Assembly: GCA_041747855.1 (NCBI GenBank) | Contig: JBGTEJ010000048.1 | Coordinates: forward strand, 19,018-83,017 | Reading direction: 5' to 3' | Origin: Acidimicrobiia bacterium | GTDB lineage: Bacteria > Actinomycetota > Acidimicrobiia > Spongiisociales > ZC4RG35 | DNA length: 64,000 nt | Part shown: positions 1 to 64,000 of the stretch, one piece after another | How positions within the stretch are numbered: position 1 is the stretch's first letter | Layout of the letters: each line of letters begins with the position of its first letter | Position numbers and translations under genes: made by a program | Notes under the pieces: model-generated | The model's input: the letters and a program-made list of their open reading frames with translations, nothing else | Told to the model about the DNA's origin: nothing | Databases searched by the model: none

Positions 1-441
1 TTCGCCGGGTTCTGCGCCGCGAATGACCACCCGGCCCTCGTCGTCGCTGAATGCTTGTACCGCTCCAAAAGCGACTCGCGCCGCCGGGACCGGGTCCCCA
101 TCGGGATCTACGATTCGGGCCCTGAACACCCGAGCCGTCAGGACAACGTTCACTGTTCCCTCCGGACGCTCAGAAACATTGACCATCCGCGTGACATGGC
201 CTGGCGCGCTCACCTCCAGGACCGAACTGGACTTCCACTCGAGCGGCACGGTTCCGTCGCTCCCTGAACGCCCTACCTGGGTCCCATTCATGTCGACATT
301 GGCGGCCGCGACCGGGGTCCCGAGGTCATCGAGAACGAGCAGATCGAAAGGGGTGGCTCTGCCGAGAAGCGACCAGCCGGCCCAGACGGCCCATGCGACG
401 GTGAACGCGATCAGCAAACGGAACTGTGTTGAACGCGTCAC
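1..441 (-). CDS. Partial CDS, 3' end beyond window start. Secreted protein with N-terminal signal peptide and carboxypeptidase-regulatory-like/Ig-like repeats (GxVxDxxGxPVxxAxV)
   Basis: The minus-strand frame is open from a GTG at 439-441 to position 1 and ends exactly on a codon boundary. It starts VTRSTQFRLLIAFTVAWAVWAGW (signal-peptide-like), followed by ...LLVLDDLGTPVAAANVDMNG... and ...RIVDPDGDPVPAARVAFG.... It is absent from the ORF track because no stop lies in the window. It is divergent from the sigma factor gene. Confidence 0.4.
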   Translation of the reverse strand, partial: MTRSTQFRLLIAFTVAWAVWAGWSLLGRATPFDLLVLDDLGTPVAAANVDMNGTQVGRSGSDGTVPLEWKSSSVLEVSAPGHVTRMVNVSERPEGTVNVVLTARVFRARIVDPDGDPVPAARVAFGAVQAFSDDEGRVVIRGAEPGE

Positions 442-556
442 GGCCCTCTGACAATACCGACGACCATGGTGATAAGGGAGGTTTCCGGGACCAGTCCCGG
501 TTGCCAGACGGGCCCGTAAGAAGTAGTTTTCCACAGGGGGCGGCGAGGAGTTTGCC

Positions 557-1507
557 TTGGGAAGAGCCATCAAGGCTAAGGAGATGCGGGCTGATCGCAG
601 CGTCGGCGCCACCGACACGGTCGGTCTATATCTCGACGAGGTCTCCGACCATGAACTTCTCACGGCCGAGGACGAGGTTCGTCTCGCCCGAGCGATGGAA
701 AAAGGCAAACGAGCCAAGCTCATACTCGAGTCGGGTGATTACCCCCCGGACGACCGGATCACACTCATCAGGGCCGCAACGGAGGGGGACGAGGCCAAGA
801 TGGTCTTCATCCGCTCCAATCTCCGTCTGGTGATCTCGATCGCCAAGCGCTACACGGGCAAAGGACTCGACCTCCTCGATCTGATCCAGGAGGGAAACCT
901 CGGCCTGATCAGGGCGGTCGAAAAGTTCGATTGGCGCAAAGGGTTCAAGTTCTCTACATACGCCACTTGGTGGATCCGTCAGGCGATCGCCAGGGGGCTG
1001 GGTAACAACAGTCGGACGATTCGGCTCCCTGTCCACATGATCGATGTGGTCCGGACTGTTTCCGAGACCCGCCAGAGCCTCCAAGACCTCTATCACCGGT
1101 CACCCACTCTCGAAGAGATCGCGGAGGTCTCGGGTCTGGACGTGGAGCGTGTACTGGCAGCCATCGAAGCGCCAGGCGAGACAATCTCGCTGGATCGGCC
1201 GGTGGGCGAGGACGGGGATGCTTCGTTGCAGGATTTCGTCCATGACGAGACCGCGGTCGACCCCGAGTTCCGGGCAGCAATGGCGTGGCGTCGGGATCGA
1301 TTGGTCCGCGCCTTGAGCCATCTCGACCCGGAGGAGCAGAAGGTGTTGTGGCTCCGCTTCGGCTTGGACGGTGACGAACCCTGGACGCTCTCAGACGTGG
1401 CCAAAGTGATCAAAACCACAAGGGAGCGGGTACGGCAGATCGAGGCCAGGGGTCTGTCCAAGCTGAGACATCCGTCGAGCGATATCGACCTGTCCGGTCT
1501 TCTCTAA
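557..1507 (+). CDS. RNA polymerase sigma factor, sigma-70 family (group 2 / SigB-like; regions 1.2, 2, 3, 4)
   Basis: 316 aa with a TTG start preceded by GAGGAG. Region 2 reads LRLVISIAKRY...DLIQEGNLGLIRAVEKFDWRKGFKFSTYATWWIRQAI, and region 4 reads LDPEEQKVLWLRFGLDG...TLSDVAKVIKTTRERVRQIEARGLSKLR. Confidence 0.85.
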   Translation: MGRAIKAKEMRADRSVGATDTVGLYLDEVSDHELLTAEDEVRLARAMEKGKRAKLILESGDYPPDDRITLIRAATEGDEAKMVFIRSNLRLVISIAKRYTGKGLDLLDLIQEGNLGLIRAVEKFDWRKGFKFSTYATWWIRQAIARGLGNNSRTIRLPVHMIDVVRTVSETRQSLQDLYHRSPTLEEIAEVSGLDVERVLAAIEAPGETISLDRPVGEDGDASLQDFVHDETAVDPEFRAAMAWRRDRLVRALSHLDPEEQKVLWLRFGLDGDEPWTLSDVAKVIKTTRERVRQIEARGLSKLRHPSSDIDLSGLL

Positions 1508-2233
1508 CCAGCCCTCACAAACCTCAAGAAGAGTGAGCGGTCACCACGCCAGGCACGTGTCAGGGACATCTCGACAGGTGGCGTCGTACCGACACCCAGT
1601 GCCATACCGGGGCCGTCTCCTCCCACAAGCATTGGTGAGACAGTCCAGTTGACCTCGTCCACGGCCTCGGCGGCCAACAGGTGACCGTTCAAAGTGGGGC
1701 CACCTTCACAAAGGATCACACCGGCGCCGGCAAGGTGGGCGATGATCCCTGCGCCATCGAGCTCAGGCAGGACTTCCACCGTTGCGACCTCTTCCAACTG
1801 CCTGATTCTGGCCGGATCGCCCTGACTCCCGGTGAGAATGGCCGGACGGTGATCGGGATCTGAGAAGACCCGCGAGCTCGGGTCGAGGTCCAATGAACCA
1901 GACACTATGACCAGTCTGGGGGATGGCTCGAGGCCACGGCCCCGTCTGACCGAGCGTCGTTCCTCATCGAGTGTGACCGGCCGGTAGTTCTCGTTTCGGA
2001 CCGTTCCAGCACCCACCAGAATCACATCGGGGACAGTCCGAAGAGCATGGAACAATCGACGGTCGTCATCGTCACTGAGGGCCGTGGAACCCCCCTCTAC
2101 CGTGACAGCCCCATCTATCGAGGTGACCATGTTGAGCATGACCCAAGGGCGTTCGGAAGTTGGGCGATACTCGGACAGCACACTGTCGATCGGATCGTCC
2201 ACAGGAACCCCGGTGGCAAGTTCGTGGATCACA
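1504..2233 (-). CDS. RibD C-terminal domain / dihydrofolate-reductase-like pyrimidine reductase family protein
   Basis: The MLNMVTSIDGAVTVEGGSTALSDDDDRRLFHALRTVPDVILVGAGTV motif is typical of the RibD_C family. The track ORF (to 2364) overlaps the upstream GNAT gene, so the start is more likely the GTG at 2233, with alternatives GTG ~2180 or ATG 2139. Confidence 0.65.
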
Positions 2234-2242
2234 CCCAGAAAG

Positions 2243-3271
2243 TTAACGAACTGATAGCGCTGATCGGACAGGGGCGATATCTCCCTGCCAGGCGTTGAGC
2301 CACAGGACGGGTTTGAAACCCATCTCGTCGTTGATCCCCAGCATGGCCTGGTTGGAGCCGGCATTGCCGGTATAGATTCGAGTCACCTCAGGATGACCCT
2401 CGAGGATCTTCTTCAACATCGCCGCCTTGAGCCACCTCCCGAGACCCTTGTCACGATGCGCCGGGTCTACGGCAGTGTCCCGCTGGAGGGCAAGATCCGG
2501 TCGCAGCTCCTGCACACCCACATCCGTGTATCCGACGAAGTCCCCGGTGGGGACGTGGACGGCCACATAGGCGCGCACCAGCTCCCTCCGCCTCATCATC
2601 ATCTCCTCCATGGCCCGCCATTTGGCCGGTGTCATGATCATGTCGGCCAGGTCGAGATCCTCTCTCGGGGCGGTGTTCATGACGTTGTTGACCGCACACC
2701 ACCGTTCGATGTGGTCTTCTGGTATCGGGGTCTCCAGGGAGATGAGTCGATAGTCGGTTGCTCGTTCACCGGCACGCTCGATCCACTGCTCCATCAACCC
2801 CCAGTCGATGTCTCGCATCCAGAGTCTGCTCCGACGCTCGACGAAGACATGTTTGAGACCGAGTCGTTCCAGTGTTGAGTTGGCTGGGGTTCCAGTCGGA
2901 CAGTCCATGATCACCTTGGTGCATCCGTGCCCTTCGAGGGATTCGAGCATCTCACCCAGCATCTGACTGCCGACTCCCTGTCCCCGATGTTCCGGGGTCA
3001 CACCTATCCATAAGAAGCTGTTGTCGGGATCATCCTGTGGCCACCTCAGGGCGTATCCCGCTCCAACGACACGACCATCGTCCTCGGCCAACCAGTGGTG
3101 GACGGGTCTCTCTGGAGGATGTTGGGAGCGGAGTCTGATCGCCCTTGCCTCGAAAGTCGGCGGCGCTTCGTCGGGGATCTCGGTCGTCTCGATCAAGGTG
3201 TAGAGGTGGTGTATCGCCAGTAGGGCTTCGTTCTCGATGCTCCCGCCTTCCCACGGTCTCACCTCCACCAT
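2243..3271 (-). CDS. Tandem-GNAT-domain N-acetyltransferase (MshD-like two-domain architecture)
   Basis: 342 aa with two acetyltransferase cores, VTPEHRGQGVGSQML and VDPAHRDKGLGRWLKAAM. Its ATG lies directly against the stop of the upstream paralog. Confidence 0.75.
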   Translation of the reverse strand: MVEVRPWEGGSIENEALLAIHHLYTLIETTEIPDEAPPTFEARAIRLRSQHPPERPVHHWLAEDDGRVVGAGYALRWPQDDPDNSFLWIGVTPEHRGQGVGSQMLGEMLESLEGHGCTKVIMDCPTGTPANSTLERLGLKHVFVERRSRLWMRDIDWGLMEQWIERAGERATDYRLISLETPIPEDHIERWCAVNNVMNTAPREDLDLADMIMTPAKWRAMEEMMMRRRELVRAYVAVHVPTGDFVGYTDVGVQELRPDLALQRDTAVDPAHRDKGLGRWLKAAMLKKILEGHPEVTRIYTGNAGSNQAMLGINDEMGFKPVLWLNAWQGDIAPVRSALSVR

Positions 3272-4297
3272 TCAGACGCCCCAGTTGTCCCGGACAGTCG
3301 CAAGTTCACCCTGCCAGATGACCTCACGGCTGATCGGCCTGAATCCCATAGCCAGGTTGATGTCGAGCATGGCGGCGTTGGTGGTCGAGTTGTCGGTATC
3401 GATCCTGACCATCTTCGGATACTGCCTGCCGAGACGCTCGATCATGGCGGCCTTCATCCAACGACCCAATCCGAGACCGCGGTGGTTCGGATGGACCACC
3501 GTCTCCCACTGCCAGCCCTGGAGCGGCTCCAGGAGATCGGCGGCGACCGACGTCGAACCGGCGTACTCCCCTGTCGGTCGATGCACCGCGACGATGGTGT
3601 TGATCTCGAACCCCGCCTCTTCGTTCTTCTTCTCCACGTCGCGCCACATCTCCGGAGTCATGACCTCGTCTTCGGTCTCGAGCTCCTCTTTGGGGGCGGT
3701 GTTCATCTGGAACAGGATGTCGCAGTATTTGATCAGGGCCTCATCACTCAGAGGTGGCCTCAGATCGAGCAGGTAGTAATCGGATGCCCGCTCAGAGGCC
3801 CTGTCGATCCAAGTCGCCACCAGGCCGAGATCCAGGTCGGCGAGGACAAGACGACTCCGCTGATCGTGGTAGGCCTCGGCCAGTCCGAGTCTCTCGAGAA
3901 AAGGATCGAAGGCACCGCCCTCCAACACAGAAGTGTGGAGCTTGGTGCGCTCATCCGACTCGAGCCAATCAAAGACCGGTCCCGCCAAGGCCCTGGCATG
4001 GCCATTTCCTCGGTGAGGTGCCGAGACGTGGATCCGGATGAATCCGGTATCGAGGTTGTCCGCCATGCTCACGTAGGCGACGGCGACAGCCTCGATCGTC
4101 CCTCCTCTGCGGAGTGTCCATCGGGGAACCTCCTCGAAATTGTTGACCTTCCGCCAATCGGCAACCGTTCGGGCGAGGCTCGGAGGAGGGTCGTCGGGCA
4201 GCGCCTCGGCAAAGATCTCGTGGTAGTACAGCCACAACTCCTCCAGCAAGGAGTCCGCTGCTACACGTGTGTCGACCAAGTCGATCTTCAGGGTCAT
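3272..4297 (-). CDS. Tandem-GNAT-domain N-acetyltransferase, paralog of 2243..3271
   Basis: 341 aa, collinear with the neighbour: VSAPHRGNGHARAL / VHPNHRGLGLGRWMKAAM and shared motifs such as (F/V)(Q)MNTAP(K/R)E(E/D)L. Confidence 0.75.
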   Translation of the reverse strand: MTLKIDLVDTRVAADSLLEELWLYYHEIFAEALPDDPPPSLARTVADWRKVNNFEEVPRWTLRRGGTIEAVAVAYVSMADNLDTGFIRIHVSAPHRGNGHARALAGPVFDWLESDERTKLHTSVLEGGAFDPFLERLGLAEAYHDQRSRLVLADLDLGLVATWIDRASERASDYYLLDLRPPLSDEALIKYCDILFQMNTAPKEELETEDEVMTPEMWRDVEKKNEEAGFEINTIVAVHRPTGEYAGSTSVAADLLEPLQGWQWETVVHPNHRGLGLGRWMKAAMIERLGRQYPKMVRIDTDNSTTNAAMLDINLAMGFRPISREVIWQGELATVRDNWGV

Positions 4298-4337
4298 ATC
4301 GAAAGGCTAAGGCTTCGACACCGCGAAGTGGGCCGAA

Positions 4338-4514
4338 TTATGAGTCCAGGGTGGTCGAAGACGAAACCGGAATGGTGGTCTCGGCCGGTTGCTGGGCGGG
4401 GATGAGGTCGTAGCCTCCTCCGGCAGCCCACCAAGCGACGAAGATGATCATGATGACAACCAGCGCCTTTAGGACATTGTTGCCGGTCTTGACCTGATCT
4501 CCCTGGAACGTCAC
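4338..4514 (-). CDS. Small hypothetical membrane protein (58 aa)
   Basis: A GTG-initiated ORF not in the track (under 60 aa): VTFQGDQVKTGNNVLKALVVIMIIFVAWWAAGGGYDLIPAQQPAETTIPVSSSTTLDS. It has GC-rich third positions and one TM helix, and lies 24 nt downstream of the 84-aa membrane-protein gene on the same strand. Confidence 0.25.
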   Translation of the reverse strand: MTFQGDQVKTGNNVLKALVVIMIIFVAWWAAGGGYDLIPAQQPAETTIPVSSSTTLDS

Positions 4515-4538
4515 GTAACGGGAGGTTAGTGATTCAGC

Positions 4539-4793
4539 TCAGCTGACCTCGGCCTTGAACATGCCCCAGTCCCTGAGGACGGGTATCACCTGGTTGGCTA
4601 TATCGCTTGCCTTGTCCTCCCCGACCCGCCCGGCCAGTTTGGATTCCATTTTGGCCCTCGCCTCGGTTTCGGTCAGACCAGAGAATTCCTCTTTCTTAGC
4701 TGCGAGGAACCTGGTCAGTGCAAACATGATCCCGAAGAAGATGCCCAGCTTGGTGAGTGCCCGGATCGGGTGACGGTCGCTTTCAGACTTCAT
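4539..4793 (-). CDS. Small hypothetical membrane protein (84 aa)
   Basis: The track ORF (183 aa) is over-extended. A GGAGG SD sits 7 nt upstream of the ATG at 4793. The product is MKSESDRHPIRALTKLGIFFGIMFALTRFLAAKKEEFSGLTETEARAKM... with one TM helix. Confidence 0.5.
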   Translation of the reverse strand: MKSESDRHPIRALTKLGIFFGIMFALTRFLAAKKEEFSGLTETEARAKMESKLAGRVGEDKASDIANQVIPVLRDWGMFKAEVS

Positions 4794-4923
4794 ATATACC
4801 TCCACCCACGACTGTAACGCCGTTCGGGAATTGGATGACCGAGAACGATACTGAGGGTCCATTTTTCGCGATCTGCCACGTTGCCCTTCACTCCCGGCGT
4901 CTGATCCCGTAGGTTCCTGATCC

Positions 4924-5493
4924 ATGGCCCGGTATGCAATCGCCGCGCTCATGATCGTTGCTCTGGCGACCGGTCTCTGGTGGTTCCTCGCCTCCGACGA
5001 GAGCACGGACACGACCATCCTTCTGGCAGATCCTCCATCGACGATGGCCCCAGCGCCAACCACTATCACCGACGAACAGCCGACGACCACAACGACAGAT
5101 AGTCATGTCGTCGAGACGGTCGAAGAGGCGGAGGCGATCCTGCGGGGGCTCTGGTTCGGATGGTTCGAAGGCATCTACAACCAGGACGAGGACCGGATCC
5201 GGGAGGTAGTCGCCACCGAGGAACAGGTTGAGGTGGCGCGAGGCCAGTTTGCAGTCATGGAGTTTCTTAGCCGTCCTACCTCAGAAGGCATCAGTCTCGA
5301 GAACACCGAGATCCTCAGGACAGACGCTGAGTGTCTCGCCTTAGAAGCGACCGTTGTGCTCTCAGATTTCAGAGTTGGCGAGTCTCATGTCTTGCACGTG
5401 GTCCGCTGGATCGGCGATCGATGGGTACTGCTCGGCCTTCGAGCTGATAGGGAAGACTTGTGGGAATCCGACTGCGAACGTTCGCTTTCGTAG
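4924..5493 (+). CDS. Hypothetical membrane-anchored protein (N-terminal TM, Thr/Pro-rich segment)
   Basis: 189 aa: MARYAIAALMIVALATGLWWFLA, then PAPTTITDEQPTTTTTD, then a globular domain. Confidence 0.45.
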   Translation: MARYAIAALMIVALATGLWWFLASDESTDTTILLADPPSTMAPAPTTITDEQPTTTTTDSHVVETVEEAEAILRGLWFGWFEGIYNQDEDRIREVVATEEQVEVARGQFAVMEFLSRPTSEGISLENTEILRTDAECLALEATVVLSDFRVGESHVLHVVRWIGDRWVLLGLRADREDLWESDCERSLS

Positions 5494-6317
5494 CAATTCT
5501 TGGCTTTTCCTGGTTGACACCCGAGCCTGCCCAGGCGCAGGGGTCCGTGGTCTACATCGCGTGTTGGACCGCGCTCGAAATGGACCCCGTCCTTGGTCAT
5601 CAAGTGCAAGTCACGCGATGCCGTCTGGCCGGTGGGGAGATCGTCGAGTACCGACGGGAGACCGATATCCCTCTCGTCCTCAACCCGAATCTTGGTGTGG
5701 ACAACGACGGTGTTTGCTGGTTCCTCACCTCGATGTCGACCCCGTACGTCATCGTCGACCAGGCGGCCAACGGGGAAGCATCCATCGCCTTCGACCCTCC
5801 CACAGGTGGCAACTCTTCATTGGTCCCTCTCGGGTACTTTCGCCGCTGCACGTCCGAACCCAGGGTGGGTGTCTGGGAGGAGGGTCTGATCTGGGAGTAC
5901 CTCGCCAGCTATCTTCACCCCCCACCCACACCCGAAATGAGTCCTCCCACCGGTTTCGGGGTTACGGGTGTGGCGGCTTTCGCCGGTGTGGAAGTCCCGG
6001 GGACCCACCGGGCCGTCATAGGCGATCCGATCAACCAGTTGGAACTGGAGGTCAGGGTCATTGCTGTGGTCATCGACTGGGGTGACTACAGCGTCGTCAC
6101 ATATCCGCCTAGCCAAGGGGTCCTGGCCGGCTTTCCGGATGGTGGAGCCTGGCATCTGTACACCGCAAAGAACGGGACGACCACCCTGTCAGTCTCCTAC
6201 GTCTGGGACGTCCGCTGGCGCAGTGGCGGCGCTCCATGGCAGACCCTGAACGTCCCACCGACCACTACGACTCTCGTCTATCCCGTGTCCGAGATCATCT
6301 CAGTGCTGTCTCGCTAG
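5460..6317 (+). CDS. Hypothetical secreted protein (signal peptide ...PAQAQG)
   Basis: 285 aa with a Sec-type signal peptide, MGIRLRTFAFVAILGFSWLTPEPAQA. It overlaps the previous gene by 34 nt. The start is uncertain and no recognisable domain was found. Confidence 0.45.
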   Translation: MGIRLRTFAFVAILGFSWLTPEPAQAQGSVVYIACWTALEMDPVLGHQVQVTRCRLAGGEIVEYRRETDIPLVLNPNLGVDNDGVCWFLTSMSTPYVIVDQAANGEASIAFDPPTGGNSSLVPLGYFRRCTSEPRVGVWEEGLIWEYLASYLHPPPTPEMSPPTGFGVTGVAAFAGVEVPGTHRAVIGDPINQLELEVRVIAVVIDWGDYSVVTYPPSQGVLAGFPDGGAWHLYTAKNGTTTLSVSYVWDVRWRSGGAPWQTLNVPPTTTTLVYPVSEIISVLSR

Positions 6318-6391
6318 GGCCCACATCCGACTTGACCCCAGCGAGATGAGGGTTATGGTTTCGCCTTCGGAGTCAGAACCAACCCAAATTC

Positions 6392-7126
6392 ATGCATAGC
6401 AACAGCGTCTACGCGATGGTCGCTGCCATCGCTCTAACCGCAGGTCTCGTCCTGGTGATGGGTGGGTCCCCAACGACGCGTCAAAGTGACACCCACGCCA
6501 TCGAGCTCGTTGCAACCTCCACGACTGCCACCGCAACCGACTCGACAGTCGCGGCCAAGACTGTGGAACCATCCCCAGAACCCACCGCCGAAGCGGACAT
6601 CAACGAGATCCTCGGAGCGGGGGTCGGGCAAATGGTCGAGGAGACCACCACGACTACCACACTTCCGGCACCGACCACGACCAAGCCGTCGGCAACAAGT
6701 CCGACAACCACGAAGCCCAAGTCGACTACCACCACCCGGCCCACACCGACCACAACCGCTCTTCCGGGAGAGTTCCGGTCGGACTTCGAAGCCGAGTTCC
6801 TCGCCCACATCAATTCATTCAGGGCTGCCAGCGGCCTACCTGCCTTGAGCCGCGACGGATCACTGAACAGCAGGGCGCGGGACTGGTCGAAGCGAATGGC
6901 CGACAACGGCAAGCTCTCCCACTCCAACATCGCCAACCTCCTACCACCCTGGTCGGCTGCCGGTGAGAATGTCGGACGGGGTGGCTCGGTCACCAGTCTC
7001 TTCGATGCCCTGGTCAACAGCCCAGGTCACCGGGCGAACATACTGGGCGACTACACCCACATTGGGATCGGTGTCTGGGCGGCGGGCAATGGCAACCTCT
7101 GGACCACCCACGTCTTCACTCGATAG
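6392..7126 (+). CDS. Secreted CAP/SCP (PR-1-like, YkwD-type) domain protein with N-terminal anchor and Thr/Pro-rich linker
   Basis: The C-terminal region LSRDGSLNSRARDWSKRMADNGKLSHSN...GENVGRGGS...SPGHRANILGDYTHIGIGV matches the CAP-domain signature. The linker is TTTTTTLPAPTTTKPSATSPTTTKPKSTTTTRPTPTTT. Confidence 0.7.
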   Translation: MHSNSVYAMVAAIALTAGLVLVMGGSPTTRQSDTHAIELVATSTTATATDSTVAAKTVEPSPEPTAEADINEILGAGVGQMVEETTTTTTLPAPTTTKPSATSPTTTKPKSTTTTRPTPTTTALPGEFRSDFEAEFLAHINSFRAASGLPALSRDGSLNSRARDWSKRMADNGKLSHSNIANLLPPWSAAGENVGRGGSVTSLFDALVNSPGHRANILGDYTHIGIGVWAAGNGNLWTTHVFTR

Positions 7127-7197
7127 GCGATCCCTGGTCAAGTTTCCCGGCGCCCCCCGACGCCCAACGGCGTGACCCTTCGACAGCGGATAGCCGG

Positions 7198-8562
7198 CTA
7201 GGCAACGACCACGGTCTTGGCGTTGAGGAACTCCTTCATACCGAGGTCGGAGAGTTCACGTCCGAAGCCACTCGTCTTGATGCCCCCAAACGGCAACCGG
7301 GGATCGGAAGCAACCAGGGCATTGACGAAACATGATCCTGCCTGAAGTTGATCCCTGGCCACTCGCTCACCCAATTCCAGGTCCGAAGTGAAGATCGCGG
7401 CACCGAGTCCGAACTCGGAGTCGTTGGCGATGCGCACCGCATCGTCAACCCCCTTTGCGGCGATCACCGCTGCCACCGGCCCGAATGTCTCCTCGTGGTA
7501 TATCGCCATCCCTTTCTCCACTCCGGCGATCAAGGTCGGCGGGTAGTAGGCCCCCGGTCCATCCGGAATCACACCACCCATGACCAGGCGTCCACCACCC
7601 TCGACCGTGCGGACGACCTGATCGTGGAGCTCGTCACGGAGATCGGCCCGCGCCATGGGCCCGAGAGTCGTGGCCGGATCGAATGGGTCCCCCATGACCG
7701 CCTTCCCCAAACCCGTCGCCAAAAGGTTGGTGAACTCGTCTACCACCGACTCGTCGACTATGAAACGTTTCGCTGAGATGCATGACTGCCCACCGTTGAT
7801 CAACCGCGATGCCGCGCAAGCGCTCGCGGCCGCTTCGAGATCGGCGTCGGCCAAGACCAAATAGGGATCGGACCCCCCGAGTTCGAGGACCGTCTTCTTG
7901 AGTAGGCTCCCGGCCTTGGTGGCCACGGCCCGGCCAGCGGGATCTGAGCCGGTGAGTGTTGCGGCGACGACATGGGAACTTTCGAGGATCTCATCGACTC
8001 GACGAGCCGGGACCACCAGAGTCCTGAAAAGACCGTCGGGGAAGCCAGCCTCGACCACCAAACGGTCGATGGCCAGAGCCGAACCGGTCACGTTCGAGGC
8101 ATGCTTGAGAAGTCCCCCGTTGCCAGCCATGAGGGCGGGGGCTAGGAAACGAAAGACCTGCCAGAACGGGAAGTTCCACGGCATCACCGCCAGGACTACC
8201 CCTAGTGGGCGATAGGCGACATAGCTCTTGGTGCGGTCGGCGTCGATTGGTTCGTCGGCCAAGATCCGCTCGGCATGCTCGGCGTAGTGCCGACACACCC
8301 ATGCGCACTTTTCGACTTCGGATCGTCCTTGGGCGAGAGGCTTACCCATCTCTTGTGCCATGAGAACCGCGATCTCATCCCTCTCGAGGTCGAGCAGTTC
8401 GGCGAGTCGGTTCATCGGCTCGGCCCGCTCAGCGAATGTGGTCCGCTCCCACTCGCGCTGAAGACGTGCTGCCGTTTCGATGTGAGTGGCGACGTCCTCC
8501 GGTGAAGTCTCCTCGTACTCGGCCAGAAGTCGGCCATCTGCAGGGCTTACTGAGGCGATCAT
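7198..8562 (-). CDS. NAD(P)-dependent aldehyde dehydrogenase (succinate-semialdehyde dehydrogenase-like)
   Basis: 454 aa with ALDH motifs: VLELGGSDP, catalytic Cys in GQSCISAKR, and EETFGPV. Confidence 0.9.
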   Translation of the reverse strand: MIASVSPADGRLLAEYEETSPEDVATHIETAARLQREWERTTFAERAEPMNRLAELLDLERDEIAVLMAQEMGKPLAQGRSEVEKCAWVCRHYAEHAERILADEPIDADRTKSYVAYRPLGVVLAVMPWNFPFWQVFRFLAPALMAGNGGLLKHASNVTGSALAIDRLVVEAGFPDGLFRTLVVPARRVDEILESSHVVAATLTGSDPAGRAVATKAGSLLKKTVLELGGSDPYLVLADADLEAAASACAASRLINGGQSCISAKRFIVDESVVDEFTNLLATGLGKAVMGDPFDPATTLGPMARADLRDELHDQVVRTVEGGGRLVMGGVIPDGPGAYYPPTLIAGVEKGMAIYHEETFGPVAAVIAAKGVDDAVRIANDSEFGLGAAIFTSDLELGERVARDQLQAGSCFVNALVASDPRLPFGGIKTSGFGRELSDLGMKEFLNAKTVVVA

Positions 8563-8604
8563 CTAGTCATTATGGCCGACTCGGAGACACCTGCCTCCGG
8601 ACGG

Positions 8605-8994
8605 TCAGCCGGGCGCTACGGAATTCTGATCGATCCGGATCGGAATCCAAAGGTCCTCGCCGGTCAGTTCCTGATTGGAAGCCATCGACCACGCGTGCAG
8701 ATCGCACGCAAACCCATCCGGGACCATGAACTGTGCCTGGTCCCCGCAGGCACTGCAGGTTGTACGGCGTCCGGTGGCAGCCACGCCGGTACGAGCGGGA
8801 TTGTCGGGAAAAATGCGAACGGTATCTTCGACGAAACGCACCGATACCAGGCCACAGGTCTCGCATACCTGTCGTTCCAGACCCGCATTGGTCGTGCTCA
8901 TGACCGCGTCATGTGGACACCGGCCCATATTGGGACGGCGGAATTTTGACCACTCAGCCAACGGATCCTCCCTGATATAACCGCTCGGTAACAC
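8605..8994 (-). CDS. Hypothetical Cys-rich (putative zinc-ribbon) protein
   Basis: 129-aa ORF with a CPHD...CETCG...CSACG...CDLH arrangement. No SD was found and the AT-ending codon usage is atypical for this genome. Low confidence. Confidence 0.25.
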   Translation of the reverse strand: MLPSGYIREDPLAEWSKFRRPNMGRCPHDAVMSTTNAGLERQVCETCGLVSVRFVEDTVRIFPDNPARTGVAATGRRTTCSACGDQAQFMVPDGFACDLHAWSMASNQELTGEDLWIPIRIDQNSVAPG

Positions 8995-9072
8995 TCAGAA
9001 TACGCCCGCTCTGCTCTTTGACCCATAGCCAAAACTCCAACCCACAGGCGGACTAGTCCGCCGACGGAGAGG

Positions 9073-10320
9073 TCAGGCCTTCTCTGGCGGCAGACCTTCC
9101 AACGGAAGGTCCGGTGCCAGCGGCGTCGTGAGGGCGGCCAATGGCTTGAAAACGAGCAGGGCCGCCACCAGGACCGCCAGACCTCCGATCCCCATCGCCC
9201 ACCGCGCACCCACGTGCTCTCCTATCCATCCCATTGTCGGGCTCCCGATGGGCGTTGTTCCCATGAATGCCATCGTGTACACACCCATGACCCGTCCCCG
9301 CATTTGTGGTTCGGCCGCCAACTGAATGGTGGCGTTGCCTAGTGCGATGAAGGTGACACTGGACCCGCCGAGGACGATCAGGGCACAAATGGCTGCCCAG
9401 AGAGCGGGCATGAGCGACGTGAGGATGATCAGGGAACCGAAGATGACCCCCGCCTTGGCCAGGGCCAGTGGCGGTCGGTTGGGCCGTGAGGCAGCCCACA
9501 GCCCTCCAACCACCGCACCGACACCCATGGCCGATGACATAACCCCGTAAGCCCGCGCCCCTCCGTCGAATGCGAACCGGGCCAGGAGTGGCAGCACCAC
9601 CTGGAAGTTGTAGGCGAAGGTCCCCGCCACCGCCAGAAGGATCAGGGGTGTCCTGACGGCCGGAGTGCGAATGGTGTACTTGAAACCCTCGAGGATCTGA
9701 TTGGGGGTCCGGGGACTTATCTCAACGGGATTCAGTTCGTTCTTGCGCATGAGTCGGAGGGCGACGATGAGCGCCACGTAGGTGAAGGCGTTGATGACGA
9801 AGCACCAGCCCGTGCCGAGGGTCACGATCAAGAGACCCGCTAAGGCGGGCCCGACGATGCGGGCGGCGTTTACCGCAGTGGTGTTGAGACTCACCGCATT
9901 GGTGAGCTGTTCCCGACCCACCATCTCCATGACGAAGGTTTGTCTGGCGGGCGTGTCGAAGGCTGCAGCGAGCCCGCCGGAAACGGCCGCCAGGTAGATC
10001 ATCCATAGCTCGACCACCCCGCCGATGACCAGCAGCCCCAGGATAAGTGCGGTCGCACTGGCCACCGTCTGGGTGATGTAGAGGATCCGTCGATTGTCGA
10101 ACCGATCGGCAAGTAGTCCACCCACAGGGGCAAGCAGGAGGATCGGCAGGAACTGAACGGCGGTGACTGTTCCCACCATGGTCCCTGACCCGGTCACCTC
10201 GAGTACCAGCCAGGCCATGGCAACCCGTTGCATCCAGGTGCCACAGAGGGAAACGATCTGACCGGTGAAATAGAGCCGGTAGTTGTAGATGGCGAGCGAA
10301 CGGAAAGTTTGGGTTACCAC
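9073..10320 (-). CDS. MFS transporter (EntS/DHA3-like)
   Basis: 415 aa, 12 predicted TM helices, with the conserved LADRFDNRRIL motif after TM2. GTG start. Confidence 0.85.
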   Translation of the reverse strand: MVTQTFRSLAIYNYRLYFTGQIVSLCGTWMQRVAMAWLVLEVTGSGTMVGTVTAVQFLPILLLAPVGGLLADRFDNRRILYITQTVASATALILGLLVIGGVVELWMIYLAAVSGGLAAAFDTPARQTFVMEMVGREQLTNAVSLNTTAVNAARIVGPALAGLLIVTLGTGWCFVINAFTYVALIVALRLMRKNELNPVEISPRTPNQILEGFKYTIRTPAVRTPLILLAVAGTFAYNFQVVLPLLARFAFDGGARAYGVMSSAMGVGAVVGGLWAASRPNRPPLALAKAGVIFGSLIILTSLMPALWAAICALIVLGGSSVTFIALGNATIQLAAEPQMRGRVMGVYTMAFMGTTPIGSPTMGWIGEHVGARWAMGIGGLAVLVAALLVFKPLAALTTPLAPDLPLEGLPPEKA

Positions 10321-10329
10321 CCCTGAACC

Positions 10330-11628
10330 TCAAGCAGTCTTGTCGCGCACCGGCATCCGGCTCACCCCGCCCAGAACCACTCCTGCGATGGGGAGGGTGA
10401 GGATCAGCCCGTTGAGACCGTCCTCGTCGGCTATTCCCAAGGCTGCAAGGAACCCGAGACCAGCGCAAACCAGGAGGACCGCGACGACAGGTCGCCACCA
10501 TGGAGGAGCGGGACGCTGATCGCGGGCAGGGCGCTCCCAACGACCGAAAATAAGGGCCAGGCCGATGGTGAGGACGATCAGGACGGTGAACCATACCGGT
10601 CTGGTCCACCACCAAATCGGGGTGAGGGGTTCGATCCCGAAACCAAAACCACCCATCAGCATCCCGATGGCTATGACGATCACCATGGCTGTGAGGTGCC
10701 AAAGATAGAGAGTCATTATCAGGCTGCTGACCGCCACCACAAAGGTCCACGGCCGGAGCCTCCTCATCCACCTTGCCAGGTAGGGCTCAGCCAGAAGCAC
10801 GAGACCAGCCTGGAACATGCCAAGGAAGGCGAGAGTCACGCGGGGTGGATACGAGTTCGTGATCTGGGCGGTGTCGAGGCCCACCATCGCCACCGGGTAC
10901 GGGCCCAGTCGGACCAGGAGAAACGTCGCCAGCAGACCGACGGCGGCCAGCGCTAAACGTCGAGGCTTCCCTTGGAACCATCCATCACACCAGGCGTATC
11001 CCAACTGATGGACTGTTCCCCAAACAAAGACGTAGTTGAGGAAACCGGCCCAGATGATCCCCTCAGAGATCGAGAGATAGTCGCAAAGCCCGGCGAGGGC
11101 CGTTCCGGCGATGATCGTCCACCACCCGAACCTCTCCCACAGCGCCAGGAAGACCGGCGCAAGGGTGACGATCACAACATAAGCGGCGAGGAACCAGGTG
11201 GGGACGAGGGCGGCACGGGAACCGAGTTGGAGGATGTTCCAGTCGAGACCGGCTCGAAGTGCGATCCATCCTCCCACCATCCAGACCACCAGCAACGGGA
11301 TCACCGGAAGAATGAGACGTCTCAGACGGGCCCTCAACCACGACCCGTAGGGTTCACCGCTGCGCCGAGCCGATCTCCATGAAAGAGCGTTCGAGTACCC
11401 GCCGACGAAGAAGAAGATGGGCATGACCTGAAGCACCCAGGTGAGCGGATGGGTCCAGGAGGCCAGTTCCAGCAGGTGGCCAGCGTGGATTTCACCGTCC
11501 TGGATCGTCACCGCCGCCATGAGCCAGTGACCGAATATCACGACCATGATGGAAGCCACCCGCATCAGGTCGACCACGCGGTTCCTGTTCTCGGGTGTCT
11601 CCTCGGCGAGACGACGAAAGGTCGCCAT
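10330..11628 (-). CDS. Acyltransferase family 3 (OafA/OpgC-like) integral membrane protein
   Basis: 432 aa and polytopic. The N-terminal VVDLMRVASIMVVIFGHW is typical of the Acyl_transf_3 family. Confidence 0.8.
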   Translation of the reverse strand: MATFRRLAEETPENRNRVVDLMRVASIMVVIFGHWLMAAVTIQDGEIHAGHLLELASWTHPLTWVLQVMPIFFFVGGYSNALSWRSARRSGEPYGSWLRARLRRLILPVIPLLVVWMVGGWIALRAGLDWNILQLGSRAALVPTWFLAAYVVIVTLAPVFLALWERFGWWTIIAGTALAGLCDYLSISEGIIWAGFLNYVFVWGTVHQLGYAWCDGWFQGKPRRLALAAVGLLATFLLVRLGPYPVAMVGLDTAQITNSYPPRVTLAFLGMFQAGLVLLAEPYLARWMRRLRPWTFVVAVSSLIMTLYLWHLTAMVIVIAIGMLMGGFGFGIEPLTPIWWWTRPVWFTVLIVLTIGLALIFGRWERPARDQRPAPPWWRPVVAVLLVCAGLGFLAALGIADEDGLNGLILTLPIAGVVLGGVSRMPVRDKTA

Positions 11629-11699
11629 GTAACTGATGGGAGCGATTGTGGCAGGTGACGTGGGCCAAGTCTGGTTGGTGGCCCCTACCCTGTGAAGCG

Positions 11700-12620
11700 A
11701 TGACCGATGTTGCAGTCGTAGGGTCGATCAACCACGACCTAACGATCATGACCGAGCGTCACCCGCTGCCCGGGGAAACCGTCCTTGGACTCGAGCACTT
11801 CTCCGGCGGTGGTGGCAAGGGCGCCAACCAGGCGGTAGCTGCCGCCCGACTCGGTGGGTCTGTGTCGATGGTGGGTAGGGTTGGTGACGACGACCATGGA
11901 GCAAGCCTCCGCTCCTCACTGACCAGGGAGGGCATCGACACCTCCCATGTCGTAGTCGACCCTGTGTCTCCAACAGGACTGGCGTTGATAACTGTCGACT
12001 CGGCCGCCGAAAACACGATCGTGGTCAGCCCTGGGGCAAACTCACGGGTCGACGTCGCCCAGATAGAGACTTCGAGACATCTACTTGCTTCAGCGCGGGT
12101 GGTTCTCTGCCAGCTAGAGATACCCATCGAAGCTGTCGCCGCGGCTGCGGGCCTGGCCGATGGCATCTTCTGCCTGAATCCAGCCCCTGGAAGGGAGCTC
12201 CCCCAAGAGCTCCTCGACCGGGTGGATGTCCTCATCCCGAACCTGACCGAACTCGCCAGGATCACGGGATTGGCCGTATCCGACGCCCGGTCCGCCCTTA
12301 GCTCTGCCCGGCAGATCGAAGGCCCCGGAGCGGTGGTAGTGACACTCGGTTCGGAGGGCGCCCTGGTAGTCGATGGTGACCGGGGGTATCACATCGCGGC
12401 CCCTCAAATCTCCGCAGTCGATACGACCGGTGCCGGTGACGCCTTCTGCGGTGCCCTTGCAGTTGCACTGGCCGGTGGTCAGCCTCTGATCGAGGCCGTC
12501 CAATGGGCGATGGTCGCTGGAGCCCTGGCCACGACATCTATCGGGGCCCAAACTTCGATGCCCACCACCGAACAGGTCGAAGTCTTCATCACGACAAATG
12601 GCCTCCCAGCGCTGACCTGA
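11700..12620 (+). CDS. rbsK: Ribokinase (PfkB family)
   Basis: It begins MTDVAVVGSINHDL, has the GGKGANQAVAAARLG motif, and the C-terminal anion hole DTTGAGDAFCGALAVALA. The track start (11646) is trimmed to the ATG at 11700. Confidence 0.85.
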   Translation: MTDVAVVGSINHDLTIMTERHPLPGETVLGLEHFSGGGGKGANQAVAAARLGGSVSMVGRVGDDDHGASLRSSLTREGIDTSHVVVDPVSPTGLALITVDSAAENTIVVSPGANSRVDVAQIETSRHLLASARVVLCQLEIPIEAVAAAAGLADGIFCLNPAPGRELPQELLDRVDVLIPNLTELARITGLAVSDARSALSSARQIEGPGAVVVTLGSEGALVVDGDRGYHIAAPQISAVDTTGAGDAFCGALAVALAGGQPLIEAVQWAMVAGALATTSIGAQTSMPTTEQVEVFITTNGLPALT

Positions 12621-13576
12621 AAGTCAGCCGCTACGATCCCCGCATCGCCAGACCGATAGTCATAGACACCGACCCCGGCCAGGACGACGCCGTCGCCATC
12701 CTGGCGGCACTGGCGTCCCCCGATGAACTGGAAGTGCTCGCGATCACGGCGGTCGCTGGCAACGTCCCAATCGACCGGACGGTCATCAACAGCCTGGCCC
12801 TCGTCGAACTGGCGGGGAGACCAGACATCCCCGTTTACCGCGGTGCCAGCCGACCGATGGTGAACCGGCTTCGCACCGCCGAGTACGTCCATGGGCCGAC
12901 CGGTCTGGACGGTGCCAACTTGCCCCCACCCTCACTCAACGAATCGCCGGGCCACGCCGTTGACCGGATCATCGAGATCATCATGAGCGTCGACGACGTC
13001 ACCCTGTGCACGCTGGGACCACTTACCAACATCGGTCTCGCCCTGGTGATGGAGCCGGCGATCGCCCCCCGGGTCAGAGAACTGGTGATGATGGGAGGCG
13101 GCTTCTTCGAAGGGGGAAACACCACTCCGGCCGCCGAATTCAACGTCCTGGTCGACCCCCACGCAGCGCACCTCGTGTTCACCAGCGGAATCCCCATCAC
13201 CATGATGCCCCTGGATGTGACTCACAAGGCTCTCGCCACACCGGAACGACTACAAAGGTTCAAGGACCTGGGCACCCGCGCAGGTGACTCGGTCTTCGGA
13301 ATGCTCGACTTTTACGACCGATGGGACACAGAGAAGTACGGGACCGCCGGGGCGCCGGTCCATGACGCCACGGTGACCGCTTTCCTCCTCGAGCCGGAGA
13401 TTTTCGGTGGAAGGTCAGTCCATGTCGAGATCGACATCGGGCCTGGGCCCGCCCACGGGATGACCGTGGTCGACTGGTGGGGCGTGACTGGGAAGGACCC
13501 CAATGCGGTGGTGATCAACCAGATCGATTCCGATCGCTTCTACGAGCTATTGGTCGACCGGATAGGTCGGCTCTGA
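12503..13576 (+). CDS. Nucleoside hydrolase (IunH/RihA-type inosine-uridine preferring)
   Basis: It carries the N-terminal IVIDTDPGQDDAVAIL signature and an internal MMGGG...EFNVLVDPHAA. The true start is unclear: the ATG at 12503 overlaps rbsK by 118 nt, and no ATG/GTG/TTG lies near the rbsK stop (12618-12620), where a CTG at 12617 overlaps the TGA. Confidence 0.8.
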   Translation: MGDGRWSPGHDIYRGPNFDAHHRTGRSLHHDKWPPSADLKVSRYDPRIARPIVIDTDPGQDDAVAILAALASPDELEVLAITAVAGNVPIDRTVINSLALVELAGRPDIPVYRGASRPMVNRLRTAEYVHGPTGLDGANLPPPSLNESPGHAVDRIIEIIMSVDDVTLCTLGPLTNIGLALVMEPAIAPRVRELVMMGGGFFEGGNTTPAAEFNVLVDPHAAHLVFTSGIPITMMPLDVTHKALATPERLQRFKDLGTRAGDSVFGMLDFYDRWDTEKYGTAGAPVHDATVTAFLLEPEIFGGRSVHVEIDIGPGPAHGMTVVDWWGVTGKDPNAVVINQIDSDRFYELLVDRIGRL

Positions 13577-13588
13577 AAGGATGGTCCG

Positions 13589-15466
13589 ATGAAACCTGCT
13601 GACCTGACGCGGTTGCGTCAGCCCGGAAGCCTCGCTCTGGACCCATCGGGATCGAGGATGGCTTTCGTCGTGAGCATCCCCGATGTCGAGGAGGACGCTT
13701 ACCTGAGGTCGATCTGGATTGTGGATGGCGAGGACGTCCGGCAGTTCACGTCAGGCCCCAGAGACTCGATGCCCAAGTGGTCACCCGACGGAAAACGGAT
13801 GGCTTTTCTCCGATCCCCTGAAGACGGCAAACCAGCCCAGGTCGCCGTGATACCGGTCGATGGCGGCGAGGCGAAGGTGATCACCGAGTTCGAGTTCGGG
13901 GTCGAGGCTGTGGAATGGTCGCCGGACGGCTCATGGCTGGCCCTGACGGCGGTGACTCCCACTTCGGACTGGGAAGATGCCGACGAAGAGGAACGCAAGC
14001 GCCGCCCCCGTCGGATCACCAATGTGCCATACCGTTTCGACAACATTGGCTGGAGGGACGATCGGCGTCGTCATATCTGGCTCGTCGACCCATCGGGTTC
14101 GGCAGAAGCTCGTTGTCTCACTCCCGGGGAGTTCGATGAAACCCTTCCCAGCTGGTCTCCGGACGGCAGGAAGGTCGCCTACCTGACCGACCGCGACCCA
14201 GCCCGTGGTCTCATGTCAGGAAACGATGTGATGGTTGTCGACGTCGCATCCGGGGACCAAGAGATGGTGGTGTCGCGCGGATTTTGGATGCTGCCGTCCT
14301 ATAGACCGGACGGGGTCCTCCATCTCCTCGGTGACCCGTCCCTCGACTTTCCCCTGCTCTACACCTTGCACCGGGTCGAAGATGACGGCTCCACGACCTC
14401 GCTGACCGGGCATCTCGACCGCAGTTCGGTCTCCTCCGGTGGTCCTGCCTTCGTCTGCTGGGAAGGGACGACGGCCATTGTCGCCCTCGAAGACTCGGGC
14501 AAGCTGGGATTGGTCAGCGTGAGCCCCGAGGGCGCGGTCTCCACCCTCATCGAGGAACAATTGACCGTCACGAGCGCAGATGCAGCGGGTGGTCGTGTCG
14601 TTTACACCGCTACGTCCTGGGACAATCCCGGGGAGGTATATGAGGTCGGACGTGACTCTCCGATCTCCAATCTGAATACCGAGGACCTCGATCTGGTCGA
14701 GCCCCATCACCTCAGGGTGATCTCAGACAGCAACGAGATAGACGTCTGGGTCTTGCTACCCGAGGGCGATGGGCCGGTCCCACTCCTTCTCAACATCCAC
14801 GGCGGGCCGGCAACCCAGTACGGGTTCGGATTCTTCGACGAGTTCCAGGTCTACGCCTCGGCAGGCTATGGCGTTGTCGCCTGCAACCCTCGGGGTTCGT
14901 CCGGTCGTGGCCTCGACTTTCTCAGGGCGGTGATCGGTGACGGTTGGGGGGTGGTCGACATGGCAGACATTCGGGCTGCGGTCGACGCGGCTCTGGAGCG
15001 TTTTCCAAGGCTCGACCCGGGGAGAATGGGGATCATGGGCGGCTCCTATGGCGGTTTCATGACGGCCTGGATGATCGCCCACGAGGACCGATGGCGGTCG
15101 GCGATAGCTGAGAGGGCGCTGACCAATTTCGCAAGCTTCGCCGGCACATCGGACATCGGTGGAACCTTCCCGTACCTGTACACCCGGGCTCAATACCCGG
15201 ACTGGGAGACTTGGTGGGCGAAGAGTCCACTCGCGTATGCCCACAGAGTGACAACCCCGACCCTCGTCCTTCACTCGGAGAACGACTTTCGCTGTCCTAT
15301 CGAACAGGGCGAGCAGTACTTCATGGCGTTGCTCCGGAACGGGACTCCGGCCGAGATGGTCAGATTTCCGGGTGAGGGCCACGAGTTGAGCCGGAGCGGC
15401 AAGCCCAGACATCGGATGGAACGCTTCGAAATTGTCCTCGATTGGCAGGCACGGCACCTGACCTGA
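13589..15466 (+). CDS. S9 family serine peptidase (prolyl oligopeptidase/acylaminoacyl-peptidase-like; N-terminal beta-propeller plus alpha/beta hydrolase)
   Basis: 625 aa. N-terminal WSPDG repeats recur. The C-terminal hydrolase domain has the nucleophile motif GGSYGGFM and NIHGGP. An AAGGA SD precedes the ATG. Confidence 0.85.
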   Translation: MKPADLTRLRQPGSLALDPSGSRMAFVVSIPDVEEDAYLRSIWIVDGEDVRQFTSGPRDSMPKWSPDGKRMAFLRSPEDGKPAQVAVIPVDGGEAKVITEFEFGVEAVEWSPDGSWLALTAVTPTSDWEDADEEERKRRPRRITNVPYRFDNIGWRDDRRRHIWLVDPSGSAEARCLTPGEFDETLPSWSPDGRKVAYLTDRDPARGLMSGNDVMVVDVASGDQEMVVSRGFWMLPSYRPDGVLHLLGDPSLDFPLLYTLHRVEDDGSTTSLTGHLDRSSVSSGGPAFVCWEGTTAIVALEDSGKLGLVSVSPEGAVSTLIEEQLTVTSADAAGGRVVYTATSWDNPGEVYEVGRDSPISNLNTEDLDLVEPHHLRVISDSNEIDVWVLLPEGDGPVPLLLNIHGGPATQYGFGFFDEFQVYASAGYGVVACNPRGSSGRGLDFLRAVIGDGWGVVDMADIRAAVDAALERFPRLDPGRMGIMGGSYGGFMTAWMIAHEDRWRSAIAERALTNFASFAGTSDIGGTFPYLYTRAQYPDWETWWAKSPLAYAHRVTTPTLVLHSENDFRCPIEQGEQYFMALLRNGTPAEMVRFPGEGHELSRSGKPRHRMERFEIVLDWQARHLT

Positions 15467-15505
15467 CTTGAGCTCCGCTGGCGATTGGCAGTGGACTCGG
15501 CAAGC

Positions 15506-16165
15506 TCAAAGGAGTTCGAGGTCGACCACCACTGCGGAATGGTCGCTCCCCCTGATTCGCTCCACGCTCGCAGCCACACCTCGCAAATGGCTGCCGAAGA
15601 CATGATCGATGCGTAGCAATCGGATCCCAGGACCCCAGGTGCGGGCTGGGCGCTCGCCCTTCCCCGCTGAGGCGTCTACCACCAGGTCGTCCCATCGGCC
15701 AGCGAGCCGCTTATAGACCTCCCAGGCAGGTGACGCGTTCATGTCGCCTGCCACCAGTTGCGGTTCATCCTCAGGCAACGAGTGGCTCCAGGACAGGAGC
15801 GAGTCGACCTGCTGTCTGCGTTTCTCACGGTTGATCGACCATCTGCCAAAGATCGGGTCGTTGATGTGTGTCGCAGCGAGATGGACAGGTGTGCCGTCGA
15901 GATCGATCTCGGCCCGTCCGCCTCTCCACTGCGGCTCGGGCCAGAACCGTCCCTTGTAATGGCTGGCGATCCCCCATCCGCTATACCCCGGATCGGGGCT
16001 GAGAAAATGGTGTTCGTAGTACGCCCGGGCCACCTCGGCCGCTTCGGGGGTCATTTCCACCGTCACGAGCAAATCAGGGTCGACGATATTGAGCACCCTG
16101 GCAAAGTCGTCGACATCGACGAACCGGGTGAAGAGATTCGCAGACATCAATCGGACGGTGGACAC
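15506..16165 (-). CDS. Endonuclease/exonuclease/phosphatase (EEP) family protein
   Basis: 219 aa: N-terminal LMSANL..., VAGDMNASP and the C-terminal SDHSAVVVDLEL are typical of EEP-family enzymes. Confidence 0.7.
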   Translation of the reverse strand: MSTVRLMSANLFTRFVDVDDFARVLNIVDPDLLVTVEMTPEAAEVARAYYEHHFLSPDPGYSGWGIASHYKGRFWPEPQWRGGRAEIDLDGTPVHLAATHINDPIFGRWSINREKRRQQVDSLLSWSHSLPEDEPQLVAGDMNASPAWEVYKRLAGRWDDLVVDASAGKGERPARTWGPGIRLLRIDHVFGSHLRGVAASVERIRGSDHSAVVVDLELL

Positions 16166-16172
16166 CTCGAAG

Positions 16173-16874
16173 TCAGCCGACCCGACGGAGCAAGGACCGT
16201 CGGAAAGGCAGTGTGACTAGCAGCCCGAAGAGGAATCCTCCGACATGGGCTTCCCAGGCGATGTTGCCGCCAGCTAGTCCGAACTGGAGGATGAACCAGA
16301 GTCCCAGGAAGATCCCGGCGGGTATCGGCAGGAGTATCCACCCGAGCAGGGTCACCACCCGGTGTGTCGGATACAAGACCGCATATGCCCCCAATACTGC
16401 CGCGATGGCTCCTGAGGCCCCGACGAGGGGGACAGTGGATTCCGGGTTGAGGAAGACGAAGGCCAATGTTGCCGCGATCCCACCCAGGATGTAGAAGAGG
16501 AAGAACCTGACGTGACCGTAAGCCTCTTCGACGTTGTTCCCGAAGATCCATAGGAACCACATATTGAAGGCCAGATGACCAAGTCCACCATGGAGGAACA
16601 TCGATGTCAGGGCTGCCAGAAACGGGTTCTTGTCGGGGAACAATGGCTGGGACGGTTCACTGGAGCAGACCTGGTCGACTACCTCGGAGAGGCTCAAAGG
16701 CTGGCCCGTAGTGATCTCACAGCTGATAACCGCACTCCGGAAGAGAAACTCCTGGGCGTCTTCGGGAGTGTCATGACTCTGGAACACGAAGAAGACGATC
16801 CCGCAGGCAGCGATGAAGCAATACTTCACCCACGGGATGATCCGGACCGGGTTGATGTCCCTGAGGGGAAACAC
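16173..16874 (-). CDS. Rhomboid family intramembrane serine protease
   Basis: 233 aa with the HLAFNMWFLWIFG motif, catalytic GASGAI (GxSG) and AHVGGFLFG. Confidence 0.85.
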   Translation of the reverse strand: MFPLRDINPVRIIPWVKYCFIAACGIVFFVFQSHDTPEDAQEFLFRSAVISCEITTGQPLSLSEVVDQVCSSEPSQPLFPDKNPFLAALTSMFLHGGLGHLAFNMWFLWIFGNNVEEAYGHVRFFLFYILGGIAATLAFVFLNPESTVPLVGASGAIAAVLGAYAVLYPTHRVVTLLGWILLPIPAGIFLGLWFILQFGLAGGNIAWEAHVGGFLFGLLVTLPFRRSLLRRVG

Positions 16875-16940
16875 AGAAGAATCCTAAGTGGCCCTGGAAC
16901 AACGACAAGGTTTCTTCACGATCGCCTCACTGGTCGAGCT

Positions 16941-19055
16941 TCAACTGTTGAGGATGACAACCGGACAGGGAGCTGTCCTGATGATCTGTTCCACCCTCGG
17001 GCCGAGGTAGAGCCGGCGGCTGCCGGCCCGCACGCTGGTGCCCATGACCATGAGGTCGGCGTTGGTCGCCTGGACCGCTTCAAGAATGCCCGACTCGACA
17101 TCGATCGCCTCGAGCACGAAGGTCTCGATCTGCTGCCCGAGCTGAGCTGCCACGGTTTCGAGCTCCTCGGTGACGTCACCACCCAGCGCGTAACGGCTGG
17201 TCGGCACCCGGGTGGACACCACGACGTGGACCCCGGTGACCACAGAATCGGAACCGGCCACCGCAAGGGCGAGATCAGCAGCGTTGCGCGAGCTCGTGCT
17301 CCCGCTTATCGGCACCAGGATCCGGTTTGGTTTCCATCCGGAGGGAACGTCATCGCCCCTGATCACGAGTGTCGGACAGCGGGACAGTTTGATCAGGTCG
17401 TCGATGACCCGCCCGAATATCTCCTGGTCACTGTCGGCCAGGGCGGGAGTGCCTATGACCAGTAAGTCGTAGTCGGCTTCAGCCTCCCGGAGGATGTGGT
17501 CGACCGGCTCGTCACCTGAGATCGCTCTCGTCGTAGTGGATCCCTTGTCGAAGAGGCGACTCACTTCGTCCAAGTACCTATTGGCCATCGACTTCTGTCC
17601 GTTCGAGTAGACGGCAATGAGGCTCGTGGATATATCGCCACTCCGGGCTAGTCGTGCAACGAGTGCGGCCTGAATGGTCTGGGTCCCGGCAAGATGTTCT
17701 CTGGGTCGGACGGGGACGAGGATCCGTCTGATGCCCGCGGCGAAGCTCCTGGCCAGGATCTCTTCTTTGACGAGCCGTTGTTTCTCCTCCTCCCCTGGCT
17801 CCACGCGGGCCAGGAAGTACTTGATGGCAAACGGTGCCATGAGGGATGTGACCACAGCCATGACCACGATGATCGAGAACATCTCCTGACTGAGGATGCC
17901 GAGGGAGAGGCCGATCGTGGCGACGATGATCTCGACCGCCCCGCGTGCGTTCAGCCCGGCCCCGTAAGCAAGTGACGACCAGTGGTCTTGCTTGGAGAGG
18001 TAGCGGGCGCCCAGGTAAGCACCAACTACCTTGCCGAAAGTGGCAACTGCGATCACCGCAATCGTGATCAGCAGTAGGTCTGGTTCGAGGATCGCCCGAA
18101 TGTTGACTTTGAGTCCGGCAACAGCAAAGAAAATTGGGGCGAACACAGCGAGAGTGATGCTCTCTAGCTTCCGAACCGTGTCCGATGGCATCCTCGGCAG
18201 ACGTCCAAAAAGGATCCCGATGGCGAAGGCGCCAATGACCGGCTCGAGGTTCATCGCCTGGCTGAAGCCACCCCACGCGAATGCAAGAACGACGACCAGT
18301 GTGAGTACGAAGTCAGGCCCGCGAAACCGATCCTGGACGAGCGTGAGGCCCTTGTCCACCAGGAAGCGGCCAACGCTGGCGGTGGCGAGAACGAACAGGG
18401 CGACCATCCCCACGGTCTGAACCACGGTCCCGGTACTCAGAGCTTCGGCGCCAGCGAGGGCGGTAACCAGACCCAGGAGAGTCCATCCGGTGATGTCATC
18501 GATCATTCCAGCGGCGAGAACGGTCTGTCCGAACTCTCTTCGCATAAGGTCAAGGTCCATCAGGATTTTTGCCAACACCGGAATGGCGGAAATCGACAGA
18601 GCAGTTGCAAGGAAGAGCGCGAAAATTGTCCGTTGCGCGGGGTCGGCGAGAACCAACTCGGGGAGCATGAATCCCAGTACCAAGCCTGACGCGAAAGGAA
18701 CGATCAGTCCACCGACGGCGATGCCGGCGGCGACACCTATCCGACGGCGGATCAGGCCGAGGTCGGTCTCCAGGCCGGTGACAACTAGAAGCAGCATTAC
18801 ACCAACCAGGGCCACGACTTCGAGCATGTAGCCCTGGACGGCTGTCTGTGGGACGATCCAGCGTCCGATGACGGGCACCAAGCCGGAGAGCAGCGACGGC
18901 CCGAGAATCACTCCAGCGAGGATCTCACCGACGACAGTTGGCTGTCTGAACCGGGTGGCAATCCCACCGAAGAGTCGTGCCGCGAAAAGCAGGGCGGCGA
19001 TCTGCACAACCAGCTGTAGCACTTCGTTGTGCGAGGCGGCGCTAAACGGCTCCAC
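16941..19055 (-). CDS. Cation:proton antiporter (CPA2/Kef-like) fused to two C-terminal universal stress protein (USP) domains
   Basis: 704 aa. The N-terminal ~400 aa is a polytopic Na_H_Exchanger-type domain. The C-terminus has two USP modules (ILVPVRPREHLAG...LVIG and ILVPISGSTSSRNA...LMVMGT). GTG start with GGGAGGAG directly upstream. Confidence 0.85.
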   Translation of the reverse strand: MEPFSAASHNEVLQLVVQIAALLFAARLFGGIATRFRQPTVVGEILAGVILGPSLLSGLVPVIGRWIVPQTAVQGYMLEVVALVGVMLLLVVTGLETDLGLIRRRIGVAAGIAVGGLIVPFASGLVLGFMLPELVLADPAQRTIFALFLATALSISAIPVLAKILMDLDLMRREFGQTVLAAGMIDDITGWTLLGLVTALAGAEALSTGTVVQTVGMVALFVLATASVGRFLVDKGLTLVQDRFRGPDFVLTLVVVLAFAWGGFSQAMNLEPVIGAFAIGILFGRLPRMPSDTVRKLESITLAVFAPIFFAVAGLKVNIRAILEPDLLLITIAVIAVATFGKVVGAYLGARYLSKQDHWSSLAYGAGLNARGAVEIIVATIGLSLGILSQEMFSIIVVMAVVTSLMAPFAIKYFLARVEPGEEEKQRLVKEEILARSFAAGIRRILVPVRPREHLAGTQTIQAALVARLARSGDISTSLIAVYSNGQKSMANRYLDEVSRLFDKGSTTTRAISGDEPVDHILREAEADYDLLVIGTPALADSDQEIFGRVIDDLIKLSRCPTLVIRGDDVPSGWKPNRILVPISGSTSSRNAADLALAVAGSDSVVTGVHVVVSTRVPTSRYALGGDVTEELETVAAQLGQQIETFVLEAIDVESGILEAVQATNADLMVMGTSVRAGSRRLYLGPRVEQIIRTAPCPVVILNS

Positions 19056-19065
19056 TGCTCTCCTC

Positions 19066-19185
19066 CCTCTGTGCCTACGGGGTTAGCTGCCGGGCTCGGG
19101 CTGGAAGGTGCCCTACCCGGCTTTCGCCGGGATTCGCCCCGTTGTCGGGTCCCCCGTCCCGATCACTCGGGTTCGGCGTCACGGA
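19066..19185 (-). promoter_or_regulatory. c-di-AMP riboswitch (ydaO-yuaA / kimA class) in the 5' leader of the CPA-USP antiporter gene
   Basis: The minus-strand RNA reads 5'-GACGCCGAACCCGAGUGAUCGGGACGGGGGACCCGACAACGGGGCGAAUCCCGGCGAAAGCCGGGUAGGGCACCUUCCAGCCCGAGCCCGGCAGCUAACCCCGUAGGCACAGAGGGAGGAG-3'. Both pseudo-symmetric halves (GCCGAAcCC...GGGACGGGGGAcCC and GGGGcGAAUCC-hairpin-UAGGGCACC) and the 3' segment CCCG.GCCCGGCAGCUAACCCCGuAGGCA fit the ydaO architecture as recalled from the T. tengcongensis crystal construct. The SD lies immediately 3' of the aptamer. Confidence 0.6.
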
Positions 19186-19325
19186 ATCGTACCCGTTCGT
19201 GAGCAAACATCAGACGCCAACACGCTACGACCCTTCCGCCGGGCCTAGCCTCCCTGCCAGAGCGCGGTGCCACACAGGCGGCCGCCTCGTGTTCGTCAGC
19301 GACACCGATGCTGTAGGGTTATCAG

Positions 19326-19511
19326 GTGTCAACAGAACCGATCCAGCCGGAAACTGACGAAGAGCGATCCAAAAGGCACGAGCGGGAGCGGATCGAGGCC
19401 AACGAGCGCTACGAAAGCGAACGCAAAGAGGCCGCGAGCAAGCATGACCGGGAACGTCTCGAAGCCCGGGATGTCCGCGAACAGGATCGTCGCAAAGACG
19501 ACAACACTTAG
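19326..19511 (+). CDS. Hypothetical small highly charged (E/R/K-rich) protein, 61 aa
   Basis: GTG-initiated ORF encoding ...ERSKRHERERIEANERYESERKEAASKHDRERLEARDV.... No SD was found and it may be non-coding. Confidence 0.2.
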   Translation: MSTEPIQPETDEERSKRHERERIEANERYESERKEAASKHDRERLEARDVREQDRRKDDNT

Positions 19512-19589
19512 GTCACACTGTCGGGGCCGGATCTCAGTCTTCGTCAGACACCTCTGCCTGAGGGTCTTGACGGGAGTTCGAACGGACTG

Positions 19590-20486
19590 TCAGGCCGGGG
19601 AGAAGCGAGCTTCGAAGCGCTCCGCCTTGTGAACTAGTTCTGCAGGCAGGGCCATCAGCTTTTCACGGACCTCAGAGGCCTTCGCGTCCAGTCCTTCGAG
19701 TGTCTCGATCCCCCACTGTTTGATGAGGGGCATGATCACCCCATCGTGGTGTACCCGCATGTTGTAGACACCGGCTTTGGCGATCTCGAGAGAACGGCGC
19801 TGAAATCCCCTGATTCCGGTTCCCGGCATCTGGAAATTGGAGAAGGTTCTGAGAATCCCCTCCAAGGCGGCGTTGGGATGCAGTTCCAGCATCGCCTGCA
19901 TCACGCCTTTGTAGAAGACGAAGTGGTGGTTCTCGTCGGCAGCGATATGACGCATCAACTCGAAGGCCGTCTCGTCTTCGGTGATCTTGCCGGTGTTTCG
20001 GTGTGACACCCTGGTCGCCAGTTCCTGGGCAGCCGTGTAGGCGATCAACTCCGAAGGATTGCCAAAGTCGGGGTAGTAGCCGGTGGTCATGGTGGCCATG
20101 CGATCGTCTTCCAACTCGACCGGATCACAGTTGCGGGTGGTGAGCAGAAAGGAGCGAATGGCGATGGCGTGTTGACCCTCCTCCGCCGTCCACAGACGAT
20201 TCCACTCTTTCCAGGCCGAACCGTCGGGCAAATGACTGTCCAAAAGGAGGTGGTAATAGGGCAAGTTGTCTTCAGTCAGTAGGTTCAGCACCAGTGCGGT
20301 GCGGGCCCGCTCATTGATGGTCGCCTGCGACTCCTCCCATGGCTCGGCGACGAAGTTTCGGCCCTCTTCCCAGGGGATGAGATCGTGGAAGTACCAATGC
20401 TTACGCCGTTCCTTGTGTTCTGCCATCAGCTTGGCGACCGTTGGCTCGACGGCCTCCAGGAGTTCAAGTTGTTCGTTGTATGCCAT
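19590..20486 (-). CDS. Acyl-[acyl-carrier-protein] desaturase (soluble di-iron desaturase, DesA1/DesA2-like)
   Basis: 298 aa in the ferritin-like di-iron family (EExxH-type ligands, e.g. AEEGQHAIAI and ADENHHFVFY). A hairpin follows the stop. Confidence 0.8.
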   Translation of the reverse strand: MAYNEQLELLEAVEPTVAKLMAEHKERRKHWYFHDLIPWEEGRNFVAEPWEESQATINERARTALVLNLLTEDNLPYYHLLLDSHLPDGSAWKEWNRLWTAEEGQHAIAIRSFLLTTRNCDPVELEDDRMATMTTGYYPDFGNPSELIAYTAAQELATRVSHRNTGKITEDETAFELMRHIAADENHHFVFYKGVMQAMLELHPNAALEGILRTFSNFQMPGTGIRGFQRRSLEIAKAGVYNMRVHHDGVIMPLIKQWGIETLEGLDAKASEVREKLMALPAELVHKAERFEARFSPA

Positions 20487-20594
20487 TGTCTTCCATTGTG
20501 TTGGTGCCCCCAGGGTATACCCGAATTCGCTTCGTGTGAATCGGCGTCGCTTGGGTTTTGATGGATGCTTGAATCTGCCGTCACTTTCGGCGCA

Positions 20595-22019
20595 TTACTG
20601 GGACCTCTCTCCCTCAGGTGGGCCGGACTCAGATACGAAAGGAGCGGCACCCCAGACTAGGTGCGGGTCGAAGAACTCCTTGATGCGCCGTTCCAGAGCC
20701 TGCTCCCTCGGCGGGATGAAACGACGGTAGAAAGGGGTGTTGTACGGCCCCAGACCGTGTTCGGCGCTGAAGGACCCTCCGAGCTCATCGACAACAATCG
20801 AGTACACCCTCGCCCGAACCGTTTCGAGATCGTCGGGTAAGACCCCCGAGGTGTAAACCAGCTGCATATGTGTGCCTCCCTCGGCCCAATGACCGAACTC
20901 GGTCACCAAAGGAGGAGTCGGATCATCACTGAACGCTTCCTCCACCCGATCATGAAGAAGGGCTAGGGATGCCCTCGGCACAGCGACATCAAAACGGACC
21001 GTGGCACCGGCGCCTCGCACACCTTCCGAAAGCGAATGACGGATCTTCCAAAGATCTTTTGGAGGTGCGATCACAGCATCCACGATCGGTGAGTTCGAAC
21101 GCACCGCGATCCGGTCGACCAGCCCGGCCAAGCGGCCTTCGAGGTCCAACTCGTCATGGGAGGCAACCTCGACCAATACATACTCGGCGTCCATCACCGG
21201 GAATGGTGGTCGTAAACCGGCGACGTTGGACATCGCGAGACGTATCGCGTCACCACTCATCAACTCGAACGCGCTCAGGTTCTCCCCGAATACCTTCTCG
21301 AATTGGACAATGACCGACAGGACGTGATGTCTCGACCGCATGGCAAGAAACCCGGTGGCCACCCGGGTCGGGATCGGCGCCACCCGGACCGCAACCCGAC
21401 CCACCACCCCGAGAGCACCGAACGAACCAACAAACATCCGCCCCAAGTTCAATCTCGAGTTGTCCTTACCAACCCGGGACACAGAACCAACCAACGACCC
21501 CGTCTCGTCGGCCAGAACCGCTTGCAAACTCAAGACTCTCTTCCCCATGTTTCCGTATCGAATTGTCCTGGCGCCCCCCGCGTTCGTGGCAACAAGACCA
21601 CCGATTGTTGGGTCCGAGGCCAGCTCGATAGGAAGGAAGAGACCCTCACCTGCCAGGGCACTGTTCAACTGGCTCAGGGTCACGCCACCCTCCACGACCG
21701 CTACACGGTCATCCGGTGAGAGGTCCAGGATTCGGTTCACACGCTCCAAGCTCAGGACGGCCTGAGTCCCGGAGCTATCGGGGGTGGAAGCCCCGACAAG
21801 ACCTGAGTTGGCGCCTTGAATCACGAATCGGGACCGGGTTCGGTAGGCCCACGCCGCTACCGCCGAAACCTCTTCAACGGTTCCTGGTTGGACCACGAAT
21901 CGGGCCTTGCCACGAAGGCCTCTCTCGGGGATCTCATGCCTGGCGATGAGGTCAGGGTCTTCGACGACCTTCCCCTCGACGAGTAGTGGGCGGATCGACT
22001 CGGCATCCGAATCCATCAT
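20595..22019 (-). CDS. FAD-binding oxidoreductase (FAD-linked oxidase, GlcD/D-lactate dehydrogenase-like)
   Basis: It has an FAD_binding_4 domain (RFVVQPGTVEEVSAVAAWA, GANSGLVGAS) and a FAD-oxidase C-terminal domain. The start is set at the MMDSD... ATG, and the track start at 22061 may be over-extended. Confidence 0.8.
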   Translation of the reverse strand: MMDSDAESIRPLLVEGKVVEDPDLIARHEIPERGLRGKARFVVQPGTVEEVSAVAAWAYRTRSRFVIQGANSGLVGASTPDSSGTQAVLSLERVNRILDLSPDDRVAVVEGGVTLSQLNSALAGEGLFLPIELASDPTIGGLVATNAGGARTIRYGNMGKRVLSLQAVLADETGSLVGSVSRVGKDNSRLNLGRMFVGSFGALGVVGRVAVRVAPIPTRVATGFLAMRSRHHVLSVIVQFEKVFGENLSAFELMSGDAIRLAMSNVAGLRPPFPVMDAEYVLVEVASHDELDLEGRLAGLVDRIAVRSNSPIVDAVIAPPKDLWKIRHSLSEGVRGAGATVRFDVAVPRASLALLHDRVEEAFSDDPTPPLVTEFGHWAEGGTHMQLVYTSGVLPDDLETVRARVYSIVVDELGGSFSAEHGLGPYNTPFYRRFIPPREQALERRIKEFFDPHLVWGAAPFVSESGPPEGERSQ

Positions 22020-22112
22020 GTGAGTCCAACGGTTTTGCCTGTGAGGGACACCACCAAACAAATCTAGTTCGGAAAGATCAGATCTTGGGAAGGCGGAAGC
22101 CGGACTTGTCGA

Positions 22113-22757
22113 TCACGTAGTCGCGGGACTCCGTTTCGCCATACGACGCACCGAACTCCAGTCCACATGCTCCAACCGTCCTCCACGTTTCATCACACGA
22201 CCACCGATGATCACGGTGTCGACGTTGCTCGTGTCCATACCGACGACGACGGCTGTGACTGGATCGTTCATGGGGGTCACGTTCAAGCGGTCGGTACGCA
22301 ACATGATGATGTCCGCCTGCTTTCCAGGAGTCAGGGTTCCCACCTTGTGCTCCAACCCGTTGGCCCGGGCACCCTCCACCGTCGCATACCCGAGGACCTC
22401 CCTCGCCGACACTGGTGCCTTGGAATCCCCGGCGGCCAACGCCCGTTGCAAGGCGGAAGGGACAACCCTGAAGTCGGTGCCTTCGGGATAGAACACGGGA
22501 AGCTCAGTTTCCTTCGGGGGTCGACCCCGCATGTACACACGTTTGGCTTTCCGATAGGTGGTTTTGGCCAACTCCTTGAGATCGCCCATCTGGAACAGGA
22601 TGATCCCCACCAGGACCAGGGCACCGATGATCATCTGACCGTCACTGTTGGACAGAACGAGGTAGGGGAGCAGGTAGCCGGGGGACACAAGCGGTACCAG
22701 TAGCGTTCCAATGAGTGTAGGAAACGGCGGGTCACCGACCAGGTCGACCAGAATCAC
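22113..22757 (-). pseudogene. Remnant of an amidohydrolase-family gene (C-terminal ~120 aa only; N-terminal metal-binding half missing)
   Basis: The C-terminal region ALQRALAAGD...EVLGYATVEGARANGLEHKVGTLTPGKQADIIMLRTDRLNVTPMNDPVTAVVVG...VDTVIIGGRVMKRGG matches the C-terminus of amidohydrolases. The upstream part of the ORF is hydrophobic junk without HxH or other metal-ligand motifs. Confidence 0.5.
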
Positions 22758-22760
22758 CGG

Positions 22761-23765
22761 GTGTTGAGAAGAATCGCCTTATGTCTGATGGTGGCCGGAT
22801 GTACGGCCTCGTTAGTCGATACCACATCCACGACCACCGAGCCGTCGGTGACGACCACCCCATCGCCCACGTCAACCTCCTCGACCACTACCACCACCTT
22901 GCCGACCACCACAACGAACGCTCCGACGACAACCAGCCCCACAACCACTACGCACGGTCCGACGAGCACGGTGCTCCCAGCAACAACCACGACCAAGCCC
23001 ACAGCGATCACAACGACCACCGAGCCTCTGGGAGACCACTGCCGTCCGCAAATGTTCACCCCCGAGGTCAGGGAGAACCTGGTCCGGGACTACCCGGCGC
23101 AGAAGATCACGGCGCACGTCTTCGACACCCGGACCGGCTGTTCCTATTCCCTCAACCCTGGCAACCGCCAGAATCCGGCATCTGTGTTCAAGGTGATGGT
23201 CATGGCCGGCACCTTGCTCGAAGCGCAGTCTGCCGGCAGGCCGGTGAGCGATTGGGAGATAGCACAAATGGTCCCGATGATCACCCAGTCGACCAATCCG
23301 GAAGTACGGAGCCTGTGGAACAGCTTCGGTGGTTCACCGTGGTTTCAGAATCAGGCGACCATCTTTGGCTTATCACAGACCACGGTCATCGGCGACGCCC
23401 CCAACTCCACCTGGGGCAACACCCAGACTTCAGCTAGAGATCAGGTGAACCTCCTGCGACAGGTGCTTCTCGGTGACTGGGGACCCCTCGAACCCGGATA
23501 CCGGGCGATAGCCCTCGACCTGATGACCTCGGTTGTACCGTCCCAAACCTGGGGGGTCACCGCCGGAGTCCCGGATGGGTGGACAGTGGCTCAGAAAAAC
23601 GGGTTTGCCGGTGTGACCACCAACTCCGTGGGTTGGGTGGACGAGCCAGGCCCGAGCCGGGGGTACGTGGTAGCGATCCTCACCAGGGGTTGGTCCAGTT
23701 GGGAAGCCGGCGTGGGACCGGTAGAACGGATCAGCCAGATCGTTGCTGCTGCGATGACCGACTGA
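22761..23765 (+). CDS. Lipoprotein with Thr-rich linker and class-A beta-lactamase-like (serine hydrolase, SxxK) domain
   Basis: Lipobox LMVAGC, then a ~70-aa T/P/S linker, then PASVFKVMVMAGTLL (S-V-F-K = SxxK). Confidence 0.55.
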   Translation: MLRRIALCLMVAGCTASLVDTTSTTTEPSVTTTPSPTSTSSTTTTTLPTTTTNAPTTTSPTTTTHGPTSTVLPATTTTKPTAITTTTEPLGDHCRPQMFTPEVRENLVRDYPAQKITAHVFDTRTGCSYSLNPGNRQNPASVFKVMVMAGTLLEAQSAGRPVSDWEIAQMVPMITQSTNPEVRSLWNSFGGSPWFQNQATIFGLSQTTVIGDAPNSTWGNTQTSARDQVNLLRQVLLGDWGPLEPGYRAIALDLMTSVVPSQTWGVTAGVPDGWTVAQKNGFAGVTTNSVGWVDEPGPSRGYVVAILTRGWSSWEAGVGPVERISQIVAAAMTD

Positions 23766-23784
23766 CTTCTTCCGATCGACTCCT

Positions 23785-24801
23785 TCAGTCGCGCAACAGC
23801 GGCGCTACCTCTTTGCCCAAGAGTTCGATGGACCTGATCACCGTCTCGTGGTCCATGGTCCCAACGCTCATGTGCATCTCGAACCGATCGAATCCGAGCA
23901 CATCTCTCCATCGGGCGATCTTGGCCGCCACCATCTCGGGATCGCCGATCACGAGAGATCCTTCGGGACCTGTCATCCAATCGAACTGGTCTCGGGTCAT
24001 GGGGCCCCATCCCCGCTCTCTTCCGAGACGTGTCATCGCCACCGAATAGGAGGGATAGAAGGTTTCGACCGCCTCCTCTGTGGTTTCAGCGATCAGACCG
24101 TGAGCATGCACCGACACCGGATACTCCTCAGGGTCACGCCCGGTCTCGATCAGGGTTCGCCGATAGAGGTCGGTAAGACTGGAGAAGCGATCAGGGCTCC
24201 CGCCGATGATGGCCAAAGCAAGTCCGAGACCCCGGGTCCCGGCCCTGACCACCGAGGCTGGCGTACCTCCCACAGCAATCCGGATTGGAAGCTGACGTTC
24301 CGGTCTCGGGTAGACACCCTGGCCGAGGATCGGGGACCGATGCTGGCCTGACCATTCGATGACCTCGTTGTCCCGAATCTGGAGGAGGAGGTCCAGCTTC
24401 TCGGCAAACAGTTCGTCGTAGTCCTCCAGCTCATAGCCGAACAGCGGGAACGACTCGATGAACGACCCCCTGCCTACCAGAAGCTCGGCCCGTCCTGACG
24501 AGATGAGGTCGAGGGTGGCATATTGCTGAAAAACGCGAACTGGATCGTCCGTCGAGAGGATGGAGACGGCCGGAAACAGTCTGATACGACTGGTTCGTCC
24601 CGCTGCCGCCGCCAGCACCACCACCGGTGCCGATGCTGCAAAGTCCGACCGATGATGTTCTCCAAGACCGTAGACATCGAGACCCACCTCCTCGGCGACG
24701 ACGATCTCGTCGATCACCTGTCGGAGCCTCTCGCCATGGCCGACTGGATCCCTGCCGGGAGCCGGGATCGTCTCGGCGAAGCTGGTTATGCCGAGCTCCA
24801 C
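23785..24801 (-). CDS. LLM-class flavin-dependent oxidoreductase (luciferase-like monooxygenase family)
   Basis: The start is re-assigned to the GTG at 24799-24801 (VELGITSFAETIP...), which lies 1 nt after the pirin stop and is preceded by GGAGG. The track ORF to 24867 would overlap pirin by 65 nt. Confidence 0.75.
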   Translation of the reverse strand: MELGITSFAETIPAPGRDPVGHGERLRQVIDEIVVAEEVGLDVYGLGEHHRSDFAASAPVVVLAAAAGRTSRIRLFPAVSILSTDDPVRVFQQYATLDLISSGRAELLVGRGSFIESFPLFGYELEDYDELFAEKLDLLLQIRDNEVIEWSGQHRSPILGQGVYPRPERQLPIRIAVGGTPASVVRAGTRGLGLALAIIGGSPDRFSSLTDLYRRTLIETGRDPEEYPVSVHAHGLIAETTEEAVETFYPSYSVAMTRLGRERGWGPMTRDQFDWMTGPEGSLVIGDPEMVAAKIARWRDVLGFDRFEMHMSVGTMDHETVIRSIELLGKEVAPLLRD

Positions 24802-24802
24802 A

Positions 24803-25815
24803 TCACACCTCCAGTCTGTCGCGATGTTCGACCCGTCCATCCGAATGAAGGGCGAAACGACCTTCACCGCGGGCGTGGACAGGATCGGGGCGTGACCATG
24901 GCCACCCGCCGAACTGAGTGGCGTAGTAATCGGTTACCGCTTGATGAAGCTCTTCAGGGGTGTTCATCACGAAGGGGCCCATCTGGAAGACGGGGGCGCC
25001 AATCGGCATACCCTCGAGGAGGAGGAACTCGGCAGGCCCGCCACGGTTGGTTATTCGAGCCGACTCAGTCGGGTCGAGTCGGGCACCGATCTTGGCCTCG
25101 ACACTGACACCGTCGACGACAACGTCATCGCCGATGAAGCAATGGAGCATCCGGTTGACTCCCGGAGCTGAGGATGGCAGCTCCCATGTGGCCTCGGCTT
25201 CGAGTCTGATCAGCCAGATCCCGAGATGACCGTCCCGGTTGGAACCCCACGAGTCGGGGGGAGGCGAAGGTGGTCTCGACTCTCCGAGCGATCCGGCGAT
25301 GACATCGACTGAGACTCCACGAACCGGGTGAACGGTGGGAATGTCCTCGCTCCACAGCATCCCGAAGTAGGGATCGACCATCTTCGACCGGGGTGGGAGG
25401 TTGAGCCAGATCTGAAACAGCTCCATGGTGTTGGGGCCACCGGGATCGAGGAGGGGGAACATCTCGGAGTGCATGATCCCGCTTCCCGTTGTCAGCCACT
25501 GGACATCACCTTCGCCATAGCGGGCGGTTGCCCCCAGAGAGTCGGAGTGGTCGACATATCCCCTGCGCACTACGGTGACCGTCTCGAAGCCCCGATGCGG
25601 ATGACGGGGAAAGCCAGGCACATCCACACCGTGGTACATGCTCCATCCGTCCCGGTAGGAGAAGTCGGAGCCGAGGTTGCGACCGTCAAGAGGCATGGTC
25701 GGACCGAGCTCGTGGTTACCGGCCGGATAGTGGTCCACATGGTGGACCGTCATGAGGAAAGGGTCCAAACCCTGCCAGGGGAATCCTAGTTGGTGGAGTT
25801 CGAGTACAGCTGCCA
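24803..25815 (-). CDS. Pirin family protein (cupin; quercetin 2,3-dioxygenase-like)
   Basis: It has HPHRGFETVTVVRRGYVDHSDSLG and GDVQWLTTGSGIMHSEM (cupin metal-site motifs). The start is trimmed to the ATG at 25815 (MAAVLELHQLGF...), and the track ORF is over-extended upstream. Confidence 0.85.
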
Positions 25816-25958
25816 TCAGTTGATATGACAACCATCCTACCTGGTCGGTTGTTCCCGGGACCAAATTGGCGACGATGACCCGTCCTCGAGACCGTCGGCC
25901 TGTCGGAACTCTCCGGTCGATGTTTAGTCGAAGGCAAAACGGGATAATCTTGAGACAC

Positions 25959-26810
25959 ATGGTCAGGTTCAGAAAAACTCCAACGGGCCCTGGCCAGGTC
26001 CTCGACCGGAGGGGCGGAGGTGCCAGCCCCGGTATGAAGCTCGGAGTCGGGGGCGGCGGGATCGGAGCGATCATCCTCATGGTCATCCTCTTCCTCAGCG
26101 GAGGGGGCACCGACCTCGGCGACTTGACCAACATGCTCCAGCCGCCCTCTCAGACCGGCGGTGTCCCCCTCGACCCGTCACAAGACCCCGACGCCGATCT
26201 AGTGGAGTTTCTCGGACTGGTCCTACAGGACGCCCAGGCAATGTGGCAGCAGATATTCACCGATTCGGGTCTCACCTACCGCCCCACCAACCTGGTCGTC
26301 TTCAACGGGGCCACCCAGTCGGGATGCGGTGGAGCACAGGCGCAGTTCGGACCCCACTACTGCCCCGCCGACGAGCTGGTCTACATGGACCTCGACTTCC
26401 TTCAAGAGCTGCAAGAACGATTCGGCGCAGTTGGTGACACCGCTCAGGCCTACATCATGGCCCATGAGATAGCCCATCATGTCCAACACCTGCTCGGCAT
26501 CACCGATGAGGCACGATCCCAAGGGGGCAATCAGGGCTTGATCGCACTCGAACTCCAGGCCGATTGCTTCGCTGGCATCTGGCTCCACACCCTCGAGAGC
26601 GGGACGTCGGCTGCCGTCCTCGAAGAAGGAGATCTCGAAGAGGCCCTCAACGCGGCGGCTGCCGTGGGTGACGACAACATCCAACGTCAGACTTCAGGAC
26701 GGGTCTCGCCTGACTCCTTCACTCATGGCACCTCGGAGCAGAGATCCAATTGGCTTCTCAGAGGCTTCCGGTCCGGGAACCCGAGCGACTGCGACACCTT
26801 CTCCAGCTGA
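25959..26810 (+). CDS. Putative neutral zinc metallopeptidase (YpfJ family), single N-terminal TM
   Basis: It has HExxH in MAHEIAHHVQ, an N-terminal ...VLDRRGGG... and a Gly-rich TM. The start is the ATG at 25959. Confidence 0.75.
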   Translation: MVRFRKTPTGPGQVLDRRGGGASPGMKLGVGGGGIGAIILMVILFLSGGGTDLGDLTNMLQPPSQTGGVPLDPSQDPDADLVEFLGLVLQDAQAMWQQIFTDSGLTYRPTNLVVFNGATQSGCGGAQAQFGPHYCPADELVYMDLDFLQELQERFGAVGDTAQAYIMAHEIAHHVQHLLGITDEARSQGGNQGLIALELQADCFAGIWLHTLESGTSAAVLEEGDLEEALNAAAAVGDDNIQRQTSGRVSPDSFTHGTSEQRSNWLLRGFRSGNPSDCDTFSS

Positions 26811-26829
26811 TTCCGCTGGAACCAAGTCG

Positions 26830-27831
26830 TCATCCCAGCGCCGGGATGACAGTCTCCCCGTATGCCTCGAGTGTGCCTTCCTGATCGTCGTGCATCAGAT
26901 AGATGCCGAACTGATCGACCCCTAACTGCTTGAGCTGGCTGAGCTTGTCGATGTGGTCCTGGACGGTCCCGAGGACGCAGAAGCGATCCACGATCTCGTC
27001 TGGCACGAAGTCGGTCGAAGGATTGCCTGACCTGCCGTGATGGTCGTAGTCATAGCCCTCCCGAGCCCTTATGTAATCGGAGAGGGCTCTGGGCACCTTC
27101 TCCTCGTCGTCTCCATAGCGTTTGACCATGTCGGCCACGTGGTTACCGACCATCCCGCCGAACCAGCGGAGCTGCTCCCGCTGATGCTCGAGGTTGTCGC
27201 CTACATAAGCGGGAGCAACCACACAGATCTTCAACGCTTCCGGATCACGTCCCGCCTCGGCGGCCGCCGCCCTGACCGCTCCCATCGTCCACTCCAGAAC
27301 CTGCGGATCAGCGAGCTGGAGGATGAACCCGTCGGCATGACGACCAATCGTTTCCAGGGCTTTCGGCCCATATCCAGCCACCCACATCGGAAGGTCCCAA
27401 CCCTCCCCCACCCACGGGAATCGCAATGGCTTACCGTTGTAGGCCACCTCCTCCCCGGCAACCAGGGACTTGATCACTTCCATCGATTGGACCATCGTCT
27501 CCAGGGTCGTGGGCTGCTCACCTATGTAGCGAAGGGCGGAATCTCCCCGCCCCATGCCACAGATGGTCCGACCCCCGTACATATCGTTGAGGGTGGCGAA
27601 CAAGGATGCGATGACGGTCCAGTCCCGGGTCCCCGGGTTGGTGACCATCGGCCCCACGACCATGCGTTCGGTCTCGGCGAGCATCCTCGAATAGATGACG
27701 AAGGGTTCTTGCCAAAGGACATGGCTGTCGAACGTCCAACCATGGCTGAAGCCCAACCCCTCGGCCATTCTCGTCAGCTCGATGACCCGACTCGCAGGTG
27801 GATCGGTCTGGAGCACAACACCGAAATCCAT
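26830..27831 (-). CDS. LLM-class (luciferase-like) F420/flavin-dependent oxidoreductase
   Basis: 333 aa with a TIM-barrel LLM fold (MDFGVVLQTDPP...). It lies 29 nt downstream of dihydropyrimidinase in the same operon. Confidence 0.8.
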   Translation of the reverse strand: MDFGVVLQTDPPASRVIELTRMAEGLGFSHGWTFDSHVLWQEPFVIYSRMLAETERMVVGPMVTNPGTRDWTVIASLFATLNDMYGGRTICGMGRGDSALRYIGEQPTTLETMVQSMEVIKSLVAGEEVAYNGKPLRFPWVGEGWDLPMWVAGYGPKALETIGRHADGFILQLADPQVLEWTMGAVRAAAAEAGRDPEALKICVVAPAYVGDNLEHQREQLRWFGGMVGNHVADMVKRYGDDEEKVPRALSDYIRAREGYDYDHHGRSGNPSTDFVPDEIVDRFCVLGTVQDHIDKLSQLKQLGVDQFGIYLMHDDQEGTLEAYGETVIPALG

Positions 27832-27860
27832 CTCTACTCAGTTCCCAGAGGAGTGGCAGG

Positions 27861-29282
27861 TCAAATCCGGTACTGACTGGTCGAACGGTGCAGATACTCA
27901 CCGTCGCCGGCCTTCCCGTGATAGGTGTTGTCCGAGATGATCACCTTTCCCTTGGACATCACCGTGTCGACTTTGCCCTTGACCTCCCATCCCTCGTAAG
28001 CGGAGTAGTCGACCGCCATGTGGTGGGTATCGGCTGAGATGGTCCGGGTCGAATTCGGGTCCAGGATCACTATGTCGGCGTCTGACCCGACGGCGATGGT
28101 CCCCTTCTTCGGATACAGGCCGAACATCTTGGCGGGGGTTGTCGCCATGATCTCGACGAAGCGATTCAGACCGATCCGCCCCTCCGAGACACCAGCATTG
28201 AAGATCAGCTCCATCCGATCCTCGACCCCGGGCATCCCATTGGGGATCTTGGTGAAATCGCCCTGTCCGAGCTGCTTCTGAGTGCCGAACTGCGGATGGT
28301 CGCCCATACAGAACGGGCAGTGGTCGGTGGACACCACTTGCAGATCGTTGGTGCGCAGACCCTGCCAAAGACGATCTTGATGACCGGCAGCCTCGTCCCG
28401 GAGAGGCGGTGAGCACACGTACTTGGCGCCTTCGAAACCATCCCCCAGGTGATCGAGGTTCAGAAGGAGATACTGAGGGCAGGTTTCGGCGTATACGTTC
28501 AACCCCCGGTCACGGGCCTCGATCACCTCGTCGAGTGCCTCCTTGGCTGTCAGATGGACGATGTACAACTGGACCCCGGTGAGCTCGGCCAGCTTTATCG
28601 CCCGATGGGCAGCCTCCCCTTCGAGCAGGGACCTCCGGACGATCCCGTGGTAGATCGGGTCGGTCTCGCCCCGGTCGAGGGCTTGTTGAGCCAGGACGTC
28701 GATGGCGATCCCGTTCTCGGCGTGCATGCAGATTGTCGCACCGTCCTCAGCGGCCTTCTGCATCGCCCTGACAATCTGACCGTCATCGGAGTAGAACACA
28801 CCCGGGTAGGCCATGAACATCTTGAAGCTGGTGACCCCCTCCCTCACCAACTGTTCCATCTCCTTCAAGGTCTGGTCGTTGATGTCTCCCGTGATCATGT
28901 GAAAGCCGTAATCGATGGCGCAGTTGCCCCGGGCCTTCTCCATCCAGGTCTCCCATCCCTCCATCGCAGAATCCCCTTTTGCCTGCACCGCGAAGTCGAT
29001 GATGGTGGTGGTACCGCCGAAGGCCGCCGCCCTGGTGCCTGTCTCGAACGTGTCGGCGGCCGAGGTCCCGCCGAATGGGAGTTCCATGTGGGTATGGACA
29101 TCGATCCCTCCTGGTAAGACCAGTCTGCCCGCGGCGTCGATCACCTCGGCCTCGCCGACATCCAAAGATCCGGGGGCGAGCAGAGCCTCCACCTTGCCGG
29201 CGTTCACCAATACGTCGGCGGTCATCGTCTCGACGGCGGTCACGACAGTGCCGTTCTTGATCAGGGTTCTCGTCATTTCCAT
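27861..29282 (-). CDS. hydA: Dihydropyrimidinase / D-hydantoinase
   Basis: 473 aa: HTHMELPFGG, carboxylated-Lys region FKMFMAY, and VVSTDHCPF. Cyclic amidohydrolase family. Confidence 0.9.
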   Translation of the reverse strand: MEMTRTLIKNGTVVTAVETMTADVLVNAGKVEALLAPGSLDVGEAEVIDAAGRLVLPGGIDVHTHMELPFGGTSAADTFETGTRAAAFGGTTTIIDFAVQAKGDSAMEGWETWMEKARGNCAIDYGFHMITGDINDQTLKEMEQLVREGVTSFKMFMAYPGVFYSDDGQIVRAMQKAAEDGATICMHAENGIAIDVLAQQALDRGETDPIYHGIVRRSLLEGEAAHRAIKLAELTGVQLYIVHLTAKEALDEVIEARDRGLNVYAETCPQYLLLNLDHLGDGFEGAKYVCSPPLRDEAAGHQDRLWQGLRTNDLQVVSTDHCPFCMGDHPQFGTQKQLGQGDFTKIPNGMPGVEDRMELIFNAGVSEGRIGLNRFVEIMATTPAKMFGLYPKKGTIAVGSDADIVILDPNSTRTISADTHHMAVDYSAYEGWEVKGKVDTVMSKGKVIISDNTYHGKAGDGEYLHRSTSQYRI

Positions 29283-29286
29283 CTCC

Positions 29287-30582
29287 TCATCTGTCTCTGG
29301 CCCTGAGGATGGCGGTCCTCAAACGTTCCAATCCGTCGTCGGCTTCTTGTTCCGTCAGGTTCAAGGCCGGGGCGATTCTCAGCGAGTTGCCGTACAGACC
29401 CCCCTTCCCGACCAGGAGCCCTTCCACCCTCGCTTCTTCCATGGCCGCCGCCGTCAACTCTCGGTCAGGGGCAAGCGTTTCGGGATCGGCGAACTCAATC
29501 GCCAACATCAGACCTCTCCCTCTCACCTCGACGATCTCCGGGACTTCATCGGATATCTGGTCGAGTCCGTTCTTCAAGCGGTTGCCCACCTTCAGGGCGT
29601 TGGTCTGGAGATCATTGGCGAGGATGTACTCGAGGTTGGCCATCGCCCCGGCCGTCGCCAGCGGATTGCCACCGAAGGTGGATATCGAGTTCGCCTGGAG
29701 GGAGTCCATGAGCTCGGCGCGGGCCACCACTCCTCCCAGAGCAAGACCGTTCCCGATCCCCTTGGCAAAGGTGAGCATGTCGGGGACGATGCCGTGAGCC
29801 TGATATCCCCAGAAGTTCTCCCCGGTCCGTCCCCAACCGGTCTGTACCTCGTCAGAGATGAAAAGGATCTGGTTTCGGTCGAGGACTGTCTTCATGGCAC
29901 CCAGCAAACCGTCCGGAGGGGTGACGAAGCCGGCGACACCCTGAATCGGCTCGGCGATCATCGCGGCAACCCTGCCGGAGGTCGCCACTTCGAGCATGTT
30001 CTCGAGATCGGCGACACAGGCTGCGACGAACTCCTCTTCAGACAGATGCTTGAACGGGCCCCGCAGCCGGTTGCCCCCGTGGACATAGGTCACGTTGAAG
30101 GGGCTATTCGAAGTCGCCGACCATGAGCGTTGGCCGGTGACTGCGACCGTGGAATGAGACTTTCCGTGGTAGCTGCCACGGAAGGCGAGGACCTGATTCG
30201 AGCTGGTGTACTGGGTGGCAATCATCAGCGCAGCATCGTTGGCCTCGGTCCCGGAGTTGGTGAAAAACACCTTGGCGTCAGGAATGCCGCTGAGTTCGGC
30301 GATCTTCTCGGCCAACTCGATCTGTTGCTCGATCAGATAGAGGGTGGAGGTGTGCAGCATCCGATCGGCTTGTGCCTTGATGGCCTCGACCACCGCCGGT
30401 AGTCGATGGCCGGACATAGTGACCAGGATCCCACCGAAGAAGTCGAGGTAGGTGTTCCCCTCGGCATCGGTCACATGTCTGCCGTCACCATCGACCAGTG
30501 CGATGGGTTGGTCGTAATACAGGATCATCCAGTCGGGAAGAACTTTGCGATGACGGGCAAGGAGTTCTGCGTGCGTGGGCAT
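29287..30582 (-). CDS. Class III (omega-) aminotransferase, beta-alanine/omega-amino acid:pyruvate type
   Basis: PLP fold-type I motifs FISDEVQTGWGRTG and the FAKGIGNG Lys. The start is trimmed to the ATG at 30582 (MPTHAELLARH...). Confidence 0.85.
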   Translation of the reverse strand: MPTHAELLARHRKVLPDWMILYYDQPIALVDGDGRHVTDAEGNTYLDFFGGILVTMSGHRLPAVVEAIKAQADRMLHTSTLYLIEQQIELAEKIAELSGIPDAKVFFTNSGTEANDAALMIATQYTSSNQVLAFRGSYHGKSHSTVAVTGQRSWSATSNSPFNVTYVHGGNRLRGPFKHLSEEEFVAACVADLENMLEVATSGRVAAMIAEPIQGVAGFVTPPDGLLGAMKTVLDRNQILFISDEVQTGWGRTGENFWGYQAHGIVPDMLTFAKGIGNGLALGGVVARAELMDSLQANSISTFGGNPLATAGAMANLEYILANDLQTNALKVGNRLKNGLDQISDEVPEIVEVRGRGLMLAIEFADPETLAPDRELTAAAMEEARVEGLLVGKGGLYGNSLRIAPALNLTEQEADDGLERLRTAILRARDR

Positions 30583-30662
30583 ATGGGCGTGGTCTCCTCT
30601 CTGCCCCTGAGAGTAGTGGTCGGGGCGGTTCCTTGACGTGGCCACGGCTAACGTGGCAATCC

Positions 30663-31040
30663 GTGTTCAGGTCTCTGACGGCGCCGGTTCCGGTCCTCCG
30701 GTTGGAGGGCTTGGCCCTACTTGGGATCGGGATCTACGCCTTCACCCTCGCCGACGTCTCGTGGTGGTGGTTCGCCTTGTTCTTACTGGTTCCCGACGTC
30801 TCGATGATTGGTTATCTCCAAGATCCTGGGCTCGGTGCAACGATTTACAACATCGGCCATTCGATGCTCGGCCCGGTCCTGCTGTTCGCTTGGTCGTGGG
30901 CAGGGGGGCCCGACGTGGCGTTCGCCACCGGTGCCATCTGGCTATCCCACATCGGAATGGACCGGATGTTCGGCTACGGGTTGAAGTATGGCGACGACTT
31001 CACACACACCCACCTTGGGACCATCGGCCTCAGCGACTGA
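30663..31040 (+). CDS. DUF4260-family small membrane protein
   Basis: GTG start after the aminotransferase start region. Product VFRSLTAPVPVLRLEGLALLGIGIYAF...GYLQDP...IYNIGHSM...HIGMDRMFGYGLKY. Confidence 0.5.
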   Translation: MFRSLTAPVPVLRLEGLALLGIGIYAFTLADVSWWWFALFLLVPDVSMIGYLQDPGLGATIYNIGHSMLGPVLLFAWSWAGGPDVAFATGAIWLSHIGMDRMFGYGLKYGDDFTHTHLGTIGLSD

Positions 31041-31070
31041 TACGCCTACCTCCGGGAGTCCGGGTTGGCC

Positions 31071-31913
31071 TCATGGCTCGACCAGCGGACCGTATGCATC
31101 GGGCCGGCGGTCCCGATAGAACGCCCAGACCTTGCGGACCTCTTCGACCATATCCATCTCCAGGTCGCGGACCACCAGCTCCTCCTCGGTGTCGGAGGCA
31201 GGCTCCCCCACAAACTGGCCCCTTGGGTTCACGAAGTAGGAGGAGCCGTAGAAGTCGTTGTCACCGAACTCTTCCTTCCCTACACGGTTGATCGCCCCGA
31301 TGAAGTACTCGTTGGCAACCGCCGACGCCGGCTGCTCGAGCTTCCAGAGGTACATGGACAGACCCCGGCTGGTGGCCGACGGATTGAAAACGATCTTGGC
31401 CCCGGCGAGGCCCAGCGCCCTCCACCCCTCGGGGAAGTGCCGGTCGAAACAGATGTAGACCCCGATCCTCCCCACCGCGGTGTCGAACACGGGATAACCG
31501 GTGTTCCCGGGCCGGAAGTAGAACTTCTCCCAGAAACCGTTCACATGGGGTATGTGGGTTTTGCGGTACTTCCCGAGGTAGGTTCCGTCGGCGTCGATGA
31601 CTCCTGCGGTGTTGTAGAGGAAGCCGTCATCCTCCTTCTCATACATCGGCACCACCAGCACCATGCCGGTTTCTTTGGCCACCTGGACCATGCGACGCAT
31701 CGTCGGCCCATCGGGAATCGGCTCTGCAGTGTCCTTGTGGTCGTCTTCCTGCACCTGGCAGAAGTAGGGGGCGTTGAAGAGCTCCTGGAAGCACATAACC
31801 CGCGCTCCCTGTTCGGCCGCCTGATGGGCGTATCCGACGTTCTTCTCGACCATCGACTCCTTGTCGCCGGTCCAGGAGGTCTGTACCAACGCGGCGCGGA
31901 CAATGTTGTTCAT
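31071..31913 (-). CDS. Beta-ureidopropionase / N-carbamoyl-beta-amino-acid amidohydrolase (CN-hydrolase/nitrilase superfamily)
   Basis: 280 aa with the E-K-C triad context MCFQELF ... GVYICFDRHFPE. Confidence 0.8.
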   Translation of the reverse strand: MNNIVRAALVQTSWTGDKESMVEKNVGYAHQAAEQGARVMCFQELFNAPYFCQVQEDDHKDTAEPIPDGPTMRRMVQVAKETGMVLVVPMYEKEDDGFLYNTAGVIDADGTYLGKYRKTHIPHVNGFWEKFYFRPGNTGYPVFDTAVGRIGVYICFDRHFPEGWRALGLAGAKIVFNPSATSRGLSMYLWKLEQPASAVANEYFIGAINRVGKEEFGDNDFYGSSYFVNPRGQFVGEPASDTEEELVVRDLEMDMVEEVRKVWAFYRDRRPDAYGPLVEP

Positions 31914-31956
31914 GGTGTACTCCTCGTCCTGGTAGAAGGGAACCTACTAGACCTCT

Positions 31957-32253
31957 CTAGGTGAGGTTGTTGATGGCGGCTATCACGCCGATCACCATCA
32001 GCCAGCCGACAGCACCGAGAACCCAGGCCATGACGACCACCGGGTTGAGCAGACGGTCACTGGTGCGGTGGGAGGCCCTCAATGCGGCCACTCCGAGGAT
32101 CGCTCCAAGTACCGCTCCCACAGCTATCCCTATTGGGCTGTCATTGACCCGCGCTGCAAAGAACATCCCAGCGAATACACCCACCAACACCGGCAAGTAT
32201 CCCGACGATCAGGTCGTGAGCCATGAAGCGGTTCCGGGCGTGGGCAAATGACT
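31957..32253 (-). CDS. Small hypothetical membrane protein, possibly frameshifted
   Basis: The track ORF 31957..32196 (TTG start) encodes 2 TM helices. A 39-aa out-of-frame ORF with a GGAG SD begins at 32253 (MGESFAHARNRFMAHDLIVGIL...) and runs into it, so one product with a frameshift near 32196-32200 is possible. Confidence 0.3.
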
Positions 32254-32406
32254 CGCCCATCTGGGCCTAACTCCTTTTCTCAGTTGGACCTTGGACACGA
32301 CTCCGCAGCAATTGGTTTCAGTCCGTCCCATGGGCCGTGTGACTTATAGACACGGGGCTCTACGTGCGGCAGTCTCCCTACCGAGGGAACAAAGGGAGGT
32401 AACCGA

Positions 32407-32640
32407 ATGGGATGGAGTCGTAAGAAGCGGATGAAGCAGGAACGCTGTGAACACACACAGCGCATCTCGGTGACGGCCGCAGGGGTGGAGCGATTGGCAT
32501 GCGAGCAGTGCGGTCATGTGAGTTTCAGCTTCCAGGATGGTCTCGAGGGCCCGGTCCGACGTCATCGGGTCGCGCCTGGCAAAGAGGGGCTCTCAGCGGC
32601 ATCTGAACCGGGACTCGACAAGGCTGGTGCCCGCAACTGA
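32407..32640 (+). CDS. Small zinc-ribbon protein (77 aa)
   Basis: A very strong SD (GGGAGG) sits 7 nt upstream of the ATG. The product is MGWSRKKRMKQERCEHTQRISVTAAGVERLACEQCGHVSFSF... (CxH...CxxC). Confidence 0.45.
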   Translation: MGWSRKKRMKQERCEHTQRISVTAAGVERLACEQCGHVSFSFQDGLEGPVRRHRVAPGKEGLSAASEPGLDKAGARN

Positions 32641-32753
32641 AGATGGCAACTGGCCAGGGTCGAAAACCCTGGCCGGGTGAGCAGGTTCGAGATCGAGGTC
32701 CGTGGGGGGTTCACCTCGGACCGAAGAGTGAGGCTGGTGCTCAGGCACCGGCC

Positions 32754-32945
32754 TCACTTGTTTTCAGATCCCTTTTCGCCTTCGGACTCTGCGTTGCGCT
32801 GGGCCCAGGCACTCACCCACCAAAGCTCATCGTCCTTCTCCCCAGCACCCGGTATCGGTCTTCCCTGACCGGGGAGGTCATCGAACTCGCCTCGCTCCAT
32901 CGCCTCTCTGATGATTCGATCCGCCGCCGATTCGATGTCGGGCAT
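32754..32945 (-). CDS. DUF1992 (DnaJ-like J-domain-related) small protein
   Basis: Product IIREAMERGEFDDLPGQGRPIPGAGEKDDELWWVSAWAQRN, with the REAxERGEFDNLPGxGKPL signature of DUF1992. Confidence 0.5.
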   Translation of the reverse strand: MPDIESAADRIIREAMERGEFDDLPGQGRPIPGAGEKDDELWWVSAWAQRNAESEGEKGSENK

Positions 32946-32953
32946 GGCTGAGG

Positions 32954-33376
32954 TCAGCCGAGAGATGCGGAGAGTGATATGTCCACATTTCCGGCCAGGG
33001 CTTTCGAGACCGGGCAGTTGACCTTGGCCGTCTCCGCCAACTCGACAAACTGCTCTTCAGATATGCCGTCGACGACCCCCACAACCGACAGCTCCATGGT
33101 GGTGATACCGGTTCCGGGAACGAAGGTTGCGGTGGCTTCCACATCGAGACTCGTAGCGGGAGTTTGGTTCTTGGCCAGGATGTTGGAGAAAGCCATCGAG
33201 AAGCAGGATGCATGGGCACCAGCGATCAACTCCTCGGGGGTGGTGGTGGCCTCCTCACCTTCGGCACGAGCCTTCCAGTTCACCGGGAGTGGCCCGACGG
33301 CGCCACTTGCGAAACTGGTCACTCCGCTTCCACTGAACAGGTCGCCTTCCCAATGGGTCTGCGCGGTGCTCTTCAT
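32954..33376 (-). CDS. OsmC/Ohr family peroxiredoxin-like protein
   Basis: 140 aa: GAHASCFSMAF...AKVNCPVS (two conserved Cys). Confidence 0.8.
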   Translation of the reverse strand: MKSTAQTHWEGDLFSGSGVTSFASGAVGPLPVNWKARAEGEEATTTPEELIAGAHASCFSMAFSNILAKNQTPATSLDVEATATFVPGTGITTMELSVVGVVDGISEEQFVELAETAKVNCPVSKALAGNVDISLSASLG

Positions 33377-33435
33377 TGCTGCTCCGATCGTCTTGTTGAG
33401 CCACCGACCCTACCCGATTCAGGAGGTTTCGACGG

Positions 33436-33858
33436 TCAGTCTTCGACGGTGATGTTGCCCCTCATCTCGGCGTGGATACCGCAGAAGTACTCGAAGGTCC
33501 CGGCCCGCTCGAAGGTGTAGAAGAAGCTTTGGCCCGTGAGAGTCCCGCTGTTCCAACCACCTTCGGTCGAGGTCCAGGTGTGAGGGAGACTGTCATCATT
33601 GGTGACCAGAATCGTGTCCCCAACACCGACCGTGTCAGGCCCGGAGAACGCGAATCCCTCGATCCTGAGTTCATGGTCCGCGTCATCCGGAATCGTCGTG
33701 GTCGAACCTGCGACCGTCGACGAAGTGTCGGTGCTCCCGGTGGTGGTGATTGGTTGGCTGATCGTGGTGGTGGGCAGGCTGCTCGTCGTGGTCCCGGCCG
33801 TTCCACCACATCCAGTGACCAGTGCCAGAACACAGGCAATCACAATCGACCTACGCAT
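33436..33858 (-). CDS. Lipoprotein with cupredoxin (plastocyanin/pseudoazurin-like) domain
   Basis: Lipobox LVTGCGG, a Thr-rich linker, and copper-ligand context HTW...YFCGIHAEMRG. Confidence 0.6.
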   Translation of the reverse strand: MRRSIVIACVLALVTGCGGTAGTTTSSLPTTTISQPITTTGSTDTSSTVAGSTTTIPDDADHELRIEGFAFSGPDTVGVGDTILVTNDDSLPHTWTSTEGGWNSGTLTGQSFFYTFERAGTFEYFCGIHAEMRGNITVED

Positions 33859-33906
33859 CAGTTCTCCTCATCTCAGCTCTTCGAGCACAGTACGCAGGCA
33901 AGGACG

Positions 33907-35409
33907 CTATCGGTTCGCCGGGAACCCAAGATCGACACCTCGGTGGATCGGGTCAGCCCACCTCGAGATCACAACCTTCTGACGGGTGTAGAAGTGGACC
34001 CCTTCCGGGCCGTAGATTGCATGACTCCCGAAGATGGAGTCCTTCCAGCCACCGAATGAATAGAAGGCGAGGGGCACCGGAATCGGAACATTGATGCCCA
34101 CCATCCCGACCTGGATCTCGCTGGCGAACTTCCGAGCCGCACCGCCGTCGTTGGTGAAGACGGCAGTGCCATTTCCGTATCGGTTGGAGTTGATCAGCGC
34201 GATCGCCTGGTCGAAGTGCTCCATGCGCACCGTCGACAGGACCGGTCCGAAGATCTCGTCCTGGTAAATCGACATTTCGGGCGTCACCTGATCGAAAAGA
34301 GTCGGGCCGAGGAAGTAGCCATCCTCATGACCGTCGACTTTCAGGCTCCGCCCGTCGGCCAACAGGTGGGCACCCTGCTCGACACCAGACCCGATGTATC
34401 CACGCACCCTGTCGAGATGCTCCTTGGTGATCAGAGGACCCATGTCAACTCCGGGCCGGTCTCCAGGACCTACTTCGATCTTTTCCATTCGAGCCTGTAT
34501 TCCGTCCAGAAGACGATCGCCCGCCTCTCCGACGGTCACCAGCGCCGATATAGCCATGCACCGCTCCCCGGCCGACCCGAACCCGGCTGACACCGCCGCG
34601 TCGGCCGCCAGATCTATGTCGGCGTCCGGCAGAACGATCATGTGGTTCTTGGCCCCACCGAGAGCCTGCACACGTTTCCCGTGACTGGTACCGGTCTCGT
34701 ATATGTGCCGAGCGATCGGGGTCGACCCGACGAAAGAGATTGCAGCCACACCGGGGTGGGTGATCAAGGCTTCAACCGCCTCGCGATCTCCGTTGACGAC
34801 GTTGAACACTCCGCCGGGAAGTCCCGCCTCCGCCAGCATCTCGGCGGCCATAAGAGAGACGGAAGGATCTCTCTCCGAAGGCTTGAGAATGAAGGTGTTG
34901 CCGGTCGCGATGGCCAATGGGTACATCCACATAGGCACCATCGCCGGGAAGTTGAACGGAGTGATCCCCACCACCACACCAAGCGGCTGTCGCATGGTGT
35001 AGGTGTCGACACCCGTTGTGACCTGTTCTGAGAACTCTCCCTTCTGAAGATGGGCGATATTGCAGGCAAACTCGACGACTTCGAGACCCCTCTGGACTTC
35101 TCCGAGAGCGTCATCGAGGGTTTTTCCATGCTCCGCGGTCAGCTGCGCGGCTATGTCCCGACGACGGGCCGCGACTAGTTCCCGGTAGGCAAACATAATG
35201 TTCTGCCTCTGTGTGAGCGAGGTGACCCGCCAGGTTTCGAAGGCCCGGGCGGCGGTTCCGACTGCCAGGTCGACGTCCGCCGGGGTGGCTAGCGCTACCT
35301 CTCCGGTTTGCTCACCAGTGGCCGGGTTGAATACCGGCCCGTGGCGGGTGGATCCACCGGGTGTCGGAGCCCCGCCGATCCAGTGCTGAATCTGCTTCAT
35401 ACCATCCAA
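33907..35409 (-). CDS. mmsA: CoA-acylating methylmalonate/malonate-semialdehyde dehydrogenase
   Basis: 500 aa ALDH with ILKPSERDPS, catalytic Cys in GSAGERCMAIS, and EIFGPV. The start is 35409 or the ATG 9 nt downstream (MKQIQHWIGG). Confidence 0.9.
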   Translation of the reverse strand: MDGMKQIQHWIGGAPTPGGSTRHGPVFNPATGEQTGEVALATPADVDLAVGTAARAFETWRVTSLTQRQNIMFAYRELVAARRRDIAAQLTAEHGKTLDDALGEVQRGLEVVEFACNIAHLQKGEFSEQVTTGVDTYTMRQPLGVVVGITPFNFPAMVPMWMYPLAIATGNTFILKPSERDPSVSLMAAEMLAEAGLPGGVFNVVNGDREAVEALITHPGVAAISFVGSTPIARHIYETGTSHGKRVQALGGAKNHMIVLPDADIDLAADAAVSAGFGSAGERCMAISALVTVGEAGDRLLDGIQARMEKIEVGPGDRPGVDMGPLITKEHLDRVRGYIGSGVEQGAHLLADGRSLKVDGHEDGYFLGPTLFDQVTPEMSIYQDEIFGPVLSTVRMEHFDQAIALINSNRYGNGTAVFTNDGGAARKFASEIQVGMVGINVPIPVPLAFYSFGGWKDSIFGSHAIYGPEGVHFYTRQKVVISRWADPIHRGVDLGFPANR

Positions 35410-35424
35410 CGGTAGCCCGTCTCA

Positions 35425-35934
35425 TCAGCCGGGTCTGGTCGGTGGCGGTCGTTCGGGGATGGTGGTCGTTGTAGGTGGAAGGGTCGGTGGCGGCCGGGGC
35501 AATGTGGTTTCGGTTCGCCCGGGGACAGTGGTGCTGGTTGTGGGGCTTCGGTGACCCTCCCCATCCCTCTCCGGCTCCGTGGTCGTGGTGGGGTTCGGTC
35601 TCTGGTCGGTCGTGGGGATCGTCCCCGACGATCCGGACCCTTCATCGAGCTGACTATCGAAGCTGGCCGAGTCGAGTTCGGGAAGTCTGATGTTGACACG
35701 CTCCATGGCCTGGCGCACCGGATAGAGAAGATCTCCGGGAGCCGAACGCTCGGCGGCAAATGCGACAACCGGAAGCAGGAGGACGAGCGAGACGGCTACG
35801 GCCAGGATCCGTCCGGGTCGAGTCCGATGAGAGCGCGCCTCCCCCAGAACACGATCAATCGTGTCGAGATGACGCTCTCTGGTGGCGGCATCAACTTCGA
35901 TACGGGCCCGACCGAGGTGCTCACGCCATCTCAT
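35425..35934 (-). CDS. Putative anti-sigma factor (single TM, extracytoplasmic Pro/Thr-rich region)
   Basis: It overlaps the ECF sigma gene by ATGA. It has a cytoplasmic ~45 aa segment, a TM (ILAVAVSLVLLLPVVAFAA) and a PT-rich tail. No ZAS motif. Confidence 0.5.
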   Translation of the reverse strand: MRWREHLGRARIEVDAATRERHLDTIDRVLGEARSHRTRPGRILAVAVSLVLLLPVVAFAAERSAPGDLLYPVRQAMERVNIRLPELDSASFDSQLDEGSGSSGTIPTTDQRPNPTTTTEPERDGEGHRSPTTSTTVPGRTETTLPRPPPTLPPTTTTIPERPPPTRPG

Positions 35935-36527
35935 GAGTCATCCCCCAGGATCTCCCTCAGCCGGCTCTCGCCCCGTTCGACGAGGCTATAGGCGGCCCGT
36001 CGTGTCGTGCCCAGCACTGTCGCTATCTCTTCGCCGGTAAGGCCGACCACGTTGGCAAGCAGGACAGCCGCCCGTTGCCTACTGCCCAGCATCGACAAAG
36101 CGGTCTCGAGTTCTGGACCGAGTTGGTTCTGCAAGGGGTCGTCTTCTACCGAGATGTCGGGAACACTGTGGTGTGGCACTTCCCGGTTCCTCGACCGGCG
36201 ACGGTACTCGTCCAGACATCCGAATCGGACCGAGCGAAACAGCCAGGACCGCAGAGACCGGCCATCTCCCTTGAGTTTGGGCGCTGCCTTGACCAGTTCC
36301 ACGAACGTCTGCTGGACAATGTCCTCGGCAGTACGTCGGTCCCCCACCATCGCAAATGCGAACGAGGCGAGGTCATCGACGGTGGCGTGATAAACGGCCG
36401 CAAAGGCAGTGTTCGATCTGGCCCGAATACCGTCGATATGGACGTCGAGCGGATGCGGCGGGGTGTGGGTCACACTCGTGATCCACACCCCCGATGAGGC
36501 TGTCTGCGGGAGAGCGCTGACAGACAT
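35931..36527 (-). CDS. ECF (sigma-24-type) RNA polymerase sigma factor
   Basis: Region 2 reads AEDIVQQTFVELVKA, and region 4 reads LGSRQRAAVLLANVVGLTGEEIATVLGTTRRAAYSLVERG. Confidence 0.8.
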   Translation of the reverse strand: MSVSALPQTASSGVWITSVTHTPPHPLDVHIDGIRARSNTAFAAVYHATVDDLASFAFAMVGDRRTAEDIVQQTFVELVKAAPKLKGDGRSLRSWLFRSVRFGCLDEYRRRSRNREVPHHSVPDISVEDDPLQNQLGPELETALSMLGSRQRAAVLLANVVGLTGEEIATVLGTTRRAAYSLVERGESRLREILGDDS

Positions 36528-36540
36528 CCCATGCCGCCGG

Positions 36541-36984
36541 TTAGAGAAGGCCCAGGTGGACCAACAGACGGATCAGCATCTTCCAGTCGCCTGCGTTGAC
36601 GATCCTCCAGAACAATTGCCTGTAGTTGGGCTTGCTCGGACATCTCGGATGATTATCGGTCTCCGCCCCGCATCGATCCACCCGATCCTGACAACGGGGG
36701 TGCTCGGGACGGACCTCACACCGATCCACAGGCTCCTGGCATTTCGGATCATCCGGGGTCTGTTCGCAGTCCACCTGCTGACACCGGGGGAGTTCGGGCC
36801 GGCTATCACAGGGGTCCTCCGGGGGCCGACTCTGCTGACATCGCGGCAGTTCCGGCATTCGTTCACATAGAGCGGGAGACCCGCGGTCTGCGTCGTCGGT
36901 AGCCACCGCGAGGGCCGGTACCGCCAATGGGACAAGGACCACCAGAGCGGTGAGCAGTGAGGCGATTCGGGTTCTGGTTGACAT
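36541..36984 (-). CDS. Secreted Cys-rich repeat protein (PE[LH]PRCQ repeats)
   Basis: It has a signal peptide (MSTRTRIASLLTALVVLVPLAVPALA), then repeats ...PELPRCQQ...PELPRCQQ...PEHPRCQD...HPRCPS, mirrored by ~24-nt direct repeats in the DNA. It lies 13 nt upstream of the ECF sigma gene on the same strand. Confidence 0.55.
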   Translation of the reverse strand: MSTRTRIASLLTALVVLVPLAVPALAVATDDADRGSPALCERMPELPRCQQSRPPEDPCDSRPELPRCQQVDCEQTPDDPKCQEPVDRCEVRPEHPRCQDRVDRCGAETDNHPRCPSKPNYRQLFWRIVNAGDWKMLIRLLVHLGLL

Positions 36985-37041
36985 GTTTCTCCTTCCGTCT
37001 CATTTACAGACGCCGGAGAAACGATTCATTCCCCGCCCGGT

Positions 37042-37470
37042 TCACGATTCCTTCAGATATCGCACTCCAAAGACACGCATCCTGGTGATTTCGATCCGGA
37101 TTCCACTCGAGTAGTCGGCGGCGAAACTGGCGGGGGTGTAGCCCAGATCCCTGATCGCATCCAGGTACTTCTCGACATAGCCGGAAAGCGAGTCGGCCGA
37201 TGGGAGCGTCGGGTCAACCACGGCGCGGCCCTCGAGGCTCAAGCATCCCGCACCGGATGGATCGGCACGCAAGTTGAAGGCCACCCGTTCGTTGGCCTCG
37301 ATGTTGCCCATGCGGAGAGAATCCGGGCGGCTGTATACGATCAAGTCCTCACCCTGACGAAAGAACCAAACCGTCGATGTCTGAGGCTGTCCCTCCCGGC
37401 TCACGGTGGTCAGGAAGCCAACAAGCGCCGCATCCAGAGCCTCGGCCACGCCAGCCTTCTCCATGATCAT
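37042..37470 (-). CDS. PPOX-class (pyridoxamine 5'-phosphate oxidase-like) F420-dependent oxidoreductase
   Basis: 142 aa, split-barrel family: GFLTTVSREGQPQTSTVWF...GNIEANERVAF. Confidence 0.7.
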   Translation of the reverse strand: MIMEKAGVAEALDAALVGFLTTVSREGQPQTSTVWFFRQGEDLIVYSRPDSLRMGNIEANERVAFNLRADPSGAGCLSLEGRAVVDPTLPSADSLSGYVEKYLDAIRDLGYTPASFAADYSSGIRIEITRMRVFGVRYLKES

Positions 37471-37519
37471 CGCCGGCAGGTTAGTGGCTGCTCGGAGCAG
37501 CTTCTGGAGGTCGGCAGAC

Positions 37520-38566
37520 TCAGTCGGCTGAGGGGTCTGCGGGATTCTTCATGCGCCTGCGAACGATGCTTGCCAGTGCGGCAACGATCACTCCTGCGAG
37601 CAAAAGCAGCCAGACAGCCGAGGACTCCACCATCTCGACCGCCATCCGATAGTCCGCCTCTATCGCCACGGGCATGAAGACATCCGAGTCACCGAAGATG
37701 CTTGCGGCAAATCCGGCCTGAACACCCGAAGCCGAGAACCGCATACCGCCCGAACCGTCGGAACCACCACCGGCGGACGCTCCCACGTCTCCACCGTCTG
37801 GTGGCTCGGAAGCGGGAGCAGAGGTAGTGGTGACCCTTTCGACCGCGGTGGTGGAGGTGGTGCGCGGCGCAGTTGTGGTGGGCTCGGGCGTTGTGGTTGT
37901 CGACTGGGCAGGGATCGTGGTCGAGGTCGTTGATGTGCTCGACGTGGGCTTGGTGGTCGTCGTCGTCCCGGCGACGGTGGTGGTTGTCGATTCACCTTTC
38001 TCCAGGACCTTGACAGTGTCGACGAGGGCCTGGAAGCCGAGGGTCCCTTCAACGGAGAACCTCACTGCCATCTCTTCGGCCCCCCCGGTCTCAACAGAGA
38101 GAAAGCGATGCCGCGATCCCTTTCCAATCAGATCTTCTACCGGCTCCGTGTGAACCTTGATCCATTCCTCCCCGTCGAATGAGATCTCCAGGCACAGGGT
38201 CGCACCACCATCAATGAGTGCAAGCTTGGTGCCAGCCACCTGGAAGCTGACCTCGGCCATGTTGAACCTGGCGACATCGGCCCAGCGGACAGCTCCGACG
38301 GCATGAGAACCGAGCGGTGCCGCCAGTTGAAGACAGAGCCCATCAGGGCAGGTCGAATTCAGGGCTACCGAGACATCGCCAAGAGCGGCCCCGCCGCCGT
38401 CATTCCACTCGGTCCAGGGTCCCGACCAGGTGAGGCTCCCGTCGTTGCCCGAGAAGCTGATCGTCTTGAATTCGTCTTTGTAGTAGCCAGGCGAGGCGGC
38501 ATGGGCCACCACGGTGGCCGAAGCCACCAGCATGACTACCGCAATCGACACGGCCGCCTTCTTCAC
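37520..38566 (-). CDS. Secreted, C-terminally membrane-anchored hypothetical protein with Thr-rich linker
   Basis: It has a signal peptide, a ~190-aa globular domain, a TTTTVAGTTTTTKPTSSTSTTSTT linker and a C-terminal TM plus RRRMK stop-transfer. ATGA overlap with the HK gene stop. Confidence 0.5.
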   Translation of the reverse strand: MKKAAVSIAVVMLVASATVVAHAASPGYYKDEFKTISFSGNDGSLTWSGPWTEWNDGGGAALGDVSVALNSTCPDGLCLQLAAPLGSHAVGAVRWADVARFNMAEVSFQVAGTKLALIDGGATLCLEISFDGEEWIKVHTEPVEDLIGKGSRHRFLSVETGGAEEMAVRFSVEGTLGFQALVDTVKVLEKGESTTTTVAGTTTTTKPTSSTSTTSTTIPAQSTTTTPEPTTTAPRTTSTTAVERVTTTSAPASEPPDGGDVGASAGGGSDGSGGMRFSASGVQAGFAASIFGDSDVFMPVAIEADYRMAVEMVESSAVWLLLLAGVIVAALASIVRRRMKNPADPSAD

Positions 38567-39939
38567 GACGACGGTCCAGCCATGACGGGTGTCTCCGTCC
38601 GCGCGGTTGGGTCGAACCCGGGAACCGAGAGAACGAAGTAGGACTTGCCGGCGAACCTCTGATACTTAATCTGTCCGTTCATACGGTCTGCAAGCCGGGA
38701 AGCCACCGCGAGACCCAAGCCGACGCTTCCGGCTACCAGCGGACTCGACCCACTGTTGGCATAGGGGGCGAACAGATGCGGCACCCTTTCCTCGGGTACG
38801 CCCGGCCCGTCATCCCAGACCTCGATGTCGACGGCGTCACCCTCGGCGGTGACCTCGATACCAATCCGGCCGCCCCCGTGCCGTGCGGCATTGGAGATGA
38901 GGTTGACGAGAATGTGCCTGAGTCGGGCCGCGTCGACCTGCGCCACTGTGCCGTTCAGCTGTCGCTTGACTTCGAGGCCCGCTCTCTCGAACGGGGCAAT
39001 GGCACTTTCGACGACCGAGGCGATACGGGTGGGAAGAACTTCCATTTCGACCCCGGTGCTATCGAGGCGGGACGCCACAATCAAGTCATCGACCATCCTG
39101 GAAAGTTCGGCAGCCTCGTTGGCGATGATGCCGGCGAGTTCCCTGGACTGGGTGTCGGCGCCACCGTCAGTGCTGTCGGCCAGTATCTCGGCGAAGCCAT
39201 AGATCGAGGTGAGCGGTGTCCGTAGCTCGTGGGAGAGGCCGGCGATGAACTGGTCCTTTGCCCTGCTCACTTTTCGTTCAGCTTCCAGCTCGAGTCGTGA
39301 GTTCTCCTTCTGCTGGACGATCTGCCGTCTTGCGATCCACCAGTAGAGGGTCACCGCGGCAGCGGGGAGCACGAGGGTCATGGCAAAGAGAATGAGACCG
39401 TTGACTCTCTGACCCATCTCTGTATTGAGCGCGATGGCCTCCTGAATATCGTCCTGTTCGAGCCGTAGGGATTCGATCAGGTCCGTGAAGTGTCCGTCGA
39501 GAGCCTCGATTGCGGTCCTGGCAGCAATCAAATCGGAGGCTCCGAGGGCTTCGCGGGTCGCCTCGGCGGAGGATACGAAGACGGCGAGGAACCCTTGCGA
39601 GCTGCTGTGCCCGCTTCCAGCCTCGAGCTCCACCAGTTCTGCCAAGGATCCGGCGACATGGTCGAGCGCGAACTGGAGATCGTCAGCGGAGGCCTCACCC
39701 CGGCTATGAAGCTGAGCGAAGGTAAGCGCCTGCGCCAACGCCGCACGGGTAAGGGCGGCTGATCCCGAGGCGGCGTTGGCCCAGTGGAGTGAGGCAGCAT
39801 TGACAGCCACCTTGGAGGCACTTACGGAGTTGGCAAACGCGATCCCGGCTCCCACGAGGACCACGACCAGGGAGACACTGATCGCAGCGGCGACCCGTCG
39901 GTGGCCGGTCCAGATCGGGGCTCTGCCCTCCTTGCCCAT
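38563..39939 (-). CDS. Sensor histidine kinase (HisKA + HATPase_c), two TM with periplasmic sensor; no cognate response regulator adjacent
   Basis: H-box FIAGLSHELRTPL, N-box LVNLISNAARH, and G-boxes DDGPGVP / GSVGLGLAV. Confidence 0.85.
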   Translation of the reverse strand: MGKEGRAPIWTGHRRVAAAISVSLVVVLVGAGIAFANSVSASKVAVNAASLHWANAASGSAALTRAALAQALTFAQLHSRGEASADDLQFALDHVAGSLAELVELEAGSGHSSSQGFLAVFVSSAEATREALGASDLIAARTAIEALDGHFTDLIESLRLEQDDIQEAIALNTEMGQRVNGLILFAMTLVLPAAAVTLYWWIARRQIVQQKENSRLELEAERKVSRAKDQFIAGLSHELRTPLTSIYGFAEILADSTDGGADTQSRELAGIIANEAAELSRMVDDLIVASRLDSTGVEMEVLPTRIASVVESAIAPFERAGLEVKRQLNGTVAQVDAARLRHILVNLISNAARHGGGRIGIEVTAEGDAVDIEVWDDGPGVPEERVPHLFAPYANSGSSPLVAGSVGLGLAVASRLADRMNGQIKYQRFAGKSYFVLSVPGFDPTARTETPVMAGPSS

Positions 39940-40005
39940 AGAGAATCATCGGAATTTCGCTGCAGAACCCATGTGGGTCCAGCGACCCAAGCCGTCGAGT
40001 GCCGG

Positions 40006-41904
40006 CTAGGGCTTGCCGATATCGGCCACGACCGACAGATGGTCGGATGCCTGGCTGATGATGTTCCCTACATCCATGGTCTGGAGGTCGTTGGTGTGGA
40101 ACACGTAGTCGATCCGGTATCGAAGATCGGAGGAGTTGGCGGTGTACCCGCTTCCCTGGCCCGCTTGGTCCCATGCATCCAGCCAGCCGGCGTCGCGTAA
40201 TTCCGCCATCTGCCTCCAATCGGGCCGGGCATTGAAGTCGCCGACCAGGATGGCGGGCCGACGGCCCCCCCATTGCTCGAGGATGGTCGCGATCTGCTCA
40301 TGATGGACCGGATAGAGATCGGCTTCGGGGTCCTGGTCGTGCATGGAGGAGTCGTTGATGTGTTGGAGATGGGTGCTGATGAACAGGATCTCCTCGCTCC
40401 CCACTTCGATCATCGCACCCAGGTATCCCCGACGGAAGGGCGTTCCAACCATCGGCAGGTATTCCCTCTCCACGGTCACGATCGGGAACCGGCTGAGGAT
40501 CGCATTTCCCCATGCGGGATCGGTCGTCCCGAAGAACACTGCATACTCGAAGCCCAGCCTCTGCTGAAGCAGGGTCAATTGGTCGGTTGATCCAGTTATC
40601 AGCTGACCGCGGGACACCTCCTGAAGACCCACGATGGTCGCCTCGGAAGCGGCGATCACGTCCGCCAACTCGTCGATGGAGAAGCGGCCTTGGGTGTCGA
40701 AGCCGGAGTGGATGTTGAAAGCCATGACCCGCAGCGGACCGCTGTTGATATCTGGAGCAGCTGGACCCCCGGCGGTCAGCAGACCGACCAGAGGAAGGAG
40801 CGCTCCAACCGCCGCAAACGCCCAGGTTTGAGGAGCGGTTCCCGGCCTGGTGGACTGACCGAGGGCTATGGCCCCGAGCATGAACAGGGACAACAGTGCC
40901 AGGGTGCCTAATCGGGCTTGTGACTGGCCGAATCCAAGGCTGAGATCGAGAGGCACGTAGTAGGCCAGTCCGAGGATCACAAACAAGGTCATGCCGGTGG
41001 TGAGGAACACGCCGGATGCGCCGAGACCTCTCTCGTGGACTTCGGGGACCAGTGAGGCCCAGACCAGGCCCGCCGCCGGGATGGCAAAGACGAACGCCAG
41101 GGTGAAGAGCATATCCGGCCCCTCAGCAGCGAAAATGGCCAGGGCCAGCGTGACAGCCGCCAGGACGGTCATCAGTCGCACCTGTTCGAATCTGAGTACT
41201 GCGACCAGTGCGACGACATTCAACAAGGCAATGACCAGTTGCGCCTGGGCCCCGCCCAGACCGGTGAGCTCGGACACCCACCCCTGGTTCTGGAGGATCA
41301 ACGACTGAAAGAAGAGATAGGGGCCCAACCCGATCAGGAGCCACCCGGTGGCGATGGGCACCCCTTGCCTCTCGAATGCGGGACACGCCCAGAAGACATA
41401 GAGGCTGGCAACACCGATCACGATCACGGCCGCAGTGGCCGCAATGTGGTCCTGGAAGGCAAGGTCGAAACTCAGACCCATGCCTTTGATCGCCGAATCG
41501 AGCGCTATTCCGAGCAGCACCCCCCCAACCAGGGTCGACCGGCCCATGCTGAGCAGGAGGGGTAGGATTCCGACGAAGGCGAACGTGGCGATACCCGAAG
41601 TCCAAAGGTCGAGATTCGGGTCGGTCGAGATCTGGTTCCCAACCCTTGCCACCACGAGAATTATCAGACCGACCCAGATGGCCCCCCGAACGGTGAGAAG
41701 CTTGGAGAGGATCGGGAGGATCGCACCCAACACGAAAGGTGCGAGGGCGAGCGGGATCAGATCGAGGACACCGACCCCAACCGTGTCCCTCAGGTACCAG
41801 GCGAGCGAAGCGAACAAGAACCGCATCGACTGAGCCCCCAAGACGAAGATGAGGGCCCCAAACAGAATCCTCAGATTCCGATTGGACTCAGCCGTGTCGA
41901 ACAT
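40006..41904 (-). CDS. Polytopic membrane protein with C-terminal endonuclease/exonuclease/phosphatase (EEP) domain
   Basis: 632 aa. The N-terminal ~380 aa has ~11 TM helices. The C-terminal domain has MAFNIHSG...GLQEV...GDFNARPD...SDHLSVVADI. Confidence 0.7.
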   Translation of the reverse strand: MFDTAESNRNLRILFGALIFVLGAQSMRFLFASLAWYLRDTVGVGVLDLIPLALAPFVLGAILPILSKLLTVRGAIWVGLIILVVARVGNQISTDPNLDLWTSGIATFAFVGILPLLLSMGRSTLVGGVLLGIALDSAIKGMGLSFDLAFQDHIAATAAVIVIGVASLYVFWACPAFERQGVPIATGWLLIGLGPYLFFQSLILQNQGWVSELTGLGGAQAQLVIALLNVVALVAVLRFEQVRLMTVLAAVTLALAIFAAEGPDMLFTLAFVFAIPAAGLVWASLVPEVHERGLGASGVFLTTGMTLFVILGLAYYVPLDLSLGFGQSQARLGTLALLSLFMLGAIALGQSTRPGTAPQTWAFAAVGALLPLVGLLTAGGPAAPDINSGPLRVMAFNIHSGFDTQGRFSIDELADVIAASEATIVGLQEVSRGQLITGSTDQLTLLQQRLGFEYAVFFGTTDPAWGNAILSRFPIVTVEREYLPMVGTPFRRGYLGAMIEVGSEEILFISTHLQHINDSSMHDQDPEADLYPVHHEQIATILEQWGGRRPAILVGDFNARPDWRQMAELRDAGWLDAWDQAGQGSGYTANSSDLRYRIDYVFHTNDLQTMDVGNIISQASDHLSVVADIGKP

Positions 41905-41948
41905 TCCCCTAAAAGTACCGGAAACGACACCCGACGTGCGGGCAAGGA

Positions 41949-44900
41949 CTAAACCGGATCGGTTCGCCCCTGGCGGGGCGCCCTCGCCACGAAGTACTTG
42001 GCCTGGGGGTGATGACAGATGAGTGCCGATGTGGTCTGTTCGGGTTGGTACTGATAGCCAGTTTCCTCCCCGACCGTGATCCCGATTCGTTCTGCTCCAA
42101 GAATACGTGCCACTGTCTCGTTGTCCTCCAAGTCGGGACAGGCTGGATAGCCCCAGGAGTACCTGCCACCGCGATACTTCTGTCGGAACAAGCCTGTCAG
42201 ATTAGGACCATCCTCGGAGACGAAGCCCCACTCAGTCCTGATCCGGTGATGCCAGTACTCGGCCAGGGCTTCGGCCATCTCCACTCCCAATCCGTGGAGG
42301 AGCAGGTAATCCTGATAGCGGTCGGAGTCGAAGAGCTCTTTAGTTCGCTCCGAAACCACGCCTCCCATCGTGACGATATGAAAAGCCGCATAATCCAGTT
42401 CCCCTGAGTCGGCTGGCCGGAAGAAGTCGGCTATGCAGTAGTAAGGGTCTTCCTGCTGCCGGGGAAAGCTCAGTGTGGCGAGTTGAGAGGTGCGGGTCTC
42501 GTCTTCCCAGATGATCAGGTCGTCACCGTCGCCGTTCGCAGGGAAGTAGCCGTAAACAAGTTGGGGAACGAGCAGCTCGGCCCTCCTGGCGTCGGCGAGC
42601 TGTTCTCGAAGCCGATGCCCGAGTCGTTCTTTGAAGTCACGATCGTTCTCGCCGGGTTCCGGGCGGAACTGCCATTGGTTTCGGAACAGCGCCGTGCGAT
42701 TGATGAAAGGAACGATGTCATCGATGGCAATGCCCTTGACCACCCGGGAACCTATGAACGGCGGTTTGAAGACATGGTTGTCGGACACCACCGACGGCGC
42801 CCTGTCCGGAACCGAGCCGCCTCCGGATTCCGGGCGGTGACGCACCCGTGGAGCTTCGGGGCTCGGGGCCGGCTCGCCGGACACGATCCTGGCCATGGCG
42901 TCCAACCCGGCGAACGCATCTTTCCCGTAGTACAAAGGCCCCTGGTAGCGGGACCGAAGATCAGACTCGACATAACTCCGGGTCAGAGCAGCCCCACCAA
43001 GGAGCACCGGCACCTTCCCCAGACCTCTGCGTTCCAGTTCGGCGAGGTTGTCCCTCATGATGAGGGTGCTCTTGACCAGTAGCCCACTCATGCCAATCGC
43101 ATCTGCCTGGCTCTCCTCGTATGCCTGGATCATCTCATTGATCCCAACCTTGATGCCGAGATTGCGAACCTCATATCCGTTGTTGCTCAGGATGATGTCG
43201 ACGAGGTTTTTCCCTATGTCGTGGACATCGCCGGACACCGTGGCGAGGACGACCCGTCCCCGGCTTCCGGTGTCGGCCTTCTCCATCTTCGGCTCGAGAT
43301 GGGCCACGGCCTTCTTCATTGTCTCCGCAGATTTGAGCACGAAGGGCAACTGCATCTCCCCGGAGGCGAATAGTTCTCCCACCACTTTCATTCCGGCGAG
43401 AAGATGGACATTGATGATGTCCAGCGGGGGCTGCCCATCGGAGAGGGCGATCTCGAGGTCTTCGACGATGTTCCTCTGATCCCCGTCGACGATCCGACGG
43501 GCGAGCCGTTCACCCACATCCAGACCCTCGTAGCGGTCGACGGTGTCATCCTCGTCGCTGATATCGGCGAACAGATCGATGAGCCGCTCCAACGGGTCGT
43601 ATCCCTCCGACCGCCGGTCGTAGATCAGGTCCAGGCATACCTGGCGATGCTCCGGGTCGACCTTTGCCAGAGATTCGATCTTTCCGGCATGGACGATGGC
43701 GGCGTCCAAGCCAGCTTCAACCGCCTCGTGGAGAAAGACGGAGTTCAAAACACGTCGGGACGACGGGTTGAGACCGAAGGAGATGTTGGAGACACCCAAG
43801 ACGGTTCGCGACCCGGGCAACTCCTTCTTGATCCGACGGATTGCCTCCAACGTCTCAATGGCATCGCCCCGCAAGTCGTTGTCCCCGGTCGACAGTGGAA
43901 AGGTAAGGGTGTCAAAGATGAGATCGGAGGTGGAAAGTCCGTAGCGGTTCACCGCCAAGTCATTGATCCGGTGAGCGATGCGGAGCTTCCAGTCGACCGT
44001 CCGGGCCTGACCCTCCTCGTCGATCAAGAGACAAATCACCGCAGCGCCGTACTTCCGGGCGAGCTTGAAGACCCTGTCGAGACGAGAACCTTCACCCTCC
44101 CCGTCCTCGAGGTTGGCACTATTGAGGACGCACCGACCCCCCAACCGTTGCAGACCCGCTTCCATCACTTCGGGTTCGGTCGAGTCGAGGACCACGGGGA
44201 CAGCAACATCGGTCGCAAAGGCCATCGCCAGCCGCGACATGTCAGCCACACCGTCACGAGCGACATAGTCGACACAGAGATCGACCATGTGGGCCCCCTC
44301 CTGGATCTGGCTCTGGCCGATTCCGACACACCGTTCCAGGTTTCCGTCGAGAAGGGCGTCACGAAAGGCCTTGGAACCGTTGGTGTTGGCGCGCTCACCG
44401 ATCATGAGAAACGACGTGTCCTGATCGAATGAGACCTGGGAGTAGATGGAGGCGGCTGCGGCGACCGGTTGGGGGGAGCGGGTCTTGACGGTCAGTGGTC
44501 GCACCTTCTCGATCACAGCGGCCAGATGCTCGGGTGTGGTCCCACAACATCCTCCGATCACACCGACACCGAGTTCGGTGACAAATTGGGCCAGGTGATC
44601 GGCGAGTTCGCTCGGGGACAGGTCGTAGGCCATCTCCCCATCGATCACCTTCGGGAGACCGGCATTGGGGATTGCAGAGATCGGCACCGATGAATGTCGG
44701 GTGAGATGCCGCAATGGCTCCCACATCTCCAACGGGCCGGTGGCGCAATTCAGTCCGATCACATCAGGTCTCATGGCGGCGAGGGCGGTGAGGGCCGCTC
44801 CCATCTCGGTACCTGGAAGCATCCTCCCGGTCTGTTCGATCGTCACCTGCACCTGGATCGGAAGGTCCTGGTTCAGATCTGTCATCGCTTGACGGGCCCC

Positions 44901-45419
44901 TATGATCGCCGCCTTGGCGCCGAGCAGATCGAACTGGGTTTCGATGATGAGGAGGTCGGCACCACCGTCGATGAGCCCCTGGCTCTGGACCCGGTAGGCG
45001 TCAGAAAGGTCGGAGAAGGCGACCTGGCCAAGTGTGATGAACTTGGTGCCGGGCCCGATCGAGCCGGCCACGAATCTCTCTCGTCCATCGTCGGCGATAT
45101 ACCGGTCAACCACGCCACGGGCGATGGAGGCCGAAGCTGCCGAGATCTCATAGGCGCGGTCGGCGATGTCGTACTCCCCCAGCGGTATTGCAAAGGCACC
45201 GAAGCTGTTGGTCTCGACCACATCCACCCCGACATCGAGGAAGGAAGCATGAAGGTCATGGATGACATCGGGTCGAGTCACACTGAGGATGTCGGTGCAA
45301 CCCTCGAACTGAGGACCGCCGTAATCGTCCAATGACAGATTCAGTCGTTGGAGGTTGGTCCCGGTCGCACCATCGAACACGACGACGCCCTTGGAAACGG
45401 CATCGAGATAGCCGCTCAT
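41949..45419 (-). CDS. metH: Cobalamin-dependent methionine synthase
   Basis: 1156 aa with all modules: Hcy-binding, pterin-binding, the B12-binding DxHxxG (GDVHDIGKN) and the AdoMet activation domain. Confidence 0.95.
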   Translation of the reverse strand: MSGYLDAVSKGVVVFDGATGTNLQRLNLSLDDYGGPQFEGCTDILSVTRPDVIHDLHASFLDVGVDVVETNSFGAFAIPLGEYDIADRAYEISAASASIARGVVDRYIADDGRERFVAGSIGPGTKFITLGQVAFSDLSDAYRVQSQGLIDGGADLLIIETQFDLLGAKAAIIGARQAMTDLNQDLPIQVQVTIEQTGRMLPGTEMGAALTALAAMRPDVIGLNCATGPLEMWEPLRHLTRHSSVPISAIPNAGLPKVIDGEMAYDLSPSELADHLAQFVTELGVGVIGGCCGTTPEHLAAVIEKVRPLTVKTRSPQPVAAAASIYSQVSFDQDTSFLMIGERANTNGSKAFRDALLDGNLERCVGIGQSQIQEGAHMVDLCVDYVARDGVADMSRLAMAFATDVAVPVVLDSTEPEVMEAGLQRLGGRCVLNSANLEDGEGEGSRLDRVFKLARKYGAAVICLLIDEEGQARTVDWKLRIAHRINDLAVNRYGLSTSDLIFDTLTFPLSTGDNDLRGDAIETLEAIRRIKKELPGSRTVLGVSNISFGLNPSSRRVLNSVFLHEAVEAGLDAAIVHAGKIESLAKVDPEHRQVCLDLIYDRRSEGYDPLERLIDLFADISDEDDTVDRYEGLDVGERLARRIVDGDQRNIVEDLEIALSDGQPPLDIINVHLLAGMKVVGELFASGEMQLPFVLKSAETMKKAVAHLEPKMEKADTGSRGRVVLATVSGDVHDIGKNLVDIILSNNGYEVRNLGIKVGINEMIQAYEESQADAIGMSGLLVKSTLIMRDNLAELERRGLGKVPVLLGGAALTRSYVESDLRSRYQGPLYYGKDAFAGLDAMARIVSGEPAPSPEAPRVRHRPESGGGSVPDRAPSVVSDNHVFKPPFIGSRVVKGIAIDDIVPFINRTALFRNQWQFRPEPGENDRDFKERLGHRLREQLADARRAELLVPQLVYGYFPANGDGDDLIIWEDETRTSQLATLSFPRQQEDPYYCIADFFRPADSGELDYAAFHIVTMGGVVSERTKELFDSDRYQDYLLLHGLGVEMAEALAEYWHHRIRTEWGFVSEDGPNLTGLFRQKYRGGRYSWGYPACPDLEDNETVARILGAERIGITVGEETGYQYQPEQTTSALICHHPQAKYFVARAPRQGRTDPV

Positions 45420-45670
45420 GATGGTGCTCGGTTAGCGCCGGATGACCCGGTCATGGTTCTGCTCCTTTGTCTCACATGAAACGCTTGAGAGAGAACCGTG
45501 AGCCTGAGCCCAAGGTAACTCATCGTCCCAGGCATTGGCACCGTGCTCGGCCCTGTGGCTCTGTCGGTTGCCGCGGCGTCAAAGGGCCTGATCCCTCAGC
45601 CGCTCTAGATGAGCGTTTCTGCTCCACAGGATATCGGCGCGACCCGCCTATTGACAAGACCCAACCCGCA

Positions 45671-45791
45671 AACCTCAGGTATCCAGGGTCCCTTTTGGGT
45701 ATCTCTCGGCCTCAAGGTCGCGATGCCTGAGTGGACTTCCGTAAACTTGAGAGAGGATGGGTCCCTTTTGGGTACCTCACAACCTGAGGTT
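45671..45791. repeat. Composite repeat element: 10-bp terminal inverted repeats (aacctcaggt / acctgaggtt) enclosing two identical 16-bp direct repeats (gggtcccttttgggta)
   Basis: Seen directly in the sequence between DUF885 and metH. Direct repeats are at 45686-45701 and 45759-45774, and inverted repeats at 45671-45680 and 45782-45791. Confidence 0.6.
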
Positions 45792-45802
45792 CGCAAAAGG
45801 GA
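45762..45802 (-). terminator. Stable hairpin immediately 3' of the DUF885 stop codon (putative terminator, no U-tract)
   Basis: The minus RNA reads UCCCUUUUG-cga-ACCUCA-gguug-UGAGGU-ac-CAAAAGGGA. It starts 1 nt after the TGA (45804-45806) and overlaps the second direct repeat. Confidence 0.4.
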
Positions 45803-45803
45803 T

Positions 45804-47462
45804 TCAGGTGCTCTCGCTGACCACCTCACGGAGGAGGTCCAGGCGCATCGAGCCGTTGTTGATGATGGCCGAGTGGAAGGCGCGAAGGTCGAAGGCGGCC
45901 CCGAGGCGACTCCTCTCAGCTTCCCGGATCGACAAGATCTCACGCTCTCCCAGCTTGTACGAGATGGCCTGTGCGGGCCAGCCGAGGTATCGCAGTACTT
46001 CCGCTTCTGCCTGCGCCGGCGACTGGAACCCGTACTCCTGCATCGCCTCGACCGCAGTCTCGAAACGCCACTTCTCGCCTGGAGCGACCACAGCGTTGTT
46101 GGGGACCCGGAGTCCGAGATGGATACCGATGTCCACCACGACCCGGGCGGCGCGATACGCCTGCTTGGTGAGCATCCCGAAATAGTGGGCCGGATTCTCC
46201 AGGTACCCCAGTTCTCCCATGAGCACTTCGGCATACATCCCCCAACCTTCGGAGTATCCCGGGTACCAGGTCATCGAGCGCTGGGTCCTGCTCAAGTCGT
46301 CCTTCCGATGCTTCACGGTGGCGATCTGGAGATGATGCCCGGGGAAACCCTCGTGGTAGGCGGTCGAGACGTGCTTGTAAGTCGGGAAGACCTTCTCATC
46401 CCCCACCGAGTACCACACCCCACCGGGACGGCTGAAGTCCTCCGATGGCGGCGTGTAGTAGGCCCCTAATGGACTACCGGCGGGTGCGATCTGGACCGTG
46501 AGCGGGCGGATCTGGTCGGGGACATCGAAGTGATGCCCGGCAAGTTCATCCACCGCCCGAGCCAAAACTCCGGTCACGAACTCCACGAGCCCCTCGTGGG
46601 AGTCGACCAGCCCACTCGGGTCCGTCTCCAGATGATGCCTGACCTCTGAAAGAGGAGCACCAGGGAGGATCTCCTGCCCGATCCGCTCCATCTCGGAAAA
46701 CAGCCTGCCCAACTCCTCCCAACCCCATTCGTAGGCCTCGGCTGGATCGACGGACAACCCCACCAGCCTGTCCGCCTCCCGACGGTAGACATCCTCGCCA
46801 ACTCCATCCGCATCGCCGGCGTCGGGCAGATAGATCTCCACCAGCCACCGGGAGAACCCTGCGGCCTCACTGCGAGCATGATCCACGGCGTCCTCGAGTG
46901 TTCTGTCCCGGTGGTCTCCAGCCTTGGCCAACAACTCCAGGAATGCAGAGGCCTCACCGGCCAAGTGCCCGGCCTGCTCGGCCACCGAACGCACTTGACG
47001 TTTGGAAACGGTGATACCCCTCCGTCGACCTTCGTCGAGTCTGTGCCGGTAATCGTCAAACGGCTTGTCGATGGTGGCGAGTCGGGAGACGATTGCCGAC
47101 CATTGCTCACCTGTCGAGGTGGGCATCATGTCGAACACTCTCGGGATCTGGTGGAAAGACGATCCGAGGTGTCTCAGATCTAGGAAGTGGTCTCCCGCCT
47201 CATAGCTGGCCAACCGTTCGTCGATACTGCCGATGGTCACCCGGGCGGCGAGACTCTGCCGACGGTCGGGATTCGCAAGGTGCTCCGCGAACTGTGACCG
47301 GTATTGTCTCGACAGTTCGGCCATCGCTTCCACACCGGCGAGCGACAAGGCCTCCCCCCACTCGTGGTTCTTCCCGGGAATTCCTAGGAAGGTTGCCATC
47401 ACCGGACTGATCTCAGCGGCTTCCTCCACATATCGGTGCGCCAGATCGAATGCGTTTGCCAT
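45804..47462 (-). CDS. DUF885 family protein (metallopeptidase-like, HEGxPGHH motif)
   Basis: 552 aa with the YHEGFPGHHLQ motif. Confidence 0.7.
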   Translation of the reverse strand: MANAFDLAHRYVEEAAEISPVMATFLGIPGKNHEWGEALSLAGVEAMAELSRQYRSQFAEHLANPDRRQSLAARVTIGSIDERLASYEAGDHFLDLRHLGSSFHQIPRVFDMMPTSTGEQWSAIVSRLATIDKPFDDYRHRLDEGRRRGITVSKRQVRSVAEQAGHLAGEASAFLELLAKAGDHRDRTLEDAVDHARSEAAGFSRWLVEIYLPDAGDADGVGEDVYRREADRLVGLSVDPAEAYEWGWEELGRLFSEMERIGQEILPGAPLSEVRHHLETDPSGLVDSHEGLVEFVTGVLARAVDELAGHHFDVPDQIRPLTVQIAPAGSPLGAYYTPPSEDFSRPGGVWYSVGDEKVFPTYKHVSTAYHEGFPGHHLQIATVKHRKDDLSRTQRSMTWYPGYSEGWGMYAEVLMGELGYLENPAHYFGMLTKQAYRAARVVVDIGIHLGLRVPNNAVVAPGEKWRFETAVEAMQEYGFQSPAQAEAEVLRYLGWPAQAISYKLGEREILSIREAERSRLGAAFDLRAFHSAIINNGSMRLDLLREVVSEST

Positions 47463-47487
47463 CCAGGAGACCCTAATTGCCGGGCAG

Positions 47488-48012
47488 CTACTTGCGGACG
47501 GTCCGCTCCTGTCTCATGTGGAGGTCGATGGAGGCGGTGTTGTCGATGGTCACATATGCCTCAGGTGACACTTCCCTGACCATGTCGAGCACCGCGTCGA
47601 GACTCTTTCTGGGGAGCACGGTGAAGGTGACCTGGACCTCCCCGTTCATGCCATCACCATTGAGTACCGTCGCTCCGAACCCACGCTCTCTGAGCAGCGG
47701 AGCCACTGCAGGAGCATTCGTCGGTGTCACGATCCTCACCATCGACTGTCCTATGGCTAGCCACTCCTCGACCATCGAACCCAAGTAGGTCCCGGCCGCA
47801 AAGCCCGCCGCAAAAGCCACCATCCGAATTGGATCGTCCAATGCGGTCAGCACCCGGGCAACCGCCACCACCCAGATCAAGGCTTCGAAGAACCCGATGA
47901 GCGAGGCCGTCCCTTTCCGGCCCCTGGAGAGCAGGACGATGCGGACCGTGGCCATACCGACGTCGAGGGCACGGAGTACGAATATGAAGAGGAGGTCGAG
48001 AACTAGAGCCAT
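47488..48012 (-). CDS. UPF0316/DUF2179 family membrane protein
   Basis: 174 aa: LDVGMATVRIVLLSRGRKGTASLIGFFEALIWVVAV... fits the family pattern. Confidence 0.6.
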   Translation of the reverse strand: MALVLDLLFIFVLRALDVGMATVRIVLLSRGRKGTASLIGFFEALIWVVAVARVLTALDDPIRMVAFAAGFAAGTYLGSMVEEWLAIGQSMVRIVTPTNAPAVAPLLRERGFGATVLNGDGMNGEVQVTFTVLPRKSLDAVLDMVREVSPEAYVTIDNTASIDLHMRQERTVRK

Positions 48013-48101
48013 GTAGCGGCCAGAGTAGAAACCGGTCGACTCTCACCCGGGTAATGGGACACTCGGTCTCAACCGTCTTTGCCAGCAGGTACCGTTGTCC
48101 G

Positions 48102-49082
48102 ATGAGATTTGGCGCATTTGTACCTCAAGGCTGGCGTCTCGACCTGGCTAGCATCCCCACGACAGAGCACTGGGAGGTGATGCTGGCCTCCGCCCGGCGG
48201 ATCGAGGAATCGGGATTCGAGTCGTTGTGGGTTTACGACCACTTCCACACCGTCCCGCTGCCCACCCAGGAGGTGACCTACGAGGCTTGGACCCTGATGG
48301 CAGCACTGGCAGCGACGACCGACACCGTCCGTCTCGGTCAGATGTGCACCTGCAACACCTACCGACCACCCTCCTACCTGGCCAAGGTGGCCGTCTCGAT
48401 CGACGTCATCTCGGGCGGACGCCTGGAGATGGGGATCGGAGCCGGCTGGTACGAGGAGGAGCACGACGGGTACGGCTACCCGTTTCTCCCGCCCGGCCCG
48501 AGGCTGGGAATGCTCCGTGAGGGTGTCGAGATCATGAAGGCCATGTGGACCGAGGACGAGGTCACCTACGAGGGGAAGTTCTACAACCTGAAGGGGGCCA
48601 TCTGTCAACCAAAACCGGTCCAGAAACCACACATCCCTCTCTGGGTGGCGGGTGGTGGCGAGAAGGTGACGTTGCGAATCGCCGCCCAGCACGCCACCTA
48701 CTCGAACTTCGGGGTCGATCTCGACAACTTCAAGAAGAAGTCGCGCCTCCTCGCCGAGCACTGTGGCGACCTTGGGACCGACTTCGACTCGATCACCCGG
48801 TCAGCCAACTTCAACATCATGGTCGCCGAGACCGAGGTCGAGGTCGAGGCCAAGAAGTCCTGGCTGGTCGACCACTTCAAGGCCCACATGCCCGAGGAGC
48901 GCGCCCAACGACAGGTGGCCCTCTACGACACCATGTCGGGAACACCGGAACAGGTGGTGGAGCGGCTGTCGGAATGGGAAAAGGCGGGGATGAAATACTT
49001 CATCGGATTCTTCCCCGACATCGCCTACGACACGTCGAGCCTGGATCTTTTCGCCAGAGAGGTCATACCGGTGCTCAACTGA
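48102..49082 (+). CDS. LLM-class F420-dependent oxidoreductase
   Basis: The start is trimmed to the ATG at 48102 (MRFGAFVPQG...). It has LWVYDH, GRLEMGIGAGW, and a luciferase-like TIM barrel. Confidence 0.8.
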   Translation: MRFGAFVPQGWRLDLASIPTTEHWEVMLASARRIEESGFESLWVYDHFHTVPLPTQEVTYEAWTLMAALAATTDTVRLGQMCTCNTYRPPSYLAKVAVSIDVISGGRLEMGIGAGWYEEEHDGYGYPFLPPGPRLGMLREGVEIMKAMWTEDEVTYEGKFYNLKGAICQPKPVQKPHIPLWVAGGGEKVTLRIAAQHATYSNFGVDLDNFKKKSRLLAEHCGDLGTDFDSITRSANFNIMVAETEVEVEAKKSWLVDHFKAHMPEERAQRQVALYDTMSGTPEQVVERLSEWEKAGMKYFIGFFPDIAYDTSSLDLFAREVIPVLN

Positions 49083-49085
49083 AGA

Positions 49086-50165
49086 TCAGTTGGTCAGAAC
49101 GCGGATGGCGGAGAAGGGCACCCTGACGACCATGGTCGGAGAGCCGTCGAGCGCCGAGTCGGAATAGACCCAGAGCTCATATGAGCTCCAGTCGCCCTCC
49201 CGACCGCTCAGGTCGGCCGTGATCTCGAAGGTCCCCCAGCATCCGGTCCCACAGCTGGCGGTGACATGACCGGAGTGGGCGGGTAAGGCCACAGGACCGT
49301 CGTAGACCTGCCAGGACAACGCTGCTTCGAACACATTCGCCCAGCCACGGACGGTCAAGATCCCATCGGAGTCGATGACCACAGGTTCGGTGATGATGAT
49401 CGGGTTCAGCTCGTCGATGAAGGACAGCGTGTTCACAGGGTCGAGGAGGGATATGCCCTCCAATCCGAACGCCTCGACCGGGCTGCCCTCGACCGTGAAC
49501 AACACCTCGTGGACTTCGAATTGGAGCGTGGTGAAGATGATCTGGTTCAACATCGTCACATCGGCCAGCAACCCACCGGCACCGGCCAGGAACTCAGGGC
49601 TCATGTCGAGTGTCACCCGGGTCAGGCCCTCTCCAGTGGTCTCGAAGGACTTCCTGAGGATCTTGACACCGTCGGGAACTGCGTTGGCAAAGCCGGGCGG
49701 CAACGAGAGCGGAAGATCATGCAGGTTGAACAGGACATCCTCTGGCGCTCGAATCGAGTCGAGAACCGCGGGATCGCCGCCGGGGGCCAAGCCCAGGTAG
49801 AAAGCAACGATGGCAGGGTTTCCCGTATAACTCCCAGTCGGGGACTGCACCAGGAACACCGGCCAGGGGGCCCAGGCCGTGGGCGCAGGCTGGTTCGTAT
49901 CTGAAGAAGTCGTGCTCGAAGGCATCGACGTGGTGGTGGTGGTTTCGCCGGCCAGCGGGTCTCCACCCCCCTGCCACAGCACGAACGGGAGTGCGAGGGC
50001 GACCACGGTCAATCCGGCTGCAGCGAAGACCCACGCCCCACTACGACGGGGCCGTACTGGTTGGACCGTCGGGATGTCATCCGGGTAGACGGGTGCCTCA
50101 GGGGACATCGCCACCATCCGGTTGAGAAGGTCTTTGATCTTGTTCCGGTCACTCATGACAACCAC
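49086..50165 (-). CDS. Putative anti-sigma factor with extracytoplasmic GerMN/Gmad2-like domains
   Basis: It overlaps the upstream ECF sigma gene by 13 nt. It has a cytoplasmic N-terminus, one TM (WVFAAAGLTVVALALPFVLW), a Thr-rich linker, then beta-rich domains. Confidence 0.5.
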   Translation of the reverse strand: MVVMSDRNKIKDLLNRMVAMSPEAPVYPDDIPTVQPVRPRRSGAWVFAAAGLTVVALALPFVLWQGGGDPLAGETTTTTSMPSSTTSSDTNQPAPTAWAPWPVFLVQSPTGSYTGNPAIVAFYLGLAPGGDPAVLDSIRAPEDVLFNLHDLPLSLPPGFANAVPDGVKILRKSFETTGEGLTRVTLDMSPEFLAGAGGLLADVTMLNQIIFTTLQFEVHEVLFTVEGSPVEAFGLEGISLLDPVNTLSFIDELNPIIITEPVVIDSDGILTVRGWANVFEAALSWQVYDGPVALPAHSGHVTASCGTGCWGTFEITADLSGREGDWSSYELWVYSDSALDGSPTMVVRVPFSAIRVLTN

Positions 50166-50623
50166 TCTCCAAGTCTCTTCCTGGCCCTTGCCAGGTGCTT
50201 CTTCACAGCTCCCGGCGACACTCCCATCCGTTCGGCAACCTCTTCCGGCCTGAGGTCCTCCCAGTACGTGAGATAGACCGCAGAGCGCTGTTGTATCGAG
50301 AGCCGGTTCACTGCCTCGAGCACCTCGAAGTCGATCTCGATCGGCTGGACGGCCTCGCGTTCAGCAACCTTTGCCTCCCTGAGCCGTCGGGCCAGGGTGC
50401 TCCGATGGTGATCGTTGGCTACCGAGAGGACCGCCCGGTACAGATAGGCGCGCTGGTTCGCCACTTCCGGCCACCCCTTGCTGGTGAACACTCGAAGACA
50501 AGAGTCGGTCACCACGTCGGCGGCGTCGAAGGGCCCCACCAGGGTCGTTGCGTATGCGGTTAGCTCCTTGGCGTAGAGCCGGTAAATGTCTTCGTTGTTC
50601 ATCACGCGTGTTGCGATGATCAT
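50153..50623 (-). CDS. ECF RNA polymerase sigma factor
   Basis: Region 2 reads DIYRLYAKELTAYA...DAADVVTDSCLRVF, and region 4 reads LSIQQRSAVYLTYWEDLRPEEVAERMGVSPGAVKKHLARARKRL. The start is trimmed to the ATG at 50623 to avoid overlap with the LCP gene. Confidence 0.75.
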   Translation of the reverse strand: MIIATRVMNNEDIYRLYAKELTAYATTLVGPFDAADVVTDSCLRVFTSKGWPEVANQRAYLYRAVLSVANDHHRSTLARRLREAKVAEREAVQPIEIDFEVLEAVNRLSIQQRSAVYLTYWEDLRPEEVAERMGVSPGAVKKHLARARKRLGEWLS

Positions 50624-50663
50624 GCCCCTGAGACGGAGCCAACCGACGGATTGGGTGACAGGC

Positions 50664-52118
50664 TCAATCAAATGATTGGTCGCAGGCCGCATCGAGCGAC
50701 CCCAGACCCAGACGGTCCCGGGCGGCGACCGGATCCTCCATCAAGAGAGTGGCTTCACTCTTGATCCTGACGAGGTCGTAGTAGGTACGTCCGGGGGCTG
50801 TCGATACGACGTAGGAGCGGTCGATTCGCAGGGAGCCGATCCTGTCGGTGCTGATCTTGGGGAGCAGATCGACGAAATCGACCAGACGATCCTGGGGGAT
50901 GTCGGTGGTGACACTCGACTTGACTGCGGTAGCCAGCTTGGGGAAGTTGAGGAGTATCTCCAGCGGGCTGGACTGTTCGATGACCGCCCCCAGTACGCAC
51001 CTCTGACGATGCATCCTGGCGAAGTCGTCGGATGGTCGTCTGATCCGGGCGTATGCAAGGGCCATGTGCCCGTCGAGGTGCTGACGGCCAGCCTGGATCT
51101 CGACCCTGACCGTCGAGCCATTCTCGTGAGGGTAGGTGGGGTCGATGATGGTCTTGGGGACATCGATTGTCACCCCACCCAGGGCGTCGACCACCCCCAC
51201 GAAGCCATCGAGGGTGACCATGGCGTAGTAATGGATGGGTATCCCGAGGAGCTCCCCGAGTGCGCCTTTGATGGCGTTGAACCACGGCTCGTTGGGTCCA
51301 GGGAACGCCGACGGGTTGCGTTCGGCAGCGTCGTACAAGTGAGTCAAGAGGTCGGGGAAGCAGTTGCAGTCCCAGGTCCCCATGCCCATCGGAAGTGGGA
51401 CATTCGAGAGGTTCCGGGGCACCGAGATCATCGCCACCTCTCCGTTACTCGGATCGATGCTGACCACGATGGTGGTATCGGTCCGTACTCCGGTCCGCCC
51501 GACACCGGCATCGGCCCCCAACAGGACGATGTTGAGGCGGTCCAACCCATCCCAGACAGGAGGAATCGTGGTCGTGGGGATGGTGGTAGTCGTGGTGCTA
51601 TCGGGCTGACTCGTCGTCGAACCGGGAAGCGTCGTAGTCGACTCCGGTGTCGTGCTGCTCGTCGTCGTGGTATCGGCGACCACGGGAGTTTTGGGTGAGA
51701 AGACCGAACGGATCAGGTCGTACTGGGTCCAGGCGAACAACCCGAGCACCAGATGCGGTATTACCAACAGACCCACTGCGGCCACCATGCCGATGCCATC
51801 AGCCCACCCTCGAGGCCCCACTGTTGCCGCCCGATACGCACCCGCCACGGCGAAGGTTCGATAAACCAGGACCGCGATGTTGAACCCCATGATGGCGAGA
51901 AGGGCGTTCGGACTCACCCAAAGCTTCACCGCTTCGAGTTGGAGCGGACCCAGAAGGAGTACCAGCCCGGTGAACAGCAGCATGTTCACGACGAACAACG
52001 CGTATGCGATCCGGCTCAGGCCGACATACACCTGACCCCATCCGGGGACGATGGCCGAGAACAGTGCGGCCGCGGCGGCGCCCGGCTGTCGCCGTTCGGC
52101 ACCCGGGACGGTCGACAT
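50664..52118 (-). CDS. LCP (LytR-CpsA-Psr) family cell-wall glycopolymer ligase with multi-TM N-terminal module
   Basis: LytR_cpsA_psr core: LNIVLLGADAG...RTDTTIVVSIDPSNGEVAMISVPRNL. The N-terminus has ~4 TM helices with an IVPGWGQVYVG motif, then a Thr-rich linker. Confidence 0.8.
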   Translation of the reverse strand: MSTVPGAERRQPGAAAAALFSAIVPGWGQVYVGLSRIAYALFVVNMLLFTGLVLLLGPLQLEAVKLWVSPNALLAIMGFNIAVLVYRTFAVAGAYRAATVGPRGWADGIGMVAAVGLLVIPHLVLGLFAWTQYDLIRSVFSPKTPVVADTTTTSSTTPESTTTLPGSTTSQPDSTTTTTIPTTTIPPVWDGLDRLNIVLLGADAGVGRTGVRTDTTIVVSIDPSNGEVAMISVPRNLSNVPLPMGMGTWDCNCFPDLLTHLYDAAERNPSAFPGPNEPWFNAIKGALGELLGIPIHYYAMVTLDGFVGVVDALGGVTIDVPKTIIDPTYPHENGSTVRVEIQAGRQHLDGHMALAYARIRRPSDDFARMHRQRCVLGAVIEQSSPLEILLNFPKLATAVKSSVTTDIPQDRLVDFVDLLPKISTDRIGSLRIDRSYVVSTAPGRTYYDLVRIKSEATLLMEDPVAARDRLGLGSLDAACDQSFD

Positions 52119-52221
52119 CTAGATCACCACTTGTGAGACGGCCGCAAACTCGCCATGTCACTTAGACGTAATGGACGGGTCTGACGGGTGACACTTTCAC
52201 CACAGGCGCAGCATGACGATT

Positions 52222-53724
52222 TCACGGGTCGAGCGACTCATCACAGGTCGAATCGAGACCGGTCAGCCCGAGTGCGGCCCTGGCACCTTCCGGATCACGC
52301 ATCAGGAACTGGGCATCGGCCTTGATCTGGGCGATGTCGAAGTAACGGATACTCGGGTTGGGTGCCGGGATCTCGTATGCCGACCGGGCGATGTTCAGGG
52401 TGGTGAAGTTCTCGGTTTTCAAGTTGGGTAGCAAGTCGACGAAGTCGACGAGTCTCTCCACAGGGATGTCAGTCTTCAGATTCGACTTGATCGCTTCGGA
52501 GACGGAGCCCAGGTTGAGCAGGATCGTCAGCGGATTGGTCTGTTCGACCAAAGCTGCAAGGACACATCGCTGACGTTGCATCCGGGCGAACTCGTGGGAC
52601 TGCGATCGGATACGGGAGTAGGCGAGGGCATGGAAACCGTCGAGCTTCTGGGGTCCGGCGTCGATCACGACCGTGGTTCTGGTCGCTCCATGGTGATTGT
52701 CGGCAGTGTCGTAGTTCCGGTCGACGATACGACGGGGAACGTCGAGGGTGACACCGCCAAGAGCGTCGATCAGGTCGATGAAGCCGCCGACTGTGATCAG
52801 GGCGTAATAGTGGATCGGAATTCCGAACAATTCTCCAAGGGCGGCTTTCACCGCATTCTCTCCCGGCGTCCCGGGGCCCGGATAGCGCTCTGGTCTGATG
52901 TCCTCGGCCCGACGGTAGACATGGCCGATCCAGTCCCAGTCGTCGAGGGTCCGGGGCACACCCATTCCCTCGGGCATCTCGAAGTTCGAAAGGAACCTGG
53001 GCACGGACAGGACTGCGACATCGAAGGGAGGTGCCGGATTGATGCTGACAACGATCATCACATCGGTCCGGTGGCCCACGTATCGCCGGTCGTTGGGATC
53101 GAGTGTCTCCTGATTGGGGCGCATGTCCGAACCCAACAACGCCACATTGAGACGATCCAGACCATCCCAGATCCGTGGTGGCTGGGTGGTGGTAGTCGTG
53201 GGTGGAACTGTGGTCGTGGTCGGCCCGGTGACCGAGGTTGACACTGAGTTGGTGGTCGTCGTAGTCGTGTCAGCAGCGATCGGAGGTGTCGGTGCGAACA
53301 CTGTGGTCAAGAGGTCATACTGGGTCCAGGCCGTATATCCCACGACCAGATGTGGAGCGACGAGCAGCAGTGTCGCCCCGACCAGTAACGCACCTGCGGA
53401 CATACTGGGACGTTCCGGGGGCGACGACCTGTATGCACTGGTCACGGCAAAGGCGCGATACCCCAGGAGGAGCAGATTCACCACCAGCACGATCAGCAGG
53501 GCCCGGGGGTCCAGCGAGATTTTGATCAGGTCGAGTTGGGAGCCAGCGAGGAAGAAGAGCGATGCGACCACCACGACATCGACCACAAAGAGAACATATG
53601 CCATGCGGGTCCGAGAAACGTAGGCGTGCCCGAGACCCGGGATGACAGCCGAGAGAAGTGCGGCCAGAGACCCGCGCCAGCCAGACCTGGGATGATTGGG
53701 ATCAGGGGAGGGCATCTCCGACAT
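52222..53724 (-). CDS. LCP (LytR-CpsA-Psr) family protein, paralog of 50664..52118
   Basis: LNVALLGSDMRPN...RTDVMIVVSINPAPPFDVAVLSVPRFL. It shares the N-terminal 4-TM module (VIPGLGHAYVS...YRAFAV...PHLVVGYTAWTQYDL). The start is uncertain (ATG 53724 with an AGGA SD, or 53745, or 53838). Confidence 0.75.
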   Translation of the reverse strand: MSEMPSPDPNHPRSGWRGSLAALLSAVIPGLGHAYVSRTRMAYVLFVVDVVVVASLFFLAGSQLDLIKISLDPRALLIVLVVNLLLLGYRAFAVTSAYRSSPPERPSMSAGALLVGATLLLVAPHLVVGYTAWTQYDLLTTVFAPTPPIAADTTTTTTNSVSTSVTGPTTTTVPPTTTTTQPPRIWDGLDRLNVALLGSDMRPNQETLDPNDRRYVGHRTDVMIVVSINPAPPFDVAVLSVPRFLSNFEMPEGMGVPRTLDDWDWIGHVYRRAEDIRPERYPGPGTPGENAVKAALGELFGIPIHYYALITVGGFIDLIDALGGVTLDVPRRIVDRNYDTADNHHGATRTTVVIDAGPQKLDGFHALAYSRIRSQSHEFARMQRQRCVLAALVEQTNPLTILLNLGSVSEAIKSNLKTDIPVERLVDFVDLLPNLKTENFTTLNIARSAYEIPAPNPSIRYFDIAQIKADAQFLMRDPEGARAALGLTGLDSTCDESLDP

Positions 53725-53822
53725 TGATCCTACGACGTCGGTCATTTCACATAGGTTCCGGGGATGAAGTCGGGGAAAGACCTCCGCCACAAATAACCTG
53801 ACCCGGCGACGTTCGACATCCG

Positions 53823-55724
53823 ATGAGTCAAGACCCAAGCAAGAACGACAAGAACGGCCGAGACGGCCCCCAAACCCGATATGCCAATCTCCGCAGCGAT
53901 GGCACCGCCTACATCGTCGCGGGCAGCGCCATCGCCGGTTTGGCCGCCTATGCCTACCAGTTCCTCGGCGGGCAGACCCTCGGCACTCACGACTTCGCCC
54001 CGGTGTCCTTCCTGCTGTCGATCCACTTCCTGGTGCTCATCGTGATCCTGATGCCCATCGAGCAGCTCGTGATCAGACGTCTCACCCTCGACCGGACCAG
54101 GATCGGGCTCCCCCGGTCCGTCTACTGGTTGGCCGCAGTCGTCACGGCGACTGCCACCCTGGTGGCAGCGTTGGGTGTCGAGCGATTCCTGAATGGTGAT
54201 CACCGCTTCATCTTCTTCACCACCCTCACCGTGGCCACCCACTTCCTGTTCGTCGTAGCCCGGGGCCACTTTGCAGGATGGCGAAGGTTCAGGGTGTATG
54301 GGACATCCTCTGCCCTGGCCTCGGTGGCGCGACTGGGGATAGCCCTCGTAATCACCCTCATTCGTCCTTCCGCGTCTGGCTTCGCCCTAGGCCTGATCCT
54401 CGGGCCTCTAGTGGTGGCTCTCTGGAAACCTTTCCGCCCGGTCGCCGTCGACCGGCCGGAACTAGACGCGGACGCCCGGGAGACCATTGATGATCGCGGT
54501 CTTCTCCGGGGACTGGTCCTTGCCGCCGCCTCCACACAGGCCCTCCTCCTCTCCGGCCCGGTAGTGGTCGGGCTGTTGGGCGGGAGTCCGACCGAGCAAA
54601 GCATCGCTTTTGCCGCCTTCACCCTCGGCCGCGCTCCACTGGTGTTCGGCTACAACCTTCTCGCACGCGTCCTGCCTCCGTTCACTGAGATGGCCGCCCG
54701 CGGAGAACGCGACGAACTGAGGGCGTGGGCCCGGGGCATGGCCTGGGCGGCGGTCGGGTTGAGCGCTGTCGCCGGACTCATGGGGTGGTTCCTCGGACCT
54801 TGGGTTACGGCAGTGTTCGGAGAGGGCTTTCAGGCCACGAGCCTCGATTCGGCGGTCATCGCTGTGGGGGTGATCTTCGCCGGGGCAGGTCTCTTCGTCG
54901 GTCAGATCCTGGTAGCCAGGGGGCGGTCCGGCAGTCTCGCCCTCGCCTGGTTCGGCGGACTGGTCGGTGCGATCGCCATGATCGTCTCCAATCCCGCAGT
55001 CAACCCGATAACGCGGGTCGCCTTCGGATTCGTGACCGGCGCAGTGGTCTCGCTGGTAGGTCTCGTGGTCGGAGCGGTTACCACCAGCAAGGGGGAAGTG
55101 GGCATTCAGAGTGCATACGTGCTCTCGAAGCGAACCGTGGACATCGCGATTTCCCTGGTCGTCCTCGTCCTCTCCTTTCCTCTGGTCCTCCTGGTGGGAG
55201 TCGTCGTTCGTCTCACGTCACCAGGACCGGTCTTCTTCAAGCAAAGACGTCTGGGTAAAGGGGGACGACCCTTTGGCCTCATCAAGATCAGGACGATGGA
55301 GGCAAACGCCGACGAAACCGTATTCGCCGAGCACCTGGCCAAACTCGAGGCGGCTAAACACTCTGACACCCCCAAGGCCATCCGAATCACCGACGATTAC
55401 CGCATAACTCCTGTGGGTCGAATTCTGAGAAAGACGTCCATCGATGAGCTCCCCAACTTCTGGAACGTGCTGCGTGGGTCGATGTCACTCGTCGGGCCCC
55501 GACCCCTGGTCCCTGCCGAGGCCGAGCTCATCGGTCTGGACAATCCACGATTCGAGGTGAAGCCGGGGATCACGGGTCTGGCCCAGGTCTATGGTCGGGA
55601 CACCATCACCCTCGATGAGCGGACTCGTCTCGACGAGGAGTATGTGAGGAATCGTTCACCGCGTATGGACACCCGAATCATGTTGAGGACCGTGAGAGCA
55701 ATATTCACCGAGCCCGGGGATTGA
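53823..55724 (+). CDS. Fusion protein: N-terminal ~440-aa polytopic (MOP/Wzx-like) membrane domain plus C-terminal bacterial sugar transferase (phosphoglycosyl transferase, WbaP/CpsE 'Bac_transf' domain)
   Basis: The C-terminal domain KRTVDIAISLVVLVLSFPLVLLVGVVVRLTSPGPVFFKQRRLGKGGRPF...DELPNFWNVLRGSMSLVGPRP is a canonical PGT catalytic domain. The N-terminal region has ~10-12 TM helices. Confidence 0.75.
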   Translation: MSQDPSKNDKNGRDGPQTRYANLRSDGTAYIVAGSAIAGLAAYAYQFLGGQTLGTHDFAPVSFLLSIHFLVLIVILMPIEQLVIRRLTLDRTRIGLPRSVYWLAAVVTATATLVAALGVERFLNGDHRFIFFTTLTVATHFLFVVARGHFAGWRRFRVYGTSSALASVARLGIALVITLIRPSASGFALGLILGPLVVALWKPFRPVAVDRPELDADARETIDDRGLLRGLVLAAASTQALLLSGPVVVGLLGGSPTEQSIAFAAFTLGRAPLVFGYNLLARVLPPFTEMAARGERDELRAWARGMAWAAVGLSAVAGLMGWFLGPWVTAVFGEGFQATSLDSAVIAVGVIFAGAGLFVGQILVARGRSGSLALAWFGGLVGAIAMIVSNPAVNPITRVAFGFVTGAVVSLVGLVVGAVTTSKGEVGIQSAYVLSKRTVDIAISLVVLVLSFPLVLLVGVVVRLTSPGPVFFKQRRLGKGGRPFGLIKIRTMEANADETVFAEHLAKLEAAKHSDTPKAIRITDDYRITPVGRILRKTSIDELPNFWNVLRGSMSLVGPRPLVPAEAELIGLDNPRFEVKPGITGLAQVYGRDTITLDERTRLDEEYVRNRSPRMDTRIMLRTVRAIFTEPGD

Positions 55725-55760
55725 CGTCTACTCTCGTCGCCAGCGACCGGAGGGGTTGTT

Positions 55761-55988
55761 TTGGAACTGATATTCGTGCCTTTCTTCATCCTGGCCTTCG
55801 CCATTGGAATCGGCTTCTTCGTCTTCTGGATCTGGGCATTCATCCAGGTCCTCCAGCACAGTGACGAGCAAGGCTACAGAAACGGGAACCAGCTGATCTG
55901 GGTGTTGGTCCTCCTCTTCCTGACCGGTCTGGGGGCGATCCTCTACTACTTCCTCGAGCATCAACCGCGGGGCCGTTCAGACGGCTGA
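55761..55988 (+). CDS. PLDc_N (phospholipase-D/nuclease N-terminal domain) small membrane protein
   Basis: 75 aa with two TM helices and the ...WVLVLLFLTGLGAILYYFL... motif typical of PLDc_N proteins. Confidence 0.5.
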   Translation: MELIFVPFFILAFAIGIGFFVFWIWAFIQVLQHSDEQGYRNGNQLIWVLVLLFLTGLGAILYYFLEHQPRGRSDG

Positions 55989-56813
55989 CACCGGGCGGGT
56001 CCGATCAAACAGGGCCCGAAGCGTCAGGACCAGGAAGAACAGGATGATGGGGATGAGGGCCATGGTTGCGGAGCCCGCCGTCCCGACGTGATAGCTGACC
56101 ACCAGACCCACAACGACGGACCCGACCCCAATGAGAGCGGCCATCAGCATTATCACCGGCACCCTTCGCACCAGTAACGCCGCCGTTGCCGGAGGGCCGA
56201 CCAGGAACCCGAACACAAGCAGTGTTCCCACCGTCTGAAAGGACCCCACGATCACCAAAGTGATCAACGCAAGCATCGCAAAGTGAGCGAACCTCGGGCG
56301 CAGTCCCAGCAATCGAGCTTTCTGCTCATTGAACGAGAGGACCAGGAAGGACCTGTGGAGCAGCAAGGTTGCGACGAGCGAGACGGCTGCGACCGCGGAG
56401 AGGACCAACAAGTCAGAACTGGAGACGCCCAGCACATCACCGAAGAGAATTGCGGTCAAGCTGCCTGAGTACGAAGCGGTGGTTGAGATGAGGATCACTC
56501 CCAGGGCAAGCATCCCCACAAACAGGAGTCCGATGCCGGTGTCTTCAGAGAAAGTGGTCTGTCGGTGGACCAGGTTGATTCCTGCGATCATCACGAGAGC
56601 GGCTATCGCCGCTCCGAGCAGCACGTTGAAGTCGAAGATCACGGCAAGCGCTATCCCCGGAATGACCCCGTGAACCAGGGCGTCCCCGAGGAAGGTCATG
56701 CCCCGTATGACGACCCATGTGCCGACCAAGGCGAGGGCAACGGCAGCGAGGGCGCCGCCGAGCAAGGCCCTCTGCTGAAATGCATATTGGAACGGTTCGA
56801 TGATCCATTCCAT
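55977..56813 (-). CDS. znuB: Metal (Zn/Mn) ABC transporter permease, ABC-3 family
   Basis: 278 aa and polytopic: MEWIIEPFQYAFQQRALLGG... Confidence 0.85.
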   Translation of the reverse strand: MEWIIEPFQYAFQQRALLGGALAAVALALVGTWVVIRGMTFLGDALVHGVIPGIALAVIFDFNVLLGAAIAALVMIAGINLVHRQTTFSEDTGIGLLFVGMLALGVILISTTASYSGSLTAILFGDVLGVSSSDLLVLSAVAAVSLVATLLLHRSFLVLSFNEQKARLLGLRPRFAHFAMLALITLVIVGSFQTVGTLLVFGFLVGPPATAALLVRRVPVIMLMAALIGVGSVVVGLVVSYHVGTAGSATMALIPIILFFLVLTLRALFDRTRPVSAV

Positions 56814-56823
56814 GGCCGAGACG

Positions 56824-57801
56824 CTACCCGCTTCCTGTCATTGCCCCGGCTATCCGTCGGGCATTGTCGAGCAACATGCCGATCAGAGTGCCCGCTTCTG
56901 AACCCGGTTCACCAAGGGACTCGGTGTGGAGGGTGACCACTTCGACCTGGGCCCCGACCTCCTCTGCCACCACCCGGGCGATTGCGTCGGGGCTGGATGT
57001 CTCGACAAAAATGGCCTTGACCCCCTCGTGACGTATGGCTTCTATCAGATCTGCGAGATCTGCAGCACTTGGAGATCCGAGTGTTGTGCCACCGGGGATC
57101 ACGGTCCCCACGACTTCCCACCCATAGCGATCGGCGAAGTAGCCGAACACATCGTGATTGGTCACCATCTGCCGATCCGAAGGTGGCACCGCGTCCAGGA
57201 TCGACTCGATCTCACCATGAGCTGACATCAGTTCCGTGGCATAGGCTTCCGCCCTCCCAGCCCAGTCGATACCGGGAGCGACCAGGGCAAGCTCGGCGGC
57301 GATCAGCCGCGCTGCGTCGGCCATGCGGACGGGGTCCATCCACACATGGGGGTCGTAGCCCTGTTCATCATCATCGTGATGGTCATCATCATCCTCGTCA
57401 TCGTGATGGTCATCATCATCGTCGTGATGGTCATGCCCAGGACCGTCGAATCGGATCGGCTCGAGCAACGGTGCTATCTCTAGTACCCGCACTCCATCCC
57501 CGACCGCGGTGGCGAGGACTCCAACGAGACCCTCTTCGAGACCGAGACCGTTGACGATGACCAGGTCAGCGGCATTGATACGGGCCACCTGAGCGGAAGA
57601 AGCTTGAAAGTCGTGGGAATCGGCTCCGATCGGCATCAAGACCTCGACCGAGGCATTCTCGCCAACGATGTTGGAGACCACATCCCCGAGGATGTTTGTG
57701 GTGACCACGATCTGGAGCTTCTCGGTCGTGTCGTTGGCTTGATCGCAGGCCACCAACATCAGCGACATCGCGACGGCCAGAATGGTCAAACGATGTTTCA
57801 T
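56824..57801 (-). CDS. znuA: Zinc ABC transporter substrate-binding lipoprotein (ZnuA-like, with His/Asp-rich loop)
   Basis: Lipobox LMLVAC and a loop DHHDDDDDHHDDEDDDDHHDDDE. GAGGAAG SD. Confidence 0.85.
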   Translation of the reverse strand: MKHRLTILAVAMSLMLVACDQANDTTEKLQIVVTTNILGDVVSNIVGENASVEVLMPIGADSHDFQASSAQVARINAADLVIVNGLGLEEGLVGVLATAVGDGVRVLEIAPLLEPIRFDGPGHDHHDDDDDHHDDEDDDDHHDDDEQGYDPHVWMDPVRMADAARLIAAELALVAPGIDWAGRAEAYATELMSAHGEIESILDAVPPSDRQMVTNHDVFGYFADRYGWEVVGTVIPGGTTLGSPSAADLADLIEAIRHEGVKAIFVETSSPDAIARVVAEEVGAQVEVVTLHTESLGEPGSEAGTLIGMLLDNARRIAGAMTGSG

Positions 57802-57821
57802 TTGCTTCCTCTCAGTTTCTT

Positions 57822-57848
57822 TTCTATAATGAGAATCATTCCTAATTA
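57822..57848. promoter_or_regulatory. Candidate Zur box overlapping a TATAAT -10 element in the divergent znuA / zur-znuC promoter region
   Basis: AT-rich inverted repeat AATGAg-a-aTCATT (57828-57840) in an otherwise GC-rich genome. TATAAT is at 57825-57830. Confidence 0.45.
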
Positions 57849-57869
57849 CACTACAGGTCGCCGATTCCT

Positions 57870-58307
57870 ATGACAAACACCACCCTGGACAGGGAAATCG
57901 AGCAGCGTCTGGCGGATCGCGGGGTCAGGTACACGAGAGGCCGGAAGGCGGTCACTTCCGCCCTGGCCCGTGCCGACGGCCCCCTCTCGGCAGCGGAGCT
58001 CCACGAGCTGATCCGGCCTTCGGTGCCCCTATCGTCCCTTTACCGCTCGCTGGCGGTATTGGAGGAAGTAGGAGTGCTGATCCCCCACTTCGGCCAGGCG
58101 GTGTCCAGATACGAGCTCGCCGAGTGGCTGGCGGGTCATCATCATCATCTGGTTTGCCTGGAGTGCGGCACCGTCGACGACGTCGAACTCCCTGAGCACC
58201 TGGAGAAGCGGATCACCGCCCTGGTTGAGGAGATCGGATCGATGACCACTTTCTCCCCCTCAGACCACTCGCTCGAGATCGAAGGAACTTGCGGGAGACA
58301 CGGGTGA
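57870..58307 (+). CDS. zur: Fur family transcriptional regulator, zinc uptake regulator
   Basis: 145 aa with winged-helix GRKAVTSALAR and metal sites HHHHLVCLECG...EGTCGRHG. Adjacent to znuABC. Confidence 0.8.
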   Translation: MTNTTLDREIEQRLADRGVRYTRGRKAVTSALARADGPLSAAELHELIRPSVPLSSLYRSLAVLEEVGVLIPHFGQAVSRYELAEWLAGHHHHLVCLECGTVDDVELPEHLEKRITALVEEIGSMTTFSPSDHSLEIEGTCGRHG

Positions 58308-59113
58308 AAGCGGTGACCGCCACAGACCTGGTGATGGCCTACGGACCCAAGGTTGTGGTCGCCCAATCCGACTTCCACATCCCTTTCGGTCAGATCACCG
58401 CCGTGATCGGTCCCAACGGTTCGGGGAAGTCCACTCTTCTCAACGCCATCGCCGGTCTGTTGGCTCCTGTGGCGGGCGAGATCCAGATCTCAGGCGACCG
58501 ACGTCGGATCGCTTATGTGATGCAATCAACGAAGGTGAGTGATGCCCTACCCATCTCGGTCCGCGAGGTTGTGACCATGGGGCGGTACGCCACCACCGGC
58601 CCCCACCGCCGACTCACCGCCATTGACCGCGAGGCGGTTGACCGGGCGATGGAGCGCCTCGGGATCACGGCCATCGCCGATGAGCACCTCTCGAAGCTCT
58701 CCGGCGGACAACGACAGCGGGCCTTCGTGGCCCAGGGCCTGGCCCAAGACCACCAAATCCTCCTACTCGACGAGCCGTTGACCGGTATCGACGTGACTAC
58801 CGCCCTGGCCATCGACCAAGTGATCCACGAAGAAGTCGAAGAAGGGTGCGCCGTTGTGCTCAGCACACACGACCTGTCGGAGGCCTTCGCCGCTGACCAC
58901 GTCATCCTCGTCTCGGGACGGGTCGTCGCCTCCGGAGCACCCGCCGATGTCCTGACCACAGGCAATCTGCGTCAGGCATACGGCTCGGCTCTGCTCCACG
59001 TCGAAGAGGGACGGGTGTTTCTCGACGATGCCGCCCACATGCCCACAGATACGGTCCATACCCATCAGGATCGGGTGATTCACACCGAGTCAGACCCCTC
59101 CGAGCTTCATTGA
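58304..59113 (+). CDS. znuC: Zinc/metal ABC transporter ATP-binding protein
   Basis: Walker A GPNGSGKST, signature LSGGQRQR, and Walker B LLLDEP. The GTG start overlaps the zur TGA (GTGA), with an alternative TTG at 58289. His-rich C-terminus. Confidence 0.85.
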   Translation: MKAVTATDLVMAYGPKVVVAQSDFHIPFGQITAVIGPNGSGKSTLLNAIAGLLAPVAGEIQISGDRRRIAYVMQSTKVSDALPISVREVVTMGRYATTGPHRRLTAIDREAVDRAMERLGITAIADEHLSKLSGGQRQRAFVAQGLAQDHQILLLDEPLTGIDVTTALAIDQVIHEEVEEGCAVVLSTHDLSEAFAADHVILVSGRVVASGAPADVLTTGNLRQAYGSALLHVEEGRVFLDDAAHMPTDTVHTHQDRVIHTESDPSELH

Positions 59114-59856
59114 TCGAGAGGATCCGCCATCTCGAACCCGAAGGGGGTCTCGAGACGATGACGGGCGAGCAGGTCCGGATCGCTGAGTAAGCCGCGTGTC
59201 GAAGTGTCAGCGACTACGCGGCCACCGTCCATGATCACCGATCGGGGACACAGTTCGAGAGCGAGGGGAAGGTCGTGGGTGATCACGATCAGGGTCACCT
59301 CCAGACCGGCCAAGGTCGAGATGAGTTCCCGACGTCCGGCCGGGTCCAGCCCGGAACCGGGCTCGTCAAGAACTACCACCTCCGGTTCCATTGCCAGGAC
59401 CGTCGCTATCGCGGCCAGACGCTTCTCCCCACCACTCAGATGATGGGGAACCCTCGAAGAGAGGTTGGCGGCACCGACCATTCCCAGGGCAAGCTCCACC
59501 TTCTCGTCGAGGTGCTCTCCCTTCAAACCCAGATTGGCCGGCCCAAATGCGACGTCCTCCCCGACGGTCGGCATGAACAACTGGTCATTCGGGTCCTGGA
59601 ACACCATGCCCACCCGACGCCGAATCGAGGCCAGCGTGTGGTCATCGACCTCGACCCCGCCGACGACCACCTTTCCGGCGTGGGGCCGATAGATGCCGTT
59701 CAGGTGGAGTGCCAGGGTTGTCTTGCCTGCACCGTTGGGCCCGAGCAGCGCCACTCTCTCCCCCGCAGCAATGCTCAGGTCGACACCGGCTAGTGCATGA
59801 CGCCCGTCGGGGTAGAAGAACTCGAGACCGGTGACTTCGAGTGCCGGAAAGGTCAT
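59107..59856 (-). CDS. ECF-type/cobalt-nickel ABC transporter ATP-binding protein (EcfA/CbiO)
   Basis: Start trimmed to the ATG at 59856 (MTFPALEVTGLEF...). Walker A GPNGAGKT, signature LSGGEKRL. Confidence 0.85.
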   Translation of the reverse strand: MTFPALEVTGLEFFYPDGRHALAGVDLSIAAGERVALLGPNGAGKTTLALHLNGIYRPHAGKVVVGGVEVDDHTLASIRRRVGMVFQDPNDQLFMPTVGEDVAFGPANLGLKGEHLDEKVELALGMVGAANLSSRVPHHLSGGEKRLAAIATVLAMEPEVVVLDEPGSGLDPAGRRELISTLAGLEVTLIVITHDLPLALELCPRSVIMDGGRVVADTSTRGLLSDPDLLARHRLETPFGFEMADPLDQ

Positions 59857-60626
59857 CCGACTACCAGCGCAACGGTCGCCGCGATGGCCGCCATGAGCGG
59901 GAGGCCCAGCGCCTTGGCCCAATCGAGCCCGCTCAGCCGCACATCACTCAATACCGGCATCGTTCCGTCGTAACCACGGGAGACCATGGCCGAGTGCACC
60001 CGCTCTCCCCTCTCGTAAGACCTGATGAAGAGTGATCCCGCCCCGGTTGCGATCGGGCGGACGTGCCCCATCCAGCGAGGTTCGTATGCCCGCGACGCCA
60101 TCGCCTGTCGCATCCGTTGGACTTCGTCAACGATCAACTCCAGGTAGCGGATCATGAACCCGGCGATGGTGACCACGATCACCGGCACTTTCAGTTTCGC
60201 CAGGCCACGCAGGATCCCGGGAACCTCCGTGGTCGCCACGAGGAGGATGCTGGCGGTCGCCCCGAGCGTCGCCTTGGCCACGATGCCCCAAGCCGCCCAG
60301 GCTCCGTCGACCGACACCGTGAACCACAGGAAGTCGATCCGTTCCCCCGATCCGATGAAGGGGATGAAGAAGGCAAACAGGATGAACGGAAGGATGCCCG
60401 CAAGTCTCAGCGTCAGAAATCGGAGCGGGATCCGACTCAACCACAGCACGCCGACCGCGATGGTCGTGTACAAAGCGAACGCCCAGACCGCCTGACCTGG
60501 AGTGACGGCCACGGATAGCACGAAAAGGAGGACTGCCGCCACCTTGGTCTCCGGGGCGAGATCGTGGATCGGACTGTGTTCGTGGACATAGAGGGCGTGA
60601 GCGTGGCCGACACCCATGTGGGTCAC
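59853..60626 (-). CDS. cbiQ: ECF transporter transmembrane (T) component CbiQ/NikQ
   Basis: 257 aa, polytopic. ATGA overlap with the ATPase gene. Confidence 0.8.
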   Translation of the reverse strand: MTHMGVGHAHALYVHEHSPIHDLAPETKVAAVLLFVLSVAVTPGQAVWAFALYTTIAVGVLWLSRIPLRFLTLRLAGILPFILFAFFIPFIGSGERIDFLWFTVSVDGAWAAWGIVAKATLGATASILLVATTEVPGILRGLAKLKVPVIVVTIAGFMIRYLELIVDEVQRMRQAMASRAYEPRWMGHVRPIATGAGSLFIRSYERGERVHSAMVSRGYDGTMPVLSDVRLSGLDWAKALGLPLMAAIAATVALVVG

Positions 60627-61606
60627 ACCCTCGCTGGGGACTTGGGTTTGTCCCTGATCGCCTGGAAGATTCCCAACGCGACCAGCAACGTGATGATTGA
60701 GCCCACGATGCCGGCAATGGCCAGACTGAGAGTCTCGTTCTCGATGCCTCTGGTGGCGTAGTCGGCGAAGATGGAATCGCCGAACCGGTGGTCACGGCCA
60801 CTGTCTATGAATCCCTGCTCCTCTGCCACCCACTCCAGACCGTCGGGATTGTCCACTGCGAACTGACTGACGATGGCGGCAATGACGAGGGCCACAAGTA
60901 GACCGCCGATCAGGAAGGTCCGCATCGGGACTTTGCTTTCGTTTGCCAGGGCGGCGCGGTCGAGATCCTGGGCTCCATGTACGAGGTCTGGTCTCGAGAC
61001 CAGCACCGCGCCCACCGCGAGGGAACTGATCACCGCTTCACCGAGTCCGATCAGAGCGTGGACTCCCACCATGGCGGCGAACACTTGCGTGAACGGCACC
61101 GGTGCCGTGGCCCCGAAGAGCCACTGGATCGAGAATGCGGCCGCGGAGAGAACGACGGAGAGCCAGGCGGCAAGTGCGGTCGCACCCATCACACCTCCGC
61201 GGGTCGCCGGTGACCACTTGCGGAAAATAGTGAAGGCCGCCCAGCCACCGTAGGCGGGCACGATCGCCATATTGAAGATGTTGTACCCGAGGGCGGTCAA
61301 CCCACCGTCCGCGAAGAACACCGCCTGGACCAGGACGACGACGGCGACCACGACCGCACCGAGATGGGGGCCAAGGAGAATGGCGGCCAGTGCACCCCCC
61401 ATGAGATGGCCGGTAGTACCGGCGGCCACCGGGAAGTTGAACATCTGAGCTGCAAAGACAAAGGCGGCGACAACACCGGCAAGCGGGATCACCTTCTCGT
61501 TGACGGTCTGTTTCAGCTGACGCAAGGCGATGCCCAGCGTCCCGACACCTATCCCGGCTGTCGCAAAGGCCGTTCCGGTATTGAGAAACCCATCGGGTGC
61601 GTGCAT
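60623..61606 (-). CDS. cbiM: CbiM/NikM substrate-specific component fused to C-terminal PDGLE domain
   Basis: The N-terminal MHAPDGFL... (processed Met-His N-terminus is typical of CbiM). The C-terminus has ...FAVDNPDGLEWVAEEQGF... (PDGLE motif) plus a final TM. Confidence 0.8.
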   Translation of the reverse strand: MHAPDGFLNTGTAFATAGIGVGTLGIALRQLKQTVNEKVIPLAGVVAAFVFAAQMFNFPVAAGTTGHLMGGALAAILLGPHLGAVVVAVVVLVQAVFFADGGLTALGYNIFNMAIVPAYGGWAAFTIFRKWSPATRGGVMGATALAAWLSVVLSAAAFSIQWLFGATAPVPFTQVFAAMVGVHALIGLGEAVISSLAVGAVLVSRPDLVHGAQDLDRAALANESKVPMRTFLIGGLLVALVIAAIVSQFAVDNPDGLEWVAEEQGFIDSGRDHRFGDSIFADYATRGIENETLSLAIAGIVGSIITLLVALGIFQAIRDKPKSPARV

Positions 61607-61616
61607 CGGGCAACCC

Positions 61617-61659
61617 TATCGCAATTGCGAATCCCTCGCAATAACTACCATAGCGAGGG
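61617..61659. promoter_or_regulatory. Candidate Fur-family (Nur-like) operator: perfect 12-bp palindrome TCGCAATTGCGA plus a CCCTCGC(N13)GCGAGGG inverted repeat, in the 52-bp divergent cbiM / Fur-family-regulator region
   Basis: Seen in sequence: TCGCAATTGCGA at 61619-61630, a half-site repeat TCGCAATA at 61636-61643, and IR arms at 61633-61639 and 61653-61659. Confidence 0.45.
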
Positions 61660-62090
61660 TGAAACGGCCATCAAACGAGCTCGAAACGGCCCTTTCCGGT
61701 GCCGGTCATCGCATGACCACAGCGCGGAGAGCAGTGTGGAACGTTCTATCCGGCTCCGATGGGCATCTGACCGCAGACGAAGTCGCCATCGAGGTCTCTC
61801 ACCTCAATCCGGATGTCAACCTGTCATCGGTCTATCGGTCACTGGGACTCTTCGAGGAGTTGGGCCTGGTACGGGGTACCAGCATCCAGAGCGGTGGCCC
61901 GGCCCACTGGGAATTGGCCCACCCGGACGACAGCTTCCATCTCAAGTGCCGGTCTTGCGGGAAGGTCGAACATCATCACGGTGACCTGGTCGACAGGGTC
62001 CGATCGCATCTCCAAGAGGACCACGGGTTCGTTCCCGAACAGATCGACCTGGTGGTCACCGGGCTTTGCCCGGTCTGCGCCAAACTCTGA
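61659..62090 (+). CDS. Fur family transcriptional regulator (Nur/nickel-cobalt-responsive-like)
   Basis: The start is re-assigned to the GTG at 61659 (GAGGG upstream), giving a 144-aa Fur-like protein: ...HRMTTARRAVWNVL..., metal sites HLKCRSCGKVEHHHGD and GLCPVCAK. Divergent from the cbiMQO-type transporter. Confidence 0.7.
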   Translation: MKRPSNELETALSGAGHRMTTARRAVWNVLSGSDGHLTADEVAIEVSHLNPDVNLSSVYRSLGLFEELGLVRGTSIQSGGPAHWELAHPDDSFHLKCRSCGKVEHHHGDLVDRVRSHLQEDHGFVPEQIDLVVTGLCPVCAKL

Positions 62091-62107
62091 TCGCGTCTAC
62101 GTAGGAG

Positions 62108-63220
62108 TCAGAGGGACAGGGCCTCGGCCAGCAATGACCTGTGGAACCGCGGGTCGCCAAGGAGAAGCGAAGCCGACTTCGCCCGCTTCAGATAGAGATG
62201 GGCTTCATGTTCCCAGGTGAACCCGATCCCTCCGTGGATCTGGATGCTCTCCCCCGCTGCCCATAGGTAGGCCTCAGAACTGACCGAGGCCGCCAATGGC
62301 GAGGCGATGTCCAGTTCATCGAGATCGTCTGTGACTCGGGCCGCGTGATAGGCGACCGACTTGGCGTGTTCTACTTTCATCAGCATCTCGGCGCACCTGT
62401 GTTTCACGGCCTGGAAGGAACCGATCGGGCGACCAAACTGGTGCCGCGTCCGGGCGTAGGCAACCGTGGACTCGAGCACCCTTTGGGCTCCTCCGACTTG
62501 TTCACATGCCAGTGCTACGGAACCGAGACGCAGCACCCGGGCGAGACCGGAGGACCCACCTTGAAGACGGGCGGCAGCAACCACGTTGTCGAGTTCCACC
62601 ACCGCCTGTCGGCGAGTCGGATCCAGAACAGGGACCTGACTCACGGTCAGACCCGGCGAATCGGCTTCGACCACGAAAACGCCGAGCCCGTCTCCGACTT
62701 TGGCGACAACGAACAAGAGATCCGCTACATGACCGTCGAGCACATATCGTTTCGTGCCGGAAAGCTTCCAAACACCGGCTTCCTCGACAGCGGAGGTCCG
62801 CAGATGTTCCAGACCCCAGTCGCGCGCTTTCTCGAACACGCCAAGAGTGGCGACTTTCTCACCAGAAGCCATCGCAGGCAACCACCGCTCTTGCTGGTCG
62901 CTTGAACCGAGCTCGATCATGGCAGTGGTGGCCACCACTGCACTGGCGAAGAATGGGCCCGGCGTCACCAGACGGCCCATCTCATCGAGCACCACCGACA
63001 GTTCCAGATATCCGAGTCCGGCGCCGCCGTAGTCCTCGGGGACGAGAAGACCAGTCCAGCCCATTTCTGAGAAGCCCGACCAGAGTCCTCTGTCGTGCCC
63101 ATCGTCGGTCATCATCACCCGCCGGACGACTCCGAGATCTGCCTTCTCCTCCAGGAACTGTCGAGTCGTGGAACGGATCAGGTCGAGGTCCTCGGTCGGG
63201 GCGTAGGTGACTTCAGCCAC
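62108..63220 (-). CDS. Acyl-CoA dehydrogenase family protein
   Basis: 370 aa with ACAD N/M/C domains. It overlaps the upstream ACAD gene by 8 nt. Confidence 0.85.
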   Translation of the reverse strand: MAEVTYAPTEDLDLIRSTTRQFLEEKADLGVVRRVMMTDDGHDRGLWSGFSEMGWTGLLVPEDYGGAGLGYLELSVVLDEMGRLVTPGPFFASAVVATTAMIELGSSDQQERWLPAMASGEKVATLGVFEKARDWGLEHLRTSAVEEAGVWKLSGTKRYVLDGHVADLLFVVAKVGDGLGVFVVEADSPGLTVSQVPVLDPTRRQAVVELDNVVAAARLQGGSSGLARVLRLGSVALACEQVGGAQRVLESTVAYARTRHQFGRPIGSFQAVKHRCAEMLMKVEHAKSVAYHAARVTDDLDELDIASPLAASVSSEAYLWAAGESIQIHGGIGFTWEHEAHLYLKRAKSASLLLGDPRFHRSLLAEALSL

Positions 63221-64000
63221 GGGGGACCTCGTTCCATGGGAGACCCTTGTCCGTCCGTGGCTCGCTGGGGAGCCCCAACACTCTCTCAGCCAGGATGTTG
63301 AGCATTATCTCCGAGGTACCACCCTCGATGGAATTGGCCCTGGTGCGGAGAAAGGACGCCTGGGGTGTTCGCTGGTCGAAGCTGGTCGGACGGACAAGTT
63401 CGTACCCACCCGGATACAGCGTCCCATCCAGACCCATCATGTCGAGGATGAACGAGGCGATCTCCTTGTTGTGGCTGGCCCACGCCAGCTTGCCGGTAGA
63501 TCCTTCCGGGCCGGGGATCCCCGCATCGGCCATCTCGTTGGCCCGGATCGCGGTCAGCCGGGCGGCCTCCACTTCGGCCCAGAGATGGACGAGTTCGTCA
63601 CGAAGGACCGGGTCGTCTTCTCCGCTCTCCCTCCAGATGTCGATTGCCTCCGATATGCGCCCGGAACCACGGGGAACGGTGTTGCCCCCGATGGCTACCC
63701 GCTCATTCATGAGGGTGGTCAGCGCCACCCTCCATCCGGCACCGACCGCATCGATCCGGTTCTCGTCCGGCACCCGGGCATCGTTGAAGAACACCTCATT
63801 GAACTCCGCCTCACCCGTGATCTGATATAGAGGTCTTACGTCGACACCCTCGCTGTTCATGTCGATGACGAAGTAGGTGAGGCCTTCGTGTTTGACCGCA
63901 CTCGGGTCGGTTCGGGCTATCAGGAGACCCCACTTAGCTACATGGGCGAGAGTGGTCCAGGCCTTTTGCCCGTTGACGACCCACTCCTCACCGTCTCTGA
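63213..64000 (-). CDS. Acyl-CoA dehydrogenase family protein, partial (N-terminus beyond window end)
   Basis: The reading frame is open to position 64000. The C-terminal ACAD domain reads ...GGTSEIMLNILAERVLGLP.... Confidence 0.7.
   Translation of the reverse strand, partial: RDGEEWVVNGQKAWTTLAHVAKWGLLIARTDPSAVKHEGLTYFVIDMNSEGVDVRPLYQITGEAEFNEVFFNDARVPDENRIDAVGAGWRVALTTLMNERVAIGGNTVPRGSGRISEAIDIWRESGEDDPVLRDELVHLWAEVEAARLTAIRANEMADAGIPGPEGSTGKLAWASHNKEIASFILDMMGLDGTLYPGGYELVRPTSFDQRTPQASFLRTRANSIEGGTSEIMLNILAERVLGLPSEPRTDKGLPWNEVPRG

Follow-up and report, generated by a model that had tools for sequence, protein, structure and literature searches.

A c-di-AMP riboswitch of the ydaO class precedes the gene of a NapA-like CPA2 cation:proton antiporter with two USP domains in an Acidimicrobiia bacterium. 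We consider it likely that this riboswitch is functional and that it acts as a translational OFF switch without a platform, through its own pseudoknot. The riboswitch itself can be found by any routine Rfam annotation, and current understanding is not overturned by it. The RNA class is well known; what makes this case notable is the unusual target gene and a geometry in which the Shine-Dalgarno (SD) sequence seems to be included in the pseudoknot. All coordinates, unless a related locus is named, refer to the window, that is, the whole 64-kb stretch of DNA that was analysed (assembly GCA_041747855.1, contig JBGTEJ010000048.1).

The aptamer, its leader and the regulated gene

A cmscan search of the whole window against Rfam 15 matched RF00379 (c-di-AMP, ydaO/yuaA leader) at 19188..19058 on the minus strand with 89.9 bits and an E-value of 9.7e-20, well above the gathering score (GA) of 38 bits. 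The initial annotation had proposed a ydaO-like segment at 19066-19185 on the same strand, which lies inside this match, and the RF00379 check that it suggested therefore bears it out. The match spans all 134 positions of the model (1-134), to which the purine-rich 3' tail belongs. The helices of the pseudo-two-fold fold, namely P1, the long-range P3 and the two three-way halves, are all present. Read on the minus strand, the half-sites are GAACCC-loop-GGGACGGGGGACCC and GAAUCCCGG-CGAAAG-CCGGGUAGGGCACC, and the 3' strand is CCCGAGCCCGGCAGCUAACCCCGUAGGCA. This strand is followed by GGGAGGAG and then by the GTG start at 19055; these elements stand where the initial annotation had placed them. 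At 53 of the 56 upper-case (highly conserved) positions of the RF00379 consensus the window is identical. Of the three positions that differ, two (GGGGCGAAU and CCCGAGCCCG) have the same form in the c-di-AMP-bound 4QLM construct, and the third falls as a gap within a variable loop. The proposed likeness to a crystal construct also holds, as 4QLM (PMC5393176) is nearly identical over CCCGAGCCCG(U/G)CAGCUAACC(U/C)CG. Our MAFFT pairwise alignment with this construct is mis-registered in the middle, because P2 is truncated, and is informative in the 3' half only. The MFE fold of the whole 296-nt intergenic region (z = -0.52) did not recover the aptamer and is uninformative because of the GC-rich context; the Rfam structure was used instead. 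Judged by its sequence, this segment is a real and intact c-di-AMP riboswitch whose match is far beyond chance, and we infer from the same features that the RNA binds the ligand.

As in other members of the RF00379 class, the aptamer lies in the 5' leader, on the same strand as the transporter gene. The 270-nt leader of the initial annotation has the right length but is really the divergent intergenic region 19056..19325. A promoter scan of the leader region found no sigma-70-like promoter, and a comparison of leaders found no conservation among relatives of the sequence 5' of P1. A terminator scan found no intrinsic terminator from the end of the aptamer to nt 250 of the CDS; the sole terminator-like site (19436..19422) is upstream of the leader. 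The N-terminus that the GTG gives, VEPFSAASH, lines up with the beginning of all homologues (consensus xETFSAASH). In the nested MFE structure a UUCC in the 5' flank (about 19186..19183, minus strand), a possible extension of P1, pairs with part of the SD. We rejected this extension as a conserved element as the flank varies among relatives, and the pairing with the SD is probably fortuitous because it is not conserved in them. It could modify the ligand-free state of the window RNA.

Two other features of the window may be recorded here. The divergent 61-aa ORF at 19326..19511 (plus strand) would encode a peptide with a very high share of charged residues (E/R/K/D-rich). This ORF matches no Pfam family and its only homologue was found at a relative's locus of 73% identity (L002); on these grounds it was rejected as a part of the riboswitch system. 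A SAM-I riboswitch (RF00162, 65.9 bits against a GA of 44.4) is found at 45517..45615 on the minus strand, immediately before the gene of a 1156-aa B12-dependent methionine synthase with the MetH domain set (41949..45419, minus strand), which is an ordinary arrangement.

Table 1. Features of the riboswitch locus in window coordinates
Feature	Position	Strand	Basis or remark
c-di-AMP riboswitch aptamer including 3' pseudoknot tail	19058..19188	-	cmscan RF00379, conserved positions, 43-leader alignment
Hairpin loop CCUUCC, predicted 5' strand of the pseudoknot (anti-SD)	19103..19108	-	complementarity, conservation
GGGAGG, predicted 3' strand of the pseudoknot and SD	19062..19067	-	6 nt upstream of GTG
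GTG start codon of the antiporter gene	19053..19055	-	no start further upstream is possible in the ORF
Upstream part of the divergent intergenic region	19189..19325	-	promoter and TSS presumed here
CPA2 cation:proton antiporter with two USP domains, 704 aa	16941..19055	-	Pfam
Transmembrane Na_H_Exchanger domain, aa 27-415	17811..18977	-	PF00999, E 3.6e-50
Tandem USP domains, about aa 443-570 and 578-702	16950..17729	-	Pfam Usp x2, E 6.3e-29

The regulated gene had been described as a CPA2-like antiporter with two USP domains, and a Na_H_Exchanger domain and two Usp stretches were indeed identified (Table 1). The match to the NCBIfam CPA2 model TIGR00932 (141.8 bits) is below the cutoff of 238.3. 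Among solved transporters, sequence matches were limited to three Thermus thermophilus NapA entries (4BWZ, 5BZ2 and 5BZ3, E about 1e-36), and no Kef-type (KefC) chain was matched even at E 10. In the alignment with NapA (E 2e-35) the IDD of the window protein (D186, D187) aligns with the NapA IDD, and K342 (GKV) with the lysine of ILGKV. The window protein has the DD motif of TM5 and the lysine of TM10 that are known from electrogenic CPA2 members, and NapA, which has both, is the closest structural relative of its membrane domain. NapA differs in having no C-terminal USP domains, whereas the window protein has two; a tandem USP structure (PDB 3loq) aligns to aa 458-701. The USP domain of KdpD binds c-di-AMP through an SXS-X20-FTAXY motif (PMC4686210). 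A motif scan found this motif neither in the window protein nor in 16 family members. The canonical ATP motif G-2x-G-9x-G(S/T) of the UspFG/MJ0577 type has no match in either USP domain of the 17 family members, and USP2 carries a conserved GTSVRAGxxRLxLGPRVE in place of it. The initial annotation had suggested that c-di-AMP acts on both the RNA and, via the USP domains, the protein. As the ATP and c-di-AMP motifs are absent in 17 of 17 members, such dual sensing is unsupported by the protein sequences.

The loop-tail pseudoknot and the proposed switch

The hairpin loop CCUUCC is complementary to the tail GGGAGG over 6 bp, one of them a G.U pair, with an energy of -7.4 to -10 kcal/mol. For comparison, the duplex energy with a generic CCUCC-type anti-SD oligonucleotide, which is not the 16S sequence of this organism, is -11.9. 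The loop is wholly unpaired (p=0) in the nested-structure ensemble, and its core, CUUCC, is invariant in 43 related leaders. In the crystallised 4QLM construct a loop-tail pseudoknot is formed by CUCCUUC and GAAGGAG, and the tail is engaged in the ligand-bound form (PMC5393176). The loop of this construct corresponds to the CCUUCC loop of the window, and the loop-tail pseudoknot is common to both.

Among related loci the loop and tail are found as CCUUCC/GGAAGG (16 loci), CUUCC/GGAAG (13 loci) and CUUCCU/AGGAAG (3 loci). The leaders of two paralogues (L035 and L055) have CUUUCC/GGAAAG, that is, a matched U/A insertion on both strands. The pseudoknot of individual loci is 5-6 bp long in nearly all cases. 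In the leader alignment it is 87% paired column-wise with zero double substitutions, because the loop is invariant. Since the loop is invariant in the main family, the covariation support for the pseudoknot comes from G.U changes and the one matched insertion, which is confined to two paralogue leaders that are themselves related. Thirteen relatives, those with the 5-bp form, have 15-17 nt between the pseudoknot strand and the start codon, and a second GAGG nearer the start; direct capture of the SD is therefore not universal in the family.

In the window GGGAGG is separated from the GTG by a spacer of 6 nt (AGAGCA). We conclude that the 3' strand of the predicted pseudoknot and the SD are one element here. 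There would then be no separate expression platform, as the pseudoknot strand would double as the SD. The binding of two c-di-AMP molecules would lock the pseudo-two-fold fold and stabilise the CCUUCC/GGGAGG pseudoknot, the SD would be kept from the 30S subunit and translation would fall, resulting in an OFF switch. At low c-di-AMP the tail would be free and the antiporter would be made. Both the OFF direction and translation as the regulated step are what we infer from this geometry. Of the 'translational or termination control' of the initial annotation, the translational part stands, with the SD in the pseudoknot and 6-nt spacing, and the part on termination falls as no terminator was found. 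Translational control alone fits because of the 6-nt SD spacer, the lack of a terminator and the identity of the SD with the 3' strand of the pseudoknot.

All characterised c-di-AMP riboswitches are OFF switches (PMC9960051, PMC5575661). The Bacillus subtilis kimA and ktrA leaders and the Thermoanaerobacter aptamer (4QLM/4QLN) have the same pseudo-two-fold fold, conserved nucleotides and loop-tail pseudoknot as the window RNA. The window riboswitch differs from the kimA/ktrA type in that it has no terminator platform, its tail coincides with the SD and its target is a CPA2-USP protein rather than a K+ importer. In the preQ1-II/III, SAM-II and SAM-V riboswitches a ligand-stabilised pseudoknot engages the SD directly and the aptamer and platform overlap. 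The principle that we propose is the same, while the folds and ligands are unrelated. A parallel among c-di-AMP riboswitches is that of Corynebacterium glutamicum nlpC, which is also actinobacterial and has no terminator; its reporter is repressed while the transcript level is unchanged, and an RBS pseudoknot has been proposed (PMC9960051). It differs in having a cell-wall peptidase as target, and the proposed anti-RBS CTCC is in an extra stem-loop (PMC9960051), whereas the predicted anti-SD of the window is the conserved aptamer loop itself.

Pairing of aptamer and gene among relatives

The antiporter belongs to a large, length-conserved protein family of about 704 aa, whose sources, where named, are Acidimicrobiia MAGs. 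We took 80 loci of relatives (48-75% identity) from species-representative genomes, 77 of which could be assessed. These were screened with nhmmer and then with a covariance model built from 43 leaders with the Rfam structure. With the covariance model, 43 loci were seen to have a full aptamer that ends at the start codon and that looks intact in 42 of them. An intact aptamer is thus present in about 42 of the 77 assessable homologue loci, all labelled as Acidimicrobiia or related MAGs. Together with the RF00379 match, this upholds the assignment of a ydaO-class riboswitch to the CPA2-USP fusion gene. An Rfam scan of 15 loci gave matches at GA in six (L002, L013, L027, L035, L054 and L055), that is, at four homologue and two paralogue loci. 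Of the cells in the 43-leader alignment 89.7% are paired. Both partners have changed in 10 pairs; this number was attained in 0 of 500 shuffles and collapses when the partners are slid by 1-3 columns. The paired cells and the compensatory changes indicate that the RNA is under selection for structure in the context of the antiporter gene. Neither the covariance model nor Rfam identified an aptamer in loci from other phyla (at most 56% identity).

Two of the loci have a Na_H_Exchanger+Usp paralogue that adjoins the 704-aa homologue, each with its own aptamer. In L035 the aptamer is at 8753..8903 and the paralogue ORF at 6307..8712 (both minus strand; 801 aa as listed), and in L055 they are at 1074..1249 and 1334..3910 (both plus strand; 858 aa as listed). 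The contig prefixes CAZCRP01, DATHWB01 and DATKEC01 have two aptamer-bearing loci each. As far as contig sequences tell, several genomes hold two riboswitch-controlled antiporter copies. Seven loci that have the Acidimicrobiia type of gene and leader at about 70% identity (L004, L006, L007, L008, L012, L013 and L049) are labelled 'uncultured Acidobacteriota bacterium'. This label on Acidimicrobiia-type loci may be a labelling or binning inconsistency.

The pairing has not been kept everywhere. No aptamer is present (L001 3369..3640) in the closest syntenic orthologue, L001, which has 75% identity and shares its rhomboid and S9 peptidase neighbours with the window. In its place an ORF ends about 110 nt upstream, which implies a recent loss or replacement of the leader. 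The synteny check found the rhomboid and S9 peptidase neighbours in L001 only, and there is therefore no conserved operon. Four further loci (L021, L022, L026 and L046) are below the Rfam GA and their sequences are visibly degenerate or truncated. In L022 just the 5' half of the aptamer is left (about 3934..4021), fused to the start region. In L021 (3895..4006), L026 (3850..4004) and L046 (3853..4006) there are substitutions in the CAGCUAAC core. The absence of the riboswitch from L001 and the four decayed aptamers show that riboswitch control is dispensable.

These losses raise the possibility that the window aptamer is itself an evolutionary relic that no longer regulates anything, one that we regard as extremely unlikely. 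Decay has clearly occurred in relatives, but the window copy scores 89.9 bits with all helices intact and 53 of 56 conserved positions retained, and the compensatory changes across the 43 leaders are a mark of purifying selection on structure. It is scarcely conceivable that the aptamer is a variant with an altered ligand, for example pApA, ATP or another dinucleotide. Nothing specific points to such a ligand apart from the three departures from the Rfam consensus, and of these two are shared with a construct crystallised with c-di-AMP and the third is the variable-loop gap. An ON switch, in which the SD would be sequestered in the ligand-free RNA, for example by the 5' UUCC, and freed on binding, is very unlikely. 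For a K+ exporter such a logic would make physiological sense, as the exporters CpaA and KhtT are activated by c-di-AMP (PMC6488665), and in the nested MFE structure the UUCC does form pairs with part of the SD. However, relatives do not conserve the 5' flank, the crystal form with bound ligand has its tail in the pseudoknot (PMC5393176) and no ON member of the class has been described (PMC9960051, PMC5575661).

We also weighed whether the same riboswitch acts mainly on the transcript, by non-canonical attenuation, Rho-dependent termination or mRNA decay in the early CDS, and judge this unlikely though not without precedent. The Firmicute members of the class act by termination (PMC9960051, PMC5575661). 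The Streptomyces coelicolor rpfA riboswitch, which is likewise actinobacterial and targets a cell-wall lytic enzyme, has no canonical terminator and yet a transcript-level effect is reported for it (summarised in PMC9960051). The distance between pseudoknot strand and start codon in the 13 relatives with the 5-bp form would also suit this reading. Against it are the terminator scan, which showed no intrinsic site between aptamer and gene or in the initial 250 nt of coding sequence, and the coincidence, in the window, of the pseudoknot strand with an SD at ideal spacing. As a fall in translation could in turn lead to secondary Rho termination, control of translation, which we prefer, and effects on the transcript are not exclusive.

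Targets of the riboswitch and physiological meaning

How usual an antiporter target is can be seen from an arbitrary sample of metagenome contigs with an exact match to the aptamer core CCCGAGCCCGNCAGCUAACC, which comprises 80 loci among the matches listed. The covariance model found the aptamer in 80 of 80. Among the 67 ORFs downstream of these aptamers, antiporter-like proteins numbered zero in blastp at E <= 1e-5. The functions of these targets, read from cluster representatives and again among the matches listed, comprise a cluster of 15 KimA-like amino-acid-permease-fold proteins, Kup (6), NlpC/P60 (4), trehalose-phosphate synthase/phosphatase (3), and standalone USP, P-type ATPases and radical SAM (2 each). 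An M23 peptidase, a lytic transglycosylase, PG-binding, SulP and solute-binding proteins and others occur singly. This agrees with the known regulon of c-di-AMP riboswitches, which comprises K+ importers, osmoprotection and the cell wall (PMC7266159, PMC9960051); the actinobacterial targets described are mostly cell-wall genes (PMC9960051). The statement that these riboswitches typically gate K+/cation transporters is therefore right for K+ importers but does not extend to antiporters (0 of 67 downstream ORFs). As no CPA antiporter is found among the metagenome targets sampled, the CPA2-USP target is a lineage-specific addition. A full-text search of the papers in the library turned up no c-di-AMP riboswitch described upstream of a CPA antiporter or from Acidimicrobiia, though the supplements of Nelson 2013, Block 2010, Ren & Patel, Gao & Serganov and Jones & Ferre-D'Amare may list one.

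Some individual metagenome loci have other arrangements. In L082 and L086 standalone USP genes (about 240 aa) come directly after c-di-AMP aptamers, which suggests that USP recurs in the regulon independently of the antiporter fusion. In L135 (733..4026, minus strand) and L140 the aptamers precede P-type cation ATPases of about 1100 aa with an N-terminal PTS_EIIA_2, an unusual fusion.

The predicted sign of control bears on what the antiporter may do. Negative control, together with a regulon that is needed at low c-di-AMP, makes a Na+(Li+)/H+ extruder likelier than a K+ exporter. Its role would more likely be to extrude Na+(Li+) against H+ under salt or osmotic stress, in the manner of NapA. 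Six-frame motif scanning of the 64-kb window for a diadenylate cyclase gave no convincing DGA / RHR signature. In Staphylococcus aureus CpaA and in KhtT of B. subtilis and B. anthracis, c-di-AMP binds RCK_C and activates K+ export (PMC6488665). These systems, like that of the window, link c-di-AMP to a CPA2-type antiporter. In the window the link would be at the RNA level and is predicted to be negative, and the protein has USP rather than RCK domains, without known c-di-AMP motifs. A negative switch would therefore follow a logic opposite to the protein-level activation of K+/H+ antiporters by c-di-AMP.

We tentatively speculate that Acidimicrobiia have recruited the riboswitch to a family of NapA-like antiporter-USP proteins, often with several controlled paralogues per genome, as a platform-less translational switch in which the pseudoknot serves as anti-SD and whose logic is opposite to that at the protein level. 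If true, c-di-AMP physiology would have an undescribed arm, serving for Na+ extrusion or pH/K+ retention when c-di-AMP is low, in a class of actinobacteria with only cell-wall targets described. The predicted OFF logic, by which the antiporter would be needed at low c-di-AMP, is a testable prediction. The window may also provide a clean natural example of the poorly documented translational mode of c-di-AMP riboswitches, because the tail of the pseudoknot, as defined by crystallography, is at the same time an SD with optimal spacing. The c-di-AMP regulon would gain a cation:proton antiporter-USP fusion, and RNA-level control of ion homeostasis by c-di-AMP would be extended to the Acidimicrobiia, an actinobacterial class dominated by uncultured members.

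Follow-up and report, generated by a model that had tools for sequence, protein, structure and literature searches.

An F420-class LLM oxidoreductase as the probable uracil/thymine reductase of a pyrimidine catabolism cluster in an Acidimicrobiia bacterium

From genomics alone, we propose that the LLM (TIM-barrel) oxidoreductase encoded at 26830..27831 on the minus strand of a 64-kb stretch of Acidimicrobiia DNA (the whole stretch analyzed, referred to here as the window) is probably an F420H2-dependent uracil/thymine reductase, replacing the unrelated dihydropyrimidine dehydrogenase PydA/PreTA. About 160 related loci from other bacteria show the same swap, and the LLM thus very probably carries out the missing first step of the Pyd pathway of pyrimidine catabolism. 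The initial annotation had offered this reading from a single locus, and it is now supported by the F420-class family of the protein, by synteny (66 of 72 loci), by linkage to cof and fno genes, and by the swap with canonical clusters. In the searchable literature, no account of an F420H2-dependent uracil/thymine reductase in place of dihydropyrimidine dehydrogenase was found.

The 333-aa LLM consists of one luciferase-like TIM barrel, with PF00296 as its sole Pfam domain. In an NCBIfam search, it matched TIGR03842 (F420_CPS_4043) at 563.2 bits (cutoff, 295.45), covering the full profile (positions 1 to 329 of 329). TIGR03842 is a family without an assigned function, and its NCBI name is only a model number. 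The best 13 NCBIfam matches are all F420 LLM families, the one after TIGR03842 being Mer at 134 bits, under its cutoff; no FMN-class family ranks better than an E value of 6e-10. The 10 best PDB sequence matches are all F420 enzymes, with Mer, FGD2/fHMAD, Adf, and FGD1 the nearest, and the best 21 PDB matches of the AF2 model (pLDDT, 80.5) in Foldseek are all F420 LLMs. The protein is closer to F420-dependent than to FMN-dependent LLMs by both sequence and fold, and the HMM classification proposed as a check in the initial annotation bears out its LLM call and places the gene in an F420-class family. F420 binding is predicted from this homology and from gene linkage.

The LLM superfamily also includes RutA, whose substrate is uracil, so the gene could in principle encode an FMN-dependent monooxygenase of the RutA type, with oxidative cleavage of the pyrimidine ring. 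RutA is FMN/O2-dependent and ring-cleaving and gives no significant HMM match to the LLM, its family (TIGR03612) being absent from the NCBIfam matches at E values of ≤1e-5. The distance to FMN-class families, the operons that LLM genes share with F420 biosynthesis genes and fno in Proteobacteria (see below), and the fact that a RutA route would leave the dihydropyrimidinase and beta-ureidopropionase unneeded all make this role highly improbable.

Mer is the closest characterized relative of the LLM (E value, 6e-33; about 26% identity; fold TM score, 0.79), and both enzymes would reduce an sp2 carbon by hydride transfer from F420H2. The genomic context of Mer is C1 metabolism, whereas that of the LLM is pyrimidine catabolism. 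Assignment of the LLM as Mer itself was rejected, with scores of 134 bits versus 276 for NF002619 and 114 versus 348.7 for TIGR03555. Glu6 of M. jannaschii Mer is a catalytic residue. Val6 of the LLM aligns opposite this glutamate, which is mutated in PDB entry 8qq8 (E6Q).

All five pathway genes of the window lie on the minus strand where the initial annotation had placed them. The dihydropyrimidinase gene (PydB; 27861..29282) is 29 nt upstream of the LLM gene, and its product is a TIGR02033 equivalog (587 bits; cutoff, 393). A further 4 nt separate it from the gene for a class-III, GabT-like aminotransferase (29287..30582; PF00202, 317 bits), the first gene of an operon of which the LLM gene is the last. 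The aminotransferase matches no NCBIfam equivalog above cutoff and has 4-aminobutyrate aminotransferases as its nearest PDB entries; it would act on beta-alanine or beta-aminoisobutyrate. A nitrilase-superfamily N-carbamoyl amidohydrolase, or CN-hydrolase (31071..31913; PF00795), is the candidate beta-ureidopropionase (PydC). It passes no equivalog cutoff (best NCBIfam match, aguB; 252 bits; cutoff, 410), and in PDB an N-carbamoylputrescine amidohydrolase (E value, 4e-59) is slightly closer than the eukaryotic beta-ureidopropionases 2vhh (4e-54) and 6ftq (1e-49). Its PydC role is supported by a conserved position beside the dihydropyrimidinase gene: 62 of the 80 genome loci have it upstream in the same orientation. 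The gene for the CoA-acylating (methyl)malonate-semialdehyde dehydrogenase, mmsA, is at 33907..35409 (TIGR01722; 707 bits; cutoff, 448).

The junction between the CN-hydrolase and aminotransferase genes spans 488 nt and contains a plus-strand gene for a DUF4260 membrane protein outside the pathway (~30690..31040; PF14079; E value, 1.8e-39); the window operon is thus aminotransferase-dihydropyrimidinase-LLM, and the CN-hydrolase gene forms a separate, convergent unit. The 4- to 29-nt gaps described in the initial annotation therefore hold for those three genes but not for the CN-hydrolase-aminotransferase junction. The CN-hydrolase gene of the window is not cotranscribed with the LLM gene, an observation that counts against the reductase reading.

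Searches of the entire 64-kb window by tblastn with Escherichia coli PreT and PreA gave a best E value of 0.59, and Cytobacillus and Deinococcus PreT/PreA queries gave no match there, in agreement with the initial annotation, which had listed no PydA/PreTA in the window. In the other loci, the absence of PydA covers up to 10 kb around the LLM gene. F420-related context in the window was also reviewed. An LLM at 48054..49082 on the plus strand belongs to an F420 class (TIGR03560; 271 bits; cutoff, 231) and, as a predicted F420 enzyme, shows F420 use by the source organism. The neighboring LLM at 23785-24867 is a TIGR03858 protein, not an F420 class, and the minus-strand, PPOX-class putative F420 enzyme at 37042..37470 (PF01243) scores just under cutoff for TIGR03667 (116 bits; cutoff, 125). 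The cof/fbi and fno genes were also looked for in the window, and none was found.

TIGR03842 genes linked to Pyd genes are found in Acidimicrobiia, Streptomyces, Amycolatopsis, Kribbella, Actinoplanes, Rubrobacter, and others. In 72 Actinomycetota-type loci (≥12 kb; a single locus for each species) drawn from Actinomycetota and allies, the LLM gene is accompanied by genes for dihydropyrimidinase (66 loci), beta-ureidopropionase (60), aminotransferase (34), mmsA (27), an NCS1 permease (19), an NMT1-type ABC binding protein (19), and a PucR regulator (8); PreT/PreA occurs within 10 kb of the LLM gene in none of the 72. The usual order is CN-hydrolase-(aminotransferase)-dihydropyrimidinase-(mmsA)-LLM. 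Across the 80 genome loci, dihydropyrimidinase accompanies the LLM in 70, and aminotransferase orthologues (at least 45% identity) are present in 37. The minimal conserved set, CN-hydrolase-dihydropyrimidinase-LLM, is seen in Amycolatopsis, Kribbella, and Kutzneria and, with the LLM taken as the reductase, amounts to exactly the three Pyd steps. In Rubrobacter, an M20 hydrolase takes the place of the CN-hydrolase, and the LLM is retained.

These arrangements bear on whether the LLM acts later, either as an F420-dependent malonate-semialdehyde reductase forming 3-hydroxypropionate (compare RutE/YdfG/PydE) or in another redox step on an intermediate, with the first reduction encoded elsewhere. 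Some F420 LLMs (Adf, FGD, and fHMAD) are dehydrogenases acting at the alcohol or aldehyde level, and many Acidimicrobiia loci have an mmsA orthologue between the dihydropyrimidinase and LLM genes, placing the LLM directly after mmsA. However, many clusters consist of CN-hydrolase, dihydropyrimidinase, and LLM only; lacking an aminotransferase, they would yield no semialdehyde locally. A reductase for the semialdehyde would be superfluous wherever mmsA is present, and about 160 loci would be left without a gene for the first step. A later step is therefore quite unlikely, and action on a pathway intermediate, which the initial annotation had kept as its second option, loses ground to uracil/thymine reduction, the conserved core being only LLM, dihydropyrimidinase, and beta-ureidopropionase.

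Counting against the reductase reading, six long genome loci contain the LLM gene without nearby Pyd genes. Those of Holophagales and Thermoanaerobaculia have it between selB and polA; the remainder are from a Gammaproteobacteria MAG, a Binatia MAG, "Ca. Multivorans," and a Solirubrobacteraceae MAG. The LLM gene standing alone in several Acidobacteriota loci would suit a conserved neighbor with an unrelated or regulatory role, a canonical PydA/PreTA being encoded elsewhere in each genome, and the absence of PydA applies to the 10 kb around the LLM genes and to the window. Such a role appears very unlikely, as same-strand adjacency of LLM and Pyd genes is kept across phyla although other genes are rearranged, and canonical PydA genes cluster with PydB, as in Cytobacillus and Deinococcus and in 3419 candidates with PydB within 10 ORFs (PMC7332683), yet PreT/PreA is present in 0 of 160 LLM loci.

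The second deep branch of the family, from Proteobacteria, shares about 44% identity with the first and shows the same synteny together with linkage to F420 biosynthesis. Its LLM gene is the last of cofGHDCE-fno, the F420 biosynthesis operon; among the 36 long metagenome loci of the branch, 31 are arranged in this way. Plasmid annotations of Leisingera and Paracoccus place the TIGR03842 gene immediately behind cofG-cofH-cofD-cofC-cofE-npdG. The unit is often fused with genes for dihydropyrimidinase, beta-ureidopropionase, aminotransferase, mmsA, an NCS1 permease, and pntAB: one locus (L112) has cofGHDCE-fno-LLM-aminotransferase-mmsA-M20 with dihydropyrimidinase and NCS1 alongside, and Leisingera has pntAB-aminotransferase-M20-hydA-NCS1 divergent from cof-fno-LLM. 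Against the reductase reading, about 10 of the 36 long loci have cof-fno-LLM but no Pyd genes within reach; several of them are truncated at a contig end. PreT/PreA is absent from all 80 proteobacterial-branch loci. Conservation across the two branches is 98% or higher at 71 residues, which is consistent with a single conserved function. Whether TIGR03842 as a whole consists of F420H2-dependent dihydropyrimidine dehydrogenases, with many marine and soil Proteobacteria keeping and moving cofGHDCE-fno with Pyd genes mainly for pyrimidine catabolism, is a broader proposal on which we are evenly divided. If true, it would give F420 its first physiological role in Proteobacteria and would supply the missing first Pyd enzyme for much of Actinomycetota.

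The canonical clusters of Cytobacillus and Deinococcus have PreT-PreA beside hydA and share their accessory genes with the LLM clusters (class-III aminotransferase, mmsA, NCS1 or ABC uptake, and PucR). PydA or PreT-PreA thus holds the same slot as the LLM in otherwise equivalent clusters of dihydropyrimidinase, beta-ureidopropionase, aminotransferase, mmsA, NCS1, and PucR genes. In other plasmid records, preA is 0.2 to 3 kb from hydA; the Leisingera plasmids (n = 10) are not among the PreA organisms listed with at least four records. PydA and PreT-PreA, including the ferredoxin-dependent PydAc, catalyze the reaction proposed for the LLM, uracil or thymine to the 5,6-dihydro form (PMC7332683). 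PydA is built from a DHODH-like FMN domain and 4Fe-4S ferredoxin domains, to which an FAD/NAD(P)H domain may be added, whereas the LLM is an unrelated TIM barrel; the electron donor is NAD(P)H or ferredoxin for PydA and would be F420H2 for the LLM. With no tblastn similarity to PreT/PreA and PF00296 as its sole Pfam domain, the LLM is a functional analogue only and not a PydA member.

It is unlikely, on the same comparison, that the cluster degrades another cyclic ureide or modified pyrimidine (a 5-substituted uracil, a hydantoin-like compound, or a nucleoside-derived base) that the LLM reduces. Dihydropyrimidinases/hydantoinases and N-carbamoyl amidohydrolases take many substrates, the CN-hydrolase is closest to aguB and under all equivalog cutoffs, and some plasmid hydA genes are in non-Pyd contexts. 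The dihydropyrimidinase, however, exceeds its equivalog cutoff; the GabT-like aminotransferase, mmsA, NCS1 permease, and PucR are those of canonical PreTA uracil/thymine clusters; and mmsA suits the C3 and C4 semialdehydes derived from uracil and thymine.

For uracil/thymine reduction, we infer the substrate, reaction direction, and chemistry of the LLM as follows. F420H2 would be supplied by Fno from NADPH or, in Actinomycetota, by FGD. Its hydride would pass to C6 of uracil or thymine, with a protein acid protonating C5, and the product would be 5,6-dihydrouracil or dihydrothymine. The dihydropyrimidinase would then open the ring, the CN-hydrolase would release beta-alanine or beta-aminoisobutyrate with NH3 and CO2, the class-III aminotransferase would form (methyl)malonate semialdehyde, and MmsA would yield acetyl- or propionyl-CoA.

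Two precedents can be compared with the LLM by description. SSGG-03002/NpsU, a putative F420/FMN oxidoreductase and the uracil-ring reductase of the mureidomycin and napsamycin pathways, is needed, on genetic evidence, to reduce the uracil ring at C5-C6 in mureidomycins; its substrate is a uridyl-peptide antibiotic of secondary metabolism, and no in vitro activity was obtained (PMC10714638). In a Chloroflexota uric acid cluster, an F420-type PF00296 LLM, "yanthine reductase," was proposed from genomics only to reduce a uracil-like ring (PMC12507026). Like the LLM, it is a neighborhood-based stand-in for a PydA-like reductase, but it differs in pathway, substrate, and phylum, and no F420 variant of the Pyd pathway was reported there (PMC12507026).

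The intergenic region at 30583..30689, read from the sequence between the divergent aminotransferase and DUF4260 genes, presumably holds the promoter of the aminotransferase-dihydropyrimidinase-LLM operon. A sigma-70 consensus scan of this region gave no site, and an Rfam search gave no element. The ATG start of the aminotransferase gene at 30582 is preceded by a GAGGAG motif, and a longer open reading frame with a GTG start reaches 30645.

The LLM oxidoreductase gene (26830-27831; 333 aa; TIGR03842, 563 bits against a cutoff of 295) lies in a cluster with genes for a dihydropyrimidinase (27861-29282; TIGR02033, 587 bits, cutoff 393), a class-III aminotransferase (29287-30582; PF00202), a CN-hydrolase (31071-31913; PF00795) and malonate-semialdehyde dehydrogenase, mmsA (33907-35409; TIGR01722, 707 bits, cutoff 448). 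An ORF listing and family scans confirmed that all five are on the minus strand. The initial annotation gave the cluster gaps of 4 to 29 nt, which is correct for dihydropyrimidinase-LLM (29 nt) and aminotransferase-dihydropyrimidinase (4 nt) but not for CN-hydrolase-aminotransferase, where the interval is 488 nt and contains a plus-strand DUF4260 membrane-protein gene (about 30690-31040; PF14079, E 1.8e-39). Because of this interval and its opposite-strand gene, the operon in this genome is taken to be aminotransferase-dihydropyrimidinase-LLM, with the CN-hydrolase gene as a separate unit. The operon end is convergent with a Zn-peptidase gene. No DUF4260 counterpart was found in 80 related genome loci using ORF clustering and a DUF4260 tblastn query. 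The source is an actinomycete of the Acidimicrobiia type, with a GC content of ~61%. Between 26.5 and 35.7 kb, scans for sigma-70 promoters and for terminators gave fewer sites than shuffled controls, and Rfam detected no riboswitch on the operon. The reported lack of a PydA/PreTA-type gene was borne out: tblastn with PreT/PreA queries from E. coli, Cytobacillus and Deinococcus found no homologue across the 64 kb, and Pfam and NCBIfam annotation of 35 to 56 kb returned nothing like a dihydropyrimidine dehydrogenase.

The LLM protein was compared with NCBIfam models (release 20, June 2026), in which TIGR03842 is a "hypothetical equivalog," a family without a given function; NCBI and JGI label its members just as F420-dependent oxidoreductases. 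Behind TIGR03842 rank Mer and further F420 LLM models, matches to FMN-type families begin only at E 6e-10, and the RutA model is absent among the matches, which places the protein in the F420 class, as had been supposed. In the PDB, the best matches by sequence are without exception F420 enzymes, namely, Mer (E 6e-33), FGD2/fHMAD, Adf and FGD1, and the 21 best Foldseek matches of the AlphaFold model (pLDDT 80.5, pTM 0.83) to the PDB are F420 LLMs. Identity as Mer itself was rejected, with a score far under both Mer cutoffs. Glu6 of Methanocaldococcus jannaschii Mer, which is mutated in PDB 8qq8 and which we take to be catalytic, aligns with Val6 of the LLM. The family has many members and is strongly conserved: a word-index search found at least 8000 proteins at E ≤ 1e-20, the top 120 matches all show at least 80% identity, and relatives occur in at least 598 species genomes. 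Across the actinobacterial-type and proteobacterial branches, 71 positions are ≥98% conserved, including the segment R257..Y260-D261-Y262..H265-G266, which leads into a low-confidence loop of the model (residues 266-271). Among the conserved polar residues are T64, R69, D97, Q172, N230, H231, R257, Y260, D261, Y262 and H265.

Gene neighborhoods were collected by a genome scan using one genome per species, and the 80 loci nearest to the query (64-83% identity) were retained. These derive from Acidimicrobiia, Streptomyces, Amycolatopsis, Kribbella, Kutzneria, Actinoplanes, Dactylosporangium, Pseudonocardia and Rubrobacter, with a few MAGs labeled Acidobacteriota, Binatia or Gammaproteobacteria. 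Neighboring ORFs were called with a GC3-weighted caller and clustered. Searches of the 80 loci with the window proteins (tblastn) revealed a recurring same-strand order, CN-hydrolase-(aminotransferase)-dihydropyrimidinase-(mmsA)-LLM. In the 72 loci that span 12 kb or more, dihydropyrimidinase is present in 66, beta-ureidopropionase in 60, aminotransferase in 34 and mmsA in 27, together with an NCS1 nucleobase permease (19/72), an NMT1-type ABC binding protein (19/72) and a PucR regulator (8/72), the identities of these last three being confirmed by Pfam; PreT/PreA is found in none. Many genera have CN-hydrolase, dihydropyrimidinase and LLM alone, which are exactly the three steps of reductive pyrimidine (Pyd) catabolism, provided that the LLM is the reductase. 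These minimal clusters, and the co-occurrence of mmsA in others, conflict with a role for the LLM at a later step, such as malonate-semialdehyde reduction, which we consider improbable.

Rubrobacter loci retain the LLM and have an M20 hydrolase in place of the nitrilase-type hydrolase. One Rubrobacteraceae MAG locus (OZ243918.1, 2635-11014; L032) encodes an SDR, a dihydropyrimidinase (44% identity), an aminotransferase, an M20 peptidase, NCS1, a LysE exporter and the LLM, and the beta-ureidopropionase step there appears to be taken by the M20 enzyme rather than by a nitrilase-type one. Four genome loci without dihydropyrimidinase (L033, L035, L062 and L074) are cut upstream by a contig end, and six long loci are true exceptions, with no Pyd genes near the LLM. 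In Holophagales and Thermoanaerobaculia, the LLM gene stands alone, flanked by selB and polA; the Acidobacteriota neighbors (lpxC, a histidine kinase, selB, polA, an FG-GAP protein and an SNF transporter) are uninformative on function. Examples are L023, L027 and L028, from Thermoanaerobaculia, Holophagales and "Ca. Multivorans," each with a solitary TIGR03842 LLM of 68-70% identity between selB and polA and with no Pyd or cof genes found within 10 kb of it.

A second, proteobacterial branch was found in a plasmid collection, where Leisingera (10 plasmids) and Paracoccus alcaliphilus (L085) carry TIGR03842 members of ~45% identity to the query, annotated directly after cofG-cofH-cofD-cofC-cofE-npdG (Fno). 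In this branch, the LLM gene closes a full operon for F420 biosynthesis plus Fno, and pyrimidine-catabolism genes (hydA, an M20 or CN-hydrolase, aminotransferase, mmsA, NCS1 and pntAB) are often joined to it. On the Leisingera caerulea plasmid (NZ_CP081074.1, 155760-171227; L084/L087), the divergent neighboring unit encodes PntAB, a class-III aminotransferase, a Zn-dependent (M20) hydrolase, HydA and an NCS1 nucleobase symporter. When metagenomes were scanned with the Leisingera protein, 80 loci were recovered (L092-L171), and counts were made on the 36 that are at least 12 kb long. The cof genes are present, with fno immediately before the LLM gene, in 31 of the 36; beta-ureidopropionase of the M20 or CN-hydrolase type is present in 19, dihydropyrimidinase and mmsA in 11 each, aminotransferase and NCS1 permease in 10 each, and pntAB in 5, and PreT/PreA is found in 0/36. 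Some loci with cof genes only may be truncated, since several end just upstream of cofG. In one metagenome locus (L112), cofG-H-D-C-E-fno-LLM-aminotransferase-mmsA-M20 is contiguous on one strand, adjoined by dihydropyrimidinase and NCS1; L160 has cof-fno-LLM-M20-dihydropyrimidinase, and L139 and L159 have cof-fno-LLM-M20-pntAB with dihydropyrimidinase, NCS1 and CN-hydrolase nearby. This linkage is independent support, from a lineage ~44% identical to the query, for the predicted F420 dependence and for a link to pyrimidines. That the LLM is instead a RutA-like monooxygenase is contradicted both by the cof-fno linkage and by the HMM results and seems scarcely credible.

Canonical Pyd clusters on plasmids provide a comparison. 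That of Cytobacillus comprises CN-hydrolase, PreT-like, PreA, hydA, NCS1, PucR, mmsA and aminotransferase genes, and that of Deinococcus comprises PreT-like, PreA, hydA, ABC transporter, Zn-hydrolase, PucR, aminotransferase and mmsA genes. By their coordinates, preA and hydA are separated by 0.2 to 3 kb on plasmids of Mycetohabitans, Burkholderia pyrrocinia, Pseudorhodobacter and Clostridium butyricum; hydA also occurs outside a Pyd context, at loci of Burkholderia humptydooensis and Paracoccus denitrificans. The LLM clusters have the same gene set as the canonical ones, except that the LLM takes the place of PreT/PreA, as would be expected had a single step undergone non-orthologous displacement. 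All 10 Leisingera plasmids have hydA and the LLM gene, and Leisingera is not among the organisms listed, with at least 4 records each, for 84 PreA-bearing plasmid records. The match of the accessory genes to those of uracil/thymine clusters speaks against a different ureide as the substrate, an unlikely though not negligible reading. The LLM could also be a bystander, with PydA encoded elsewhere in the genome; this conflicts with the adjacency of the LLM gene conserved across phyla and with the usual clustering of PydA beside PydB (PMC7332683), and we regard it as very improbable.

The LLM is thus probably an F420H2-dependent uracil/thymine reductase, a prediction from genomics for which the genomic support is strong. 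F420H2 would be regenerated from NADPH by Fno, the gene for which is co-operonic with the LLM gene in Proteobacteria, sometimes with PntAB as well, or by FGD in actinomycetes. A hydride would pass from F420H2 to C6 of uracil or thymine, C5 would be protonated by a protein acid, and the later steps would follow from the downstream enzymes identified. The low potential and obligate two-electron hydride chemistry of F420 are established (PMC8498797) and make uracil/thymine reduction without Fe-S clusters plausible. Genetic evidence shows that C5-C6 reduction of the uracil ring in the mureidomycins requires a putative F420/FMN oxidoreductase (PMC10714638), and an F420 LLM in Chloroflexota uric-acid clusters was proposed, by neighborhood alone, as a reductase of a uracil-type ring (PMC12507026).

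The proposal that this cofactor solution is undescribed for the pathway agrees with the searchable literature (subscription journals lying outside the search), which held no description of a link between F420 and Pyd catabolism. The Pyd variants listed in a 2025 paper use NAD(P)H and ferredoxin only (PMC12507026), and a 2021 review of F420 does not mention uracil (PMC8498797). The novelty for the pathway lies in the enzyme family and the cofactor, the reaction itself being known. If the prediction is true, F420H2 would be a third electron-donor solution, with an unrelated fold, beside the NAD(P)H and ferredoxin dihydropyrimidine dehydrogenases; a large family now without a function would gain one; and the LLM would be a small, Fe-S-free ene-reductase for pyrimidines. 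It would also fill a pathway hole in many Actinomycetota, where Pyd clusters lack an adjoining first-step gene, as seen in Streptomyces, Amycolatopsis and abundant environmental Acidimicrobiia. The physical fusion of a cof-fno operon to pyrimidine catabolism bears on why Proteobacteria make F420, which the 2021 review regards as an open question (PMC8498797), and suggests that F420 synthesis at these loci serves pyrimidine degradation. In Paracoccus, no more than traces of F420 have been reported from standard growth conditions (PMC8498797).

Several other features were noted in the window. Downstream of the Pyd operon (23785-26134, minus strand), a pirin-domain protein gene (24803-26134) overlaps or abuts the gene for a TIGR03858 (Atu2307-family) LLM monooxygenase (23785-24867); the pair also follows the LLM gene in the identical Logan contigs L001 and L002, and the TIGR03858 gene recurs in two further loci (L004 and L005). 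Between the CN-hydrolase gene and mmsA are an OsmC peroxiredoxin gene (32954-33376) and two small ORFs. A small lipoprotein-like ORF in this interval (33436-33858, minus strand) has a C-terminal motif (…YFCGIHAEMRG…) that, from reading the sequence, looks cupredoxin-like. Just upstream of mmsA (35425-36527, minus strand) is an ECF-type sigma factor gene (35931-36527; Sigma70_r2 and r4_2) followed by an overlapping 169-aa ORF, which has no family match and possibly encodes an anti-sigma factor. A c-di-AMP riboswitch (RF00379, 89.9 bits; 19058-19188, minus strand) lies directly upstream of a gene for a 704-aa Na+/H+ exchanger with Usp (16941-19055), and a SAM (S-box) riboswitch (RF00162, 65.9 bits; 45517-45615, minus strand) lies upstream of the gene for MetH, the B12-dependent methionine synthase (1156 aa; 41949-45419).

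Follow-up and report, generated by a model that had tools for sequence, protein, structure and literature searches.

Conserved uncharacterised genes beside ECF sigma factors are common, and ECF sigma factors themselves represent the third major bacterial signalling mechanism. For most ECF groups, to our knowledge, neither the signal nor the component that senses it has been identified. In the stretch of Acidimicrobiia DNA analysed here (64 kb in full length; hereafter the window), a gene for a small cysteine-rich protein stands in front of an ECF sigma gene and a gene for a putative single-TM anti-sigma factor. What does this protein, here called X, contribute to the pair encoded behind it? 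A sequence-only reading of the window had placed the X gene 13 nt upstream of, and co-oriented with, the two other genes, and the coordinates agree: 13 nt separate the stop codon of X from the ATG of the sigma gene (36527). The features discussed below are collected in Table 1.

Table 1. Features of the X operon and of the genes that follow it in the window
Feature	Position	Strand	Basis or remark
ECF-type promoter motif: -35 GGGGAAT (37034..37028), 14-nt spacer, -10 GCGTCT (37013..37008)	37008..37034	(-)	motif match
Shine-Dalgarno AAGGAG of X, 4 nt before ATG	36989..36994	(-)	read directly
X, putative operon cistron 1	36541..36984	(-)	147-aa predicted secreted protein
Sec-type signal peptide of X (aa 1-28, ALAVA/TDD)	36901..36984	(-)	read directly
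Five C-x8/9-C Pro-rich loops, variable stalk (aa 40-115)	36640..36867	(-)	Cys spacing; pLDDT <60
Last Cys loop C105-x9-C115 (D-R-C...D-N-x-P-R-C)	36640..36672	(-)	sole conserved Cys pair of X
Amphipathic two-helix hairpin, NYRQLFWRIVNAGDWKMLIRLLVHLGLL-end	36544..36627	(-)	alignments and AF2
ECF sigma	35931..36527	(-)	Sigma70_r2 and Sigma70_r4_2 domains; conserved ~25-aa N-terminal extension
Putative single-TM anti-sigma	35425..35934	(-)	ATGA overlap with sigma; alignment A4
Possible downstream cistron, aldehyde dehydrogenase	33907..35400	(-)	same strand
Possible downstream cistron, cupredoxin-like lipoprotein	33436..33858	(-)	same strand
Possible downstream cistron, OsmC	32954..33376	(-)	same strand

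X is a real gene for a predicted secreted protein

Translation bears out the first description of X: the protein has 147 residues, a Sec-type signal peptide and four P..P[RK]CQ motifs. The N-terminus, read from the translation, consists of M-STRTR, 20 hydrophobic residues and ALAVA/TDD. This corresponds to a positively charged n-region, an h-region and a final AxA site, with acidic residues after the core, and the AF2 model contains a helix at residues 4-21 of the signal peptide. The same sequence of basic residues, hydrophobic stretch and AxA is present in all full-length members of the family in our alignments. Given this layout the rest of the chain should be extracytoplasmic, and mature X is accordingly a predicted exported protein. 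A lipobox is absent from X, and no family member has a Cys at position +1.

The GC content of X by codon position (0.69/0.49/0.68) matches that of the neighbouring genes, and AGGAG or GGAG is found at the position of its Shine-Dalgarno sequence in the orthologous loci. In a comparison with the closest relative found, in locus L084, the last 28 codons comprise 18 identical, 7 synonymous and 3 conservative ones. Sequence comparison of this kind establishes X as a real gene, under purifying selection. X shows each of the features tested as marks of its family, namely the C-terminal pattern described below, D-R-C-x9-C and synteny with the ECF sigma of the clade.

A conserved ECF-type promoter motif lies in front of X

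Between loci, the 130 nt in front of X cannot be aligned, apart from one motif that lies at the same place in 14/14 upstream regions inspected. Its consensus is G(G/T)GGAAT(C)-N12-(C/T)G-GCGTCT(C)TA, with TAAT in two regions and GAAG in one as the variants. From its end to the X start codon there are 23-36 nt, and the AGGAG Shine-Dalgarno sequence follows it. GGAAT and CGTC at a fixed spacing make up the usual shape of an ECF promoter.

GAAT-N15-CGTCY has a single match in the 64-kb window, at the X promoter; the motif is present once per orthologous locus, always upstream of X, and occurs at the chance rate of ~0.1 per locus in ~70 unrelated loci. A metagenome scan with the strict pattern returned 14 matches, of which three are further X promoters; the other 11, including four copies of one unrelated coding region, fall in unrelated sequence, show no recognisable link to X or to the sigma clade, and thus tell nothing about further members of the regulon. 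Because a conserved ECF-type promoter and a strong Shine-Dalgarno sequence precede it, X is most likely the first cistron of an autoregulated operon, for which we infer both sigma-dependence and co-transcription. The promoter is assigned presumptively to the sigma factor of the same operon, by its ECF-like form and position only.

X accompanies one clade of ECF sigma factors

The sigma factor of the window has sigma2 and sigma4 domains only, as expected of an ECF (group 4) sigma factor, with Pfam scores of 58.1 bits for Sigma70_r2 and 36.8 bits for Sigma70_r4_2. It passes TIGR02937 (sigma70-ECF; 66.6 against a cutoff of 42.9) and none of the named ECF subgroup models (SigE-fam_strep TIGR02983, PRK05602, BldN TIGR02952, SigM and others). 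The best subgroup matches reach 90 bits against a cutoff of 208 and 84.4 against 141.55, and all 83 matches besides the superfamily model are below cutoff. A genome scan gave ten orthologues at 52-66% identity, from MAGs of Acidimicrobiia and other Actinomycetota, the next matches being at 32% or less; the sigma factor of L084 is 75% identical to that of the window. Residues 1-27 (36450..36527, minus strand) carry an extension, GVWI..LT....HPLD.H..GIR.RS, before the sigma2 core. It is also found in L001-L009 and is kept in orthologues with as little as 60% identity. In certain ECF groups, BldN/ECF121 among them, an N-terminal extension has a regulatory role (PMC7826278).

X is found directly upstream of the orthologous sigma gene in 17/17 independent loci, ten of them reached by the genome scan with the sigma factor and seven from relatives of X. 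Synteny was the check that the sequence-only reading had asked for, and the loss of synteny that would have spoken against it was not seen. In each of the ten sigma-first loci, the gene immediately upstream is a co-oriented X-family ORF. In all seven X-first loci X is followed by an ECF sigma gene and, in six, by an unannotated co-directional gene directly after it; the seventh, L088, belongs to a low-coverage assembly with fragmented gene calls. The gap between X and sigma is 7-13 nt in most loci. Among the matches and loci examined, no member of the X family was seen in another context or architecture.

The flanks of the three genes can be unrelated to those in the window: L081 and L086 have MFS transporters there, and L082 has dienelactone hydrolase and glyoxalase. 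A convergent two-component system comes after the anti-sigma gene in L001 and L003, so the operon consists of three genes only. In the window, gaps of 24, 48 and 59 nt separate the successive genes for the anti-sigma factor, aldehyde dehydrogenase, cupredoxin-like lipoprotein and OsmC, and a scan for terminators and sigma-70 promoters was uninformative, with no convincing terminator. This downstream string is kept only in a subclade and is absent from L001, L003, L081 and L082, which places it outside the core module. An F420-type PPOX gene precedes the operon in the window subclade.

Two details of the downstream string can be added. The trio of aldehyde dehydrogenase, cupredoxin-like protein and OsmC follows the operon in L084 too, and the cupredoxin-like protein of the window has 140 residues, a lipobox (LVTGC) and a Thr/Ser-rich linker.

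The X family is defined by a C-terminal hairpin

Neither an exact-sequence look-up of X nor a word-indexed homology search with X alone returned a match. Exhaustive phmmer against 1.84 billion representatives yielded ~14 true relatives, and a profile search 31. The family amounts to ~50 clusters, so far only from metagenomes of Acidimicrobiia and other Actinomycetota, and all members are annotated as 'hypothetical', the PT repeat being the only precomputed Pfam match. Our own searches likewise found no Pfam or NCBIfam family for window X or its 31 relatives, PT repeat aside. The literature searched contains no description of Acidimicrobiia ECF systems or of the X family, and nothing relevant on DUF5667, a family considered below. 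X defines a previously undescribed and unannotated small-protein family, of which the C-terminal hairpin is the defining feature.

In alignments A1, A2 and A3 the members are built alike, from a signal peptide, a middle that is hypervariable, charged and Pro-rich, and a near-invariant end. This end runs D-R-C-x4-D-N-P-R-R-C, a short linker, N-x-R-x-L-x-W-R-L-x2-A-x-E-W-x-K-L-x-R-L-L-x2-L-G-x-L, then the stop. In its family-defining form it is R-x-L-x-W-R-x3-A-x2-W-x4-R-L-L-x2-L-x3-COOH after D-R-C-x9-C, and window X has all the invariant columns. R122, R127, A131, W134, L140 and L144 of the hairpin are invariant in the three alignments, as are R104, C105 and C115 in A2; three Arg are invariant in the conserved C-terminal part. 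In the AF2 model computed with A2, the only confident parts are the signal-peptide helix and the C-terminal helices 121-131 and 134-144 (pLDDT 83-89, against less than 60 in the middle). Both C-terminal helices are amphipathic, their hydrophobic moments being 0.54 and 0.43. X shows neither a globular nor an enzymatic domain, and conservation is confined to the ~45 C-terminal residues. As read from these alignments, the conserved element of X is the terminal Cys loop together with the C-terminal helical hairpin, not the Cys repeats.

A profile of the C-terminal 48 residues gave no meaningful match in the PDB. Against a set of 5.8 billion proteins, in a word-indexed and non-exhaustive search, it retrieved only three expected matches and no fusion or alternative architecture. 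By hhalign, the hairpin has no relationship to the anti-sigma alignment.

An extreme C-terminus that alone is conserved, preceded by an export signal and a hypervariable spacer, is similar to the layout of pro-peptides with a C-terminal mature part. X might on this ground be the precursor of a released C-terminal peptide of ~28-45 aa, cationic and amphipathic, which would act as a bacteriocin-like molecule or as a signal; the anti-sigma factor would sense it in an autocrine or quorum-type positive loop. The computed net charges of the tail (+3) and the linker (-7), and an operon that is autoregulated to judge from its promoter motif, would suit such a precursor. However, the linker between stalk and hairpin is variable (~5-10 aa) and contains no conserved processing site, and the conserved module includes no dedicated protease, transporter or immunity gene. 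We know of no precedent for an ECF anti-sigma factor that senses a self-encoded peptide, and regard a released peptide as highly unlikely.

The repeat region of X disrupts assemblies and gene calls. In L005, a run of N lies within the X gene (5538..5963). In L084 (4644..5141), the public gene call covers the last 46 aa only, while the 165-aa GTG-initiated ORF, with its signal peptide, is intact. Broken assemblies and gene calls of this sort probably contribute to the lack of annotation of the family.

The cysteine loops form a variable stalk

The mature part of X contains ten Cys, at positions 40, 49, 59, 68, 73, 82, 89, 98, 105 and 115. P..P[RK]C is present in four copies, two of PELPRC and one each of PDDPKC and PEHPRC, next to a degenerate DNHPRC, and that number was reached by 0/20,000 shuffles of mature X. 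The direct DNA repeats reported by the sequence-only reading are present, in a modest form: three 36-nt copies with 75% identity lie at 36685, 36775 and 36832, at spacings of 90 and 57 nt. These copies are dispersed and irregular, and TRF detected no tandem repeat.

The number of loops changes from one family member to the next. Most orthologues of X have one or two, one has none, and the range is 0-6; window X has five loops and 10 Cys against six loops and 12 Cys in L084. Across 47 family members, most of them with a single loop, the number of Cys is 0, 2, 4, 6, 8, 10 or 12. The count in the mature part is even in 47/47, and in each of two members with odd totals the extra Cys lies inside the signal peptide. 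Exported proteins of Actinobacteria favour disulfides, and the even counts point to structural disulfides more than to metal or redox chemistry at free thiols. The disulfides that the earlier reading had considered are in this way made plausible, and the metal or redox chemistry that it had named beside them is disfavoured.

In 6/32 members of A2 the Pfam disordered repeat PT (PF04886) takes the place where window X, itself without a PF04886 match, has its Cys loops; orthologues of window X can have a stalk of PT/DRPTD repeats instead. Neither Pfam nor NCBIfam has a model of the Cys-loop unit; its only match is a sub-threshold one to Paramecium_SA (16.8 bits against a cutoff of 21.2). The unit reads C-x2-x-P-x2-P-x-C in window X; as C-x2-(N/T/R)-P-x-(D/H/L)-P-x-C, it is tandemly arrayed in unrelated proteins, P0007 (1351 aa), P0009, P0011, P0018 and P0019. 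These proteins, from unrelated organisms, are large and secreted or C-terminally anchored, with ~4-25 loop units each. In the form C-x2-(N/T)-P-x-(D/H)-P-x-C-(Q), the loop has the look of a stalk repeat that is stapled by disulfides and so far undescribed.

Since loop number varies, PT repeats substitute for the loops and the same loops occur in unrelated surface proteins, the loops would be spacer modules. We conclude from this distribution that the Cys loops of X are in all probability disulfide-stapled spacers, interchangeable with PT-type linkers. The emphasis that the sequence-only reading had put on the Cys repeats is thereby shifted to the hairpin and the last loop, the parts that are conserved. 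The comparison also flags a widespread, unmodelled C-x8-C Pro-rich loop that appears to serve as a stalk in surface proteins.

An exported protein with ten Cys and some His, one nearly invariant Cys pair beside the hairpin and, in the window subclade, a cupredoxin-like lipoprotein, OsmC and aldehyde dehydrogenase as neighbours could also be taken for a sensor, its Cys-rich region responding to a metal (e.g. Cu) or to thiol redox state and signalling to the anti-sigma factor. The range of 0-6 loops and their replacement by PT repeats among orthologues argue against such a sensor, as do the even mature Cys counts, which are those of structural disulfides, and the long stalks that the same loops build in unrelated surface proteins; the OsmC and aldehyde dehydrogenase neighbourhood is subclade synteny only. 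We give this reading very little credence.

It is improbable, too, that X is the true sensor of an undescribed three-component ECF pathway whose anti-sigma factor has shed its sensor domain, with the C105-C115 loop as an envelope thiol-disulfide (oxidative-folding/electrophile) switch. Reduction or modification of the loop would free the hairpin from the juxtamembrane segment of the anti-sigma factor, whereupon the anti-sigma factor would be proteolysed and the operon turned on. In many genomes the operon continues into detoxification genes for OsmC, aldehyde dehydrogenase or glyoxalase.

The putative anti-sigma factor is minimal

The third gene of the operon overlaps the sigma gene by 4 nt (ATGA). 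Its 169-residue product has a basic N-terminal part of ~42 aa, one TM segment (~43-61) and a Pro/Thr-rich tail, with the juxtamembrane motif AAERSAPGDLLYPVRQ directly after the TM segment. Alignment A4 contains ~30 conserved N-terminal residues (FPEL..VR..VD..TR.RHL..I), the TM segment and a juxtamembrane LPV.ALAAE...PGDLLYP.(R/K). We call the protein a putative anti-sigma factor, a label taken from its position, translational coupling and topology only. With a cytoplasmic part of only ~42 aa, it falls outside class I anti-sigma factors, whose ASD has ~80-90 aa (zf-HC2, RskA and RsdA types). At E<=1, no Pfam anti-sigma family matched the window protein or six orthologues, weak DUF5667 aside, and a profile search of the PDB with the anti-sigma alignment found no relative.

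The external part differs within the family. Orthologues score 15-24 bits against DUF5667 (PF18915, a post-TM helical domain with PGD.LYP; cutoff 27 bits; E 7e-5 to 0.03), all sub-threshold, and some of them have a helical DUF5667-like stretch. The window protein has no DUF5667 match, and of the motif it retains no more than the first ~15 residues; in its clade the chain goes straight into the Pro/Thr-rich tail, so that the external part consists of a conserved acidic/Pro motif of ~15 aa and a low-complexity tail.

The ending of X partly follows this difference. X ends in WLGW(L/I) in L001, L002, L003 and L082, where the anti-sigma factor keeps the DUF5667-like segment, and in xLGL(L/I/P) in the window, L084, L005, L006, L007 and L009, where it is without the segment. 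L010 and L081 are exceptions, in which the anti-sigma factor keeps the segment and X ends in HWLGLI and KHLEIV, respectively, and the correlation is thus partial. The pairing may reflect co-variation or simply shared phylogeny.

A partner of the anti-sigma factor or an output of the operon

Strict reciprocal linkage, no effector-like domain and an anti-sigma factor without a sensor domain together argue for a regulatory reading of X. We tentatively favour, at a little below an even chance, a role for X outside the cytoplasm as an accessory or sensor partner dedicated to the putative anti-sigma factor and encoded with it in a predicted self-activating P_ECF-X-sigma-anti-sigma operon. Co-occurrence in 17/17 loci, including those with unrelated flanks and those with three-gene operons, supports this. 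Both the binding of X to the anti-sigma factor and its regulatory role are proposals, and a non-exhaustive search found no fusion (Rosetta-stone) protein of the two.

The partnership might work as follows. X would be Sec-exported from a three-gene, self-activating operon specific to this Acidimicrobiia ECF clade. Outside the cell, it would present a flexible, charged and Pro-rich stalk, one disulfide loop and an Arg/Trp-rich amphipathic hairpin; the stalk would be stiffened by five disulfide-closed C-x8-C loops in window X and be made of PT/DRPTD repeats elsewhere. The hairpin, with three invariant Arg and two Trp, could dock at the outer membrane face onto the juxtamembrane AAE..PGDLLYP.R of the anti-sigma factor, which in this clade itself lacks a folded sensor domain. 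The stability or conformation of the anti-sigma factor would then depend on X, acting either as a co-sensor or as a protector against site-1 proteolysis, and synthesis of X from a sigma-dependent promoter would feed back on the response. The PGDLLYP motif recalls the general family DUF5667, at sub-threshold scores; for many DUF5667 members no X-like partner is known, so the motif may not require X.

As the 64 kb contain a single promoter site and the loci no further one, X might just as well be the output of the operon. It would then be a regulon effector, an envelope protein whose hairpin binds and protects the outer leaflet or the wall under the stress that the anti-sigma factor senses, and would owe its place in the operon to autoregulation only. 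Several observations are in keeping with this: the absence of a second promoter site in the window or the loci, the position of X as the sole non-regulator gene of the operon in L001 and L003, and a hairpin that is strongly amphipathic and rich in Arg and Trp, like interfacial membrane binders. In addition, the Shine-Dalgarno sequence of X is the strongest and that of sigma none obvious, which suggests a higher output of X. But effectors are usually also encoded away from their regulator or have paralogues, and X never is or does in our sample; X has no domain beyond ~45 aa; and the metagenome scan gave, besides X promoters, matches without a recognisable link to X or the sigma clade. We consider an effector possible but rather unlikely. 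If X were merely an output protein, the finding would be routine.

Precedents for an exported third component

In the RseA/sigmaE system of E. coli, the sigma operon also encodes RseB, an exported protein that binds the anti-sigma factor on its external part and controls the proteolysis of that factor. Unlike X, RseB is large, has two domains, binds lipids and is encoded downstream, and X has no match to the MucB_RseB domain.

The preferred reading of X, a partner of the anti-sigma factor, also has a counterpart in CnrYXH of Cupriavidus metallidurans (ECF20), a three-component ECF module with a separate extracytoplasmic protein and a minimal single-pass anti-sigma factor (PMC6851896). The cytoplasmic domain of CnrY has 45 aa in two helices and works with the separate sensor CnrX (PMC6851896); the corresponding part of the window anti-sigma factor has ~42 aa. 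In both systems the accessory gene or genes lie upstream of the sigma gene, in an operon that is sigma-dependent in CnrYXH (PMC6851896) and predicted to be so here. The promoter motif, the Shine-Dalgarno sequence, the predicted signal peptide and the ~42-aa cytoplasmic part fit such an arrangement. The gene order is Y-X-H in the proteobacterial system, against X-sigma-anti-sigma in the actinobacterial one. Moreover, CnrX is a membrane-anchored, four-helix, metal-binding dimer, in contrast to X with its signal peptide, disordered stalk and two-helix hairpin. There is no sign of CnrX homology, as neither X nor 31 relatives match a family and, with respect to the metal-binding His/Glu/Met site of CnrX, no column of His or Met is conserved in A1 or A2.

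Within the actinobacteria, the ECF sigma operon sigE-cseABC of Streptomyces encodes the extracytoplasmic protein CseA, which dampens the response (PMC6767563). CseA differs from X in being a lipoprotein, in being encoded downstream of sigE and in that it is thought to act on a sensor kinase (PMC6767563). The system has no anti-sigma factor and is not autoregulated (PMC6767563), and X and CseA have no similarity.

X can thus be likened to CnrX, RseB and CseA by arrangement, as an analogous component, and is homologous to none of them. With CnrYXH (PMC6851896), CseA (PMC6767563) and RseB as precedents in kind, the three-component arrangement is not as atypical as the sequence-only reading had assumed. 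The module is of a known kind, in which an exported third component is dedicated to an ECF sigma/anti-sigma pair, and is built around an undescribed small-protein family. It offers a compact and tractable candidate for a secreted protein that would gate an anti-sigma factor in a monoderm, with one disulfide loop and a 28-aa hairpin. For the poorly studied, mostly uncultured Acidimicrobiia it also adds a protein family so far without annotation and a candidate consensus for a promoter.

Other features of the window

Upstream of the operon, on the same strand, a gene at 37520..38566 encodes a 348-aa protein that matches no family and has a signal peptide, a region rich in Ser and Thr and a TM anchor at its C-terminus. 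It overlaps by 4 nt a histidine kinase gene (38563..39939, minus strand). In L085, a kinase gene and then a 332-aa gene lie upstream of the X operon on the same strand; they are likened to those of the window by size only. Farther away, the window contains two riboswitches on the minus strand, both full-length and above the Rfam gathering score: a c-di-AMP (ydaO-type) riboswitch at 19058..19188 (89.9 bits) and a SAM-I riboswitch at 45517..45615 (65.9 bits).
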